DNA from: a bacterium
GTDB taxonomy: Bacteria; Hydrothermota; 32-111
Direction of reading: 5' to 3'
Assembly: GCA_050239825.1 (NCBI GenBank)
Contig: JBFXGO010000016.1
Span: forward strand, 1-46,474
Length of the DNA stretch: 46,474 nucleotides
Shown here: one piece after another, positions 1 to 46,474 of the stretch
How the letters are laid out: every line of letters begins with the position of its first letter
Numbering within the stretch: the stretch's first letter is position 1
Position numbers and translations under genes: made by a program
The notes under the pieces: model-generated
Database searches by the model: none
Told to the model about the DNA's origin: nothing
Seen by the model: the letters and a program-made list of their open reading frames with translations, nothing else

Positions 1-2
1 GG

Positions 3-670
3 GGTGTCTATGTTTCAGGAGATTATGCCTATGTTGCTGATCGTAGTTCTGGTTTACAGATAATAGATATCTCAAATCCGTCAAGCCCAACCCTTAAAGG
101 TAGCTATAATACACCGGGTTATGCATTGGGTGTCTATGTTTCAGGCAGTTATGCCTATGTTGCCGATTCTTATGATGGTTTACAGATAATAGATATCTCA
201 AATCCTTCAAGCCCAACCCTAAAAGGGAGCTATGATACACCGGGTTATGCATTGGGTGTCTATGTTTCAGGCAGTTATGCCTATGTTGCTGATGATAGTT
301 CTGGTTTACAGATAATAGATATCTCAAATCCTTCAAGCCCAACCCTTGCAGGAAGCTATGATACACCGGGGTGGGCTTATGGTGTCTATGTTTCAGGCAG
401 TTATGCCTATGTTGCTGATGATTATTATGGTTTACAGATAATAGATATCTCAAATCCGTCAAGCCCAACCCTAAAAGGGAGCTATGATACACCGGGTTAT
501 GCTGTTGGTGTCTATGTTTCAGGCAGTTATGCCTATGTTACTGATGGTACTTCTGGTTTACAGATAATAGATATCTCAAATCCTTCAAGCCCAACCCTTG
601 CAGGTAGCTATGATACACCGGGGATTGCAAGAGGTGTCTATGTTTCAGGCAGTTATGCCTATGTTGCTGA
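3..670 (+). repeat. Intragenic 126-bp tandem repeat, 5 full copies plus a partial one
   Basis: ggtgtctatgtttcagg recurs at 3, 129, 255, 381, 507 and 633, with near nucleotide identity between copies. Confidence 0.97.
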
Positions 671-1544
671 GGAAAGCGCATTATATATTTTAGAGTTTAA
701 TTCCGACAATACTTTTCCAAGCGCATTTAACCTCATCTCACCGATAGGCAATATAACAGATGACACACCCACATACCTATGGAATAAATCTTATGATGAT
801 TATTTTTCCAATTACAAACTCTATGTAAACGACACATTGAAAGCGACGATAACAGATACGACATGGACTCAACCGGCGGGACTGACAGATGGCCAGTATG
901 TGTGGTATGTAATTGCATCTGACTCTGCAGGCAACACAACACAATCAACGCAGAGAGATACATTCTATCTTGATGCAGTTTTACCTACACCACCTGTACT
1001 TTTGAGCCCTGCGAATGGCACTAATGAAACAGTGCTGAACGCACTAATCTGGAGGAAGTCGACAGATGCGTATCCCGGAATAAGCGGATATAAGGTACAG
1101 ATAGATGAGGACTCACTCTTTGGAAGCCCGGACAGTGTATTGACAGCTGACACGAGCTATACACCTGTGTTAACGGAGGGGAGATACTATTGGCGTGTGA
1201 AGGCGATAAACCTGTTCAGCCATGAGAGCGAATGGAGTGCGATGTGGAGCTTTGTTTATGACACTAATCCTACAGGAATAGCAGAGAAGTATCTTGATGA
1301 GAAGAGGGTAATACCTGATAGGACTGAAGTGATAGTGACAATGACTGAGGTCAGATACACGAATACTGCAATGGAGAACATTTTTGCGGTTTATGACATC
1401 ACAGGCAATGTTATGCATAGCGAAGTGAACATCAGGACAGGCAAGCACAGCTACTCAACAGAACACCTTTCATCAGGCATATACTTCATAAGATTCAGAG
1501 ATGGAGAGAGACAGATAAACAGAAAGATGGTGATAATAAGGTAG
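3..1544 (+). CDS. LVIVD-repeat (beta-propeller) secreted protein with Ig/FN3-like domains and T9SS-type C-terminal domain; 5' end outside the window
   Basis: The frame is open from base 3, upstream of the ORF-track start at 126. 42-aa repeats GVYVSGSYAYVAD...GLQIIDISNPSSPTL.GSYDTPG, then Ig-like segments (LSPANG, GRYYWRVKA) and a C-terminus LSSGIYFIRFRDGERQINRKMVIIR typical of Por secretion tails. Confidence 0.85.
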   Translation, partial: GVYVSGDYAYVADRSSGLQIIDISNPSSPTLKGSYNTPGYALGVYVSGSYAYVADSYDGLQIIDISNPSSPTLKGSYDTPGYALGVYVSGSYAYVADDSSGLQIIDISNPSSPTLAGSYDTPGWAYGVYVSGSYAYVADDYYGLQIIDISNPSSPTLKGSYDTPGYAVGVYVSGSYAYVTDGTSGLQIIDISNPSSPTLAGSYDTPGIARGVYVSGSYAYVAEESALYILEFNSDNTFPSAFNLISPIGNITDDTPTYLWNKSYDDYFSNYKLYVNDTLKATITDTTWTQPAGLTDGQYVWYVIASDSAGNTTQSTQRDTFYLDAVLPTPPVLLSPANGTNETVLNALIWRKSTDAYPGISGYKVQIDEDSLFGSPDSVLTADTSYTPVLTEGRYYWRVKAINLFSHESEWSAMWSFVYDTNPTGIAEKYLDEKRVIPDRTEVIVTMTEVRYTNTAMENIFAVYDITGNVMHSEVNIRTGKHSYSTEHLSSGIYFIRFRDGERQINRKMVIIR

Positions 1545-1580
1545 AACGGAAAAAGGTAAAAGAGAAAGCAGTTTTCCCGC

Positions 1581-1621
1581 AGAGGGCGGTTTAAGTTTAA
1601 AAGCCGCCCTCTCTCTTTTTT
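1581..1621 (+). terminator. Rho-independent terminator
   Basis: Stem agagggcgg (1581-1589) / ccgccctct (1604-1612) followed by a T-run, 36 bp after the LVIVD gene stop. Confidence 0.75.
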
Positions 1622-1787
1622 CCCCGAGGTGTTCCAAGTCTCCGCTCAATATACCCATTAGCATAATCATCATTACTTGACAGATATATCTCTCGCTCAC
1701 TCTTCATTATTCGGTTCAATATCTCCTTCTTATTAATCTTATTATATACCACTCCTAATATTTTTACACAACTTTTATTATGCTCCT

Positions 1788-1984
1788 GAAAAAGCTGTTA
1801 ACAACTTCGTAAAAATAATAGACAAAGTGGCTAAGGAATCTCAGCTGAATGCCCAGCTGCTGAGGAGGTCTCAGCCTCAATAGAGGAGCAGACAGCTACA
1901 TCCAACAACATGACGGAGACAACCATGACGCTTTCGGGTCTTGCTGAGCAGATTAAAGCTCATGTTGCCAAATTCAAAGTCTGA
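1788..1984 (+). pseudogene. Methyl-accepting chemotaxis protein C-terminal remnant (frameshifted)
   Basis: Manual translation: EKAVNNFVKIIDKVAKESQLNA, frameshift near 1853, then AAEEVSASIEEQTATSNNMTETTMTLSGLAEQIKAHVAKFKV-stop (1982-1984). This resembles the MCP C-terminal methylation helix. No 5' part of the gene is present. Confidence 0.7.
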
Positions 1985-2057
1985 AAACTTCCCACACTCT
2001 AATCTGCTCTTTTCTTCCTTGTTTTTTAATTTGTTCAGGCGCTTGAAGTTCCATCCC

Positions 2058-2086
2058 TTGACTTTAATCATTTCTTTATATAAAAT
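2058..2086 (+). promoter_or_regulatory. Sigma70-type promoter for the alpha-2-macroglobulin gene
   Basis: TTGACT-17 bp-TAAAAT, then an AGGAG RBS before the ATG at 2111. Confidence 0.65.
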
Positions 2087-2110
2087 AAAACAAAAACACA
2101 AGGAGCGGAT

Positions 2111-5100
2111 ATGAAAAGAGTTTTGTTGCTCGCCTCAATAATCACGGTATGTTTGTCAATCTGCGCCGCGTATAATGTTCAGTATGCAGGCAATCAGTTT
2201 GACTTGCTTGTTAAGAAGAACGGGGAGGTAACTCTTCTCTCCTCCGTTCCCGCAAACAATACAATAGTCGACAGAAGGATAGATGAAATCATACTCACAT
2301 TCTCTGAGGACATACTTCCGCTCCAGTCGGTTGAAGACATTAAAATAAATTATACAATAGAGCCTGAGATGAAGGGGATATTCCGTCAGCGCGGAAAGAA
2401 CACTATTGTGTTCGTGCCTGCGAAGCCATTTGCGCCGGAGAAAAAATATACTCTCACTATAAAAAAGGGAATTCTCTCAATGGATTCATCTGTCCTGAAA
2501 AATGACATAAAACTGACAGTGGGGCCTGTGAATCTAAAGGTTGTCTATGCATCCAACACAACTATTCACCCTGACTCTTCTATTTATCTTATTTTAAACT
2601 ATCCGGTATTGATTGAAGAGCTCAAAAAAAGCATCACTTTGAAAGAAGGAGGCAGAGAGATTGAGTTTGAAGTAGTGAAATCCGGGAAGAAGAGGGATTA
2701 TTCATACTACTACTACAATAATTATTACTATACTGACAATGAAGATGATACTCTCACTCTGACAGCAATTGAGATAAAGCCGAAGAAGACTCTTAAAAGC
2801 TCAGGCACGTTCAAATTGAGCATTTACCTGAAAGATTACATGCGTAACAGCGAAGATTACACAATATACACACTCGGTGATTTCAAATACTTTCACCGCG
2901 AAAATATAGGAGCGGTATATTATAATTCAAATTCTTACATCAACATAGAGTTTTCAAATCCGGTGAAGACAGAAGAGATTTTCAAAAAAGTATTCTTTAT
3001 AAATGAGGGAAAGACAGAGTCTCTCTTTGACTACTACTACTTTTCCCAATCCCAGTATTTTTCTGCCTACAAAAAACTTGTACCGGGCGGCGACTACATG
3101 ATAAAGATTGGTGAGAATCTCAAAGATGTGCACGGAAGCATCATAAAGAATCCCGGTTTATACAGGATAACTGCCGGAGACTATTATCCCTTCGTCTCAT
3201 TTGACGGCGGATACTACAATCCCATAAATCGTCTGCTGCTCGGTTTCTCTCTGATGAATATGTCGGATTTTTCTCTCTTCATAAAAAACACGAGTGTCTC
3301 GGAGTTCATAAAAGAGATGGCAGGAGACAATTATGAATACTGGGACAAAAAATCATACAGAAATTGGAGCGGTAAAAAATACACTTTTGAAACAAAGAAA
3401 AATATTCTTTTTGAGGATACATTGGATGCGGAGCAGGATTTCGGAAGAAACCTCGACCTCGGAACAGGAATTGTCGAATATGTAATGGGTCGCGACACTT
3501 ATGATATTAACTTTACATATCAGGTCACTCCCCTCAGAATGCATTCAGTAATGACAAATAAGAACGGCTACATCTTTCTCACCGACAGAGGAGGCGTGGA
3601 ATTGATGAAGGGAGAATCAGATATCTTCATTTACAATGCCAAAGGGAGCCAGCTCTTCTCTGTACCTGTAAAGAATGGTATTCTTGAAATGACAAAACCC
3701 CAGATGAAATGGTTCACGGTGAAATACGGTGAAGCCGGAAAGTTCCTCTATGCCGAGCATAAAAATGAAAAACTTTTGATGTCATACTATCTTCCGGAAA
3801 AAGAGAAAGATTCGAGAGTATACCTCTTCACCGACAAAAACCTGTATAAACTTGCGGATTCTGTCTTTGTAACAGGGATTTTGAGGGATGTTGAGGGGAA
3901 TAATGTAAAATATTCATCTGTAAAAAAACTTTTCTATTCAGTCTATAATCCCGACTATAAAGAGGTATACAAAGGAACCGTCTCAACTGACAAAAGCAGT
4001 ATATTCTCTTTGAAAATAATGATACCGGATTCATTCAAGACAGGCTACTATTATGTCTCATTCACAGATAAAAAACTCTTCTCCTCACAGGTGTCATTTA
4101 CGGTGCAGGAATTCAAAGAACCCACATTCGAGATAAAGGTCACATCGGAAAAGATCATATTCAAAGCAAATGAGAAAGTGAAAATCGCAACAATCGCGAA
4201 TTACCTCTCCGGAATGAAGATGGCTGGAGATTCAATATACTCAACTCTTTTAATAAATCGTTCATCATTCTACTCGCAAAATTTTGCGGGATTCAATTTT
4301 TATATATCTAACGATACTGCAAAATTCAACTCTCAGAAGTTCGACAGAGCGGATACTCTAAGCGGAACCGGGGAGTTTCTGTATGAACAGAATGTGTATT
4401 ATCCCGAGGTGATGAATCCTCTCTACGGGCAGTACATAGGGTCAGTAAAGGGAATCGACAAAGAGGTAATATCTCAGTCGGTCTATTTTACGAAATATTC
4501 CCGGAATTCATACGCAGGGCTTAAAATTTCGAACATGAGCGATAAGGATGACTCAACACTCTTTGAGACAGCAGTGTGCGATAATGACGGGAACGGACTG
4601 AAAGGAAAGAAGCTCAAATTGAGAATAATTAGGCAGTATTCATACACTGATTCGGTGCCGGACACTCTCGCGGTTAAGAGTTTATCATCAAAAGTCTCTG
4701 CGGATTCTCTCTGGATGAAGCTTGAGAAGAGGGCATACTATACTGTCGAGCTTGAGTATGAGAAGACAAAGGTAATGCAGTCCTTCTACTACGGCTGGTG
4801 GTGGTATTATGACGAAGCAAAGACCATAACTATAACTCCGGATAAAGGACTTTATGAAATCGGAGAGATGGCAAGAGTGAAGATATATTCTCCTGTGAGC
4901 GATAAGAAGCATTACTACTATTTCAACACGGATTCCATTCTGGGAATTAACGAGGTAAAATTTGAAAATGACACATCTCTTATCGAGATTCCAATCACTA
5001 AAAATTTGATTAACGGATTCTATTTTACCGTATTTACTCTTTCCGAGGATACTTCCGAAAGAGAGAGGATGAGAACAGAGTATATAGATGTGTCATCCGA

Positions 5101-7594
5101 ATCAAAGCGCCTCTTGTTTGAAATGAAGACAGACAGGGAAGCATATCAGCCGAATGACACTGTGACAATAGAGCTTAAGACGGAGAATAAGAAGAGCGTC
5201 AATGCAATTATAACAGTTGTTGATGAAGCGGTGCTGATGCTTACGGGGTATTTATACCAGGACCCGATGAATGTTTTCTACGGTTACTATGAGAATGACG
5301 CCCGCTATGCAAATTCGACGAACCTTGCTTATCCATATTACTATTACGGCGACTGGAGAGGAGATTATGCTCTGGACGGTATGGCTCAGATGGCGCCCTC
5401 TCAGGCATACAAGATGACTGAAACAAGCGCTCTAGGGGATAAGGATGAACCAGAGTATGCAACAACAAAAGAATCGAAGAATGGAAACGAACCTCAGCCG
5501 GCGCTTCCGCAGAATGTCGCGATAAGAAAAGATTTCACACAGCTTCCTTTCTATACGACTAAGGTTGTATTTTCGAAAGGAAACGACGGGAATGTGAAGT
5601 TCCGCCTTCCGGACAACATAGGCAAATTCAGAATCAGCTGCGTAGTGATGACGGAAGATGAATTTAATGTGAAGTCCTCAGAGATAAGAGTGGAGAAGAA
5701 GATAATCATAAATCAATCCCTTCCTCTCTTTTTGAGGCCTTTTGACAAGGTGGATGCGGCTTTTGTAGTTCTCGACAACACTGAAACAGAAGGAGACATT
5801 GTTGTCGGCATCAATTCAGAGCAGATGAAATTCAGTTCAAAACAGAGTTCTAAGCAGAAACCCATCAACAACAAGACTCTTGCTCTCTTTAATGGAGAGA
5901 CAATGTTCGAGGATTCCGCAGTCTTTGTAATGTCTGCCGAAAAGGCAGGTTTCAGCGATTATGTTATGGTTTCGATACCTGTCATAAATCATAATCTATA
6001 TGAACACTCCTCTGTTTTTTCGTCAAGCGAGGAGAGCGTCAAGGAGCATATCAACATATCGAATGATATTGTTAAAGAAAAGAGCAGTATAACAGTCTCT
6101 CTCAATTCAACGATAATAGGCGGAATGGAGCTTCCTCTGGAGTACCTGAAAGATTACAGATACCTATGCCTTGAACAGAAGCTCTCAAGGGCATTTCCCT
6201 TTATAATCGGAGAAGAGGTTATAAATCTCTACAACCTGTCAAGCATAAAGAAAGACAAACTGAGAAAGTATGTATCAAACCTTCTTAAGGATGTAAGCAA
6301 GTGCCAATCCGGCAACGGAGGATTCAAATACTATGAGGATGACCAGTATGAGAGCGAATATCTATCCCTGTATGCCATGTATGTGCTACATTATGCATCA
6401 AAGGCCGGATACAACATTGATTCAGAAATACTAAACCGCGGACTGGAGTATATAGAGCTTCTTGTTGACAACAATTTCAACAATATCTGGAGCTACTCTG
6501 AAAATGCAAAACACTCTCTCCGCACGATGGCAGTTTACATAATGATGCTTTACGGCAAGAATGAATACAGGGATATAGTGAGTGAGGTTTACGAGAAGAG
6601 AGACAGGCTCTATCTGCCTGAAAAGGCGCGACTTTTGGAGGTTTTATCCGCATACTCTATGACAAGGGAGTATAATCAGCTTTTGTTAGAGATAAAGTCA
6701 AATGCGAAGATAGAATCCGCTTATGCATATTTTGACGACGGAGTCTATGACTGGTGGTTCTTCTCATCCGATCTGAAATCAACCGCAGTTGTTCTGACAA
6801 CCCTTATGCGCACGGAGAAGAAATACGAATATGCCGAATATGTGATGAACTTGTTCAACACACGGCTTAAGAAGGGCATGTGGATAAATACTCACACGAC
6901 AGCCCTTGTTCTTGAAGCAATAACCGAATACTACAGAATATATGAAAAGGAGACTCCGCTTTTCACTGCATATCTAAATCTGAATGAGAAGAGTCTTGCC
7001 GTAAAGAAATTCAGCGGAAGGAAGGATCAGAAATATTCATATGAAATAGAAGGAAGCGCGATGAAGGATTCAATGAATATTCTTGAACTGAAGAAAAACG
7101 GAAAGGGAAGAATGTACTATACCTTAAGAATGAAATATGCGCGGAACAAAGTTGAGCATGAGCTTTTCAACGGATTTGAAGTAAAGAGGGAATACCTTGA
7201 TTTGAAAGGAGATTCCGTGAAAGCATTCAAGAAGGGAGAGGTGTATCAGGTGAAGATAACCATAAAGACAAACAAATGGCGTTCCTTTGTCGTACTTGAA
7301 GATAATCTTCCTGCCGGATTTGAGGTTATAAAGAAAGAATTTGTCACAGAGTTTGCCAATCTCGCCCATTACAGTGGCAAGAGGTGGTGGTGGGGCGAAT
7401 TCTATCATGAGGAGTTTTACAGGGACAGAATTGTGGCAAATTCCATATACCTCTATGAGGGAACCCATGATTATACTTATTTTGTAAAGGCGAATGTCTC
7501 GGGAGAGTTCAATGCTCCTCCGGCAAATGTCTTTGAAATGTACACACCCGAAGTTTTCGGCTATACCTCGTCGAATATTATAAAGATTGAGTGA
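2111..7594 (+). CDS. Bacterial alpha-2-macroglobulin family protein with N-terminal Ig-like domain
   Basis: 1827 aa with signal peptide. MG-domain motifs LFTDKNLYK and FTVQEFKEPTFE, VVDEAVL, a bait-like region before IRKDF, LPDNIGKFRI, thioester motif CLEQ, and C-terminal LEDNLPAGFE / GEFNAPPANVFEMYTPEVFG. Confidence 0.93.
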   Translation: MKRVLLLASIITVCLSICAAYNVQYAGNQFDLLVKKNGEVTLLSSVPANNTIVDRRIDEIILTFSEDILPLQSVEDIKINYTIEPEMKGIFRQRGKNTIVFVPAKPFAPEKKYTLTIKKGILSMDSSVLKNDIKLTVGPVNLKVVYASNTTIHPDSSIYLILNYPVLIEELKKSITLKEGGREIEFEVVKSGKKRDYSYYYYNNYYYTDNEDDTLTLTAIEIKPKKTLKSSGTFKLSIYLKDYMRNSEDYTIYTLGDFKYFHRENIGAVYYNSNSYINIEFSNPVKTEEIFKKVFFINEGKTESLFDYYYFSQSQYFSAYKKLVPGGDYMIKIGENLKDVHGSIIKNPGLYRITAGDYYPFVSFDGGYYNPINRLLLGFSLMNMSDFSLFIKNTSVSEFIKEMAGDNYEYWDKKSYRNWSGKKYTFETKKNILFEDTLDAEQDFGRNLDLGTGIVEYVMGRDTYDINFTYQVTPLRMHSVMTNKNGYIFLTDRGGVELMKGESDIFIYNAKGSQLFSVPVKNGILEMTKPQMKWFTVKYGEAGKFLYAEHKNEKLLMSYYLPEKEKDSRVYLFTDKNLYKLADSVFVTGILRDVEGNNVKYSSVKKLFYSVYNPDYKEVYKGTVSTDKSSIFSLKIMIPDSFKTGYYYVSFTDKKLFSSQVSFTVQEFKEPTFEIKVTSEKIIFKANEKVKIATIANYLSGMKMAGDSIYSTLLINRSSFYSQNFAGFNFYISNDTAKFNSQKFDRADTLSGTGEFLYEQNVYYPEVMNPLYGQYIGSVKGIDKEVISQSVYFTKYSRNSYAGLKISNMSDKDDSTLFETAVCDNDGNGLKGKKLKLRIIRQYSYTDSVPDTLAVKSLSSKVSADSLWMKLEKRAYYTVELEYEKTKVMQSFYYGWWWYYDEAKTITITPDKGLYEIGEMARVKIYSPVSDKKHYYYFNTDSILGINEVKFENDTSLIEIPITKNLINGFYFTVFTLSEDTSERERMRTEYIDVSSESKRLLFEMKTDREAYQPNDTVTIELKTENKKSVNAIITVVDEAVLMLTGYLYQDPMNVFYGYYENDARYANSTNLAYPYYYYGDWRGDYALDGMAQMAPSQAYKMTETSALGDKDEPEYATTKESKNGNEPQPALPQNVAIRKDFTQLPFYTTKVVFSKGNDGNVKFRLPDNIGKFRISCVVMTEDEFNVKSSEIRVEKKIIINQSLPLFLRPFDKVDAAFVVLDNTETEGDIVVGINSEQMKFSSKQSSKQKPINNKTLALFNGETMFEDSAVFVMSAEKAGFSDYVMVSIPVINHNLYEHSSVFSSSEESVKEHINISNDIVKEKSSITVSLNSTIIGGMELPLEYLKDYRYLCLEQKLSRAFPFIIGEEVINLYNLSSIKKDKLRKYVSNLLKDVSKCQSGNGGFKYYEDDQYESEYLSLYAMYVLHYASKAGYNIDSEILNRGLEYIELLVDNNFNNIWSYSENAKHSLRTMAVYIMMLYGKNEYRDIVSEVYEKRDRLYLPEKARLLEVLSAYSMTREYNQLLLEIKSNAKIESAYAYFDDGVYDWWFFSSDLKSTAVVLTTLMRTEKKYEYAEYVMNLFNTRLKKGMWINTHTTALVLEAITEYYRIYEKETPLFTAYLNLNEKSLAVKKFSGRKDQKYSYEIEGSAMKDSMNILELKKNGKGRMYYTLRMKYARNKVEHELFNGFEVKREYLDLKGDSVKAFKKGEVYQVKITIKTNKWRSFVVLEDNLPAGFEVIKKEFVTEFANLAHYSGKRWWWGEFYHEEFYRDRIVANSIYLYEGTHDYTYFVKANVSGEFNAPPANVFEMYTPEVFGYTSSNIIKIE

Positions 7595-7630
7595 AGTGGG
7601 GGCTTGCACGAAGGTAAAGACAAATCATGT

Positions 7631-7657
7631 AAGGGAGGGTTTTAGACCCTCCCTTTT
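7631..7657 (+). terminator. Hairpin after A2M gene (terminator and/or REP-like palindrome)
   Basis: aagggagggt (7631-7640) / accctccctt (7646-7655) perfect 10-bp stem with a short T tail. Confidence 0.55.
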
Positions 7658-7834
7658 AATGTTGCTGCTGGTGGGCATAGCGTCGGCTCGCACACTCCGC
7701 TTCGCCGCTTTATCAAGATGGGATGTTGTGGGGACACACCGTAGGAATGTCCCCAAACCACTTGATGGGCGTCTGCGCGGAGCGTCCTCGCCGACTTGTA
7801 GCTTTCGAGTATCAATAAGTTATTTAATTGATTA

Positions 7835-7920
7835 AATCTTCACAAAGCATTGGCTGGGGTGTAATGTGCGCGAACGCACATGATAGAGTTATCGGGTTGC
7901 ACCAGAACTTTGTGAAGATT
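7835..7920. repeat. 86-bp element bounded by 13-bp perfect inverted repeats with an internal hairpin
   Basis: aatcttcacaaag (7835-7847) / ctttgtgaagatt (7908-7920); internal atgtgcg-cgaa-cgcacat (7864-7881). Confidence 0.6.
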
Positions 7921-8038
7921 ACTGTAAAGACAAAATATTAATCATCTCTCCGTATTTTGCTCATGGCACATGGCTCAGGGCTGACTTGGTGGCTATTGGC
8001 GCTCGCTCAGAAGAAGATAGTGGACTGGGATGACAGGA

Positions 8039-8410
8039 TCAGAATTCGGAAGATTCGAGGATATTCTCTATGTAATCAATTACAGGGTTATCTTTTTCAT
8101 AGGATATTCCGATGAAATCAAATCTGTAACTCATGTCGGAGAATTCTCTGTGCAGATTAAGCCAGCATTTTGCGGTAAAGAGCATCTTCTTTGCTTTGAA
8201 AGGCGTTATAGCATCTCTGGGCGACCCCTTGATTTCAGACCTTCTCAGCTTGACCTCGACAAAAACTATGGTATTCTCCTTCCTGCAAATAATGTCAATC
8301 TCACCACCCCTTCCTGCGTGGAAATTTCTCTGAATAACAAAAAAGCCCCTCTTCTTGAGAAAAAGAGAGGCTTTATCTTCGCCGTAATCTCCAAGATTTT
8401 TAGTGCCTAT
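8039..8410 (-). CDS. yraN: YraN family (UPF0102) endonuclease
   Basis: LGDYGEDKASLFL, RNFHAGRGGEIDII, IVFVEVKLR, YRFDFIGI; canonical position after rnhB. Start placed at an ATA 5 nt downstream of GGAGG rather than at 8545. Confidence 0.88.
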   Translation of the reverse strand: MGTKNLGDYGEDKASLFLKKRGFFVIQRNFHAGRGGEIDIICRKENTIVFVEVKLRRSEIKGSPRDAITPFKAKKMLFTAKCWLNLHREFSDMSYRFDFIGISYEKDNPVIDYIENILESSEF

Positions 8411-9038
8411 TGAAACCTCCGAAAAATGTTGTGAATATCTCCCTAATTGGAGAGAATGTCTTCCTGTGTATTTCACAGGGGCCTCTCCTTCTGACTGTTT
8501 CAACATGTTTGTTGGTGGCATATCCTTTGTTTGACTGAAAATCATACTCAGGATACTCCATCCCGTAAAACTCCATTATCCTGTCCCTGTGAACTTTAGC
8601 CACTATAGATGCTGCCGCTATTGAAATAGATTTTGCATCTCCCTTGATTATATTTTCCTGCTTTACCGGAAGGTCAGGTATGGGATAACCGTCAACAAGA
8701 ACTATATCAGGCATTACCGGAAGTTTCTTTATTGAGCGGAGCATTGACAGGTATGTGGACTGGAGTATGTTCATCTTGTCTATCAGAACATTGTCAACAT
8801 AACCCACTCCCACAGCAAGCGCTTTCTCCATTATCTCATGGTATAACTCCTCCCTTTCTTCAGGAGTGAGCTGTTTTGAATCATTGATTCCCTTTATTCT
8901 GACATCTTCGGAAAATATAACTGCAGCGGCAACCACAGGTCCTGCCAAAGGACCTCTTCCGGCTTCATCAACACCGGCTATGTAGTAGCAGTGGTTGCTC
9001 CACCACTTCTCTTCGAATTTCCTGAGGTTTTCAGTCAA
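8400..9038 (-). CDS. rnhB: Ribonuclease HII
   Basis: AGVDEAGRGPLAGPVVAAAV, DSKQL, KGDAKSISIAAASIVAKVHRD, NKGY, HRKTF. Confidence 0.98.
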   Translation of the reverse strand: MTENLRKFEEKWWSNHCYYIAGVDEAGRGPLAGPVVAAAVIFSEDVRIKGINDSKQLTPEEREELYHEIMEKALAVGVGYVDNVLIDKMNILQSTYLSMLRSIKKLPVMPDIVLVDGYPIPDLPVKQENIIKGDAKSISIAAASIVAKVHRDRIMEFYGMEYPEYDFQSNKGYATNKHVETVRRRGPCEIHRKTFSPIREIFTTFFGGFNRH

Positions 9039-9384
9039 CTTTAACTGCCGCCTTTCCTGTTCTCTTTCTCATGTAGGTAAGCTTTGCCCTTCTGACTATG
9101 CCCTTCTTTATGACCTTGACATCGGAGACAGCGGGGGAGAATAAGGGAAAAATTCTCTCTATTCCTACGCCCTGAGATATCTTTCTTACGGTAAATGTCT
9201 TCTTTGTGCCTGCGCCTTTCTTTGATATCACAATTCCTCTGTACTTCTGAATTCTTGTCTTTCCGCCCTCTTCTATTTTCACGGACACATCAACCGTGTC
9301 TCCAACATTGAATGGAGAATCATCATGTTTTTTTGTCTGTGTTTCAAAGTCTTTCTGAATCTTGTCAATGTTTAGCTTTGCCAT
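9031..9384 (-). CDS. rplS: 50S ribosomal protein L19
   Basis: FNVGDTVDV, EGGKTRIQ, TFTVRKISQGVGIERIFPLFSP, VRRAKLTY. Confidence 0.98.
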   Translation of the reverse strand: MAKLNIDKIQKDFETQTKKHDDSPFNVGDTVDVSVKIEEGGKTRIQKYRGIVISKKGAGTKKTFTVRKISQGVGIERIFPLFSPAVSDVKVIKKGIVRRAKLTYMRKRTGKAAVKVD

Positions 9385-10114
9385 TTTTTTCCTCCAATGT
9401 TAATCTATATATAATTTCTTTTTGCCTCTTTGTCAAGTCCAATTTATCAAGCAAGTCGGGTCTCCTTTTCAAAGTAAGCTTCAATGCCTCCTCCTCTTCG
9501 TACTCTTCTATCTTTTTATGGTTTCCGGAGAGAAGGATTTCAGGAACCGATTTTTTTTCAAAAACTCTCGGTCTTGTGTACCGCGGACAATCAAGGAATC
9601 CTTTCGAAAATGAATCATTTTCGGCTGAATCGATATCTCCGAGAAAACCATCGACAAATCTTGAAACAGATTCGACGATAAGCATCGCAGGTATCTCTCC
9701 TCCCTGTAGCACATAATCACCGACCGAGACCTCCAAGTTTACATATTTTTCAATGAACCTCTGGTCAACAGATTTGTATCTTCCTGCTATTATTACGATA
9801 TGCTTCTGCTTTGAAAGGTTTGTCTCAATGAGTTTCTGGTTCAGCTGAACTCCGGCAGGGGATGTGAAGACAACATACTTGTCTCTTTTTTTTATGCTTT
9901 TCAGCGCATTCTTAAGGGGTTCTGCCATCAGTATCATTCCTGTCGATGTTCCGTACGGATAATCATCCACCCGGCGGTGTCTGCCCTCGCCGAAATCACG
10001 GAGGTTTACTATATCGACCTCCAATATTTTTTTCTCTATAGCCCGTTTGATGAGCCCGGTTTCAAAGAACGGCCGCATTAATTCACCGAACAGAGTTATT
10101 ATGCTAAAGCGCAT
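9365..10114 (-). CDS. trmD: tRNA (guanine37-N1)-methyltransferase
   Basis: VDDYPYG, SPAG, GRYKSVDQR, EVSVGDYVLQGGE, YTRP, VPEILLSGNH. Confidence 0.97.
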   Translation of the reverse strand: MRFSIITLFGELMRPFFETGLIKRAIEKKILEVDIVNLRDFGEGRHRRVDDYPYGTSTGMILMAEPLKNALKSIKKRDKYVVFTSPAGVQLNQKLIETNLSKQKHIVIIAGRYKSVDQRFIEKYVNLEVSVGDYVLQGGEIPAMLIVESVSRFVDGFLGDIDSAENDSFSKGFLDCPRYTRPRVFEKKSVPEILLSGNHKKIEEYEEEEALKLTLKRRPDLLDKLDLTKRQKEIIYRLTLEEKNGKAKH

Positions 10115-10598
10115 AGAAATTTCTCGGATATCTCAAAACAAGTCTCTTATCCTGAAGGTTTATCTCTGAGAAAAAATCCTTTTTAAAAAGAATCGTCTCT
10201 TGTTTTCCGCCTTCTCCTTCAATTTCAAGAACATCTCCTGTCGGCAGTTTCATTACATCCTTAACCCTGCCTACAATCTTTTGATCCAAATCGTATACGA
10301 TAATTCCTATAATGTCATGGTCGTAATACTCATCAGGACCGAGGTCAAGAAGGTCTGCTTCATTGACAGAAAGAAACTTTCCCGTAAGTTTTTCAGCTGA
10401 GGTTCTGTCATCAATTCCCTTGAATTTGATGGCAAAGTTGGCTCCGATTTTGCCGAAACTCTCAACTTTGAACTCGTTTCCTTCAATAAAATAGAGACAG
10501 TCAAGCATTCTGTCTGCCCTTTCAGTTTCATAAAGGTGAATCTTGAGATTGCCCTTGAGTCCGTGCGGTTTTAAAATTTTACCAACTGTAAAGAGCAT
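10104..10598 (-). CDS. rimM: Ribosome maturation factor RimM
   Basis: VGKILKPHGLKG, KFKGIDDRTSAEKL, EYYDHDIIG; operon position. Confidence 0.95.
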   Translation of the reverse strand: MLFTVGKILKPHGLKGNLKIHLYETERADRMLDCLYFIEGNEFKVESFGKIGANFAIKFKGIDDRTSAEKLTGKFLSVNEADLLDLGPDEYYDHDIIGIIVYDLDQKIVGRVKDVMKLPTGDVLEIEGEGGKQETILFKKDFFSEINLQDKRLVLRYPRNFYAL

Positions 10599-10828
10599 TA
10601 ATCAATAATTTCCAAAACCGATTTCTTGTTATTCTTGACAGAAGCGACCGAGAGAAGAGTGTTGATGGAATCAAGGGTCACTCCGTCCTTTCCAATTATC
10701 TTTCCGATATCGCTTTTGTTTATCTCTATTTCATATAGAGTTGTCATTTTGCCGCTACAGGAGTGTATGTTGACCTCCTGTGGATTTTCGACTATCGACT
10801 TTACGATATAATCAAGAAGCTGTTTCAT
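10598..10828 (-). CDS. khpA: KH-domain RNA-binding protein (UPF0109)
   Basis: 76 aa, DIGKIIGKDG KH motif, located between rpsP and rimM. Confidence 0.92.
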   Translation of the reverse strand: MKQLLDYIVKSIVENPQEVNIHSCSGKMTTLYEIEINKSDIGKIIGKDGVTLDSINTLLSVASVKNNKKSVLEIID

Positions 10829-11090
10829 CTTTCTTTAGAACTTTGCCGGTTATCCTGTTGTTCCTGTAGTCGTCAAGAATGTTGGCGACTCTCGGCGTCG
10901 GTTTTGCGCCCTTTTTAACCCATGCGTCAAACTTTGCGACATCAATAATTGTCAGGTTTAAACCGCGCGGATCGTATGAGCCGATTGCGTCAACGAATCT
11001 TCCGTCTCTCGGGAATCTGGTATCGGCTACAACTATTCTATAGTTGGGGCTTTTGCTCTTTCCGATTCTCTTAAGATGTATATTAATCAT
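10812..11090 (-). CDS. rpsP: 30S ribosomal protein S16
   Basis: LKRIG, YRIVVADTRFPRDGRF, GSYDP, KGAKPT. Confidence 0.97.
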   Translation of the reverse strand: MINIHLKRIGKSKSPNYRIVVADTRFPRDGRFVDAIGSYDPRGLNLTIIDVAKFDAWVKKGAKPTPRVANILDDYRNNRITGKVLKKDETAS

Positions 11091-11125
11091 TTTACCTCCG
11101 TAAAGGTTTAAGTTTAGAATTTATA

Positions 11126-11153
11126 AGTATATAAAAATCCCAAAAAAAGTCAA
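11126..11153 (-). promoter_or_regulatory. Sigma70-type promoter of the rpsP operon
   Basis: Minus strand TTGACT-16 bp-TATACT upstream of the GGAGG RBS of rpsP. Confidence 0.6.
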
Positions 11154-11211
11154 TAGATCCATTATTAATGCATTTAATATATTATTATTTAATACTTATC
11201 AAAATGCTATA

Positions 11212-11239
11212 TTGACTAGTTTTCATTTATCAGTAAAAT
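11212..11239 (+). promoter_or_regulatory. Sigma70-type promoter of the wzm operon
   Basis: TTGACT-16 bp-TAAAAT ending 6 nt before the ATG at 11246. Confidence 0.55.
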
Positions 11240-11245
11240 CATATT

Positions 11246-12010
11246 ATGGAATTTTTTACAAAACATATCAATCTTCTGTTTGAACTTGTCAAATCTGATT
11301 TGAAATCAAAGTACAAGAATACTCTTCTAGGATTTTTATGGATTCTCTTCGAACCGCTCTTTCTGATGATTATCCTATATCTTGTATTCAACAAGTTCAT
11401 CCGTTTCCAGATGGACAATTATCCGCTCTTCATATTATCAGGCGTAACACTCTGGAGATTTTTTATAAATACAACAAGCCAATCCCTCTTCATTTTCTAC
11501 AGAAACAGAGAGATGATATTGAAAGTCAGGATACCGCGTCTTCTTCTGCCCTTCTCTCTGGTTCTCTCAAATCTGATCATCACAATCTTTGAATATTTAA
11601 TCTACTTTTTTCTCTTCATGGCTGTGGGCATGAACCTCTCATGGACAATGCTTCTTTTCATCCCCTACATTCTTCTTTTTTCGGTCTTTATTGCGGGTAT
11701 CTCGATAATTCTCGCACTCATTTATCCTTTCTTTAAGGATATCAAACCCGGTTGGGAGATATTCTCGCAGGCTCTCTTTTTCCTTTGTCCGATTTTCTAC
11801 CCGTTTGAAATTGTTCCATACAGGTTTATTCACATATATCTTATGAATCCGGTTGCGGTCTTTGTTCTTGGAATACAGGGAATCCTCTATTCGGGCTCAA
11901 TAGCCGACAGTACGGTTATTGTTAACTCAGTCTTCTTTTCTGTGACATTCTTTATTGTGGGTATCATACTCTTCATGGTCAATGAGGAGAGGATGGTGAA
12001 ATCTTTATGA
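11246..12010 (+). CDS. wzm: ABC-2 polysaccharide exporter permease (Wzm/TagG-like)
   Basis: DLKSKYKNTLLGFLWILFEPL, about 6 hydrophobic helices, PIFYP, NPV. Confidence 0.93.
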   Translation: MEFFTKHINLLFELVKSDLKSKYKNTLLGFLWILFEPLFLMIILYLVFNKFIRFQMDNYPLFILSGVTLWRFFINTTSQSLFIFYRNREMILKVRIPRLLLPFSLVLSNLIITIFEYLIYFFLFMAVGMNLSWTMLLFIPYILLFSVFIAGISIILALIYPFFKDIKPGWEIFSQALFFLCPIFYPFEIVPYRFIHIYLMNPVAVFVLGIQGILYSGSIADSTVIVNSVFFSVTFFIVGIILFMVNEERMVKSL

Positions 12011-13131
12011 ATTCGGTTGTAATGGTAAAGGATATTCATCTTTCATATAATGTGCGCACGGGTATCTTTTCAAGACAGCTTATAAAAGCAGTGAATGGAA
12101 TTTCATTTGATCTTAGAAGAAATGAGATGCTCAGCATAATAGGGCATAACGGAAGCGGCAAAACCACAACACTCTCAATAGTCGCCGGAATTCTCAAGCC
12201 CGACAGGGGCAAGATAATGGTAAAGGGAACCGTGGTTCCCTTCCTTGGTCTTGGAATAGGATTCAATCCGGAACTTACAGGAAAAGAGAATGTTTTTTTA
12301 TACGGAGCGATTATGGGATTTTCCAGAAAACGCACTCTGGGGATTTATGATGCGGTTGTTGAGTTTTCGGAATTGAAGGATTATATGAATCTCAAAATCA
12401 AAGAGTTTTCAACAGGCATGTATGTGAGGCTCGGCTTCTCCGTTGCAATATACACATCTCCGGACATCCTTATAATAGACGAGGTTCTTGCCGTAGGAGA
12501 TGTTCATTTCCAAAGGAAATGCCTTGACACGATAAACACGATAAAATCAAACGGCACAGCGATAATGTTCGTCTCACACGATATGGGACTTGTGTCAAGA
12601 TTTTCGGACAGGGTGATACTGCTTGACAAGGGCAGAATTTTGAAGGAGGGGTATCCTGATGATGTGATTCAGGAGTATATGGAGATGGAGGAGAACAGTC
12701 CGATGCTTTCCAAGAGCAGAAGGGGAAGCGGCGAGGTGGAGATAACCGGGATAGAGCTTGACAGGGATAACAGAAGCTATAATGCAGATGAAGATGTGAC
12801 TGTCTCAGTGAGATACAAAAACAACTCCGGCATAAAAGAGGGCATACTCGGGTTTGCTGTTACAGAGGAGAGCGGTGTTATAATAAGCGGACCAAATACG
12901 AAGGATTATGCGAATACTCTTATCGCTTTCCAAGAAGAGGGCACTCTCTCATTTTCATTCAGAAATCTCTCTTTAAATCCCGGAAAGTATTTTCTGACAG
13001 TGGCATTGTATGACATATCAAACAGATTTCCGTATGACCATATTGACCATGCGGACTATTACATTCTTAACGGAGCAAAAAGAAAACATCTTGGTATAGT
13101 CAGGCTTCCTGTAAAATGGAATATAAAGTGA
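12007..13131 (+). CDS. wzt: Polysaccharide ABC exporter ATPase with C-terminal carbohydrate-binding extension
   Basis: Walker A GHNGSGKT, GFNPELTGKEN, FSTGMYVRLGF, IIDEVLAVGD, plus a ~140-aa Wzt_C-like tail (RGSGEVEITG...LNPGKYFL). Confidence 0.95.
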   Translation: MNSVVMVKDIHLSYNVRTGIFSRQLIKAVNGISFDLRRNEMLSIIGHNGSGKTTTLSIVAGILKPDRGKIMVKGTVVPFLGLGIGFNPELTGKENVFLYGAIMGFSRKRTLGIYDAVVEFSELKDYMNLKIKEFSTGMYVRLGFSVAIYTSPDILIIDEVLAVGDVHFQRKCLDTINTIKSNGTAIMFVSHDMGLVSRFSDRVILLDKGRILKEGYPDDVIQEYMEMEENSPMLSKSRRGSGEVEITGIELDRDNRSYNADEDVTVSVRYKNNSGIKEGILGFAVTEESGVIISGPNTKDYANTLIAFQEEGTLSFSFRNLSLNPGKYFLTVALYDISNRFPYDHIDHADYYILNGAKRKHLGIVRLPVKWNIK

Positions 13132-14267
13132 AAGTGGGGTTTGTAAGCACATTTCCTCCGGTTGTTTCCGGCTTGTCAAGATATGCTGAGGAGTTGTGCG
13201 ATTTCATAAATGCTTCCGGAAGGGAAATTGAAGCTGAAAAACTCTCCATTGACAGATTTTCGCCATATAGAAAAGCAGACAGCGCATCAATCGCAGAGTG
13301 CGATGTCGCTATTTACAATCTTGGAAATCATCCAATGAATCTACCATCATACAAAGCTGCCCTGAAGAATCCTTCAATATGCATACTTCATGAATACACT
13401 CTTGATTCTTTCCGCGGGAAAGTTATGAAGAGTCTGCCTGCATTGAGTCCGCTTAAAATGCTCATAAGGAGTGGCAATATTTTTGTCGTGCATACTGCTG
13501 AAAACGTAAGGCGCCTTGTATCTCTCGGAGCCGATGCGGTTCAAATAAGGCATATGCAATATAGGCTATTTCCAAAGGTTCCAGATGCCACTTTCGGAGC
13601 TGATGCCTTTCACATAAGAAAATTCGCATTTTCTTCTCTCAAATCGTTTCAAGACGCGGACAACGGATACATTGGAGCATTCGGTTATGTCTCTTACTCC
13701 AAGGGTGCGCGGGAGATTCTCGACGGTTATGAGGAATATTTGCGCAGAGGTGGAAGGCTGAACTTTCTATTCGCTGGGAATGAGGCGGATTTTCCTCTGA
13801 GGAAGGAAATAAGCAGAAGAAAACTTGCCTCCAGAGTCGAGTTTGTAGAGAATCCTGATGACCTTACTTTTGACTCTCTCATTGCATCATGCTCTGCCGG
13901 AGTCAATCTAAGGCTCACAGACAGTGGGGAGACAAGCGGCAACATGCTTAAGCTCTTTTCTCTTTGTAAACCGGTAGCAATGAACAAGACCTTTTCATCG
14001 GAGGAAGATTTCGCCAAGTGCTATTTTGAGGTGAGAAGAAATTCCTGCTCAAATGATCTGGCTGAGTTTTTTGCTTCAGTCGAAAGAAAAGATAAGAATC
14101 TCTATGAGAAGGCAATTACTGCTAAGAGAGTCTCATCTGAGAGAAATTCAATAGAGCTGGTTACCGTTGAATGGATTAAACTGCTGACCAACCCTTCTCT
14201 GAAAGCGAGAATCAGAAGGGCAAAGGCGGAAGGAAAGAGAAAATTTTTCATGCAGGAGGGAAGATGA
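13128..14267 (+). CDS. Glycosyltransferase, GT-B/GT4-like
   Basis: VSTFPPVVSGLSRY, YNLGNH, FGYVSYSKG, NLRLTDSGETSG. GTG start overlaps the wzt stop (GTGA). Confidence 0.8.
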   Translation: MKVGFVSTFPPVVSGLSRYAEELCDFINASGREIEAEKLSIDRFSPYRKADSASIAECDVAIYNLGNHPMNLPSYKAALKNPSICILHEYTLDSFRGKVMKSLPALSPLKMLIRSGNIFVVHTAENVRRLVSLGADAVQIRHMQYRLFPKVPDATFGADAFHIRKFAFSSLKSFQDADNGYIGAFGYVSYSKGAREILDGYEEYLRRGGRLNFLFAGNEADFPLRKEISRRKLASRVEFVENPDDLTFDSLIASCSAGVNLRLTDSGETSGNMLKLFSLCKPVAMNKTFSSEEDFAKCYFEVRRNSCSNDLAEFFASVERKDKNLYEKAITAKRVSSERNSIELVTVEWIKLLTNPSLKARIRRAKAEGKRKFFMQEGR

Positions 14268-15106
14268 GAATACTTGTTTTGGGGCATAGCGGTCTTTTGG
14301 GTTCATATCTTGAAAGTACTGCGGACAAAAATGATGTTCTTTTCTTTCCGGACAGAAAGGAACTGAACATTAAAGATACTCAGAAATTCTATGATTTCAT
14401 AAGAGAGAAGAAAATAGAGATGTGCATAAACGCATCAGGCATAACAAATATATATCTCTGCGAAACAAATGTTGAGGAGGCATTCAAAGTAAATGCTTAT
14501 GCTCCTGCAGAGTGTGCCAAGATTGCAAAGGAAGAATCTGTGCGCTTCATTCACATCTCAACAGGATTTGTCTTTGACGGAAAGAAACACACTCCTTATG
14601 TTGAGTCTGACTCTCCCTCTCCCATAAATGCATATGGAGAATCAAAGTACATGGGGGAGCTCTTTATTCTGCGCGAAAATCCGAATGCCCTTATTCTTAG
14701 AACAAATGAGATTTTCGGAAGAACCTCTTCTACTTTCAGCCATAATGTCATTGCTTACATAATAAATCAGATACTTGCAAATAAAACAATTGCAGTCTAT
14801 CCCATTAAGACATCTCCGACATACGGGCTCGACCTTGCTGAATTCATCTGGTCCATCAAGAAGTTCAAAGATATCAAGGGAATCCTTCATGCTGTAAACA
14901 GCGGTTCTTTTACCTATGCGGAGGCGGCCGAATTGGCGGCAAAGTATATCAAGGGGAAGGCGGTTATCAAGAACAGGAATGACATGCTCAAGTATAAAAT
15001 GCCGGAAAACTGCTCCCTTGAGAGCGAAAGGATTTCAAATTTGAATATTCCGAAAATCAGAAGTTTTGAGGATGCCCTGAAGGAGTGCGTAAGAGAATTC
15101 CTATGA
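14264..15106 (+). CDS. rmlD: dTDP-4-dehydrorhamnose reductase-like SDR
   Basis: GHSGLLG, HISTGFVFDG, PYVESDSPSPINAYGESK (YxxxK), SPTY. Confidence 0.88.
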   Translation: MRILVLGHSGLLGSYLESTADKNDVLFFPDRKELNIKDTQKFYDFIREKKIEMCINASGITNIYLCETNVEEAFKVNAYAPAECAKIAKEESVRFIHISTGFVFDGKKHTPYVESDSPSPINAYGESKYMGELFILRENPNALILRTNEIFGRTSSTFSHNVIAYIINQILANKTIAVYPIKTSPTYGLDLAEFIWSIKKFKDIKGILHAVNSGSFTYAEAAELAAKYIKGKAVIKNRNDMLKYKMPENCSLESERISNLNIPKIRSFEDALKECVREFL

Positions 15107-16431
15107 AGCCTCCTCTCGCCGTAATACAGATTGTAAATTACAATGGAAGAGAAAATCTGAAAGATCTCTTTTTTGAATGCTATGAATCTGTCTTTTCTCA
15201 GTCGTATACAAATTTCAAAGTTCATGTTATAGACAATAACTCCACTGATGATTCCGTTGAAATCTTAAAGGCGGAATTTCCTGAAGTCAAAGTGACAGAG
15301 GCTGGCGGCAACTTCGGCTATACTGCCAACAATTTCGGATTGAAATATTTTGAACTCATAGAGGCGGATTATCTTCTGGTTATGAACAGCGATGTTATTC
15401 TGGAGAGAGACTGTTTGAAAAACCTGATTCATTTTATGGAAAACAATACCGGCGTCGGAGCGGCAAATCCTATGATAATGATGAACAGGAAGAGGGACAT
15501 TATCTGTTCAACAGGCATAAATCTGAATGAAGCGGCATTTTCAAGGAATTCCGGATTCCTCTCTTTTAAGAAGGAGGCTTTAAATGGCGACGACAGGCGT
15601 CTGCTTTCAGGCGCATGCATGATATTAAGAAAGAACCTTATAAACAAGACGGGTCTATTTGATTTTGACTTTAAGTCATACTATGAAGATGCAGATCTCT
15701 CTTTGAGAATTCTAAGTTTCACGGATTTTAAATTAGCCCTTGTGAAAGAGGCGGAATGCTTCCACGAGGGCTCGGCATCCTATTCAAAAGAATCCCGGGA
15801 AAGCGATTATCTGATGCTGAGAAACCAATACCTCATCATATTGAAAAGATTTCCGATAATTTCAGCAATAAGAGCTTTTTCTTTTTTCGCCAGAACAAGG
15901 TTTTTGAAGAGGAATCTCATTCATCTGAAGATTGCCGCATATCTTCTTTTGCATTCTTTTTCAATAACGGTTCACAGAATCAAATCAAAAGCAAAAACCA
16001 TTAATAGTGTAAACACTCTCCTTGAAAAGGGAATGAATCCATATTTTATAGAGAGAATGACATCCGAAAGAACAAAAATCATCAGAGATGAAGCGGATGT
16101 AGCCAATTTTGATATTCCGGATAGGTTTGTCGCGGGAGTGACAGACAACGCGATAGGAGAGGGATTTTCAATGCTATTAGGGAATTTTCCTCTTTCAAGA
16201 AGAATCTTTGAGAGAGGAGTATGTTATATTAAAAACAATTTTAAAGAGTATATTCTTTCAGGATACCCTGATGATGTTAAAGTGGCTCTCACTATAAACA
16301 AGACTCAAAAAATTTCAGGCACACTGCCTATGAAATTCAAAGTTGAAGCGGATGGGGAGATTCTTGAACTTGAAATAAATCCTTCATCTGATGTTTATAT
16401 CACCTATGCAGGCGGAGTAGATGGCTTCTAA
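15103..16431 (+). CDS. Glycosyltransferase family 2 (rhamnosyltransferase-like) with C-terminal extension
   Basis: IVNYNG, VIDNNSTDDS, MNSD, SGACMILR, GLFDFDFKSYYEDADLSLR. Confidence 0.9.
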   Translation: MKPPLAVIQIVNYNGRENLKDLFFECYESVFSQSYTNFKVHVIDNNSTDDSVEILKAEFPEVKVTEAGGNFGYTANNFGLKYFELIEADYLLVMNSDVILERDCLKNLIHFMENNTGVGAANPMIMMNRKRDIICSTGINLNEAAFSRNSGFLSFKKEALNGDDRRLLSGACMILRKNLINKTGLFDFDFKSYYEDADLSLRILSFTDFKLALVKEAECFHEGSASYSKESRESDYLMLRNQYLIILKRFPIISAIRAFSFFARTRFLKRNLIHLKIAAYLLLHSFSITVHRIKSKAKTINSVNTLLEKGMNPYFIERMTSERTKIIRDEADVANFDIPDRFVAGVTDNAIGEGFSMLLGNFPLSRRIFERGVCYIKNNFKEYILSGYPDDVKVALTINKTQKISGTLPMKFKVEADGEILELEINPSSDVYITYAGGVDGF

Positions 16432-17671
16432 AAAATTCTTATTCATTGTCAACAGATATCTGCCGTGTCAAAGCGGCGCAGAGGTGCTTACAGGTCAGAT
16501 AGCTGAAAAGCTTTCTTCAATGGGTCATTCGGTAAAAGTGCTTACCCTGAATGCAATGAATGATGATGACTATGTGCAGAGGAGAAGCAGGGAGCCGCAA
16601 AAAGCAAATATCAATAGAGTCTCAGTGAGAAGATTTAAAATCACGAGGCTGCCTTTCCACGAGAGAGTGATGAAGACGGCGGAGGAATTGTCAGTGGCAG
16701 ATTGGTTGACAGGAAGAAGAGCAATCTTCTCTATCCCAATGATGAAATCCCTAACGAAAGAGATAGGGGAGAGCGATGTTGTGATATCCGGAGTCATGCC
16801 TTTTACTGGAATAATCTATCCTGCTCTTATAACAGCGAAGAGAATGAAAAAGAGATTTGTCCTCCTGCCCCTGATGCATTTCGGGCAAGTCGGGCTTAAA
16901 AGCAAAATGAATGATTTTGAGAAACAAACAATATATCCGAAAGAATTCAGATATGAATATTTTTCCGAAACCGCAATGAAGATATACAGAGAGTCGGACA
17001 TTATCCTGACTCAGGGGCTATATGAAGAAAATTTCATAAAAAATAATACCAAATCGTTCTTTGCGAGAATTAATCCGCGAATAGAGATTCCTGAAAAGTT
17101 TCAATCGGATCACTCCGGTTTCACTGTTTTCACTCTTGGAAACCACAACTATCATAAGGGTATTGAAGCGACTCTAAAGGCATACAACCTATTAAGAAAA
17201 AGCAAAGCTGATGTAAAACTGATAATTTCCGGGAGAGTGGGCAAGGAGTATGAAGAGCAGATAAAATCCACAGCAGGAGTTGAGTTTATGGGACAGTCGG
17301 ACGATAAACTCAAAAGAGAATGTTTCATGAAATCGGATGTATTTCTTCTTCCATCAATAGCAGAGTCGCTCGGAATAGCCGTTCTTGAAGCTCACAGCTA
17401 CGGCATCCCAACAATCGGCGCCTACTGCTCGGGAAGCATGCAGTTGATAAAGGAGGGTGTCAACGGATACCTTGTTCCTTTCATGGATTATCGCTTGACT
17501 TATGAATTGCTTATGGCATTATATGAGAATGCATCTTTGCTTGAAAGACTCAAGAGTGAATCAAGAAGAATAGCATCAGAGGGTGATTTAAGTATAGACG
17601 GATACAGGGACGGACCCTTTGATGATTCAAGGCAGGAGAAACAGATTAAAACATTTCTGGAAATGATATGA
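16421..17671 (+). CDS. Glycosyltransferase family 4
   Basis: SGAE, HKG, DVFLLPSIAESLGIAVLEA (EX7E), GVNGYLV. Confidence 0.9.
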   Translation: MASKKFLFIVNRYLPCQSGAEVLTGQIAEKLSSMGHSVKVLTLNAMNDDDYVQRRSREPQKANINRVSVRRFKITRLPFHERVMKTAEELSVADWLTGRRAIFSIPMMKSLTKEIGESDVVISGVMPFTGIIYPALITAKRMKKRFVLLPLMHFGQVGLKSKMNDFEKQTIYPKEFRYEYFSETAMKIYRESDIILTQGLYEENFIKNNTKSFFARINPRIEIPEKFQSDHSGFTVFTLGNHNYHKGIEATLKAYNLLRKSKADVKLIISGRVGKEYEEQIKSTAGVEFMGQSDDKLKRECFMKSDVFLLPSIAESLGIAVLEAHSYGIPTIGAYCSGSMQLIKEGVNGYLVPFMDYRLTYELLMALYENASLLERLKSESRRIASEGDLSIDGYRDGPFDDSRQEKQIKTFLEMI

Positions 17672-18822
17672 AAAAAGCTCTGCACTATATTTACAGATAC
17701 AATTCTTCTGGCGGAGGCATGCCCTCGTTTGTTGATGACATTGCAACCGATGAGATGATAATAGCCGTCGAATCAGACAGGATAGACACACGGCTGAAGA
17801 AGGTAAATCTCGAAGGAGACTCAATTAACAGAAAGGATTTCTTATCTGTCGTGAATTTTGAAAATCCTGAAATCATCATATTGCACACGCTGAAACATAT
17901 TAATGTCTCTCTGCTGGATGAACTGAAGGCTCTCAATCACAAAGTGATACTCATTGTGCATGACTATTATCCGATTTGCGAAAAAGAGGTTCTGATAAAC
18001 AACAGAAAGCAGATTTGCGCCGGACCGTACTCCAAAAACTGTTTATACTGCTACTATGACAAATACAGCTTAATAATTCCGATAACAAGACAGATCCGTG
18101 ATTTTTTGAAACCGCTTTTGTCTCTCTTTCTGAGAAGAACCCATTGGTATGAAACCCGGCTCGGAATTCACAGGGAGATGATGAAAAAAATAGATATGGT
18201 TGTCTTTCCTTCAGAAAAGGCAAAGATGGTTATGATGCGCTTTCTTGACCCATCTACAAAGACTGCGGTAATAAAGCATTTTCAGAGGCAAATTTCCTGC
18301 AGAAGGGAGAAGCAGGATTTGTGTGAATTTGCATTTATAGGACACGAGTCATATCACAAGGGATTTGATGTTCTCAAAAAGGCGGTCGCTGGCACCAAAT
18401 ATCAGGAACTGAAAGTGCATCTGTTCGGAGATTTTAAGAAACATTCAAAGATAAAAAGTTTTACAAATGAAGGGACTTTTGAGAACAGAAACATATCTTC
18501 GGCAATGATGAAGTTTGATGCATTGATTTTCCCATCTGTCTGGCCGGAGACAAGCGGCAGAGTCCTTACTGAGGCGGCGGCTTGCGGGAAATATATCATC
18601 GCCTCAAACATTACTCCCGCCGGTGAAATTCTCAAAGGATATGAAGGGCTTATATTGTTTGAAAACAATGAACCTGCGATGCTTCTTGCCGCAATGGAAA
18701 AACTCTACTCTTCATGGAAAAAGAAAGATTATCCTCTGAAGCCGTATAGATTGAAGAGCGTAGCGGAATACAGAACCGAGGTTTTTAAAAAAATTGAGGA
18801 GAATGAAAATGGTAAAGACTGA
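17668..18822 (+). CDS. Glycosyltransferase family 4
   Basis: HDYYPIC, YHKGFDVL, FPSVWPETSGRVLTEA (EX7E). Confidence 0.9.
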   Translation: MKKALHYIYRYNSSGGGMPSFVDDIATDEMIIAVESDRIDTRLKKVNLEGDSINRKDFLSVVNFENPEIIILHTLKHINVSLLDELKALNHKVILIVHDYYPICEKEVLINNRKQICAGPYSKNCLYCYYDKYSLIIPITRQIRDFLKPLLSLFLRRTHWYETRLGIHREMMKKIDMVVFPSEKAKMVMMRFLDPSTKTAVIKHFQRQISCRREKQDLCEFAFIGHESYHKGFDVLKKAVAGTKYQELKVHLFGDFKKHSKIKSFTNEGTFENRNISSAMMKFDALIFPSVWPETSGRVLTEAAACGKYIIASNITPAGEILKGYEGLILFENNEPAMLLAAMEKLYSSWKKKDYPLKPYRLKSVAEYRTEVFKKIEENENGKD

Positions 18823-19216
18823 CTATATAGTTATGAAAACCGAGAAGAAAAAGTGTCTTGTGCACATAACAGAGAGAGTTTCCGACTTTGTAGCAAAGAG
18901 CGGAATAAAGGAAGGAATGGTTCTTGTATCTGCAATGCACATTACAGCGGGAATAATAGTGAATGATTATGAAGAAGGATTGTGGGAGGACATAATGGAG
19001 TGGCTTGAGAAGGTTGCCCCTGAAGGGAATTACAAACATCATCGCACCGGAGAGGATAACGGCGATGCTCATTTGAAGCGGATAACTGTTCATCATCAGG
19101 TCATAATCCCGATAACGAAGGGCTCTCTTGATTTGGGTCCGTGGGAGAGAATCTTTTACGCAGAGTTCGACGGTCAGAGAAGCAAGAGGATAATCCTCAA
19201 AGCCATGGGAGAATGA
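18809..19216 (+). CDS. yjbQ: YjbQ/UPF0047 family protein
   Basis: HITAGIIVN, YKHHRTGEDNGDAHLK, LDLGPWERIFYAEFDGQR. Confidence 0.93.
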   Translation: MVKTDYIVMKTEKKKCLVHITERVSDFVAKSGIKEGMVLVSAMHITAGIIVNDYEEGLWEDIMEWLEKVAPEGNYKHHRTGEDNGDAHLKRITVHHQVIIPITKGSLDLGPWERIFYAEFDGQRSKRIILKAMGE

Positions 19217-19385
19217 AAAATCTATCTAAAAACAGTATCCGCAAAGAATGTTTTCCACAGGCATTCACTGATTATGTGGCATTTAAAGACTTAATAAATG
19301 ACTCTGAGCTGGGAATATCTGGTAAATAGCCGTTCAATTCTAAATAGATTAGTTTTTTAATTTGAATCATTGATTTTACCCTCTA

Positions 19386-19413
19386 TTGACTATATATCAT
19401 ATCAGATTATAAT
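19386..19413 (+). promoter_or_regulatory. Sigma70-type promoter
   Basis: TTGACT-16 bp-TATAAT ending 8 nt before the ATG at 19422. Confidence 0.6.
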
Positions 19414-19421
19414 ATAACATT

Positions 19422-20858
19422 ATGAAAAATTTGGCGTGTTTTGTCATTTCTCTAATCATTTTTGCGGAAATTTCCGCGGATTATGCCCTGTCAGACGAGA
19501 ATGGCAAGACAATAGAGGCAGGAGAGTATGTTTATATATGCAATACTGCAGGCCTTGACGGATTTTCCATTGATTTCAACAAACAGCTCTTTGCCGACGG
19601 CGGAATTGTAAGAGATGAAGGCAACAGGATTCTTATAGGACGGCTTAGGGATGACTTAAGAAGCGGTACAGCCGATACTCTTATTATAAATACCATTGAT
19701 GGAATGGACTATCTTGAACTGAAAATCTCCCCCATGTTTTCAGAGATTGAATTGAATGAAAGAATATCGGAGAAAGACACTCTTATTTCAGGTTTTATCT
19801 CATTTGAGAGCAGGGGAAAGACAACTCTTTCGGGCATCGATTCAGTCAAACTGATAGTAACCGGAAGCAATGAGAATGACTCAAAGGAGTTTAAGATTTA
19901 CACTGCGGAAGAGACTGAGGACAAAAGGCAGATGATAGATTTTGAACTGATGATGCATTCTGGTGAAGATGAATATGCAGTATCGGTTGCACATTACTCC
20001 CTCTCTCTAGCAGAAACCACATTCTATGCAGGAGGATTTTCAACAAAGGTGAAGGAAGAGTATCCGAAAAATCTATTGATAATAGATTCAAGAAGCAGAG
20101 TCACAACAGAAAACCTGAGCGAACTGTACTATGATAACAGATTTGAGAACATAAAGACCTTCTACGAGAAATGCGATTCCAATATCATTAAAGTGAGTGA
20201 CGACGGTATAATAGTTCTTGTGATTGTAGAAGGAGGATTTATTCTTCAAGACCTTGACCTGTTTTCAAGACTGCGAAACGAATCAAAAAGAGTGCCTCTT
20301 TTCATTTTTGCAAACAAACTGGGCGGCTACCTTTCCAATGAGGAGAACCGTGCCGCAAGAGATTATTTGGATATGCTGTTTGATGCTGATTTCTCTTCCG
20401 CCGAGGTCTCTGACATGGCAGAGTGCGAGGCGATTAAATCATTGGAGGAGACTGAAGCAGAGATTGTTTCGGCAGGCGGCAGGGACGGGCTCTCTTTCAT
20501 CAAGAAAGAGAACATTTACCTATTCCTCTATCTGCCTGAGAGGATAGATGTTGACCAGCTTTATGCCTTGAAGAAGAACTGGTGTCAGAGCGCAGTGAAG
20601 GAGAAGATGAAAACACTCTCCTCTGTTGTTGATATCGAATATATGGGGTATGGAGAGTATTCAGTGGAGATATTTGATGTCAAAGGAGCGCATCTCTTCA
20701 CGCAGAATGTGGGAGAGCTGCCGGCGACAACAAAGAGTCTGGATATGGCGAAGTTTTTGAAGGAGAAGAACTTAGACGACACGGGAGTATATACTTATAA
20801 GGTAATAAAAGATGATGAAGAGATAAAATGCGGAAAATTTTATTATATTTATTACTGA
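19422..20858 (+). CDS. Secreted hypothetical protein with T9SS-like C-terminal domain
   Basis: Signal-peptide-like N-terminus; C-terminus VEIFDVKG...GVYTYKVI...GKFYYIYY. Confidence 0.6.
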   Translation: MKNLACFVISLIIFAEISADYALSDENGKTIEAGEYVYICNTAGLDGFSIDFNKQLFADGGIVRDEGNRILIGRLRDDLRSGTADTLIINTIDGMDYLELKISPMFSEIELNERISEKDTLISGFISFESRGKTTLSGIDSVKLIVTGSNENDSKEFKIYTAEETEDKRQMIDFELMMHSGEDEYAVSVAHYSLSLAETTFYAGGFSTKVKEEYPKNLLIIDSRSRVTTENLSELYYDNRFENIKTFYEKCDSNIIKVSDDGIIVLVIVEGGFILQDLDLFSRLRNESKRVPLFIFANKLGGYLSNEENRAARDYLDMLFDADFSSAEVSDMAECEAIKSLEETEAEIVSAGGRDGLSFIKKENIYLFLYLPERIDVDQLYALKKNWCQSAVKEKMKTLSSVVDIEYMGYGEYSVEIFDVKGAHLFTQNVGELPATTKSLDMAKFLKEKNLDDTGVYTYKVIKDDEEIKCGKFYYIYY

Positions 20859-23800
20859 CAACGATTTTTGTTTTGTCGTTTTCCGACGAGATAACAATCA
20901 ATCTGCTTGGATATGAAGAGGGTGAATTTGAATACATGCTCACTCCGGTTCTTGATTCGGATTCAAAGAACAATCTGCCTTTTCTGCTGTTTTCATTCGA
21001 CAAAAATCTTTCAAATGTTCATATAGATTCTTTTTTATTTTTAAACGAAGGCAGAACCGATGATTTTAAGCTTGAAAGTTTTGAGGGAAACATACCCCTC
21101 TCTCTTCCGGCTCCGGCATTGAAAAAAAACGAACCCGCGCTGTTTTCGGAAAAAATTCTTTTTCAGGATGATGCGCGGAGCTTGAGAGTGCATCCATTCA
21201 GATACAATGGAAAATATTTGACTTTTTTCAGGAAAGTGAAAATATTCTATACAGCCTATCCTAATCAGGGTGTGAAGAACTCTCCGGTCTATGATTATCT
21301 TATTGTCTGCCACGCCGATTATGACACGGCATTTGAGAGGCTGAAGATGTGGAAGGAACAACGAGGATTGAAAACACGGATAATAACAACGGATTCAATA
21401 TTCACATACTCAACCGGGCGCGATTCTGCCGAGAAATTAAGGAATTTTATCAAAAATGAATACACACTCTATGGGTTCAAATATCTTCTGTTGGGAGGAG
21501 ACAGAGCCACAATTCCAGTAAGAAGAATGTTTGCAATGGACTGCAATGCAGAGTATTATGCTGATGAGGATTCAATACCGGCAGACATATACTATTCCAA
21601 TCTGGACAAAGATTTTGACTTTGACAATGACGGAATCTTCGGAGAGGTTGAAGACTCTTCGGATTTGACTCAGGAAATTCTTGCAGGGAGAATTCTGTTT
21701 GACACAATATACTACGGACCCTCTCCTATAATAACGAGAATAATAGATTATGAAAAGACAAAAAATATAGAGCAGCTGAACAGGGGAATCTTCATGGGCA
21801 TGATTCTCTGGAATCCTCCCTTTACTTCCGGCGGGGAGGCAAAGGAGATGATATTCAATGACATCATCCCGCCATCCTTCCATGTTTTGAAATTTTATGA
21901 ACATCTGGGGCATTCCGGAAAACTTGACATACTGGATTCTCTGGATATGGGTTATGGAATAGTCAACCACAATGGGCACGGCTCTTTCAAGGGAATCTGG
22001 GTCGACACCCTGACGAGTTTGTCAAGGGGCGACATGACGGGTCTGACAAACGATTCAAAGACAGGGCTCTTCTACTCTATAGGATGCTGGGTCGGAGCAT
22101 TTGACAGGGACAATACAACATACAATCTCCATTCAATAACTCAGAATATGCAGAATTCTCCGACAGGAGGATATATATCCATAATAACAAACTCAAGGTA
22201 TGGATGGGGAGCTCCCGGATATCCCGGCTACGGTGTTTCGGATGTTCTTGATTACAGATTCTTCGAGATGCTCTTCTCCGATTCCGTCAAGGAGCCGGCT
22301 TATATTCTTAAAAAACTGAAAGAGGAGTATGCGCCGTTATCCTCGGAAGAGAATCTTTACAGATGGCATCAGTATCAGTTGAATTACTTCGGCGACCCTT
22401 CGACATCTATATACACCGGTTCACCGGATTCGCTCTTTATATCCTACAGAAAATATGATTCAGAACTCTATATTTACGCTTCTTATAAGACAGGCGCTCC
22501 GGCAGGAAACATGAATGTCTGCATATTTAAAGATACCATAATATCAAGAGGCGCAACGGATGCGAACGGACTCTTCATAGGCAGTATCAGCGGACTCGAC
22601 GATTCAATTGTCTGCGTTACAGTGACAGGAACAATGGCGACAACTTTCATCGACTCTCTCAATTTAGCTTCATACGGAAAAGATTCTGTGATTATATTTT
22701 GCGACACTCTTTACTCTGGGGCAAAAAACAATATCCGGATAGTAAATCCTTCATCTGCGTCATTAAGCATACTTGTTAAATCATCATTTATAGATACAAC
22801 AGTAACCGCCGAAGCAGGAGAGACTCTTAACTTGAATTACTCGCCTGTATTTTCAAAAGAAAATGTTGACATCCTGACATTCAGAATCAATGAGACAATG
22901 GAGACAGAGACCGTTTATGCGAAGGTGCTGATGTCAGTTATCTCCTTTGATTCTCTTAGGTTTGACAATACTCTTTTTAAAACTTCATTGAAAAGCAATC
23001 ATGACAAAATTATAAACAACATGAATCTCAGAGTTCTTGTTTACGGAACAGACACAATCCTAGACACTCTTCTGACAGGCGATTTCTTGAGCAGAGAGAA
23101 TTTCTCTGAAGCCACAGGAATACCTCCCGGTCTTGATTACATAACAGCGGAGGCGATTCTTTCAAAAGATGATACCCTGCTCTGCAGGATAAAGAGCTAT
23201 ATGAACAACGGCGAGTACTCATTTTTGGATGATTTTAATGCGGATTTGTCTAAATGGGAATACTCAACATCCTATTGGAATATAAATACAAATGAACAAC
23301 TGTATGCCGGAGAGGAAAGCGGTTATCTGAACTATATGAATGACACGCTGGTATCAAAGGATTTTTTCATATATCCGGGTTCCGTCTGCTCCCTCTATGT
23401 TGACGCATACCTTCCATCTCTTGAATTCATAGGCACTGAGCCGGTCTTTGATCTTGACGGACTATTCATCAGGATGATAAACAATGAAAACGATACTGCC
23501 ACTTTGGATTTTATCAGTTCGGGAGGAGCTCTTAAATCAATTCAGTCAATGCAGATAAAGGGTTGGCGCGAATACTTCTTTAAGAATGAATCTCCTGTTT
23601 CATCAAAAATATTTTTGAATTTCATCTCCGACAGCGTCATTACTGATTCAGGCATATATATAAGCTGTATAAAAGTTCATCCGCCATTCTACTATGCAGA
23701 ATCCACTTCAATAACCCGCGACGATAAAAATGTAATAGGAAGGGATAATGTGAAGTATTCACTGACAGGACTCCTTGGCAAGGTGACTGCCGAGATAATA

Positions 23801-23950
23801 ACTATTGACGGCAGAGTGATAAGAAGGTATAACTTTAATGACGCGGCGAGCGCTGTCATCTCTTTCGAGGGTGTGCCGAGCGGCGTCTATTTTGTAGTAT
23901 TTCGCGCAGGAAAAGCTAAATTCAAAGATAAACTGATAATACTGAAATAA
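20828..23950 (+). CDS. Gingipain-like C25 family cysteine peptidase with T9SS-like C-terminal domain
   Basis: YLLLGGD, ADIYYSNLD, GR, NHNGHG (catalytic His), YSIGCW (catalytic Cys), YFGDP; tail SGVYFV...KDKLIILK. Confidence 0.9.
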   Translation: MRKILLYLLLTTIFVLSFSDEITINLLGYEEGEFEYMLTPVLDSDSKNNLPFLLFSFDKNLSNVHIDSFLFLNEGRTDDFKLESFEGNIPLSLPAPALKKNEPALFSEKILFQDDARSLRVHPFRYNGKYLTFFRKVKIFYTAYPNQGVKNSPVYDYLIVCHADYDTAFERLKMWKEQRGLKTRIITTDSIFTYSTGRDSAEKLRNFIKNEYTLYGFKYLLLGGDRATIPVRRMFAMDCNAEYYADEDSIPADIYYSNLDKDFDFDNDGIFGEVEDSSDLTQEILAGRILFDTIYYGPSPIITRIIDYEKTKNIEQLNRGIFMGMILWNPPFTSGGEAKEMIFNDIIPPSFHVLKFYEHLGHSGKLDILDSLDMGYGIVNHNGHGSFKGIWVDTLTSLSRGDMTGLTNDSKTGLFYSIGCWVGAFDRDNTTYNLHSITQNMQNSPTGGYISIITNSRYGWGAPGYPGYGVSDVLDYRFFEMLFSDSVKEPAYILKKLKEEYAPLSSEENLYRWHQYQLNYFGDPSTSIYTGSPDSLFISYRKYDSELYIYASYKTGAPAGNMNVCIFKDTIISRGATDANGLFIGSISGLDDSIVCVTVTGTMATTFIDSLNLASYGKDSVIIFCDTLYSGAKNNIRIVNPSSASLSILVKSSFIDTTVTAEAGETLNLNYSPVFSKENVDILTFRINETMETETVYAKVLMSVISFDSLRFDNTLFKTSLKSNHDKIINNMNLRVLVYGTDTILDTLLTGDFLSRENFSEATGIPPGLDYITAEAILSKDDTLLCRIKSYMNNGEYSFLDDFNADLSKWEYSTSYWNINTNEQLYAGEESGYLNYMNDTLVSKDFFIYPGSVCSLYVDAYLPSLEFIGTEPVFDLDGLFIRMINNENDTATLDFISSGGALKSIQSMQIKGWREYFFKNESPVSSKIFLNFISDSVITDSGIYISCIKVHPPFYYAESTSITRDDKNVIGRDNVKYSLTGLLGKVTAEIITIDGRVIRRYNFNDAASAVISFEGVPSGVYFVVFRAGKAKFKDKLIILK

Positions 23951-23951
23951 A

Positions 23952-24569
23952 ATGAAAGAAAAACTAAAAAACTATTTTTTGTCAGGACTGATTGCCGTGG
24001 TTCCGATATCCGTGACCTTTTTTCTGATATTCTTTCTTGTTCAGCAGTTGGGCGGACTCTGGGATTTTGTCTTCAAGTTTATTCCTGTGGTAAAGGATTT
24101 CCCCGATCCCCTTCTGAGTATTATAGGCATAATACTGTTTCTGGTGATAATACTGCTTCTGGGATATGTTATTCAGCATTACCTCGGCAGGTCTCTTATG
24201 AAAAAATTTGAAAAACTCTTCATGTCGATACCTATTGTAAAGAACATATACTCTCCCGCAAGAGAGATAACAAATACTCTCCTGCAGAACAAAACATCAT
24301 TTCAGAAGGTTGTTTTCATAGAGTATCTGCACAAGAATCAGTACACTATGGCATTTGTCACAAATGACCGTTTGTGGAAGATAAATTCAAAAAAAGCGAC
24401 AGCCCTTTTCCTGCCGACAGCGCCTAACCCGACAAGCGGCTTCTTTGTAGTTGTGCCTAATGATGAAATAATAGAGACGGAAATGTCGATTGAAGAGGCA
24501 TTGAAAATAATAGTTTCAAGCGGAATGATAAACACAAGAGAGGTTCAGATAAATGATAGAGAAGATTAA
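23952..24569 (+). CDS. DUF502 family membrane protein
   Basis: FLSGLIAVVPISVT, IPIVKNIY, FLPTAPNPTSGF, MSIEEALKIIVSSG. Confidence 0.92.
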   Translation: MKEKLKNYFLSGLIAVVPISVTFFLIFFLVQQLGGLWDFVFKFIPVVKDFPDPLLSIIGIILFLVIILLLGYVIQHYLGRSLMKKFEKLFMSIPIVKNIYSPAREITNTLLQNKTSFQKVVFIEYLHKNQYTMAFVTNDRLWKINSKKATALFLPTAPNPTSGFFVVVPNDEIIETEMSIEEALKIIVSSGMINTREVQINDRED

Positions 24570-25374
24570 GCAGTTCATAAAGGGTTTGTCAAAGAAGGAC
24601 TTTAACTCAAAAGAGGCCTTCCTCAAGGAGATGATGGAGGATACTGACGACACAAGCATAATATCGGAAGATGAAAAAGACCTCGTGGAATCTATATTCG
24701 AGCTGGAGGATACATCCATATCCGAGATAATGATACCGAGGGTTGATATTCATACCGTATCGTACGATGCGACCATTGGGGATGTCATTGAGCTTATAAA
24801 CAAAACCGGAAAATCAAGGATACTCGTCTATCAAAACAAGGTTGACAATATAGCGGGAATAATTTATGCGAAGGACATACTCAGATTTTTTGATTATGAG
24901 GGAGACATGAGAGCGATAGAGATTATTAGGCCCCCCTACTTTGTCCCGGAAACAAAATCAGTTCTCTCATCTCTCAGGGAATTTCAAAAAAACAGGATTT
25001 CAATAGCAGTTGTTATAGACGAATACGGCGGAGTCGCCGGTTTGGTTACAATGGAAGATATCATTGAAGAGATAGTCGGCGAACTTCAGGATGAACTGGA
25101 CAAGGAGGAGGTCGATTACAAGCAGGTCTCAGAGAATACTTACCTTGTCAACGGGAGAATGAATCTTGATGATTTTAATGAAACCCTTCTTACATCCTTT
25201 GAAAGCGAGGATGTCAATACAATCGGAGGATATGTCATTTCAAAGCTTGAACATCTGCCGAGAAGAAATGAGGTGATAAACATTGATATGCTTGAAGTGA
25301 AAATACTTGAGATTCATAAGCACCGAATAAACAGGCTTCTTGTAAAGGACACAAGAAAGGAAAAGAAATCTTGA
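24553..25374 (+). CDS. CorC/HlyC family CBS-domain protein
   Basis: EIMIPRVDI, SRILVY, FVPETK, VIDEYGGVAGLVTMEDIIEEIVGE, C-terminal CorC domain (TIGGY). Confidence 0.92.
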   Translation: MIEKIKQFIKGLSKKDFNSKEAFLKEMMEDTDDTSIISEDEKDLVESIFELEDTSISEIMIPRVDIHTVSYDATIGDVIELINKTGKSRILVYQNKVDNIAGIIYAKDILRFFDYEGDMRAIEIIRPPYFVPETKSVLSSLREFQKNRISIAVVIDEYGGVAGLVTMEDIIEEIVGELQDELDKEEVDYKQVSENTYLVNGRMNLDDFNETLLTSFESEDVNTIGGYVISKLEHLPRRNEVINIDMLEVKILEIHKHRINRLLVKDTRKEKKS

Positions 25375-28300
25375 AGGATTTCGCGCATCTTCATCTTCAC
25401 ACCGAATACTCTCTTCTTGACGGCGCGGTGAGTTTAGACAAGCTTATTCCGAGGGCGAAAGAACTTGACATGAACTATCTGGCAATAACAGACCATGGAA
25501 ATCTTTTCGGAGTCATTGAATTTTACGAAAGATGCATTAAGGCAGGTATAAAACCAATAATCGGCCAGGAATTCTACATTGTTAATTCTCTGGAGAATGA
25601 TAAAAACGGACGGCAGGAGGGTTACAACCATCTTCTTCTTTTGGCGGAGAATGAAACAGGGTACAGGAATTTGATGAAACTCTCCTCTTTCGGCTACACG
25701 AAGGGATTGAAGTTCAGACCAAGGATTGACAAAGCTCTTCTTAGAAGCCATTCGAAGGGTATAATAGGGCTTTCAGCGTGCAGAAAGGGAGAGGTTCAAC
25801 AGAAGATTCTGGACGGAACCTATGAAGATGCAAAGAAGAGCGCAGAGGAGCTTTTGAATATTTTCGGAGAAAACAATTTCTTCCTTGAACTGATGAGAAT
25901 AGGTATGAATGATGACGAGAGGATAATTGAAGGGCAGTTGAAGATTTCCGAAGAATTAAAGATAGGATGCGTAGCGACAAATGATGTCCACTATCTTCTG
26001 AAAGAGGACAGCGAAATGCAGGATGTACTGCTGTGCCTTCAGACAGGACACACATTGAATGATGAAAAGAGACTGAGATTTTCTTCAAAAGAGTTTTATC
26101 TGAAATCAAAAGAAGAGATGATAAAGCTCTTTGAAGATGTGCCTGATGCAATTGATAATACGAAAAAGATAGCCGACAGGTGCAATCTGAAGATACAGGT
26201 TGAAGAGAAAAACTTTAAAATGCCGAAGGTTTCAATTCCTGAAAAATATGCGGATGAGGTCTCATACCTTGAAGAGGTGATAAGCGAAGGACTGAAAAAG
26301 CATTTTGGAGAGAATCCTCCGAAAGATGTTTTGGATAGAATTGAATTTGAGCTTTCTGTGGTAAAAAAGATGAACTATGCGGGTTACTTTATCATAATCT
26401 ACAATCTTGTTCAAACTGCAGTTGAAAACAACATACCGGTCGGTCCGGGAAGAGGCTCTGCTCCCGGCTCCCTCATACTCTATCTACTTGGAGTGACAAA
26501 GGTTAATCCTCTCGAATACGGACTCTTCTTTGAAAGGTTTTTAAATCCTGACAGGGTCTCTATGCCTGATGTTGATATAGATATTTCCAACAAAGATAGG
26601 GACAGACTCATTAAGCTTCTCATAGACCAGTATGGCGCTGAAAATGTTGCGCAGATAGCGGCATTCAACAATCTTAAATCAAGACAGGTTTTTACCGATG
26701 TGGCAAGAGTGTTCTCTCTCCCGGCATCCGATGTCAAACAGATAACCAAAAAGCTTCCCGCAACGGAATCTTTGTCTGCAGGAAAGGATACAATAACTAA
26801 TTGGAATGAACTCACGATGAACAATCCTGTTTATGAGAAAGTCTTGAATATCGCGATGGCTCTTGAACAAAACAAGAGGCATGTGTCAAAACATGCGGCG
26901 GGCATTGTTATAACTCCCGGACCATTAACCGACTATGTGCCGGTCTGGAAGGCGAATGAAGCAGACAACAATGTGATAACGCAGTTCGAAAAAAACTGCA
27001 TTGAGAAGATAGGTCTCGTAAAAATAGATGTGCTCGGACTCACTACTCTCTCGGCAATGGCTGAGGCTGTGGAGCAGATACGGGAGAAGGGGGAGACAAT
27101 CGAAATTGAAAATCTTCCTCTTGACGACGAAAAAACCTATGCACTTCTGCAGAGCGCCCAGACAGCCGGAGTCTTTCAGCTTGAAAGTTCGGGCATGAAG
27201 GACCTTCTCAGAAGGTATAAACCAAACCAGTTTAAGGACATCATAAACATAATAGCTTTCTACAGACCGGGGCCTATGGGAGCTGAACAGAAAGAGTCCA
27301 TTATAAAAAGAAGGCACAAGCTGGAAGAGACTACATATATGCACAGAAAGCTTGAACCGATACTGAAAGACACCTACGGACATATAATCTATCAGGAACA
27401 GGTAATGCAGATAGCAAATGTGATAGGCGGATTCAAGGTTTCCGAGGCAGACACTCTGAGGAAGGCGATGAGCAAGAAGAATGAGCAGATAATGGATAAG
27501 TATCAGCCGAAATTCATCGAGGGCGCCCTGAAAGAGGGAATGAAGAATGAAGAGGCATATGAGCTTTATGACAAAATAGCCCAGTTCGCCGGTTACGGAT
27601 TCAACAAATCCCACGCCACCGCATACGCTATGCTTTCATATTATACCGCATACCTTAAAGCCCACTATCCGCTTGAGTTTATGAGCGCCATAATAAATGC
27701 CTACATAGGCAACATAAAGGATATTGTTTTGTTCATTGAAGAAGCCAAGAACATGAACATTCCGATTCTTCCCCCAGATGTCAACAAGTCTGATTTCAAA
27801 GTCAAGGTGGAGGGAGATTCTCTGCGGCTCGGACTCGGAGTCATAAAGAATGTTGGAGAAAATGCGGTGAAGGAGATAATCAACAACAGAAGACAGGCAC
27901 TCTTTTTGAATCCCTATGACTTCATGCTGCATAGTGTGTCCGGGGCTGTAAACAAAAAATGCATAGAGTCTCTTGTGAAAGCTGGAGCATTTGAATCTCT
28001 CGGCACTCCGAGGGATATTCTCTTTGAGAATCTTGAAACCCTAATGCAGACCGCCCAGTCAAAGAGCAGGGAGAATGAAAACGGAATGATGAATCTCTTC
28101 GGAGAGACAGATTCTGAGGAGTGGAAGAATCTGCTCATCTCGGCAAAAAGATGGGACAAGGAGACTCTTTTGAACAATGAAAGGGATGTCCTTGAGTTTT
28201 ATCTTTCGGGTCACCCTCTTGAAAAAGAGAAGGAGTTGTACGGGTCGGTGATGTCAATGACACTTGAGCAGATATTTGACCTTCCGACGGATTCGCCAGT

Positions 28301-28796
28301 TACCGTTGTGGGAATAATAACCGCTGTTTCCAAGAAGAAGGCAAAGAGCGGAAAGATGTATGCCAATTTCAAGCTCTTTACTCTTGAAGGAGATATCGAA
28401 ATAATGGTCTTCAATAAAACATACGATGAACACATAAAAATAATAGAGACCGACGCTGTGGTTGTCGTCAACGGGAAAATATCAAAATCAGACAAGGATA
28501 CAGTCAACAAGATTTTCGCAGACAGCATACTTCTTCTGCAGCAGGTAAAGGAAAAAATAGAGGGCATAGAAATTTCAATTCTTCTTGAAGATATCAATGA
28601 GGAGTCGATGTCCATGCTTAGCAGTCTGCTTGAATCTCAGAACGGTACAAACTCGCTTTATTTCAAGCTTAAGAGGGAAGACGACACGATAAAAATCAAA
28701 TCAACGAAGTACAGAATACCTGCAAATAATGAAATTTTCAGAAGAATTCAAGAGATATTCGGGCAGGAAAATGTCAAATACACTTTCAGGAGGTAG
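25371..28796 (+). CDS. dnaE: DNA polymerase III alpha subunit
   Basis: PHP HLHLHTEYSLLDG / TDHGN, GPGRGSA, FERFLNPDRVSMPDVDID, YGFNKSHA, OB fold; no intein-sized insertion. Confidence 0.98.
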   Translation: MKDFAHLHLHTEYSLLDGAVSLDKLIPRAKELDMNYLAITDHGNLFGVIEFYERCIKAGIKPIIGQEFYIVNSLENDKNGRQEGYNHLLLLAENETGYRNLMKLSSFGYTKGLKFRPRIDKALLRSHSKGIIGLSACRKGEVQQKILDGTYEDAKKSAEELLNIFGENNFFLELMRIGMNDDERIIEGQLKISEELKIGCVATNDVHYLLKEDSEMQDVLLCLQTGHTLNDEKRLRFSSKEFYLKSKEEMIKLFEDVPDAIDNTKKIADRCNLKIQVEEKNFKMPKVSIPEKYADEVSYLEEVISEGLKKHFGENPPKDVLDRIEFELSVVKKMNYAGYFIIIYNLVQTAVENNIPVGPGRGSAPGSLILYLLGVTKVNPLEYGLFFERFLNPDRVSMPDVDIDISNKDRDRLIKLLIDQYGAENVAQIAAFNNLKSRQVFTDVARVFSLPASDVKQITKKLPATESLSAGKDTITNWNELTMNNPVYEKVLNIAMALEQNKRHVSKHAAGIVITPGPLTDYVPVWKANEADNNVITQFEKNCIEKIGLVKIDVLGLTTLSAMAEAVEQIREKGETIEIENLPLDDEKTYALLQSAQTAGVFQLESSGMKDLLRRYKPNQFKDIINIIAFYRPGPMGAEQKESIIKRRHKLEETTYMHRKLEPILKDTYGHIIYQEQVMQIANVIGGFKVSEADTLRKAMSKKNEQIMDKYQPKFIEGALKEGMKNEEAYELYDKIAQFAGYGFNKSHATAYAMLSYYTAYLKAHYPLEFMSAIINAYIGNIKDIVLFIEEAKNMNIPILPPDVNKSDFKVKVEGDSLRLGLGVIKNVGENAVKEIINNRRQALFLNPYDFMLHSVSGAVNKKCIESLVKAGAFESLGTPRDILFENLETLMQTAQSKSRENENGMMNLFGETDSEEWKNLLISAKRWDKETLLNNERDVLEFYLSGHPLEKEKELYGSVMSMTLEQIFDLPTDSPVTVVGIITAVSKKKAKSGKMYANFKLFTLEGDIEIMVFNKTYDEHIKIIETDAVVVVNGKISKSDKDTVNKIFADSILLLQQVKEKIEGIEISILLEDINEESMSMLSSLLESQNGTNSLYFKLKREDDTIKIKSTKYRIPANNEIFRRIQEIFGQENVKYTFRR

Positions 28797-28798
28797 GT

Positions 28799-32235
<3,437 letters not shown>

Positions 32236-32239
<4 letters not shown>

Positions 32240-33543
32240 AATCAATAGTGGCTGGACTTGGCAGAGTCGTCTATTCATTGATTATTCTTCTCCTGTCGGT
32301 TATTGCATCAAGAATCCTTACAGTGGAGTGGTACGCATTCTTCAAGGAATTCTTCATGTATTTTCTCATAGGAATAACTGTTTCGGGCATACCTGCAACA
32401 AATTCAATCTTTTATTTTACCAAGCGGGATGTTTCATCATATATCAAAACACTCTTAATATCATTCATTTCTCTCATTCTGGTATTTTTAGCGCTACTCA
32501 TTTTCAGAAGGTCAAGCGCTGTTTTTCCGGCGTTTATACTTTCAGTATCATCCACACTGTTCCTCTCTCTTGAGGCTGTCCTTCTTTCAAAGCAGATGAT
32601 GAGGAGAGTCTTTACCCTTAACATACTTGAAGCTTTTTCCGTTTTGATGCCGATTTTCCTTGTTTTACAAAACAGGGAGAGGCCTGATTTGTTTTTTACA
32701 GCCATTGTTGTGATTTCATTATTCAAGGTATTGCTTTATTTTGTGTTTCTCTCTCTCGCGCTTAAAAAGGACAGAGAGAAGTATGATTTCAAAAAGATAT
32801 TTTCTTATTCGTTTCCTCTCTATTTAAATGGTTTATTCGGAGCATTCTCCAGACAGACGGACAAGTACATTGTTTCCCTTTTATGTTCTCCGGGAAAATT
32901 TGCCGAGTATTCCACAGGAGCGTTTGAAGTTCCTCTCGTATCAAGATTCTTCGGCGGAGTTTTTCATGAGAGAGGAGAGAGTATAAGGCATCTGATACTA
33001 TCAGGTGAGAATGAAAGGGTTAAAACAATGCTTTCGGATATCTTCAGAAAATCATTTCCGATTTTATCTCTGCTTACTCTCTTTTTATTCATTAATGCGG
33101 AATTTATCATGAATCTTTTATTCACTTCAGAATATTCAAATGCGTATAGGTATTTCATAATCTATCTGACAGTTCTTCCCCTCAGGGTCTTTCCGTTCGG
33201 ATTTCTTCTTTCACTCAAGGGAGAGACAAAGCGTCTATTTGCCGTCTCTCTTCTTGATGCGGGTTTGACACTTCTACTCTCTTTTGTTTTTCTTAAAATT
33301 TTCGGCACAACAGGTCCCGCTTTCGCATTTGTATTCTCCACAATGTTTTCAGTTGTTCTTCTCATAGGGTTTATGAGGGATATATTTCCTGTTGCATCCT
33401 TTGTATTAAGGTACTCATCCCTTATCTTTTTTATTTTAGCGTCATTTATATTCTCTTATGTTTTGAAAAAGCCGCTTCAGGCAAATATAATAATCCTGGC
33501 ATTTCTGGGTATGGAGCTTATGGAAAGGAGATTGAAGAAATGA
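32236..33543 (+). CDS. Oligosaccharide flippase (Wzx/MOP superfamily)
   Basis: About 12 hydrophobic helices, FSYSFPL...TDKYIV, AEYSTGAFEVP, FGTTGPAFA. Confidence 0.8.
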
Positions 33544-34298
33544 AAGTGACAATACTCGGGTCAGGCACATCAACAGGAGTGCCTGTAATAGGATGCAAAT
33601 GCAGTGTCTGCTCCTCGGATGATTTAAAAGACAAAAGGACCCGCCCCGGAGTGCTTCTTAGCAAGGATAGATTCAATATACTGATTGATGCTTCGCAGGA
33701 GCTTAGACTGCAGCTGATAAACAGAACAGACAAAATAGATGCAATAATTATTACCCATGCGCATGCAGACCATATATTCGGACTTGATGACACAAGGGTG
33801 ATATCAATGAGATACAGCAAAGAGATGCCGATATATTGTTCGCAGGAGACCAAGAGAGAGATAATGAATATCTACTCGTATGTTTTCAGGGAGACTCAGG
33901 AGGGCGGAGGCAAACCGAAATTTGTTTTTCATGATATAGAAAATATAAATAATCTTGGTCCGTTCAAAGTGAAATCATTCAAGGTCTATCATGGAAAGAT
34001 GAAGATTGACGCATTCATAATAGATAAACTCGCAGTAGTGATGGATGCCTCTTACATTGGGAGAGAGGAGAGAGAGCTTATAAAGGATAATGCTGAGAGT
34101 ATAATAATCAACGGACTGAGGATGAGGCCTCACACAACTCATTTTTCAATATCCGAATCAGCATGCCTTATAAGAGCCCTCGGAATGAAGAGGGGATATA
34201 TACTGCATCTTTCGCATGACCTAAAACAAGAGGATCTCGAAAAAATTCTTCCCGAAAAAGTTTTTGCGGGATATGACGGAATGGAATTTGACGCATGA
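33540..34298 (+). CDS. MBL-fold metallo-hydrolase (PhnP-like)
   Basis: LGSGTSTGVPVIGCKCSVC, THAHADHIFGLDD, HLSH, GYDG. Confidence 0.92.
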   Translation: MKVTILGSGTSTGVPVIGCKCSVCSSDDLKDKRTRPGVLLSKDRFNILIDASQELRLQLINRTDKIDAIIITHAHADHIFGLDDTRVISMRYSKEMPIYCSQETKREIMNIYSYVFRETQEGGGKPKFVFHDIENINNLGPFKVKSFKVYHGKMKIDAFIIDKLAVVMDASYIGREERELIKDNAESIIINGLRMRPHTTHFSISESACLIRALGMKRGYILHLSHDLKQEDLEKILPEKVFAGYDGMEFDA

Positions 34299-36283
34299 CT
34301 GATTTTAAAGTTGTTTCACGATACTCTCCTGCCGGAGATCAGCCAAAGGCGATTGAAGAACTTTACAGAGGCATTGAGGAGAAAAAAAAGTATCAGGTGC
34401 TTCTCGGAATAACAGGTTCCGGAAAGACATACACGATGGCAAAAGTCATTGAGAGAGCCAATTTGCCGGTGCTGATACTCTCACACAACAAGACTCTTGC
34501 CGCTCAGCTTTACGGGGAGCTTAAATCTCTCTTCCCTCACAATGCAGTCGAATACTTTGTCTCATACTATGACTATTATCAGCCGGAGGCATACCTTCCC
34601 GCAAAGGATGTGTACATTGAGAAAGAGGCGACTATAAATGAATACATAGACAAAATGCGCCTTAGAGCGACTGCATCTTTATATGAAAGGGATGATGTTA
34701 TTATAGTCTCGTCAGTCTCATCAATATATACTTTGGGCTCTCCGGAGGATTATAACAATACAATTTTCAGCATAAGAAGAGGCAATTCATTGAGTCAGGA
34801 AAAGCTGATTGACAATCTCATTATGATGCAGTATGAGAGAAATGACATTGATTTCAAAAGGGCGAGATTCAGGGTTATGGGAGACACTATTGATATTTTC
34901 CCTTCTCATCTCGACTCTCCTGTGAAAGTGCAGTTCTTTGGCGATGAGATTGAGGAATTATTCGTGTTTGACGAATTGAATAATTCAAAAATAGAGGATA
35001 AAGAGGTTGTGTCAATGTTTCCCGCAAAGCATTTCATGTCAGGAGATGAAAAAATAAAAAGAGCCGTTGTCTCTATAAGAGAGGAACTGAAGGAGAGGGT
35101 AACTGAACTCAGGGGAATGGGGAAGATGCTTGAAGCTGAACGCCTGAATTCAAGAACCAACTATGACCTTGAGATGATGAAAGAGGTGGGATACTGCTCC
35201 GGAATTGAAAATTATTCCAGACATATTGACGGACGCGCTGAAGGGCAGAGGCCATATACTCTTGTAGATTATTTTAGAGGAGATTTTCTCACAGTAATAG
35301 ATGAATCGCATGTGACAATACCGCAGATAAGGGGAATGTACAATGGAGACAGAGCGAGAAAAATGAATCTTGTGGATTACGGATTCCGCTTGAAATCTGC
35401 TCTTGACAACAGACCTTTGAAACTGAATGAATTTGAAACAATAACCAAATCTATTGTCTGCATGTCCGCCACTCCTGAAGCGTATGAAATTGACAGGTCC
35501 GACGGCAAGGTTACTGAGATGATAATCCGGCCTACAGGTCTTATAGACCCTGAGGTCGTAATAAAGAAATCAGAAAACCAGATTGATGACCTTATGAATG
35601 AGATAAAAAATGTTGTGGATAGGGAGGAGAGGGTTCTGGTCACAACTCTGACAAAGAGGATGGCTGAATCCCTGACCGACTATCTGAAGCAGAGGAATTT
35701 CAGAGTCAAGTATATGCATTCGGATATCGATTCGATTGAGAGAGTTTCAATAATCAGGGGGCTCAGGCTCAAGGAATTTGATGTTCTTGTCGGGATAAAT
35801 CTTTTAAGAGAGGGGCTTGACCTTCCGGAGGTCTCTCTTGTGGCTATCCTTGATGCAGACAAAGAAGGTTTTTTAAGGAGCGAGACATCTCTTATCCAGA
35901 CAATAGGAAGAGCTTCGAGAAATGTGAGGGGAAGGGTCATTCTTTATGCGGACAAGATGACAAAATCCATCGATAAAGCAGTCTCTACGACAAACAAAAG
36001 AAGGGAATCCCAGATGAAGTATAATGAACTTATGGGGATCACTCCAAAGTCCATTTCAAGGTCTATTGAGGATATACTCGTTTTGACTGATGTAGCATCA
36101 AATGCGGATGTTGAGGAGGAAATAGAGACAAAGACAGAATCGATGTCAAACATAGAGAGGATGGAGCTTTTGGATTCTCTCACAAAGAAGATGCACGAGC
36201 TGTCCGCAGAGCTAGAATTTGAAAAAGCGGCCGAGGTGAGAGATATGATAAGAAAGGTAAGGAAAGAGATTAAGGATAATTGA
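34295..36283 (+). CDS. uvrB: Excinuclease ABC subunit B
   Basis: PAGDQP, GITGSGKT, FVSYYDYYQPEAY, DESH, GINLLREGLDLPEV, C-terminal UVR coil LEFEKAAEVRD. Confidence 0.99.
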   Translation: MTDFKVVSRYSPAGDQPKAIEELYRGIEEKKKYQVLLGITGSGKTYTMAKVIERANLPVLILSHNKTLAAQLYGELKSLFPHNAVEYFVSYYDYYQPEAYLPAKDVYIEKEATINEYIDKMRLRATASLYERDDVIIVSSVSSIYTLGSPEDYNNTIFSIRRGNSLSQEKLIDNLIMMQYERNDIDFKRARFRVMGDTIDIFPSHLDSPVKVQFFGDEIEELFVFDELNNSKIEDKEVVSMFPAKHFMSGDEKIKRAVVSIREELKERVTELRGMGKMLEAERLNSRTNYDLEMMKEVGYCSGIENYSRHIDGRAEGQRPYTLVDYFRGDFLTVIDESHVTIPQIRGMYNGDRARKMNLVDYGFRLKSALDNRPLKLNEFETITKSIVCMSATPEAYEIDRSDGKVTEMIIRPTGLIDPEVVIKKSENQIDDLMNEIKNVVDREERVLVTTLTKRMAESLTDYLKQRNFRVKYMHSDIDSIERVSIIRGLRLKEFDVLVGINLLREGLDLPEVSLVAILDADKEGFLRSETSLIQTIGRASRNVRGRVILYADKMTKSIDKAVSTTNKRRESQMKYNELMGITPKSISRSIEDILVLTDVASNADVEEEIETKTESMSNIERMELLDSLTKKMHELSAELEFEKAAEVRDMIRKVRKEIKDN

Positions 36284-36319
36284 GAAAAGTTAAAACTGCT
36301 ATCTTAGCCTAATATAATC

Positions 36320-36348
36320 TTGACCCGAAAAGAGCATTGTAGTATGAT
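36320..36348 (+). promoter_or_regulatory. Sigma70-type promoter heading the cassette array
   Basis: TTGACC-17 bp-TATGAT, followed by AGGAGG and the ATG at 36369. Confidence 0.65.
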
Positions 36349-36368
36349 TATTATAATCAGGAGGCAGG

Positions 36369-37307
36369 ATGAAGAGACTTTTGACATTGTTTCTTGTGAT
36401 TGGAGTAGTAGAGATGTATGGCCAGACAATAGAGGGTGAACTACAAACAGAGACACAGGCAGAGACAGATACAATACAGCAAGCAGATACGATTACTCTA
36501 CCCGATACTATTGATGTTGAAAAAAAACTACAAACCAGCGATTTTGAATTAACAGAAGATAGTTCAATAATAAAACAAAATGAAAATGACGAATTGAAAA
36601 GAAAAAATAACGAAATATATTGTTGTTGTATGCTTGATTGGAGAGGGTTTCAGAAAAGACAGAATCAAGATTCTTCAGCATATAGCATCGGATATACTTT
36701 GAATGTTTATCCCAGAGTATTTTATTCATTGTACGACGGTCGAACATTCTTAGGGGCGGATCAAGACGGATACCTTTTTGCAGGCAATCCATTTTGCTTG
36801 TTTCATAAGATTGAAGTAAGTCATAACATGAATCTATTAAATAAAATACTATTTAAAATAGGATATAATTATGAGTATTCAAATTCAATTGATAAAGTAG
36901 CAGATGTATATGTGAAATCATCTAATTTAGAATATTCCTTGCGTTATTATAACGGATTGAACCTATTTACATTTCATTCTTTGGGTATAAATATGTATAA
37001 AGAATTCGGCTGTTTTAGAATGGGATTGTCTAATGGGATTACATATATGAAACAAGAGTTTTATGCAGTATATTTAAGTGATGACGAGTGGTATGATATT
37101 GATGTAAATAGGTTTCATTATCAAATCGGTATGAATGCAGGAATTAATTATACAGTATCAAATCATGTGACACTCAATTTTGGTATGGAGTATAAAAAGT
37201 ATTTTCAAATGGCATCTTACGTGAACTACCCAAACATAATTTATGATGTAAGTAAGATAAATCCAGGAATGGTTATGCATTATATAACACTAACCTTCAA
37301 TTTTTAG
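36369..37307 (+). CDS. Cassette 1 gene A1: predicted outer-membrane beta-barrel protein
   Basis: Signal peptide shared with A2/A3, acidic Thr-rich linker, aromatic alternating strands, C-terminal YITLTFNF (BAM-type beta-signal). Confidence 0.65.
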   Translation: MKRLLTLFLVIGVVEMYGQTIEGELQTETQAETDTIQQADTITLPDTIDVEKKLQTSDFELTEDSSIIKQNENDELKRKNNEIYCCCMLDWRGFQKRQNQDSSAYSIGYTLNVYPRVFYSLYDGRTFLGADQDGYLFAGNPFCLFHKIEVSHNMNLLNKILFKIGYNYEYSNSIDKVADVYVKSSNLEYSLRYYNGLNLFTFHSLGINMYKEFGCFRMGLSNGITYMKQEFYAVYLSDDEWYDIDVNRFHYQIGMNAGINYTVSNHVTLNFGMEYKKYFQMASYVNYPNIIYDVSKINPGMVMHYITLTFNF

Positions 37308-37315
37308 GAGAAAAT

Positions 37316-39661
37316 ATGAAAAAGGTATTATTCTACATATTCATACTTTACTCTACTAACTTGTTTTCAACTCCAATAATATTCATAACAGGAATTAAAT
37401 CTGAGGGTGTGGACACAATGGGATTCCTAACATGGAATGATATCAAAAAAGAGAATCCGGACGATCCAATTTATTACTCTTGCATGCATCAAGCAGTCGG
37501 TTATAAAGGATATCAATTATCTCCAGTGTTAGATTGTAATAAATATGTTGTTTTACCTTCTGGATTAGATGAAAACACGATGTTCAATTTTTCATATTAT
37601 GATACTTCAAGTTCAATACCTGGATTAATTTCAATTTCTGCTGATAGTATTAAAGTAGGATTCAAGATATTTAATTACATTAATGCTTTGGGAGCAGAAG
37701 TTTGTGATACGATTGCTTTCCCTCCGTTTTTAAAACAGTTTAAAGACGATGAATTTGACTATTTTGAATACTTTCCCAAATATATAGATGAATTTAGGTC
37801 GTATTCAATTATAATTAATGGAGAATTAATAGCTGGCTATAAAGTGACGCAAGAGTCTAAAGTATATAGACAATATTGGCGCACCAACCGCTATGCAGAG
37901 CATTTATGTAAATTTATAGATAAAGTATTAGCAGCCACTGGTGCGAGTAAAGTTAATCTTGTGTGTCATTCAATGGGTGGATTGGTTGCAAGGGCGGCTC
38001 TAATTGGATATGGATATTCGTCAAAAGTATATAAAATAATAACCGTAGGAACACCGCATCAATCACTGGAAGGTGATGCTGGAGAGTTGTTTTATAGATT
38101 ATTTGAAGTACCAAATGAATGGCAGAGATCAGGAGAGTTGATGGAGTTAGATGTTGAATATGATTATACCTATGGTGATATTGAATTTTATGATTTAGAA
38201 ACAGGTGTCGTTACGAATTTCGCTGATATGCTTGGTTACGATGTGAGTCCAACAAAGATTGTTTGCATTTCAGGCGATAGGAATGCTGGAGTTGGAGGAA
38301 CATTATACTCCAATGAATCAAATGACGGATTTATTTTTAATAGCATCTCAAAACTTTCTCCAAACAGTCTTGCAGATTATAATCCGATTATATATGCAAG
38401 TCATTCCATGTCTGGAGATATAGGAAGTTTCGGGAATTTAGGACAATCTGAATTATCATTAACTCACTGCACTTATGTAACAGAATTCATAAAAAAATGG
38501 CTTATAGATGATACCATAATTGAATTTACTGGAACTGCTGAGGATTTAGATGCTAAATTTTATGTGGTTAACGATGAGGAAGGCAATAAAACTTCTCGTT
38601 CAGTTAGAGTTCAAATTGAAAATAACGGAACATCCAATATTAATTATGGGGATTTTTTGTCGTTATTAGCTTATCCCATAGAGAAAATTGTAATAAGTGG
38701 TGATACCAATGAGAAAAGCCCATATGTTGGAATATCATTATCTAATGCGTATAACAATAATAGAATTATAGGTAATCCGATGGGAAGTCCAATCTTTATG
38801 ATGAATTGTGAATATAATAACACTACTTTTGATTTAACAGATGAATATCGCTCTGCAATTTATTTATATGATATGAAAGGACTAATAACCACTGATAAAA
38901 TTTACAATTATGCTCCTTTCGACAACTGGGTGAATGCTGAAGCACCGTATGTTAAGTTGCTGCCAAGCGCAACAGTTTTAACAGTGTTTACAGCTCTAAA
39001 CACATACACTATCGACTGGGAATCAAATGATATAGCTGTAAGGAATAGACTGTGGTATATAAGAGCTGGAAGTATAGAGATAATAGACAGCATGATACCC
39101 GGTTCAGCAATGAGTAAGAGTTTTAGGATACCGCCACTCAGGAGCAGTAAATCACACGGAATACCGGAGTATAATTTAATGAATATGTATCTTCGTTTTG
39201 AACTTGATGACAACGGCTATTTTTGCGAAGACAATAAATGGATAACAGTCAGTACGCCCGACTGGAACCCAGATAGTTTAAAATTAGTATATCAGGATGA
39301 GGATTCAATAAAAGTGAAATGGACAGACAGCTATAATTTAGTTGACAGAATAATAAGGTCAAACGACAACATGCAAAGGGATGTTTCTCCATTAAATACA
39401 TATACGGATACGAACTTTATAAGGGGTATGAATAACAACTATGAGGTACATTCGAGATGGGTATATCCGAACGGGGATATACTAATAAGCGAGAATGACA
39501 ATAACACACATAGAGAAACAGTGTTTGGAATACCGTGCAATGCTCCCAAAGCATATCCGATAGCTTGTATTTGGCAGCCAAACAATAAGGCATTGATAAA
39601 GTGGGTTGATAATTCAAGAAAAAGTGCTAATATGGGATTATATAATCAGGAGGCAGGATGA
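37316..39661 (+). CDS. Cassette 1 gene B1: secreted lipase-like alpha/beta-hydrolase, truncated in an FN3-like domain
   Basis: Signal peptide, KVNLVCHSMGG nucleophile elbow, TVGTPH, NDG, ASHS; ends WVDNS plus the junction-encoded tail RKSANMGLYNQEAG. Confidence 0.8.
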   Translation: MKKVLFYIFILYSTNLFSTPIIFITGIKSEGVDTMGFLTWNDIKKENPDDPIYYSCMHQAVGYKGYQLSPVLDCNKYVVLPSGLDENTMFNFSYYDTSSSIPGLISISADSIKVGFKIFNYINALGAEVCDTIAFPPFLKQFKDDEFDYFEYFPKYIDEFRSYSIIINGELIAGYKVTQESKVYRQYWRTNRYAEHLCKFIDKVLAATGASKVNLVCHSMGGLVARAALIGYGYSSKVYKIITVGTPHQSLEGDAGELFYRLFEVPNEWQRSGELMELDVEYDYTYGDIEFYDLETGVVTNFADMLGYDVSPTKIVCISGDRNAGVGGTLYSNESNDGFIFNSISKLSPNSLADYNPIIYASHSMSGDIGSFGNLGQSELSLTHCTYVTEFIKKWLIDDTIIEFTGTAEDLDAKFYVVNDEEGNKTSRSVRVQIENNGTSNINYGDFLSLLAYPIEKIVISGDTNEKSPYVGISLSNAYNNNRIIGNPMGSPIFMMNCEYNNTTFDLTDEYRSAIYLYDMKGLITTDKIYNYAPFDNWVNAEAPYVKLLPSATVLTVFTALNTYTIDWESNDIAVRNRLWYIRAGSIEIIDSMIPGSAMSKSFRIPPLRSSKSHGIPEYNLMNMYLRFELDDNGYFCEDNKWITVSTPDWNPDSLKLVYQDEDSIKVKWTDSYNLVDRIIRSNDNMQRDVSPLNTYTDTNFIRGMNNNYEVHSRWVYPNGDILISENDNNTHRETVFGIPCNAPKAYPIACIWQPNNKALIKWVDNSRKSANMGLYNQEAG
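39390..39617 (+). repeat. 228-bp direct repeat shared with 45852-46079
   Basis: Manual alignment at offset 6462 shows a single mismatch (C39499 / T45961); identity stops after ttgataattcaa. Confidence 0.95.
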
Positions 39662-39729
39662 AGAGACTTTTGACACTGATTCTTGTGATTGGAGTATTGG
39701 GGCTATACGGACAGACAACAGAGGGTGAA
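39539..39729 (+). repeat. Cassette junction repeat J1
   Basis: 191 bp matching 42755-42945 (offset 3216) with 11 mismatches; the core 39614-39664 is identical. Confidence 0.95.
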
Positions 39730-40668
39730 CTACAGATAGAAGCTGATACAACACAAAATGAAGATACAATAATTAAAGTCGATACTATTGGTGCTGAGAA
39801 TTTATCGATTGAGGGAGATACCGTTTCAACCATTGAAGAAAACATTGAAAGCATGAGTGTTTCAAGTAAGGGCAATGATGATTCACTGATTACAATAAAG
39901 AAGAATCCATGGCTTTATGATTGGAGATATGGGTGTTTGACAGATGGTCTGACCTATTTAATACCGATGATAACACTTTATTCAATTGCCGAGAAGGTTG
40001 ATGATAAATTTTTACCTCTTGATAATTACTGCACCCCATGTATATATCCAATAGGATTAGTCTTTGCTGAAAGGATGTTAAAGAGTATAATTTTAGAAAA
40101 AACTGAATATGAAATTAAATCAAAATCAAATTTATCTATTTGCTTCCAAACTGGACCATCACTTCCTCATTATACTAAACTGTTTGATTCTCAAGAAGGA
40201 GTTATCTTTCCATCCGTATCAATGATTTTACTAGCAAATTTTAAAGTCAAGTATGATTTTCAAATTAATCAGGACCTGAAATTATGTATAAATATTGATT
40301 ACTATGATCATTTTTATTTACGGAATATTAATCCGGGATTTATTTCTACAAGTTTTGGGTTGGAAATAAAGGGTTTTGATATTAATTTAGAGAAAGTCAT
40401 TTTTGGATATTATAATGAAATATCCCAAGGTCAATACCAAAAATTTGTATCAAATGAATATAAAATAATTGAAATTGATAGTAGCTACATAGTTAATTTC
40501 AAGTATGACTTCTGGGGTGTTGGAATTGGCTGGAGTAAAAAGTATAAGATATGGAAAGAACTATATATTGAACCAATGTTGAGTTATAAATTCATTTATA
40601 CATTCGATTTTAGTTCAGGAAGCATAGTTTGTCTTGCTGGTGGCTTGGGAATAGGTTATAGCTTTTAG
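39658..40668 (+). CDS. Cassette 2 gene A2: predicted outer-membrane beta-barrel protein
   Basis: Shared signal peptide MKRLLTLILVIGVLGLYGQTTEGE; C-terminal GGLGIGYSF beta-signal. Confidence 0.65.
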   Translation: MKRLLTLILVIGVLGLYGQTTEGELQIEADTTQNEDTIIKVDTIGAENLSIEGDTVSTIEENIESMSVSSKGNDDSLITIKKNPWLYDWRYGCLTDGLTYLIPMITLYSIAEKVDDKFLPLDNYCTPCIYPIGLVFAERMLKSIILEKTEYEIKSKSNLSICFQTGPSLPHYTKLFDSQEGVIFPSVSMILLANFKVKYDFQINQDLKLCINIDYYDHFYLRNINPGFISTSFGLEIKGFDINLEKVIFGYYNEISQGQYQKFVSNEYKIIEIDSSYIVNFKYDFWGVGIGWSKKYKIWKELYIEPMLSYKFIYTFDFSSGSIVCLAGGLGIGYSF

Positions 40669-40677
40669 GAGGAAAAA

Positions 40678-42877
40678 TTGAAAAATAGTATTTTATTAAT
40701 TATTTTATTATTTTCATTTTTATTTGCATATTCTAATGAAGTATTACCAAACATCATATTTATTCACGGAATAAGCGAAGAGGCAATACCAGATTTAAAA
40801 AGAGATAATGATGATGGATATAAGAAAGGTTCACTATTTTCATGGCATCCTTTGCGATATAATGAATCTTTAGGAAAGTATATAGAAGTGGACAGCACGG
40901 CTTTGCTTAGAATATTAGGTTATAAAGGATACAAAAAAGGGAGTCCCTTTGACTGCACAATAGACTCATATCCAAGAGATGCTTCCGGGAATGTTGTTTA
41001 CAATTTTAGCTATTATAATCCGGATGGAGATACTGGTGTTATTGGGAGCGGAGAGGATGAAGCCGGTAATCCCTTATTTATTCCAGCTTCTGAAAAATAT
41101 CAAGACGATTATTTGCTTGCATTCAAGCATGGCCAATGGGCAAAACACGTTGCTGTTTTCATAGAAAAAGTTTATAACAAGTCAGGAAAGAAAGTTTATA
41201 TAGTTGCTCATTCAATGGGAGGACCTGTAGTAAGAGCTGCAATGACTTTCTATGGAGCAGGAGAATATGTCGCGAAAGTAATAACTATAGGTTCTCCAAA
41301 CCTTCCCTTTACTCAATTTGATGCTGTTGAGGATTTTGTAGCAAATGTAGCTGATTATCATGAATGGCAAGAGGTAGGAGAATTGCTGGAATTGGGTGCA
41401 GATGTTGAACTCCATGCCGGTAGTGTTGCTTTTGTTTCAACTTCAAATCCTACTTTAATTAAGCCATATTTGGAATTTTTATATGACAATGATTTTATAA
41501 GGCTAAATAGAGGAAGCGTTAAATTAGCAACCGTTGTTGGAGCGAGGAAAACCATTTTGATGTCAATGTTGGAACAAAATGATGGTTTCATACCATGTTC
41601 ACAACAGAGCTTGGATTTTGCAGAAAGAAAACCTATAATATACGCAAGTCATTCAAGATTGAAAGAGTTTTTGAAAGTACCAATAAATGACACAATTCCT
41701 GAATACGCTGAGCAATATTCTACATTTCTTATCGAATTCATCAAGCATTGGATGATAGATGATACAGTCATAATTTATGATAAGAATAAACTGTCATCTT
41801 TGTCGGGGAATTTTGGATTTTACCCAAATGAAGAAAACCCGACGTCACGGTCTTTACGGCTATTAATTAATAGCTTAGATTCATACAATAACAAAACATA
41901 ATAATGGGATAATGGCAGTAGTGGGAACTACATTAAAAGAAAACTTTGATTCACGGGATGACATAGGGCCAACATATGCATATGATTTATCAGTATTATC
42001 AGAAAACAATAGAGTCAGAGGCCAACTAAGCGGAAGCCCTCTTTATACAAGTTTCTGCGGATATGATGATAAAGAAAATGATGTTTACTATTCGAGAATA
42101 TGGTTATATGACATGAACGGATACATTTTCCCTGATAGCGGGAACATGACAATTCCGCATGAATTGAGTTGGAAAAGCGCCACCGCGCCTTTTGTTGAAA
42201 TCAGATCAAAAATGCCTGTTACAAAAGCATTTAACAGCTATACTTTTGCTTGGAAGAGTAATGACATTTCGGCGAAATGTGATTTAAAAGTGCGAAACAC
42301 CTCCCTTGGTGAATATTGGTTGAAGGATATAGCATTGGCAAATTTGAACTATACATATAAGATAGCTCCAATGAGCAGTGGAAAGAGCATAACTGAAAGC
42401 AAGTTTAAGTTAAGGTTTCATCTTGATGATTATAAAAATTGGATTGAAGATTCCATAGGATCATATACACATACTCCCGACTGGAACTCAGACACATTAA
42501 AATTAGTATATCAGGATGAGGATTCGGTAAAAATATCATGGAAAGATCTGTATCATAATGAGGATTTAATATTTAGAAATGATGTGTTAATTGGAAGTTC
42601 GCCGTACAGAAATAGCTTTGTTGACAGTGATTATGAATTTAACACAGACTATACATATAGAGTAAATTCCGTATATCATTATACTTCAACCGATTCAATT
42701 GTCAGTATAAACGATAATTCTACAAATTATCTTTCTGTTAAAACGAATAGTTTAAATGCTCCCAAAGCATATCCGATAGCGTGTATCTGGCAACCTAACA
42801 ATAAGGCATTGATAAAATGGATTGACAACTCAAGAAAAAGTGCTAATATGGGATTATATAATCAGGAGGCAGGATGA
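40678..42877 (+). pseudogene. Cassette 2 gene B2: lipase-like hydrolase split by a +1 frameshift (ORFs 40678-41901 and 41912-42877) and truncated at the junction
   Basis: IIFIHG, AHSMGG, NDG, ASHS in the first ORF; the second ORF is collinear with the C-terminal halves of B1/B3; an extra A near 41900. Confidence 0.8.
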
Positions 42878-42945
42878 AGAAACTTTTGACATTGTTTCTT
42901 GTGATTGGAGTATTGGGGCTATACGGACAGACAACAGAGGGTGAA
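42755..42945 (+). repeat. Cassette junction repeat J2
   Basis: Copy of 39539-39729. Confidence 0.95.
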
Positions 42946-43824
42946 ATACAGACAGAAGCAACTACAACACAGCAGGTGGATACAATTACTCTACCCGATA
43001 CTATTGATGTTAAAGAATTGCAGATTGAAGATGATACAGCTTCATCAATTAAAGATTCATTATTTACGGGAGAAAGCAAAAAAGACCAAAAAGAGATAAT
43101 AGAAAAGAAGGATAGCCCGATATCATGCTGTTTAAACGGAAAAACCCAATCGGAACAAAAATCGAAATGGAACTTTGGAATAGGGTATGTCGCTGAATAT
43201 AATTATGCCGGACCCCATTTGACAGCAGATTATTTGGACAGAGTTGAATGGTTCGGTGAACTAAGCTTAAATCAACTGTTGACATTATTTAATTATTGGA
43301 TGAATGGTGCTGAAATGTATATAAAATGCTCAAAATTAAACAGATTATTCTTAAGCAATACAACAAGCTATGCATACACAGAAAGAACCAATTGTGCAAT
43401 TATGACAGATTATGTCATTCTTGATGATTCAACTTTAGCAGCAAATTATAATGTTTATAATATAAAGAAAATTTCTTCTAGTTTTTTATTTTCTAAAAAT
43501 AACTTTGTTTTTGGTGGACCTTGTATTGAAATTACAGATGTAGCAGGATTAGAAACTCTATATAAACGAAAGGATGAACAATGGCAAAAAGATAGTACAA
43601 AAGTCCAAAGGATTGGATTGGGCCTGGGAGTTGCTTTCAGAGTTATATATAATTCAATGCAGGTGAATAATATGAAATTGCCAATATTATGGTTTGGAAT
43701 AAGAATAGGTCAAACGATAGAGGTGTGGAATAACTCGCCATGGAAGGAAGTTTGGTGTGATAGCAAACTTATAGTTGGTTTCACTGGCATTAATTTCGGG
43801 CTTCAACTAAATTGGGGAAAATAA
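42874..43824 (+). CDS. Cassette 3 gene A3: predicted outer-membrane beta-barrel protein
   Basis: Shared signal peptide, DTITLPDTIDV shared with A1, IGLGLGVAFR strand, C-terminal GINFGLQLNWGK. Confidence 0.6.
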   Translation: MKKLLTLFLVIGVLGLYGQTTEGEIQTEATTTQQVDTITLPDTIDVKELQIEDDTASSIKDSLFTGESKKDQKEIIEKKDSPISCCLNGKTQSEQKSKWNFGIGYVAEYNYAGPHLTADYLDRVEWFGELSLNQLLTLFNYWMNGAEMYIKCSKLNRLFLSNTTSYAYTERTNCAIMTDYVILDDSTLAANYNVYNIKKISSSFLFSKNNFVFGGPCIEITDVAGLETLYKRKDEQWQKDSTKVQRIGLGLGVAFRVIYNSMQVNNMKLPILWFGIRIGQTIEVWNNSPWKEVWCDSKLIVGFTGINFGLQLNWGK

Positions 43825-43825
43825 A

Positions 43826-46474
43826 ATGAAAAATATATTGATTTTATCTCTTGTAATGCTTATTTCGATATTAGTTACATCCGATAATATACCTCAAATC
43901 TATATTCACGGAACAAAGTCTGAGGCAGTACCCCTGCTTAGGTTTTTTGATTTAACAAAACTCAAAATAGTTTTAGCTGGTGGTTGGACTACTTGGTATC
44001 CAATGGATCCAATAGATTCTTCTCTACTTTTTCCAACTGCAATGACACGAATAGTTGAGGAGGGATATGATGGTTATAGGTATGGAAAAACAATCGATGG
44101 CGAAGATGCAGTAATGTGTGATAAGAATACTGAATTAATGATTACGAATTATCCAAAATCGGTTTATAATTTTTCATATTATCGTCAAGACGGAGGACCG
44201 GGAATAATCGGGAGCAACGGACGACTTGAATGTATGGTTCAAAAAAATGTTAAAATTTATGTATGTTCGGATACGAGCGCACAAGAAATATTTCCGGAGT
44301 ATTATATGGCGAATAAAGGTACACCAAATGATATATATACAGAATCAATTAATGGATACGACTATACGGTTACAGAGATAAAGTTGTTTGATTTTACAAA
44401 TAATTCTGATGTTGAATGCTGGTCTGAAAACTTGGCAGTTTTTATTGATAAAGTGTTGGCTGCAACAGGAGCAGATAAGGTAGATTTAATATGTCATTCT
44501 ATGGGTGGAGTAGTAGCTCGAGCCGCAATTAAGTATTATGGGTGTGAAAACAAGGTTAGAAAATTGCTAACCATAGGAACACCCAATCACCCCTTTGGAA
44601 CTCGTTTTGGGGAATTACTTTATTCCTTAAATCCAACCAATCCCGAGTGGATGAAGCACGGGGAACACTGGGAAATGGATGTTGAAGAATGTGGACGAAT
44701 TCTTTTCAAAAATATTGAGACAGAGGAAACAGGCCTATATCTCGACTTGATGGGATATGATATAAATATTGAAAGAGTAGCAACTATTGTTGGTAATATC
44801 GGGGTTGATTTAATATCGGACGATAATGATGGATGCACTGGAGTTGAGCAGTCCATTTTGGACTGTGCAGAATTTAATGCAGTAATTGATGCAACTCATT
44901 CATCAAGTGAAGAAAATTTAGAGCATTGTGAATGTACAAGTACCTATGTAACATCTTTTATTAAAAGCTGGATGATTGATGGCGACAGCTTTGTGTTTGA
45001 TGGAGAGATAACAGATTATGGATTTGGGATTGTTGGAAATATAAATAATCCCACCTCAAAATCAATCCGACTGATTGTTGATGGAACAGATGAATTTGGT
45101 AATGATTTAAAGAGTTACGAAGGAATATTGTGCGGTGTTGTGACATCAATTTATGAACATCAGAACATTACAGATGATGTCGGTCCTACAATGGGAATAG
45201 ATTTTACAAACATTACAAATAACAATAGAAAACCTGGCATTCTAAGAGGCAGTCCGATTTACTTGAAGGAGTGTCCGTGGTCAAGTAATGCAATATTCAC
45301 AAAATATCATCCAAAGGCATCCTTTTACGACATGAATGGTCTAATAGAGATTCCTGAGATAGAACATGATTATAGTTTCAACTGGGGAGATGCAATAGCT
45401 CCATATGTAGATTTGCTTCCCGGTGTTGCAGATTTTGCTCTTGCTACAGCTCTAAGCACATACACTATTAACTGGATATCGAACGACATATCAGTAAGAA
45501 ATAGATTATGGTATATAAGAGCAGGAAGTATAGAGATGATAGACAGTATGATACCGGGCTCAGCAATGAGTAAGAGTTTTAGGATACCGCCATTAAGAAG
45601 TTCAAAAACAATTCCTTCTCATCCGTCAACTTATAATCTGATGCAGTTTAATGTAAGATTTGAACTTGATGATAACGGGTATTTTTGCCAAGACAGCAAA
45701 TGGCTGACTGTCAGTACGCCCGATTGGAATCCGGATAATTTAAGCTTAGTATATCAAGATGAGGATTCGATAAAACTGGCTTGGACAGATACATTTAACT
45801 TAGTTAACAGAATAATAAGGTCAAATGACGATATGCAAAGGGATGTTTGTTCATTAAATACATATACGGATACGAACTTTATAAGGGGTATGAATAACAA
45901 CTATGAGGTACATTCGAGATGGGTATATCCGAACGGGGATATACTAATAAGCGAGAATGATAATAACACACATAGAGAAACAGTGTTTGGAATACCGTGC
46001 AATGCTCCCAAAGCATATCCGATAGCTTGTATTTGGCAGCCAAACAATAAGGCATTGATAAAGTGGGTTGATAATTCAAATCATGAGGATGGATATAGGA
46101 TAAAGATAAAGGAAAACGATACACTTAAAGGAACAAAGGATACAATAATAAATTTAGCGGAGGATCCTGACACATTGGAATGGATACATCAAACAACGAG
46201 AACAGGGCAAATGAAGTATATTGTATATTCAATGAATAAAGGAGCATTTTCAAAAGATTCTGTTGAATATATCAATTATAGAGGATACGGGACACCGTTT
46301 GTATCATTAGATAGTATTGACCTAAGCAAAGGAACCGTAAGAATAACAGGGGATACAATAATAACGGGAACGAGGAGAAGACTGAATGGAGATATACTTT
46401 CAGTAGAATCATATAAAGAAGGAGTTGAAAATAAGATTCTAAAATCCGAATTTGTAAAAGATAGTAATGCACAG
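43826..46474 (+). CDS. Cassette 3 gene B3: untruncated secreted lipase-like hydrolase with FN3-like domains; runs off the window (at least 883 codons, absent from the ORF track)
   Basis: Manual translation from ATG 43826 (MKNILILSLVMLISILVTSDNIPQIYIHG) shows no stop: KVDLICHSMGG, TIGTPNH, DNDG, ATHS, then WVDNSNHEDGYRIKIKE continuing past the point where B1/B2 are cut. Confidence 0.88.
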   Translation, partial: MKNILILSLVMLISILVTSDNIPQIYIHGTKSEAVPLLRFFDLTKLKIVLAGGWTTWYPMDPIDSSLLFPTAMTRIVEEGYDGYRYGKTIDGEDAVMCDKNTELMITNYPKSVYNFSYYRQDGGPGIIGSNGRLECMVQKNVKIYVCSDTSAQEIFPEYYMANKGTPNDIYTESINGYDYTVTEIKLFDFTNNSDVECWSENLAVFIDKVLAATGADKVDLICHSMGGVVARAAIKYYGCENKVRKLLTIGTPNHPFGTRFGELLYSLNPTNPEWMKHGEHWEMDVEECGRILFKNIETEETGLYLDLMGYDINIERVATIVGNIGVDLISDDNDGCTGVEQSILDCAEFNAVIDATHSSSEENLEHCECTSTYVTSFIKSWMIDGDSFVFDGEITDYGFGIVGNINNPTSKSIRLIVDGTDEFGNDLKSYEGILCGVVTSIYEHQNITDDVGPTMGIDFTNITNNNRKPGILRGSPIYLKECPWSSNAIFTKYHPKASFYDMNGLIEIPEIEHDYSFNWGDAIAPYVDLLPGVADFALATALSTYTINWISNDISVRNRLWYIRAGSIEMIDSMIPGSAMSKSFRIPPLRSSKTIPSHPSTYNLMQFNVRFELDDNGYFCQDSKWLTVSTPDWNPDNLSLVYQDEDSIKLAWTDTFNLVNRIIRSNDDMQRDVCSLNTYTDTNFIRGMNNNYEVHSRWVYPNGDILISENDNNTHRETVFGIPCNAPKAYPIACIWQPNNKALIKWVDNSNHEDGYRIKIKENDTLKGTKDTIINLAEDPDTLEWIHQTTRTGQMKYIVYSMNKGAFSKDSVEYINYRGYGTPFVSLDSIDLSKGTVRITGDTIITGTRRRLNGDILSVESYKEGVENKILKSEFVKDSNAQ
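45852..46079 (+). repeat. 228-bp direct repeat shared with 39390-39617
   Basis: One mismatch relative to the B1 copy. Confidence 0.95.

Follow-up and report, generated by a model that had tools for sequence, protein, structure and literature searches.

Directly downstream of uvrB, the genome of an uncultured WOR-3 bacterium carries a two-gene unit three times in a row, and only the last copy runs on into a long constant body. Is this arrangement a set of exchangeable modules for an exported enzyme, or the remains of repeated duplication? The window, i.e. the whole stretch of DNA that was analysed (46,474 nt), is the entire contig C29 of the source metagenome-assembled genome (MAG; G000). Because this contig ends inside the third hydrolase gene (B3), the constant C-terminus proposed in the initial annotation lies outside the window and has to be deduced from elsewhere. 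For comparison we used two congeneric genomes (G001, G002) and three metagenome contigs (L038, L039, L044). The array, with a GC content of 34%, is inserted between uvrB and a flavodoxin-like gene; a prime marks truncated copies of B:

34295..36283, + strand: uvrB, left flank of the insertion; 662-aa ORF with orthologs in 5 of 5 relatives searched (71-91% identity)
36320..36368, + strand: region upstream of A1, with a promoter-like site at 36320-36348 and AGGAGG at 36359
36369..37307, + strand: A1 (type 1); signal peptide, acidic linker, CCC motif and putative small outer-membrane beta-barrel
37316..39661, + strand: B1', truncated lipase-like hydrolase of 781 aa, open frame
39602..39661, + strand: joint 1, where the B1' tail RKSANMGLYNQEAG and its stop coincide with the upstream region of A2
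39658..40668, + strand: A2 (type 2)
40678..42877, + strand: B2', truncated and frameshifted (two ORFs, 40678-41901 and 41912-42877)
42818..42877, + strand: joint 2, same as joint 1
42874..43824, + strand: A3 (type 3)
43826..46474, + strand: B3, first 883 aa of a full-length type IX secretion system (T9SS) cargo, frame open at the contig end
45379..46078, + strand: 3' homology arm in B3, common to B1' (38923-39616) and partly to B2' (42472-42832)

ORF positions and repeat comparison agree with the three-unit array described initially, in which very divergent interiors lie between conserved ends. The annotated ORF layout holds for A1, B1', A2, A3 and B3, but not for B2 as a single ORF, which is split by a frameshift near 41890-41912. 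At the 5' side the units share a repeat at 36352, 39641 and 42857 (88-89% identity), at the 3' side a repeat at 39539, 42755 and 46001 (90%). Homology between B1' and B3 is longer, extending over 38923-39469 and 45379-45931 (79-86%), and upstream of A1 no homology to the other units is seen 5' of about 36352.

The truncated copies of B, which have neither body nor C-terminal sorting domain (CTD), are cut at one shared joint. As previously claimed, B1' and B2' stop at the same place while B3 continues: both end, after W[VI]DNS, in the identical 14-residue tail RKSANMGLYNQEAG, and B3 proceeds beyond the joint motif, which closes at S751 (46076-46078), with NHEDGY. The tail is translated from the upstream region of the next A gene. 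Joint 1 contains TTGATA-N16-TAATAT at 39606-39633, AGGAGG at 39648 and an ATGA in which start and stop overlap; joint 2 contains TTGACA-N16-TAATAT at 42822-42849 and AGGAGG at 42864, and the 42 nt 3' of the joint are identical at both. Every unit displays in its sequence a promoter-like site, ribosome-binding site (RBS), ATG and signal peptide of its own. Of 19 genomes of the class, 3 contain a 32-nt degenerate pattern of the joint, at five places in total; these 3 are all the genomes of the genus, and the 16 others have none. Since the pattern is so rare and the reversed control yielded no hit, the joint is no chance match. Besides the two diverged copies in the G000 array it occurs in five other assemblies, among them the independent contigs L038 and L044, the latter also with the same order of type 1 before type 2. 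Judged by this distribution, the joint probably has a single origin in the ancestor of this WOR-3 genus, to which the array system is so far confined.

The N-terminal module of B is, by homology, a member of the alpha/beta-hydrolase lipase family with predicted lipolytic activity. In Pfam, B1' scores above the cutoffs of PGAP1 (36.6 bits; cutoff 24.3), Abhydrolase_1 (35.5; 25.8) and Lipase_2 (28.8; 20.3). Its best PDB matches are Burkholderia and Pseudomonas lipases (E = 9e-8), and the closest solved relatives of the B hydrolase are ordinary secreted lipases and PhaZ7. All 9 aligned B-type sequences carry the motifs HSMGG (GxSxG nucleophile elbow), [NS]DG and A[ST]H[SG]; by analogy, we take the latter two to contribute the Asp and His of the catalytic triad. 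The N-terminus, a candidate Sec signal peptide, is hydrophobic and modelled as a helix (residues 2-18). B3 consists of the hydrolase (about residues 1-390), an FnIII-like region (about 390-725), the joint motif up to S751 and the start of the constant body; B1' has the hydrolase and the FnIII-like part, and truncation falls about 26 residues beyond the last confidently folded domain.

Congener synteny, a full-length ortholog and a fragment at a contig end (C18) indicate that B3 continues to a predicted length of about 1,970 aa, its body being FnIII-like and its end a T9SS type A sorting domain. The full-length orthologs measure 1981 aa (G001) and 1971 aa (G002), the constant body with its FnIII-like domains accounting for about 1,200 aa, and residues 700-883 of B3 share 85% identity with the body found in a different genus. 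The middle of the B3 body is missing from the MAG, so continuity rests on orthology and synteny rather than on contiguous sequence: the gene next to the B body end on C18 of G000 has its counterpart in G002 directly behind uvrB, at a distance of 12 nt. The suspected C-terminal trafficking signal is present on the constant region, as TIGR04183 (cutoff 23) matches the 1981-aa protein of G001 with 25.6 bits and two body ends of G000 with 31.6 bits (C18:60718-60891) and 32.6 bits (C7:431-604); Pfam PF18962 stays under its cutoff of 27 on these sorting domains (21.9-25.6 bits). The idea of one constant C-terminus has to be given up, as G000 possesses at least two body ends, 97% identical and at different loci. 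T9SS tails on other genes of the window were correctly recognized (TIGR04183 at 1350-1535 and 23765-23941). G000 itself encodes the T9SS translocon and shuttle: SprA is recovered in one 1815-aa frame with 407.6 bits summed (cutoff 200), three PorV/PorQ-family genes score over cutoff, and 68 out of 72 CTD matches do so.

What is more difficult to interpret is the A gene, in whose product a signal peptide and a conserved acidic linker are followed by a domain of high variability. That this domain forms a small outer-membrane beta-barrel, as assumed initially, is only a lead. Among 15 A variants, no Pfam or NCBIfam family reached its cutoff, the best matches below it being OmpW (E = 0.15) and OMP_b-brl_2 (E = 0.027). 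The AF2 model of A1 has a pLDDT of 33, with beta-hairpins only at residues 143-311. A comparison with the Atlas gave a feature score of 0.96 to OMP beta-barrel clusters; in one of these, 47% of the members have PF13505. A C-terminal aromatic residue, in all cases F, is found in 10 of the 13 intact copies. The family has 7 representatives among 1.84 billion clusters, and the A2-like genes of L038 and L044 share 53-56% identity with A2.

The relatives do not share a fixed arrangement: they differ in how many cassettes they have, how these are ordered and which type is fused to the body. A1 and B1' are 73% and 78.6% identical to the terminal A of G001 and to residues 1-764 of its full-length B. 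A3 and B3 are 80% and 87.5% identical to unit b of the same genome, whose B is a 154-aa stub, and the body of G002 bears a third N-module type. Types are shared across species, and in each of the three congeners a different one is fused to a body that is 80-87% identical, whereas the N-modules are only roughly 50% identical. The reversed polarity, with a variable N-terminal part and the partner gene upstream, holds in every locus examined. The upstream copies of B are not the well-kept set of spare modules that had been envisaged, as 6 of the 9 judged copies are decayed. Long open frames of 734-789 codons persist in three (B1' of G000 and L044, and the intact B2-type copy of L038, 734 aa), one is frameshifted (B2' of G000), three are reduced to stubs of 100-154 aa (G001 has two of them, contig C3 of G000 has one) and two are tail remnants (G002, L039). 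A genes are intact in 13 out of 14 cases, the exception being a fragment, and both A genes beside the stubs of G001 are among the intact ones.

Recombination in the 3' repeat, which had been postulated, is borne out by a nearly perfect tract and by segmental incongruence:

39390..39616, + strand: recent conversion tract in B1', 226 of 227 nt identical to B3 (45852-46078)

The tract makes up the last 227 nt before the joint and includes an exact match of 118 nt (39500-39617 and 45962-46079); orthologs are only 54-90% identical in this stretch, and the near-identity of B1' and B3 therefore points to a recent event. Along B, the closest relative switches three times. Over codons ~1-500 it is B1' that is nearest to the B of G001 (80-96% at the nucleotide level), over codons ~500-690 it is B3 (82-90%). 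The truncated copy of L038 combines a B2-type hydrolase with a B3-type middle region. Between the B1' copies of G000 and L044, dS is 0 over codons 130-390 and 0.86 over codons 520-650. The dN/dS values range from 0.15 to 0.3, but they may stem from selection on the donors and not on the truncated copies. Among the run contigs, none of which bridges a repeat, there was no fusion of B1' or B2' to the body, no deletion product and no circle; switching, traced through three species and three metagenome contigs, is accordingly documented only on the evolutionary time scale.

We consider it probable that the locus is a real single-genome array of three paralogous two-gene cassettes, in which recombination in the flanks changes the hydrolase module on the exported body. 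Each cassette would comprise A and the N-terminal module of a secreted lipase-like serine hydrolase, with constant body and sorting domain retained by the last B only. The upstream copies would have been cut right after KWVDNS, the frame entering the promoter-like and RBS region of the next A, and this joint, once formed, would have been propagated by unequal homologous recombination. The cassettes may then be reshuffled, by gene conversion and homologous recombination, through the conserved flanks, i.e. promoter, signal and linker of A at the 5' end and residues ~500-751 of B at the 3' end. A crossover between the arm of a truncated B and that of the terminal B would fuse the upstream module to the body and delete the intervening DNA. 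Such variation may be useful to the cell, as a surface or secreted lipase would be varied together with the neighbouring outer-membrane protein.

That the array was pieced together, via shared repeats, from the alleles that one A-B locus has in different strains is highly improbable, even though the source is a metagenome bin, the contig crosses the 118-nt exact repeat twice and the assembly breaks 396 nt past the last joint. The joint is real in diverged copies and in further assemblies, L044 independently has the succession of B1', joint and type 2 A gene, and synteny places a body end beside the usual neighbour of uvrB. Per-contig depths in run X1, although poor measures of copy number and, as X1 may be the MAG's own sample, not independent, do not look like a co-assembly of alleles: depth is 20.7 for the uvrB flank, 20.2-31.8 for unit 1, 21.2-21.5 for unit 2 and 17.6-18.1 for unit 3, so that each interior lies near single-copy flank depth and not at a fraction of it. 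We regard it as unlikely, though less decidedly so, that neutral unequal crossing-over of paralogous A-B operons left rotting copies that do not act as donors, the conserved ends reflecting shared ancestry and constraints on the promoter and signal of A. The extent of decay, the single origin of the joint and the lack of observed population-level switching would all fit. However, the conversion tract between a truncated and a full-length copy speaks for ongoing exchange, the N-module differs on a body that is well conserved among three congeners, and three truncated copies remain open over hundreds of codons at low GC.

Two further readings assign a function to the upstream units. Each pair of A and truncated B could be a working module without a T9SS tail, and the array an expansion of a nutrient-acquisition gene family; the hydrolase would be periplasmic, or passed to the outer membrane by A as lipase plus channel for hydrophobic substrates. 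Expression signals of each unit, truncation shortly behind a folded domain and weak barrel hints for A would be in line with this, but the latter are far under cutoff, most truncated copies are broken while A genes persist, and mosaic flanks and the changing fusion partner would go unexplained; we judge it quite improbable. A mirror-image polymorphic effector/immunity system is rather unlikely, if somewhat less so. Here, B would be a putative antibacterial lipase or phospholipase exported by the T9SS, A its putative cognate outer-membrane protector and the upstream units orphan modules, with polarity reversed because the T9SS signal is C-terminal. The putative barrel and the hydrolase form one contiguous variable block between conserved arms, A types move with B types between G000 and G001, A stays intact where the adjoining B has decayed, and the triad motifs are invariably present. 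On the other hand, A is secreted and matches no known immunity family, its coupling to B is loose (B1' of L044 is 90% identical to that of G000, its A only 51%), and no known effector is among the nearest solved hydrolases.

The array of paralogous cassettes that we favour has partial counterparts among known systems. In CDI (cdiA-CT/cdiI), Rhs and MafB loci, spare modules that lack the trafficking part lie beside the full gene, each accompanied by a small gene, and homologous recombination at a conserved boundary can put a spare module on the full gene. To our knowledge, in all known loci that store spare enzymatic modules beside a delivery gene, the delivery part is N-terminal. The present locus resembles them in that a conserved trafficking part is joined to a variable enzymatic part at a conserved sequence, truncated spares with neighbour genes are arrayed beside the full gene, and these neighbours are better kept than the truncated enzyme pieces. 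Unlike there, it is the N-terminal part that varies, with the spares upstream and the partner gene ahead of the enzyme; no locus examined has the order of N-terminal trafficking part, C-terminal toxin and downstream immunity gene. Export would proceed via Sec and a C-terminal sorting domain, the partner is secreted and probably an outer-membrane protein, every spare comes with a start, RBS and signal peptide of its own, and a toxin/immunity role is putative. We read the locus as a new mirror-polarity variant of cassette/orphan-module loci.

Antigenic-variation loci based on gene conversion (pilE/pilS, vlsE, msp2 pseudogene cassettes) combine conserved flanks with hypervariable cores, and partial donors near the expression site act by segmental conversion. 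Flanks, cores, partial donor copies and mosaics recur here, but the donors are not silent or promoterless, G000 has at least two full-length sites instead of one, the cassette consists of two genes, and switching is known from cross-species comparison. MARTX toxins, secreted proteins of large size, have conserved repeat regions, and their modular effector region differs from strain to strain; their secretion signal is C-terminal (T1SS), and recombination changes effector content. Size, variable modules and a C-terminal signal are thus shared, yet MARTX modules are internal to one gene, without an upstream array or partner gene. The opposite polarity of Rhs loci is apparent from what is accessible of a recent preprint (10.1101/2025.05.08.652813). 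TANFOR-domain proteins of Bacteroidetes are, in the available part of their description, proposed polymorphic toxins linked to the T9SS in the FCB group; they have N-terminal signal peptides, an N-terminal TANFOR domain, a C-terminal toxin and a downstream immunity gene, but no CTD, and export by the T9SS is only the authors' hypothesis (PMC7073777). T9SS link and signal peptides are common to both, whereas polarity is reversed here and a CTD is present; a TANFOR domain was not found at this locus. In Porphyromonas gingivalis, the T9SS cargo proteins gingipain and HagA occur with discrete catalytic and adhesin domain variants, which, according to the accessible part of the source, are reshuffled by domain rearrangement and allelic exchange into mosaics unrelated to strain phylogeny (PMC5266723). 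Cargo diversified by reshuffled domains is the common feature; that part of the source describes no tandem array of truncated upstream copies, shared truncation joint or co-varying upstream partner, and the enzymes are proteases instead of lipase-like hydrolases.

The locus explains why contigs repeatedly break in these MAGs. Provided that the swap has a function, cassette exchange can diversify T9SS cargo, and WOR-3, a candidate phylum known from metagenomes only, would invest in varying a lipase, secreted or at the surface, along with a lineage-specific family of outer-membrane proteins. The export signal being C-terminal, the logic of CDI, Rhs and MafB would appear mirrored if this were an effector system; it might then be, doubtful as we hold this to be, the first polymorphic effector system built for the T9SS, with putative lipase warheads and type-matched upstream protectors recombined onto an FnIII stalk and CTD. 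The role of the T9SS in interbacterial antagonism was left open by the TANFOR authors, as far as the available part of their paper goes (PMC7073777), and this locus offers a testable case for it.

The array 3' of uvrB in the source genome (G000, a WOR-3 metagenome-assembled genome) consists of three units, each with a gene A for a putative outer-membrane barrel protein and a gene B for a lipase-like protein. The initial annotation had proposed these units with conserved ends, and the ORF list together with a repeat search bears this out. Below, B1' and B2' denote the upstream B copies cut at a joint, and B3 the terminal copy, which continues into the body, i.e. the constant FnIII-like C-terminal part with its T9SS sorting domain (CTD).

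Features of the array in the window
34295-36283, forward strand: uvrB (ORF list)
36369-37307, forward strand: A1 (ORF list)
37316-39661, forward strand: B1' (ORF list)
39658-40668, forward strand: A2 (ORF list)
40678-42877, forward strand: B2', its frame split by a frameshift near 41890-41912 (ORF list)
42874-43824, forward strand: A3 (ORF list)
43826->46474, forward strand: B3, open at the contig end (ORF list)
39606-39633 and 42822-42849, forward strand: promoter-like TTGAYA-N16-TAATAT with extended -10 TG (promoter scan)
39648 and 42864, forward strand: AGGAGG before A2 and A3 (sequence)

According to the repeat search, the units share a 5' repeat (36352, 39641 and 42857; identity 88-89%) and a 3' repeat (39539, 42755 and 46001; identity 90%), and the homology between B1' and B3 extends over about 700 nt. 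The unit interiors within G000 are mutually only ~40% identical in DNA. The GC content is 34% in the array versus 39% across the whole window.

B1' and B2' share the C-terminal tail ...KW[VI]DNS-RKSANMGLYNQEAG followed by a stop codon, unlike B3, which reads ...KWVDNS-NHEDGY... at the joint. In an alignment of the regions 5' of every A copy, this 14-residue tail corresponds to the upstream region of the next A; the 42 nt past the joint are identical at both joints, where the B' stop overlaps the following A start as ATGA. A copies on two other G000 contigs, C3 and C56, also have this upstream sequence in front of them, but without a DNS-joint B tail before it (on C3, there is only a B2-like stub lacking the joint). 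Each B' is hence made up of a B gene truncated after DNS and of an A promoter region fused to it. A scan for sigma-70-like promoters gave 68 sites against 55.8 +/- 7.8 in shuffles, i.e. no enrichment, and the promoter-like sites at the joints are notable solely for their conserved position; no terminator-like site was found between any B' and the following A. The joint pattern occurs in all three genomes of the genus (five sites) and is absent from the 16 genomes of the class outside the genus, as it is from a reversed control. The joint originated once.

The window is the entire contig C29 and ends inside B3. Within the G000 assembly (2.1 Mb, 99% complete), the B3 tail (residues 746-883) has no second match, and the bin lacks the mid-body, which corresponds to residues ~897-1778 in the ortholog from G001. 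Full-length B homologs of the same genus measure 1981 aa (genome G001) and 1971 aa (genome G002), and their last 204 residues match the ends of two G000 contigs, C7:2-613 and C18:61320-60709, at 91% amino acid identity. These two body ends are 97% identical in DNA and diverge past the stop codon. The type IX sorting domain suggested in the initial annotation is present: TIGR04183 scores above its cutoff of 23 on C7 (32.6 bits), C18 (31.6) and the full-length B of G001 (25.6). In G002, a 159-aa gene starts 12 nt past uvrB; its G000 ortholog directly follows the body end on C18, and collinearity extends over the eleven genes after it. From this synteny, the G000 locus reads uvrB-[A1 B1'][A2 B2'][A3 B3 ... 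body ... CTD]-flavodoxin-like gene, and the array is an insertion of ~13-14 kb when compared with G002. Homologs of A or B are absent from the ~11 kb downstream of uvrB in G002 and in two genomes of another genus (G010 and G012), and the G001 contig breaks exactly at the uvrB end. At the boundaries of the insertion, a search for target duplications or scars of mobile elements gave nothing convincing.

The idea of a single constant C-terminus did not hold. Contig C56 carries a typA-like gene, a membrane-protein gene, an A gene and a B start before it ends, matching the left side of the G001 array; C7 carries a body end followed by a PorV-family gene (1046-2029), matching the right side. With both sides of that array matched, G000 has at least two full-length bodies. 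In sequencing run X1, depth in the bins past the joint is roughly double that of the unit interiors, with a second sequence variant at about half depth. C41, C50 and C18 carry more paralogs with other bodies, and a further array lies at the end of C3. The C41 pair (30564-37332) comprises an A-like gene (254 aa) and a B-like gene (1916 aa) whose long body is a different one and which has a CTD of its own; the first ~84 codons of the B-like gene lie in another frame, a frameshift or assembly error near 31592. The family copy on C18 (7830-10403, reverse strand) is decayed: it comprises an A-like gene of 289 aa, an ORF of 212 aa and a B stub of 135 aa, with the CTD on a fragment of its own (134 aa). 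The array end on C3 (74717-77489) contains a divergent A of 272 aa, a fragment of A2 type and a stub of B2 type, followed by an intact A and a B start at the contig end; the stub is frameshifted, lacks the DNS joint and is 96% identical in amino acids to residues 40-116 of B2'.

Homologs of B3 were detected in 12 of 41 genomes searched (G000 counted), among them 7 of 13 within the family. The array differs between genomes and has no fixed three-unit order, in line with the variability expected in the initial annotation.

Arrays in relatives and metagenome contigs
G001: A, B' of 150 aa, A, B' of 154 aa, A, B of 1981 aa, then a PorV-family gene
G002: IS200-like gene, B' tail remnant, A, B of 1971 aa
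L044, an independent 5.2-kb contig (5166 nt): A1-like gene, B1' with a 789-aa ORF, A2-like gene, B2-like start
L038, a 25.9-kb metagenome contig: A2-like gene, intact 734-aa B' ending DNSHQSANIKIL before the stop, next A
L039, a further contig: tail remnant, then A and B of the G002 type

The B1' of L044 is 90% identical to that of the window, with an identical tail. L044 is filed under a Vulcanibacillus (Firmicutes) genome despite its WOR-3-type array at 90% amino acid identity to the window, and was probably binned wrongly. In G002, and there only, the locus is accompanied by a gene for an IS200-like Y1 transposase (44.3 bits; L026:105-1085, i.e. G002 contig C105), directly 5' of the B' tail remnant; on L038, a short ORF before the array resembles a transposase fragment by eye. 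In the other genus (G010, G006 and G012), the body is 80-83% identical to that of G001. With B3 as query, no hydrolase N-module, the variable part of B, was found in G010 and G006; in G012, a single 41% match, covering query residues 198-384, sits at a contig end. All three of these body-holding sister-genus genomes break inside the 3' homology region (contigs L027, L028 and L029), for which repeats or population heterogeneity are possible causes. In a set of 5.8 billion sequences, full-length proteins with the body come from G001 and G002 only (three clusters, the third partial).

Could the array be an artefact of assembly? A mis-join is possible in principle, for the contig runs twice through a 118-nt exact repeat. 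Against it, L044 independently contains the order B1'-joint-A2-type, the B2' arm (the conserved stretch before the joint) is just 89-90% identical to the other arms, and synteny demands a body at the uvrB locus; taken together, these leave the connection of B3 to the body as the sole consistent one. The other possibility, a co-assembly of alleles from different strains, would predict fractional depths. Run X1, possibly the source sample and available as contigs, whose depths are weak evidence, does not show depths of this kind: 20.2, 31.8 and 25 in the unique interiors of unit 1, 21.2 and 21.5 in unit 2, 18.1 and 17.6 in unit 3, and 20.7 in the uvrB flank.

The comparison with G001 is informative about cassette exchange. 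A1 and B1' are 73% and 78.6% identical to its terminal A and B, while A3 and B3 are 80% and 87.5% identical to its second unit (unit b); on these identities, the cassette types are trans-specific, with A and B travelling as pairs. The body carries type 3 in the uvrB locus of G000 and type 1 in G001, and in G002 yet another type is fused to it. Along B, the closest relative changes across three successive segments: over codons of about 1-500, B1' is nearest to the G001 B (80-96% nt); over about 500-690, B3 is nearest to it (82-90%); and in the last 227 nt before the joint, B1' and B3 are identical at 226 of 227 positions and 54-90% identical to orthologs. Furthermore, a conserved FIKxW[LM]IDD motif marks the change from type 2 to type 3 within the B' of L038, and B1' of G000 and of L044 differ by dS = 0 over codons 130-390 and by dS = 0.86 over codons 520-650, with the putative A barrel and the first 130 B codons of L044 forming a single diverged patch. 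Patterns of this kind in the sequences mark recombination among cassettes. Because divergent patches may come from full-length donors, dN/dS was dropped as a measure of selection acting on truncated copies. As a direct consequence of recombination between direct repeats, crossing over between the arm of a B' and that of the terminal B would fuse an upstream module to the body. None of the Logan contigs from the runs bridges a repeat, and those of runs X2 and X3 contain next to nothing of the window stretch. One X1 contig joins the A3 linker (42988) to the A2 linker (39868) at depth 2.7, with a side of 36 and 90% likeness; this weak signal could come from either a recombinant or a relative.

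The N-terminal part of B is an alpha/beta hydrolase (PGAP1, Lipase_2 and Abhydrolase_1 all above cutoff). By sequence, its nearest neighbours of solved structure are family I lipases from Burkholderia/Pseudomonas, together with B. subtilis LipA and PhaZ7; the matches lie around HSMGG...GTPH. The motifs HSMGG, [NS]DG and A[ST]H[SG] occur in all nine aligned B-type sequences. An AF2 model of B3 (883 aa, 17 rows; pLDDT 55) has a confident hydrolase core and beta-sandwich domains to about residue 725; residues 726-883, which include the joint, fall below 50 and give no usable structure. Foldseek with this model returned just generic FnIII strings (TM-scores 0.1-0.39), and no Pfam domain besides the CTD was found in the body.

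In A proteins, a signal-peptide-like N-terminus leads into a conserved acidic linker; an invariant CCC separates this linker from the variable C-terminal part of 200-220 residues, whose last residue is usually aromatic. The three cysteines (e.g. window:36621-36629) are invariant in 7/7 aligned type-1 A proteins. Among 15 variants, no family assignment reached cutoff; the AF2 model of A1 is poor (7-row alignment, pLDDT 33, beta-hairpins only), and a resemblance to outer-membrane beta-barrel clusters in the Atlas serves as a lead only. The family is nearly an orphan: of 484 candidates from the 5.8-billion-sequence set, 9 were hits, and a search of 1.84 billion clusters gave 7 representatives at E <= 0.001. 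A complex prediction of the putative A1 barrel (residues 85-312) with the hydrolase of B1 (residues 20-440), both entered as alignments and run without controls, scored 0.00 and informs neither way.

The T9SS components encoded in G000 include SprA (407.6 bits) and three proteins of the PorV/PorQ family over cutoff. The type A sorting domain gives 72 matches in 2.1 Mb, of which 68 exceed the cutoff; for a WOR-3 bacterium, this is a very heavy cargo load. Among the papers searched, none mentions WOR-3 together with type IX secretion. Elsewhere in the window, a 1040-aa protein (20828-23950) combines Peptidase_C25 (158.7 bits) with a T9SS sorting domain (23765-23941) and is possibly a PorU-like sortase or gingipain-like cargo. 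A bacterial alpha-2-macroglobulin of 1827 aa (2111-7594) follows an LVIVD-repeat beta-propeller protein with a T9SS tail (126-1544).

Orphan modules are a feature of CDI, Rhs and MafB loci. These loci follow the same logic as our array with opposite polarity. The TANFOR toxins have the usual polarity, reversed in the array, and their link to T9SS is hypothesised only (PMC7073777). Gingipain and adhesin genes of P. gingivalis are described as domain mosaics in T9SS cargo (PMC5266723), similar to our array but without an upstream cassette array. Searches combining T9SS with polymorphic toxin/immunity, or T9SS with lipase, outer membrane and interbacterial, found no description of this arrangement in the portions of text covered.

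Nine upstream B' copies were judged, leaving out the second B of L044, which stops after ~168 residues near the contig end. Three retain long open frames (781, 789 and 734 codons), one is frameshifted, three are stubs of ~100-154 aa and two are tail remnants. Beside these and in the terminal units, 13 A genes are intact and one, on C3, is fragmentary; this tally excludes copies truncated by contig ends. That A genes outlast B' copies is the trait most reminiscent of orphan immunity genes and leaves some probability for a mirror-image effector/immunity system, a reading that we consider unlikely. Because most B' copies are decayed, we regard them as leftovers and occasional donors of modules rather than as maintained genes, and we infer that the variation among cassettes is adaptive.

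Follow-up and report, generated by a model that had tools for sequence, protein, structure and literature searches.

The barrel and hydrolase genes downstream of uvrB

The window analysed here, 46,474 nucleotides long, is the whole of contig C29 of genome G000, an assembly estimated to be 98.97% complete in 67 contigs. Downstream of uvrB it carries three units in a row (A1–B1, A2–B2 and A3–B3), each made up of a gene for a barrel-type protein (A) and a hydrolase gene (B). B1 and B2 are truncated, and B3 is uncut. The features are as follows.

34295–36283: uvrB; the array begins just after it
36320–36348, + strand: promoter-like site at the head of the array, TTGACC, 17 nt, TATGAT; a promoter type unlike that of the junctions
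36369–37307, + strand: A1, barrel type 1; signal-peptide-like start (by eye), low-confidence acidic linker, OmpA-like beta-barrel
37316–39661, + strand: B1, truncated hydrolase with head type 1, a PGAP1-like alpha/beta hydrolase head
39390–39617, + strand: 228-bp homology arm in B1, with 1 difference from 45852–46079 of B3
39606–39633, + strand: J1, candidate hybrid promoter; TTGATA (B codons V-D-N), 16-nt spacer, TG-extended TAATAT
39634–39660, + strand: A leader with AGGAGG ribosome site and ATG
39658–40668, + strand: A2, barrel type 2
40678–42877, + strand: B2, truncated hydrolase with type 2 head, frameshifted 3' of the hydrolase domain; its halves are B2a (40678–41901) and B2b (41912–42877)
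42822–42849, + strand: J2, candidate hybrid promoter; TTGACA, 16 nt, TG-extended TAATAT, 10 of 12 consensus positions
42874–43824, + strand: A3, barrel type 3
43826–46474, + strand: B3, uncut hydrolase, running off the contig end
46068–46079, + strand: uncut copy of TTGATAATTCAA within the coding sequence of B3; no -10 box of the junction type follows it

The product of A had no Pfam match. Its language-model neighbours were outer-membrane barrels (score 0.97), and the best Foldseek matches of its predicted structure (pLDDT 60) were to OmpA, with E values of 2e-5 to 3e-5 at 9–10% identity. In fold, A resembles the small outer-membrane barrels OmpA, OmpX and NspA, from which it differs in being highly polymorphic and in carrying a long acidic N-terminal linker. 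Barrels of different A types are 16–50% identical, those of adjacent units 16–21%. Of the 14 genomes in the family, 7 had matches to A, which were weak in two cases.

Pfam placed a PGAP1-like alpha/beta hydrolase domain near the start of B, and the columns of the Ser, Asp and His motifs were invariant in six aligned B heads. The full-length orthologues in the related genomes G001 and G002 comprise 1,981 and 1,971 amino acids, respectively. Both matched the T9SS-type tail PF18962 (Por_Secre_tail) at their extreme C-terminus, with E values of 1e-4 to 2e-4 that lie below the curated cut-off; two paralogues reached or exceeded this cut-off, and the tail of B3 itself lies off the contig. SprA_N and PorV matches above the cut-off were found in G000. 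Complex prediction for the A1 barrel and the hydrolase domain of B1 (score 0.01, mark 0.32) was uninformative either way.

Elsewhere in the window, a protein that matches Por_Secre_tail contains LVIVD repeats, encoded by five tandem 126-bp repeats at positions 3–802. Distant barrel–hydrolase pairs with T9SS-like tails and without the junction are located at G000:C41:30564-37332, C50:3-3712 and C18:7830-10403; in the C41 pair the hydrolase is split close to its start, and in the C18 pair it is reduced to a fragment.

The junction between units and its candidate promoter

A preliminary description of this DNA held that both truncated hydrolases are cut at the same nucleotide by an invariant 51-bp junction. 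A recount agrees with its figures. J1 (39614–39664) and J2 (42830–42880) differ at 0 of 51 bases, and the 75 bases just upstream (39539–39613) differ from their partner at eight, seven of which are third codon positions and one a V/I exchange (39605). B1 and B3 are the same up to 39617 and 46079, respectively, and then part, B3 going on with NHEDGYRI. The FN3-like label given to the motif there found no Pfam match, and the AlphaFold model of B3, with a pLDDT of 38, is too poor to judge it.

The same description took the junction to be more conserved than its neighbours. Although the counts are right, a run of 51 identical bases lies within chance. Fisher's test gives p=0.021 for 8/75 against 0/51, a post hoc value for a window picked after the fact. 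When the 13 differences in the 202-bp shared block are placed at random, the probability of a run of at least 51 is P=0.27, and 50 identical bases in a row are found at 39680–39729, in A coding DNA just 3' of the junction. Taken alone, the invariance of the junction is thus weak evidence.

A consensus scan of J1 and J2 revealed TTGA(T/C)A, a 16-nt spacer and a TG-extended TAATAT, beginning at 39606 and 42822. The -10 box is followed by AGGAGG and then by the A start codon, which overlaps the stop codon of the truncated B; the B1 frame, for instance, crosses J1 and ends over the start of A2. The -35 box of the junction is spelled by the B codons I/V-D-N within W-I/V-D-N-S. In non-coding DNA 5' of G000 genes, TTGA(C/T)A..TAnnnT peaks at spacers of 16 and 17 nt (60 and 54 sites), with 5–20 sites at each of the nine other spacers among the 11 tested. 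This genome-wide peak identifies the 16–17-nt spacing as G000's own promoter grammar.

Every leader with such a -10 box and ribosome site was collected from G000, G001, G002 and the records L066, L067 and L072 (ten contigs in all), which gave 13. All 13 carried TTGA(C/T)A, at 16 nt (10 leaders) or 17 nt (3 leaders) from the -10 box; since the leaders are kin, this does not amount to 13 independent tests. The ten 16-nt versions are all different strings: the spacer drifts, and the hexamers and their spacing are kept. Four of the 13 head arrays without a cut gene in front (G000:C56, G002:C22, G002:C135 and L072). Six A starts have other upstream DNA, namely the uvrB-side heads of G000 and G001 (the same head in both, that of G001 on C35), one further G001 head, one C3 head, G010 and G012. 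The first A of L066 likewise stands without a junction-type leader, and the junction-type promoter is therefore common rather than universal. The last 20 nt of the A leader are common to all six A-type starts found in G000. From this arrangement, the 51 repeated bases most likely constitute an ordinary sigma-70 promoter together with the ribosome site of the next A gene.

A second, perfect TATAAT is located at 39641–39646 and 42857–42862, directly 5' of the ribosome site in most leaders; it is too close to that site for a transcript carrying it. Rfam gave no match within 36000–46474.

Among relatives, the invariance holds in part: the 51-mer is exact in G000 and L072, whereas the versions in G001, G002 and L067 differ. 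Junction DNA matched 8 of the 41 relatives searched, G000 included, two of the matches being marginal. From 80 scanned loci, five (L068–L072) were examined, and the other 75 matched mainly the hydrolase core. With the patterns used, no junction-type leader was found in seven distant regions (L059–L065) of the 20 regions scanned. L072 is the 5.2-kb contig JBFXJF010000070.1 from a MAG labelled Vulcanibacillus; it holds an array with the G000 junction and a C56-type head and is probably mis-binned.

Breakpoints and exchange of hydrolase heads

That homologous arrays should be cut at the same base was borne out for five of nine junctions, while the other four are cut elsewhere. The five W-x-D-N-S junctions (J1, J2, L072, G002:C105 and L067) fall into two genus-level groups, and the A allele of L067 is common to genomes of another genus. 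Of the four other cuts, two (both in G001) fall at B residue ~146, one (G000:C3) at B residue ~116 and one (L066) at A residue ~184; all four lie upstream of the -35 box. Because the match to B extends ~4 nt further in G002 and L067 than in G000, the original break probably lay after TCAAATCA, with G000 having drifted since. In L066, a remnant of the G001-type junction is, by eye, nested in front of the promoter. The head of G002:C22 and the B cut site share 28 of 31 bases; in G000, such a match occurs only at B3. The mixed breakpoints fit one old junction that would later have been trimmed by promoter-sparing deletions. A native B-like promoter could also have let the same junction form more than once.

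The designation of B1 and B2 as spare hydrolases holds up, in that heads swap on shared tails across species. Close orthologues of the full-length G001 gene are 22–54% identical to it over residues 1–500; beyond residue ~600, identity is mostly 75–97%, with dips to 53–65%. G000 has a type 3 head on its full-length gene and a spare of type 1; in G001 the full-length gene has a type 1 head and a spare is of type 3. The full-length gene of G002 carries yet another type. Three heads on such similar tails, along with the near-identical 228-bp arm, indicate that homologous recombination can promote a spare head.

B genes are mosaics. B1, for instance, is identical to the B of L072 over residues ~111–430, and its informative sites are L072-like at 14 of the 14 listed in 39295–39370 and B3-like at 20 of 20 in 39489–39610. 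Homologous exchange has thus recently acted on the very arm that would promote a spare head. By the pattern of these sites, the 228-bp arm of B1 is a recent conversion tract with B3.

Across 17 units, barrel type tracks the type of the B head (Mantel rho 0.55, p 2e-4); three of these units are near-identical, the units are kin rather than independent, and linkage alone would give co-variation. By our tally, A is intact in 11 of the 13 units without a full-length B, compared with an intact hydrolase domain in 4 of the 11 units with B sequence, B being the larger mutational target. The two spare heads of G001 end at about residue 146, before the catalytic Ser, and are of a type unlike that of its full-length gene, which makes them poor spares.

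In G000, C7 begins and C18 ends with a B tail end, the two being 91% identical; the gene neighbours in G001 make C18 the most likely continuation of the window array. No promoted (popped-out) array was seen within one population. The contigs of four runs contain no joint from B1 to B3, but contigs are blind across the near-identical arm. One low-depth joint from 42988 to 39868 may be a paralogue and was not counted, and loose ends in run X1, which may be the source sample, match L072-type alleles.

Remnants of the array occur at further loci. At the uvrB locus of G001 (G001:C35:56458-56738, L049), only the head promoter and ~44 A codons are left, which indicates gain or loss of the array at single loci. 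G000:C3:74717-77489 is a third, decayed locus, with an A-type gene, an A2-like remnant, a B2-like front that is frameshifted and ends near residue 116, a junction promoter and an intact type 1 A.

A Y1 transposase (PF01797), with inverted ends beginning GGGGACGGTGCTT, is found at G000:C56:1-135, C3:77366 and G002:C105:105-1085 (L047). The repeat interrupts several B genes and is present at many contig ends. It resembles the TIRYT elements. As a shuffling agent the repeat was set aside; its 23 matches are spread over G000.

Origin of the array and comparison with known systems

We propose that a hybrid promoter born of a duplication, combined with cassette exchange by homologous recombination, probably explains the array as a whole. 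An old tandem duplication would have joined B coding DNA at W-I/V-D-N-S(-N-H) to an A leader, which would have placed a -35 hexamer made of B codons 16 nt away from the -10 box. This junction type would then have been inherited and multiplied by unequal crossing-over, with gene conversion keeping the junctions alike within each species and later deletions creating new breakpoints while sparing the promoter. The outcome would be cassettes, each of a barrel A and the front of a hydrolase B, upstream of one full-length A–B pair. Homologous recombination, presumably dependent on RecA, in the conserved arms (the A leader and B residues ~575–750) would swap cassettes between loci and set a spare head on the conserved tail, putatively exported by the T9SS. 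Each A would be expressed from its own promoter, and this expression may be under selection. Of the cis element or recent gene conversion put forward in the preliminary description, the element is recovered as a candidate promoter with its ribosome site, and conversion is also supported, while a dedicated recombination site is not. The contrast that it drew between a functional element and one duplication scar falls away: the data fit one old scar that turned promoter and was then copied.

An alternative use of the junction, as a site-specific recombination site with a TTGA-N4-TCAA dyad, would have a recombinase insert and excise cassettes as in integrons or shufflons. It would account for the five of nine junctions cut within ~4 nt of one place in two genus-level groups, and the near-copy of the cut site at one array head (28 of 31 bases) would give direct repeats round a cassette; a Y1 (IS200-like) transposase also adjoins B fragments in G000:C56 and G002:C105. 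However, 5 of 13 leaders as against 6 of 6 uncut B genes have an intact dyad, which means that it tracks B codons. The remaining four junctions break elsewhere, and the junction sequence differs between species. The linked recombinase that had been anticipated did not appear: PF00589, PF00239 and PF01548 were searched in G000, and none lay near the array ends (the middle of the B tails is unassembled). The genome has five tyrosine-recombinase matches, one sub-threshold resolvase and no IS110, the nearest being ~47 kb from the B tail on C7. We consider site-specific recombination very unlikely; explained as a promoter, the junction needs no new recombination chemistry.

The array might instead be near-neutral debris, a chance scar that was amplified and is decaying, with the truncated B genes as pseudogenes and a promoter that is incidental or passively inherited. 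The chance level of the 51-bp run would agree with this, as would the many B fronts broken by frameshifts, early cuts or repeat insertions and the loss of nearly the whole array at the G001 uvrB locus. Against it, the hexamers and spacing are kept despite spacer drift, and A is intact more often than the hydrolase domain (11/13 versus 4/11, with B the larger target). Adjacent barrels, moreover, are of types that recur across species, and at 16–21% identity they are not decaying copies of each other. Debris is an unlikely account of the array. Variation or multiplication of the outer-membrane barrel, as a surface protein or phage receptor, is compatible with the junction mechanism and differs just in what is selected: the B fronts would be passengers that provide homology arms and the -35 source. 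The A genes, intact and with their own promoter while B fronts decay, the ~146 B codons retained per spare unit in G001, and barrels only 16–50% identical between types would suit such a role, but barrel types and head types go together across loci and species (the Mantel correlation, for which linkage alone could suffice), and the full-length tail does bear different heads. This role is quite improbable in our judgement.

Within the proposed mechanism of hybrid promoter and cassette exchange, the trait under selection would be either protection from, or display of, a cognate hydrolase, or barrel variation alone. It is possible, though doubtful, that B is a T9SS-exported, lipase-like weapon with a variable N-terminal warhead, neutralised or displayed by a cognate small outer-membrane barrel, and that its upstream spares have promoters self-assembling from toxin coding sequence at each duplication. 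The warhead of such a toxin would be N-terminal because the export signal is C-terminal. If the barrel is a cognate immunity or display protein, the logic of polymorphic toxins would extend to true T9SS cargo and to an uncultured phylum, and the barrel would be a new kind of lipase partner. The array shows the layout of an exchange system for a putative C-terminal export signal, with the variable domain first and the spares upstream.

Hybrid promoters are known from tandem-duplication junctions, where a join at short homology is amplified by homologous recombination and the -35 and -10 boxes come from different parents. Unlike in the usual cases, the junction here appears old, occurs in two genus-level groups, serves as the standard promoter of a gene family and is also found at array heads. 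It would be a clean natural case of a duplication scar turned into the standard promoter of a gene family.

Our literature search, mainly of open papers, listed no account of T9SS cargo with spare N-terminal cassettes stored upstream; such proteins may be among those in Additional File 1 of PMC3482391, and passages of PMC9424270 had no bearing on the array. The TANFOR toxins of Bacteroidetes are large signal-peptide proteins with a variable domain, proposed as T9SS cargo (PMC7073777). In these toxins the variable part is C-terminal, immunity genes lie downstream, and sorting-tail proteins are only neighbours (PMC7073777), whereas B itself carries a candidate sorting tail and varies at its N-terminus, the end that the hydrolase occupies.

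The closest parallel comes from Rhs genes. In Salmonella Typhimurium, a 522-bp arm at 95% identity between the main and orphan genes lets recombination move an orphan domain onto the main gene (PMC3967940), and promoters of Rhs loci lie inside conserved coding DNA (PMC7043789). The present array likewise has one full-length gene and fragments that share a homology arm (228 bp at 99.6%), so that recombination can set the variable domain of a fragment on the conserved body, the linked partner gene travelling along. Unlike in Rhs, CDI and MafB, the variable domain here is N-terminal, the spares lie upstream and the partner gene precedes the enzyme. The array also differs from Rhs in that the partner is an outer-membrane barrel, the conserved part bears a T9SS-type tail and the putative promoter spans the junction as a hybrid. 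Domain exchange defines polymorphic toxin systems, whose C-terminal toxin domains include lipase-like hydrolases (PMC3482391). As in those systems, three head types sit on tails that are 75–97% identical, and fragments with the arm lie upstream; the order of a C-terminal variable domain and a downstream immunity gene, however, is reversed. The array is hence not a polymorphic toxin system as defined but, by analogy, a mirror image of the Rhs orphan layout with a possible toxin–immunity role.
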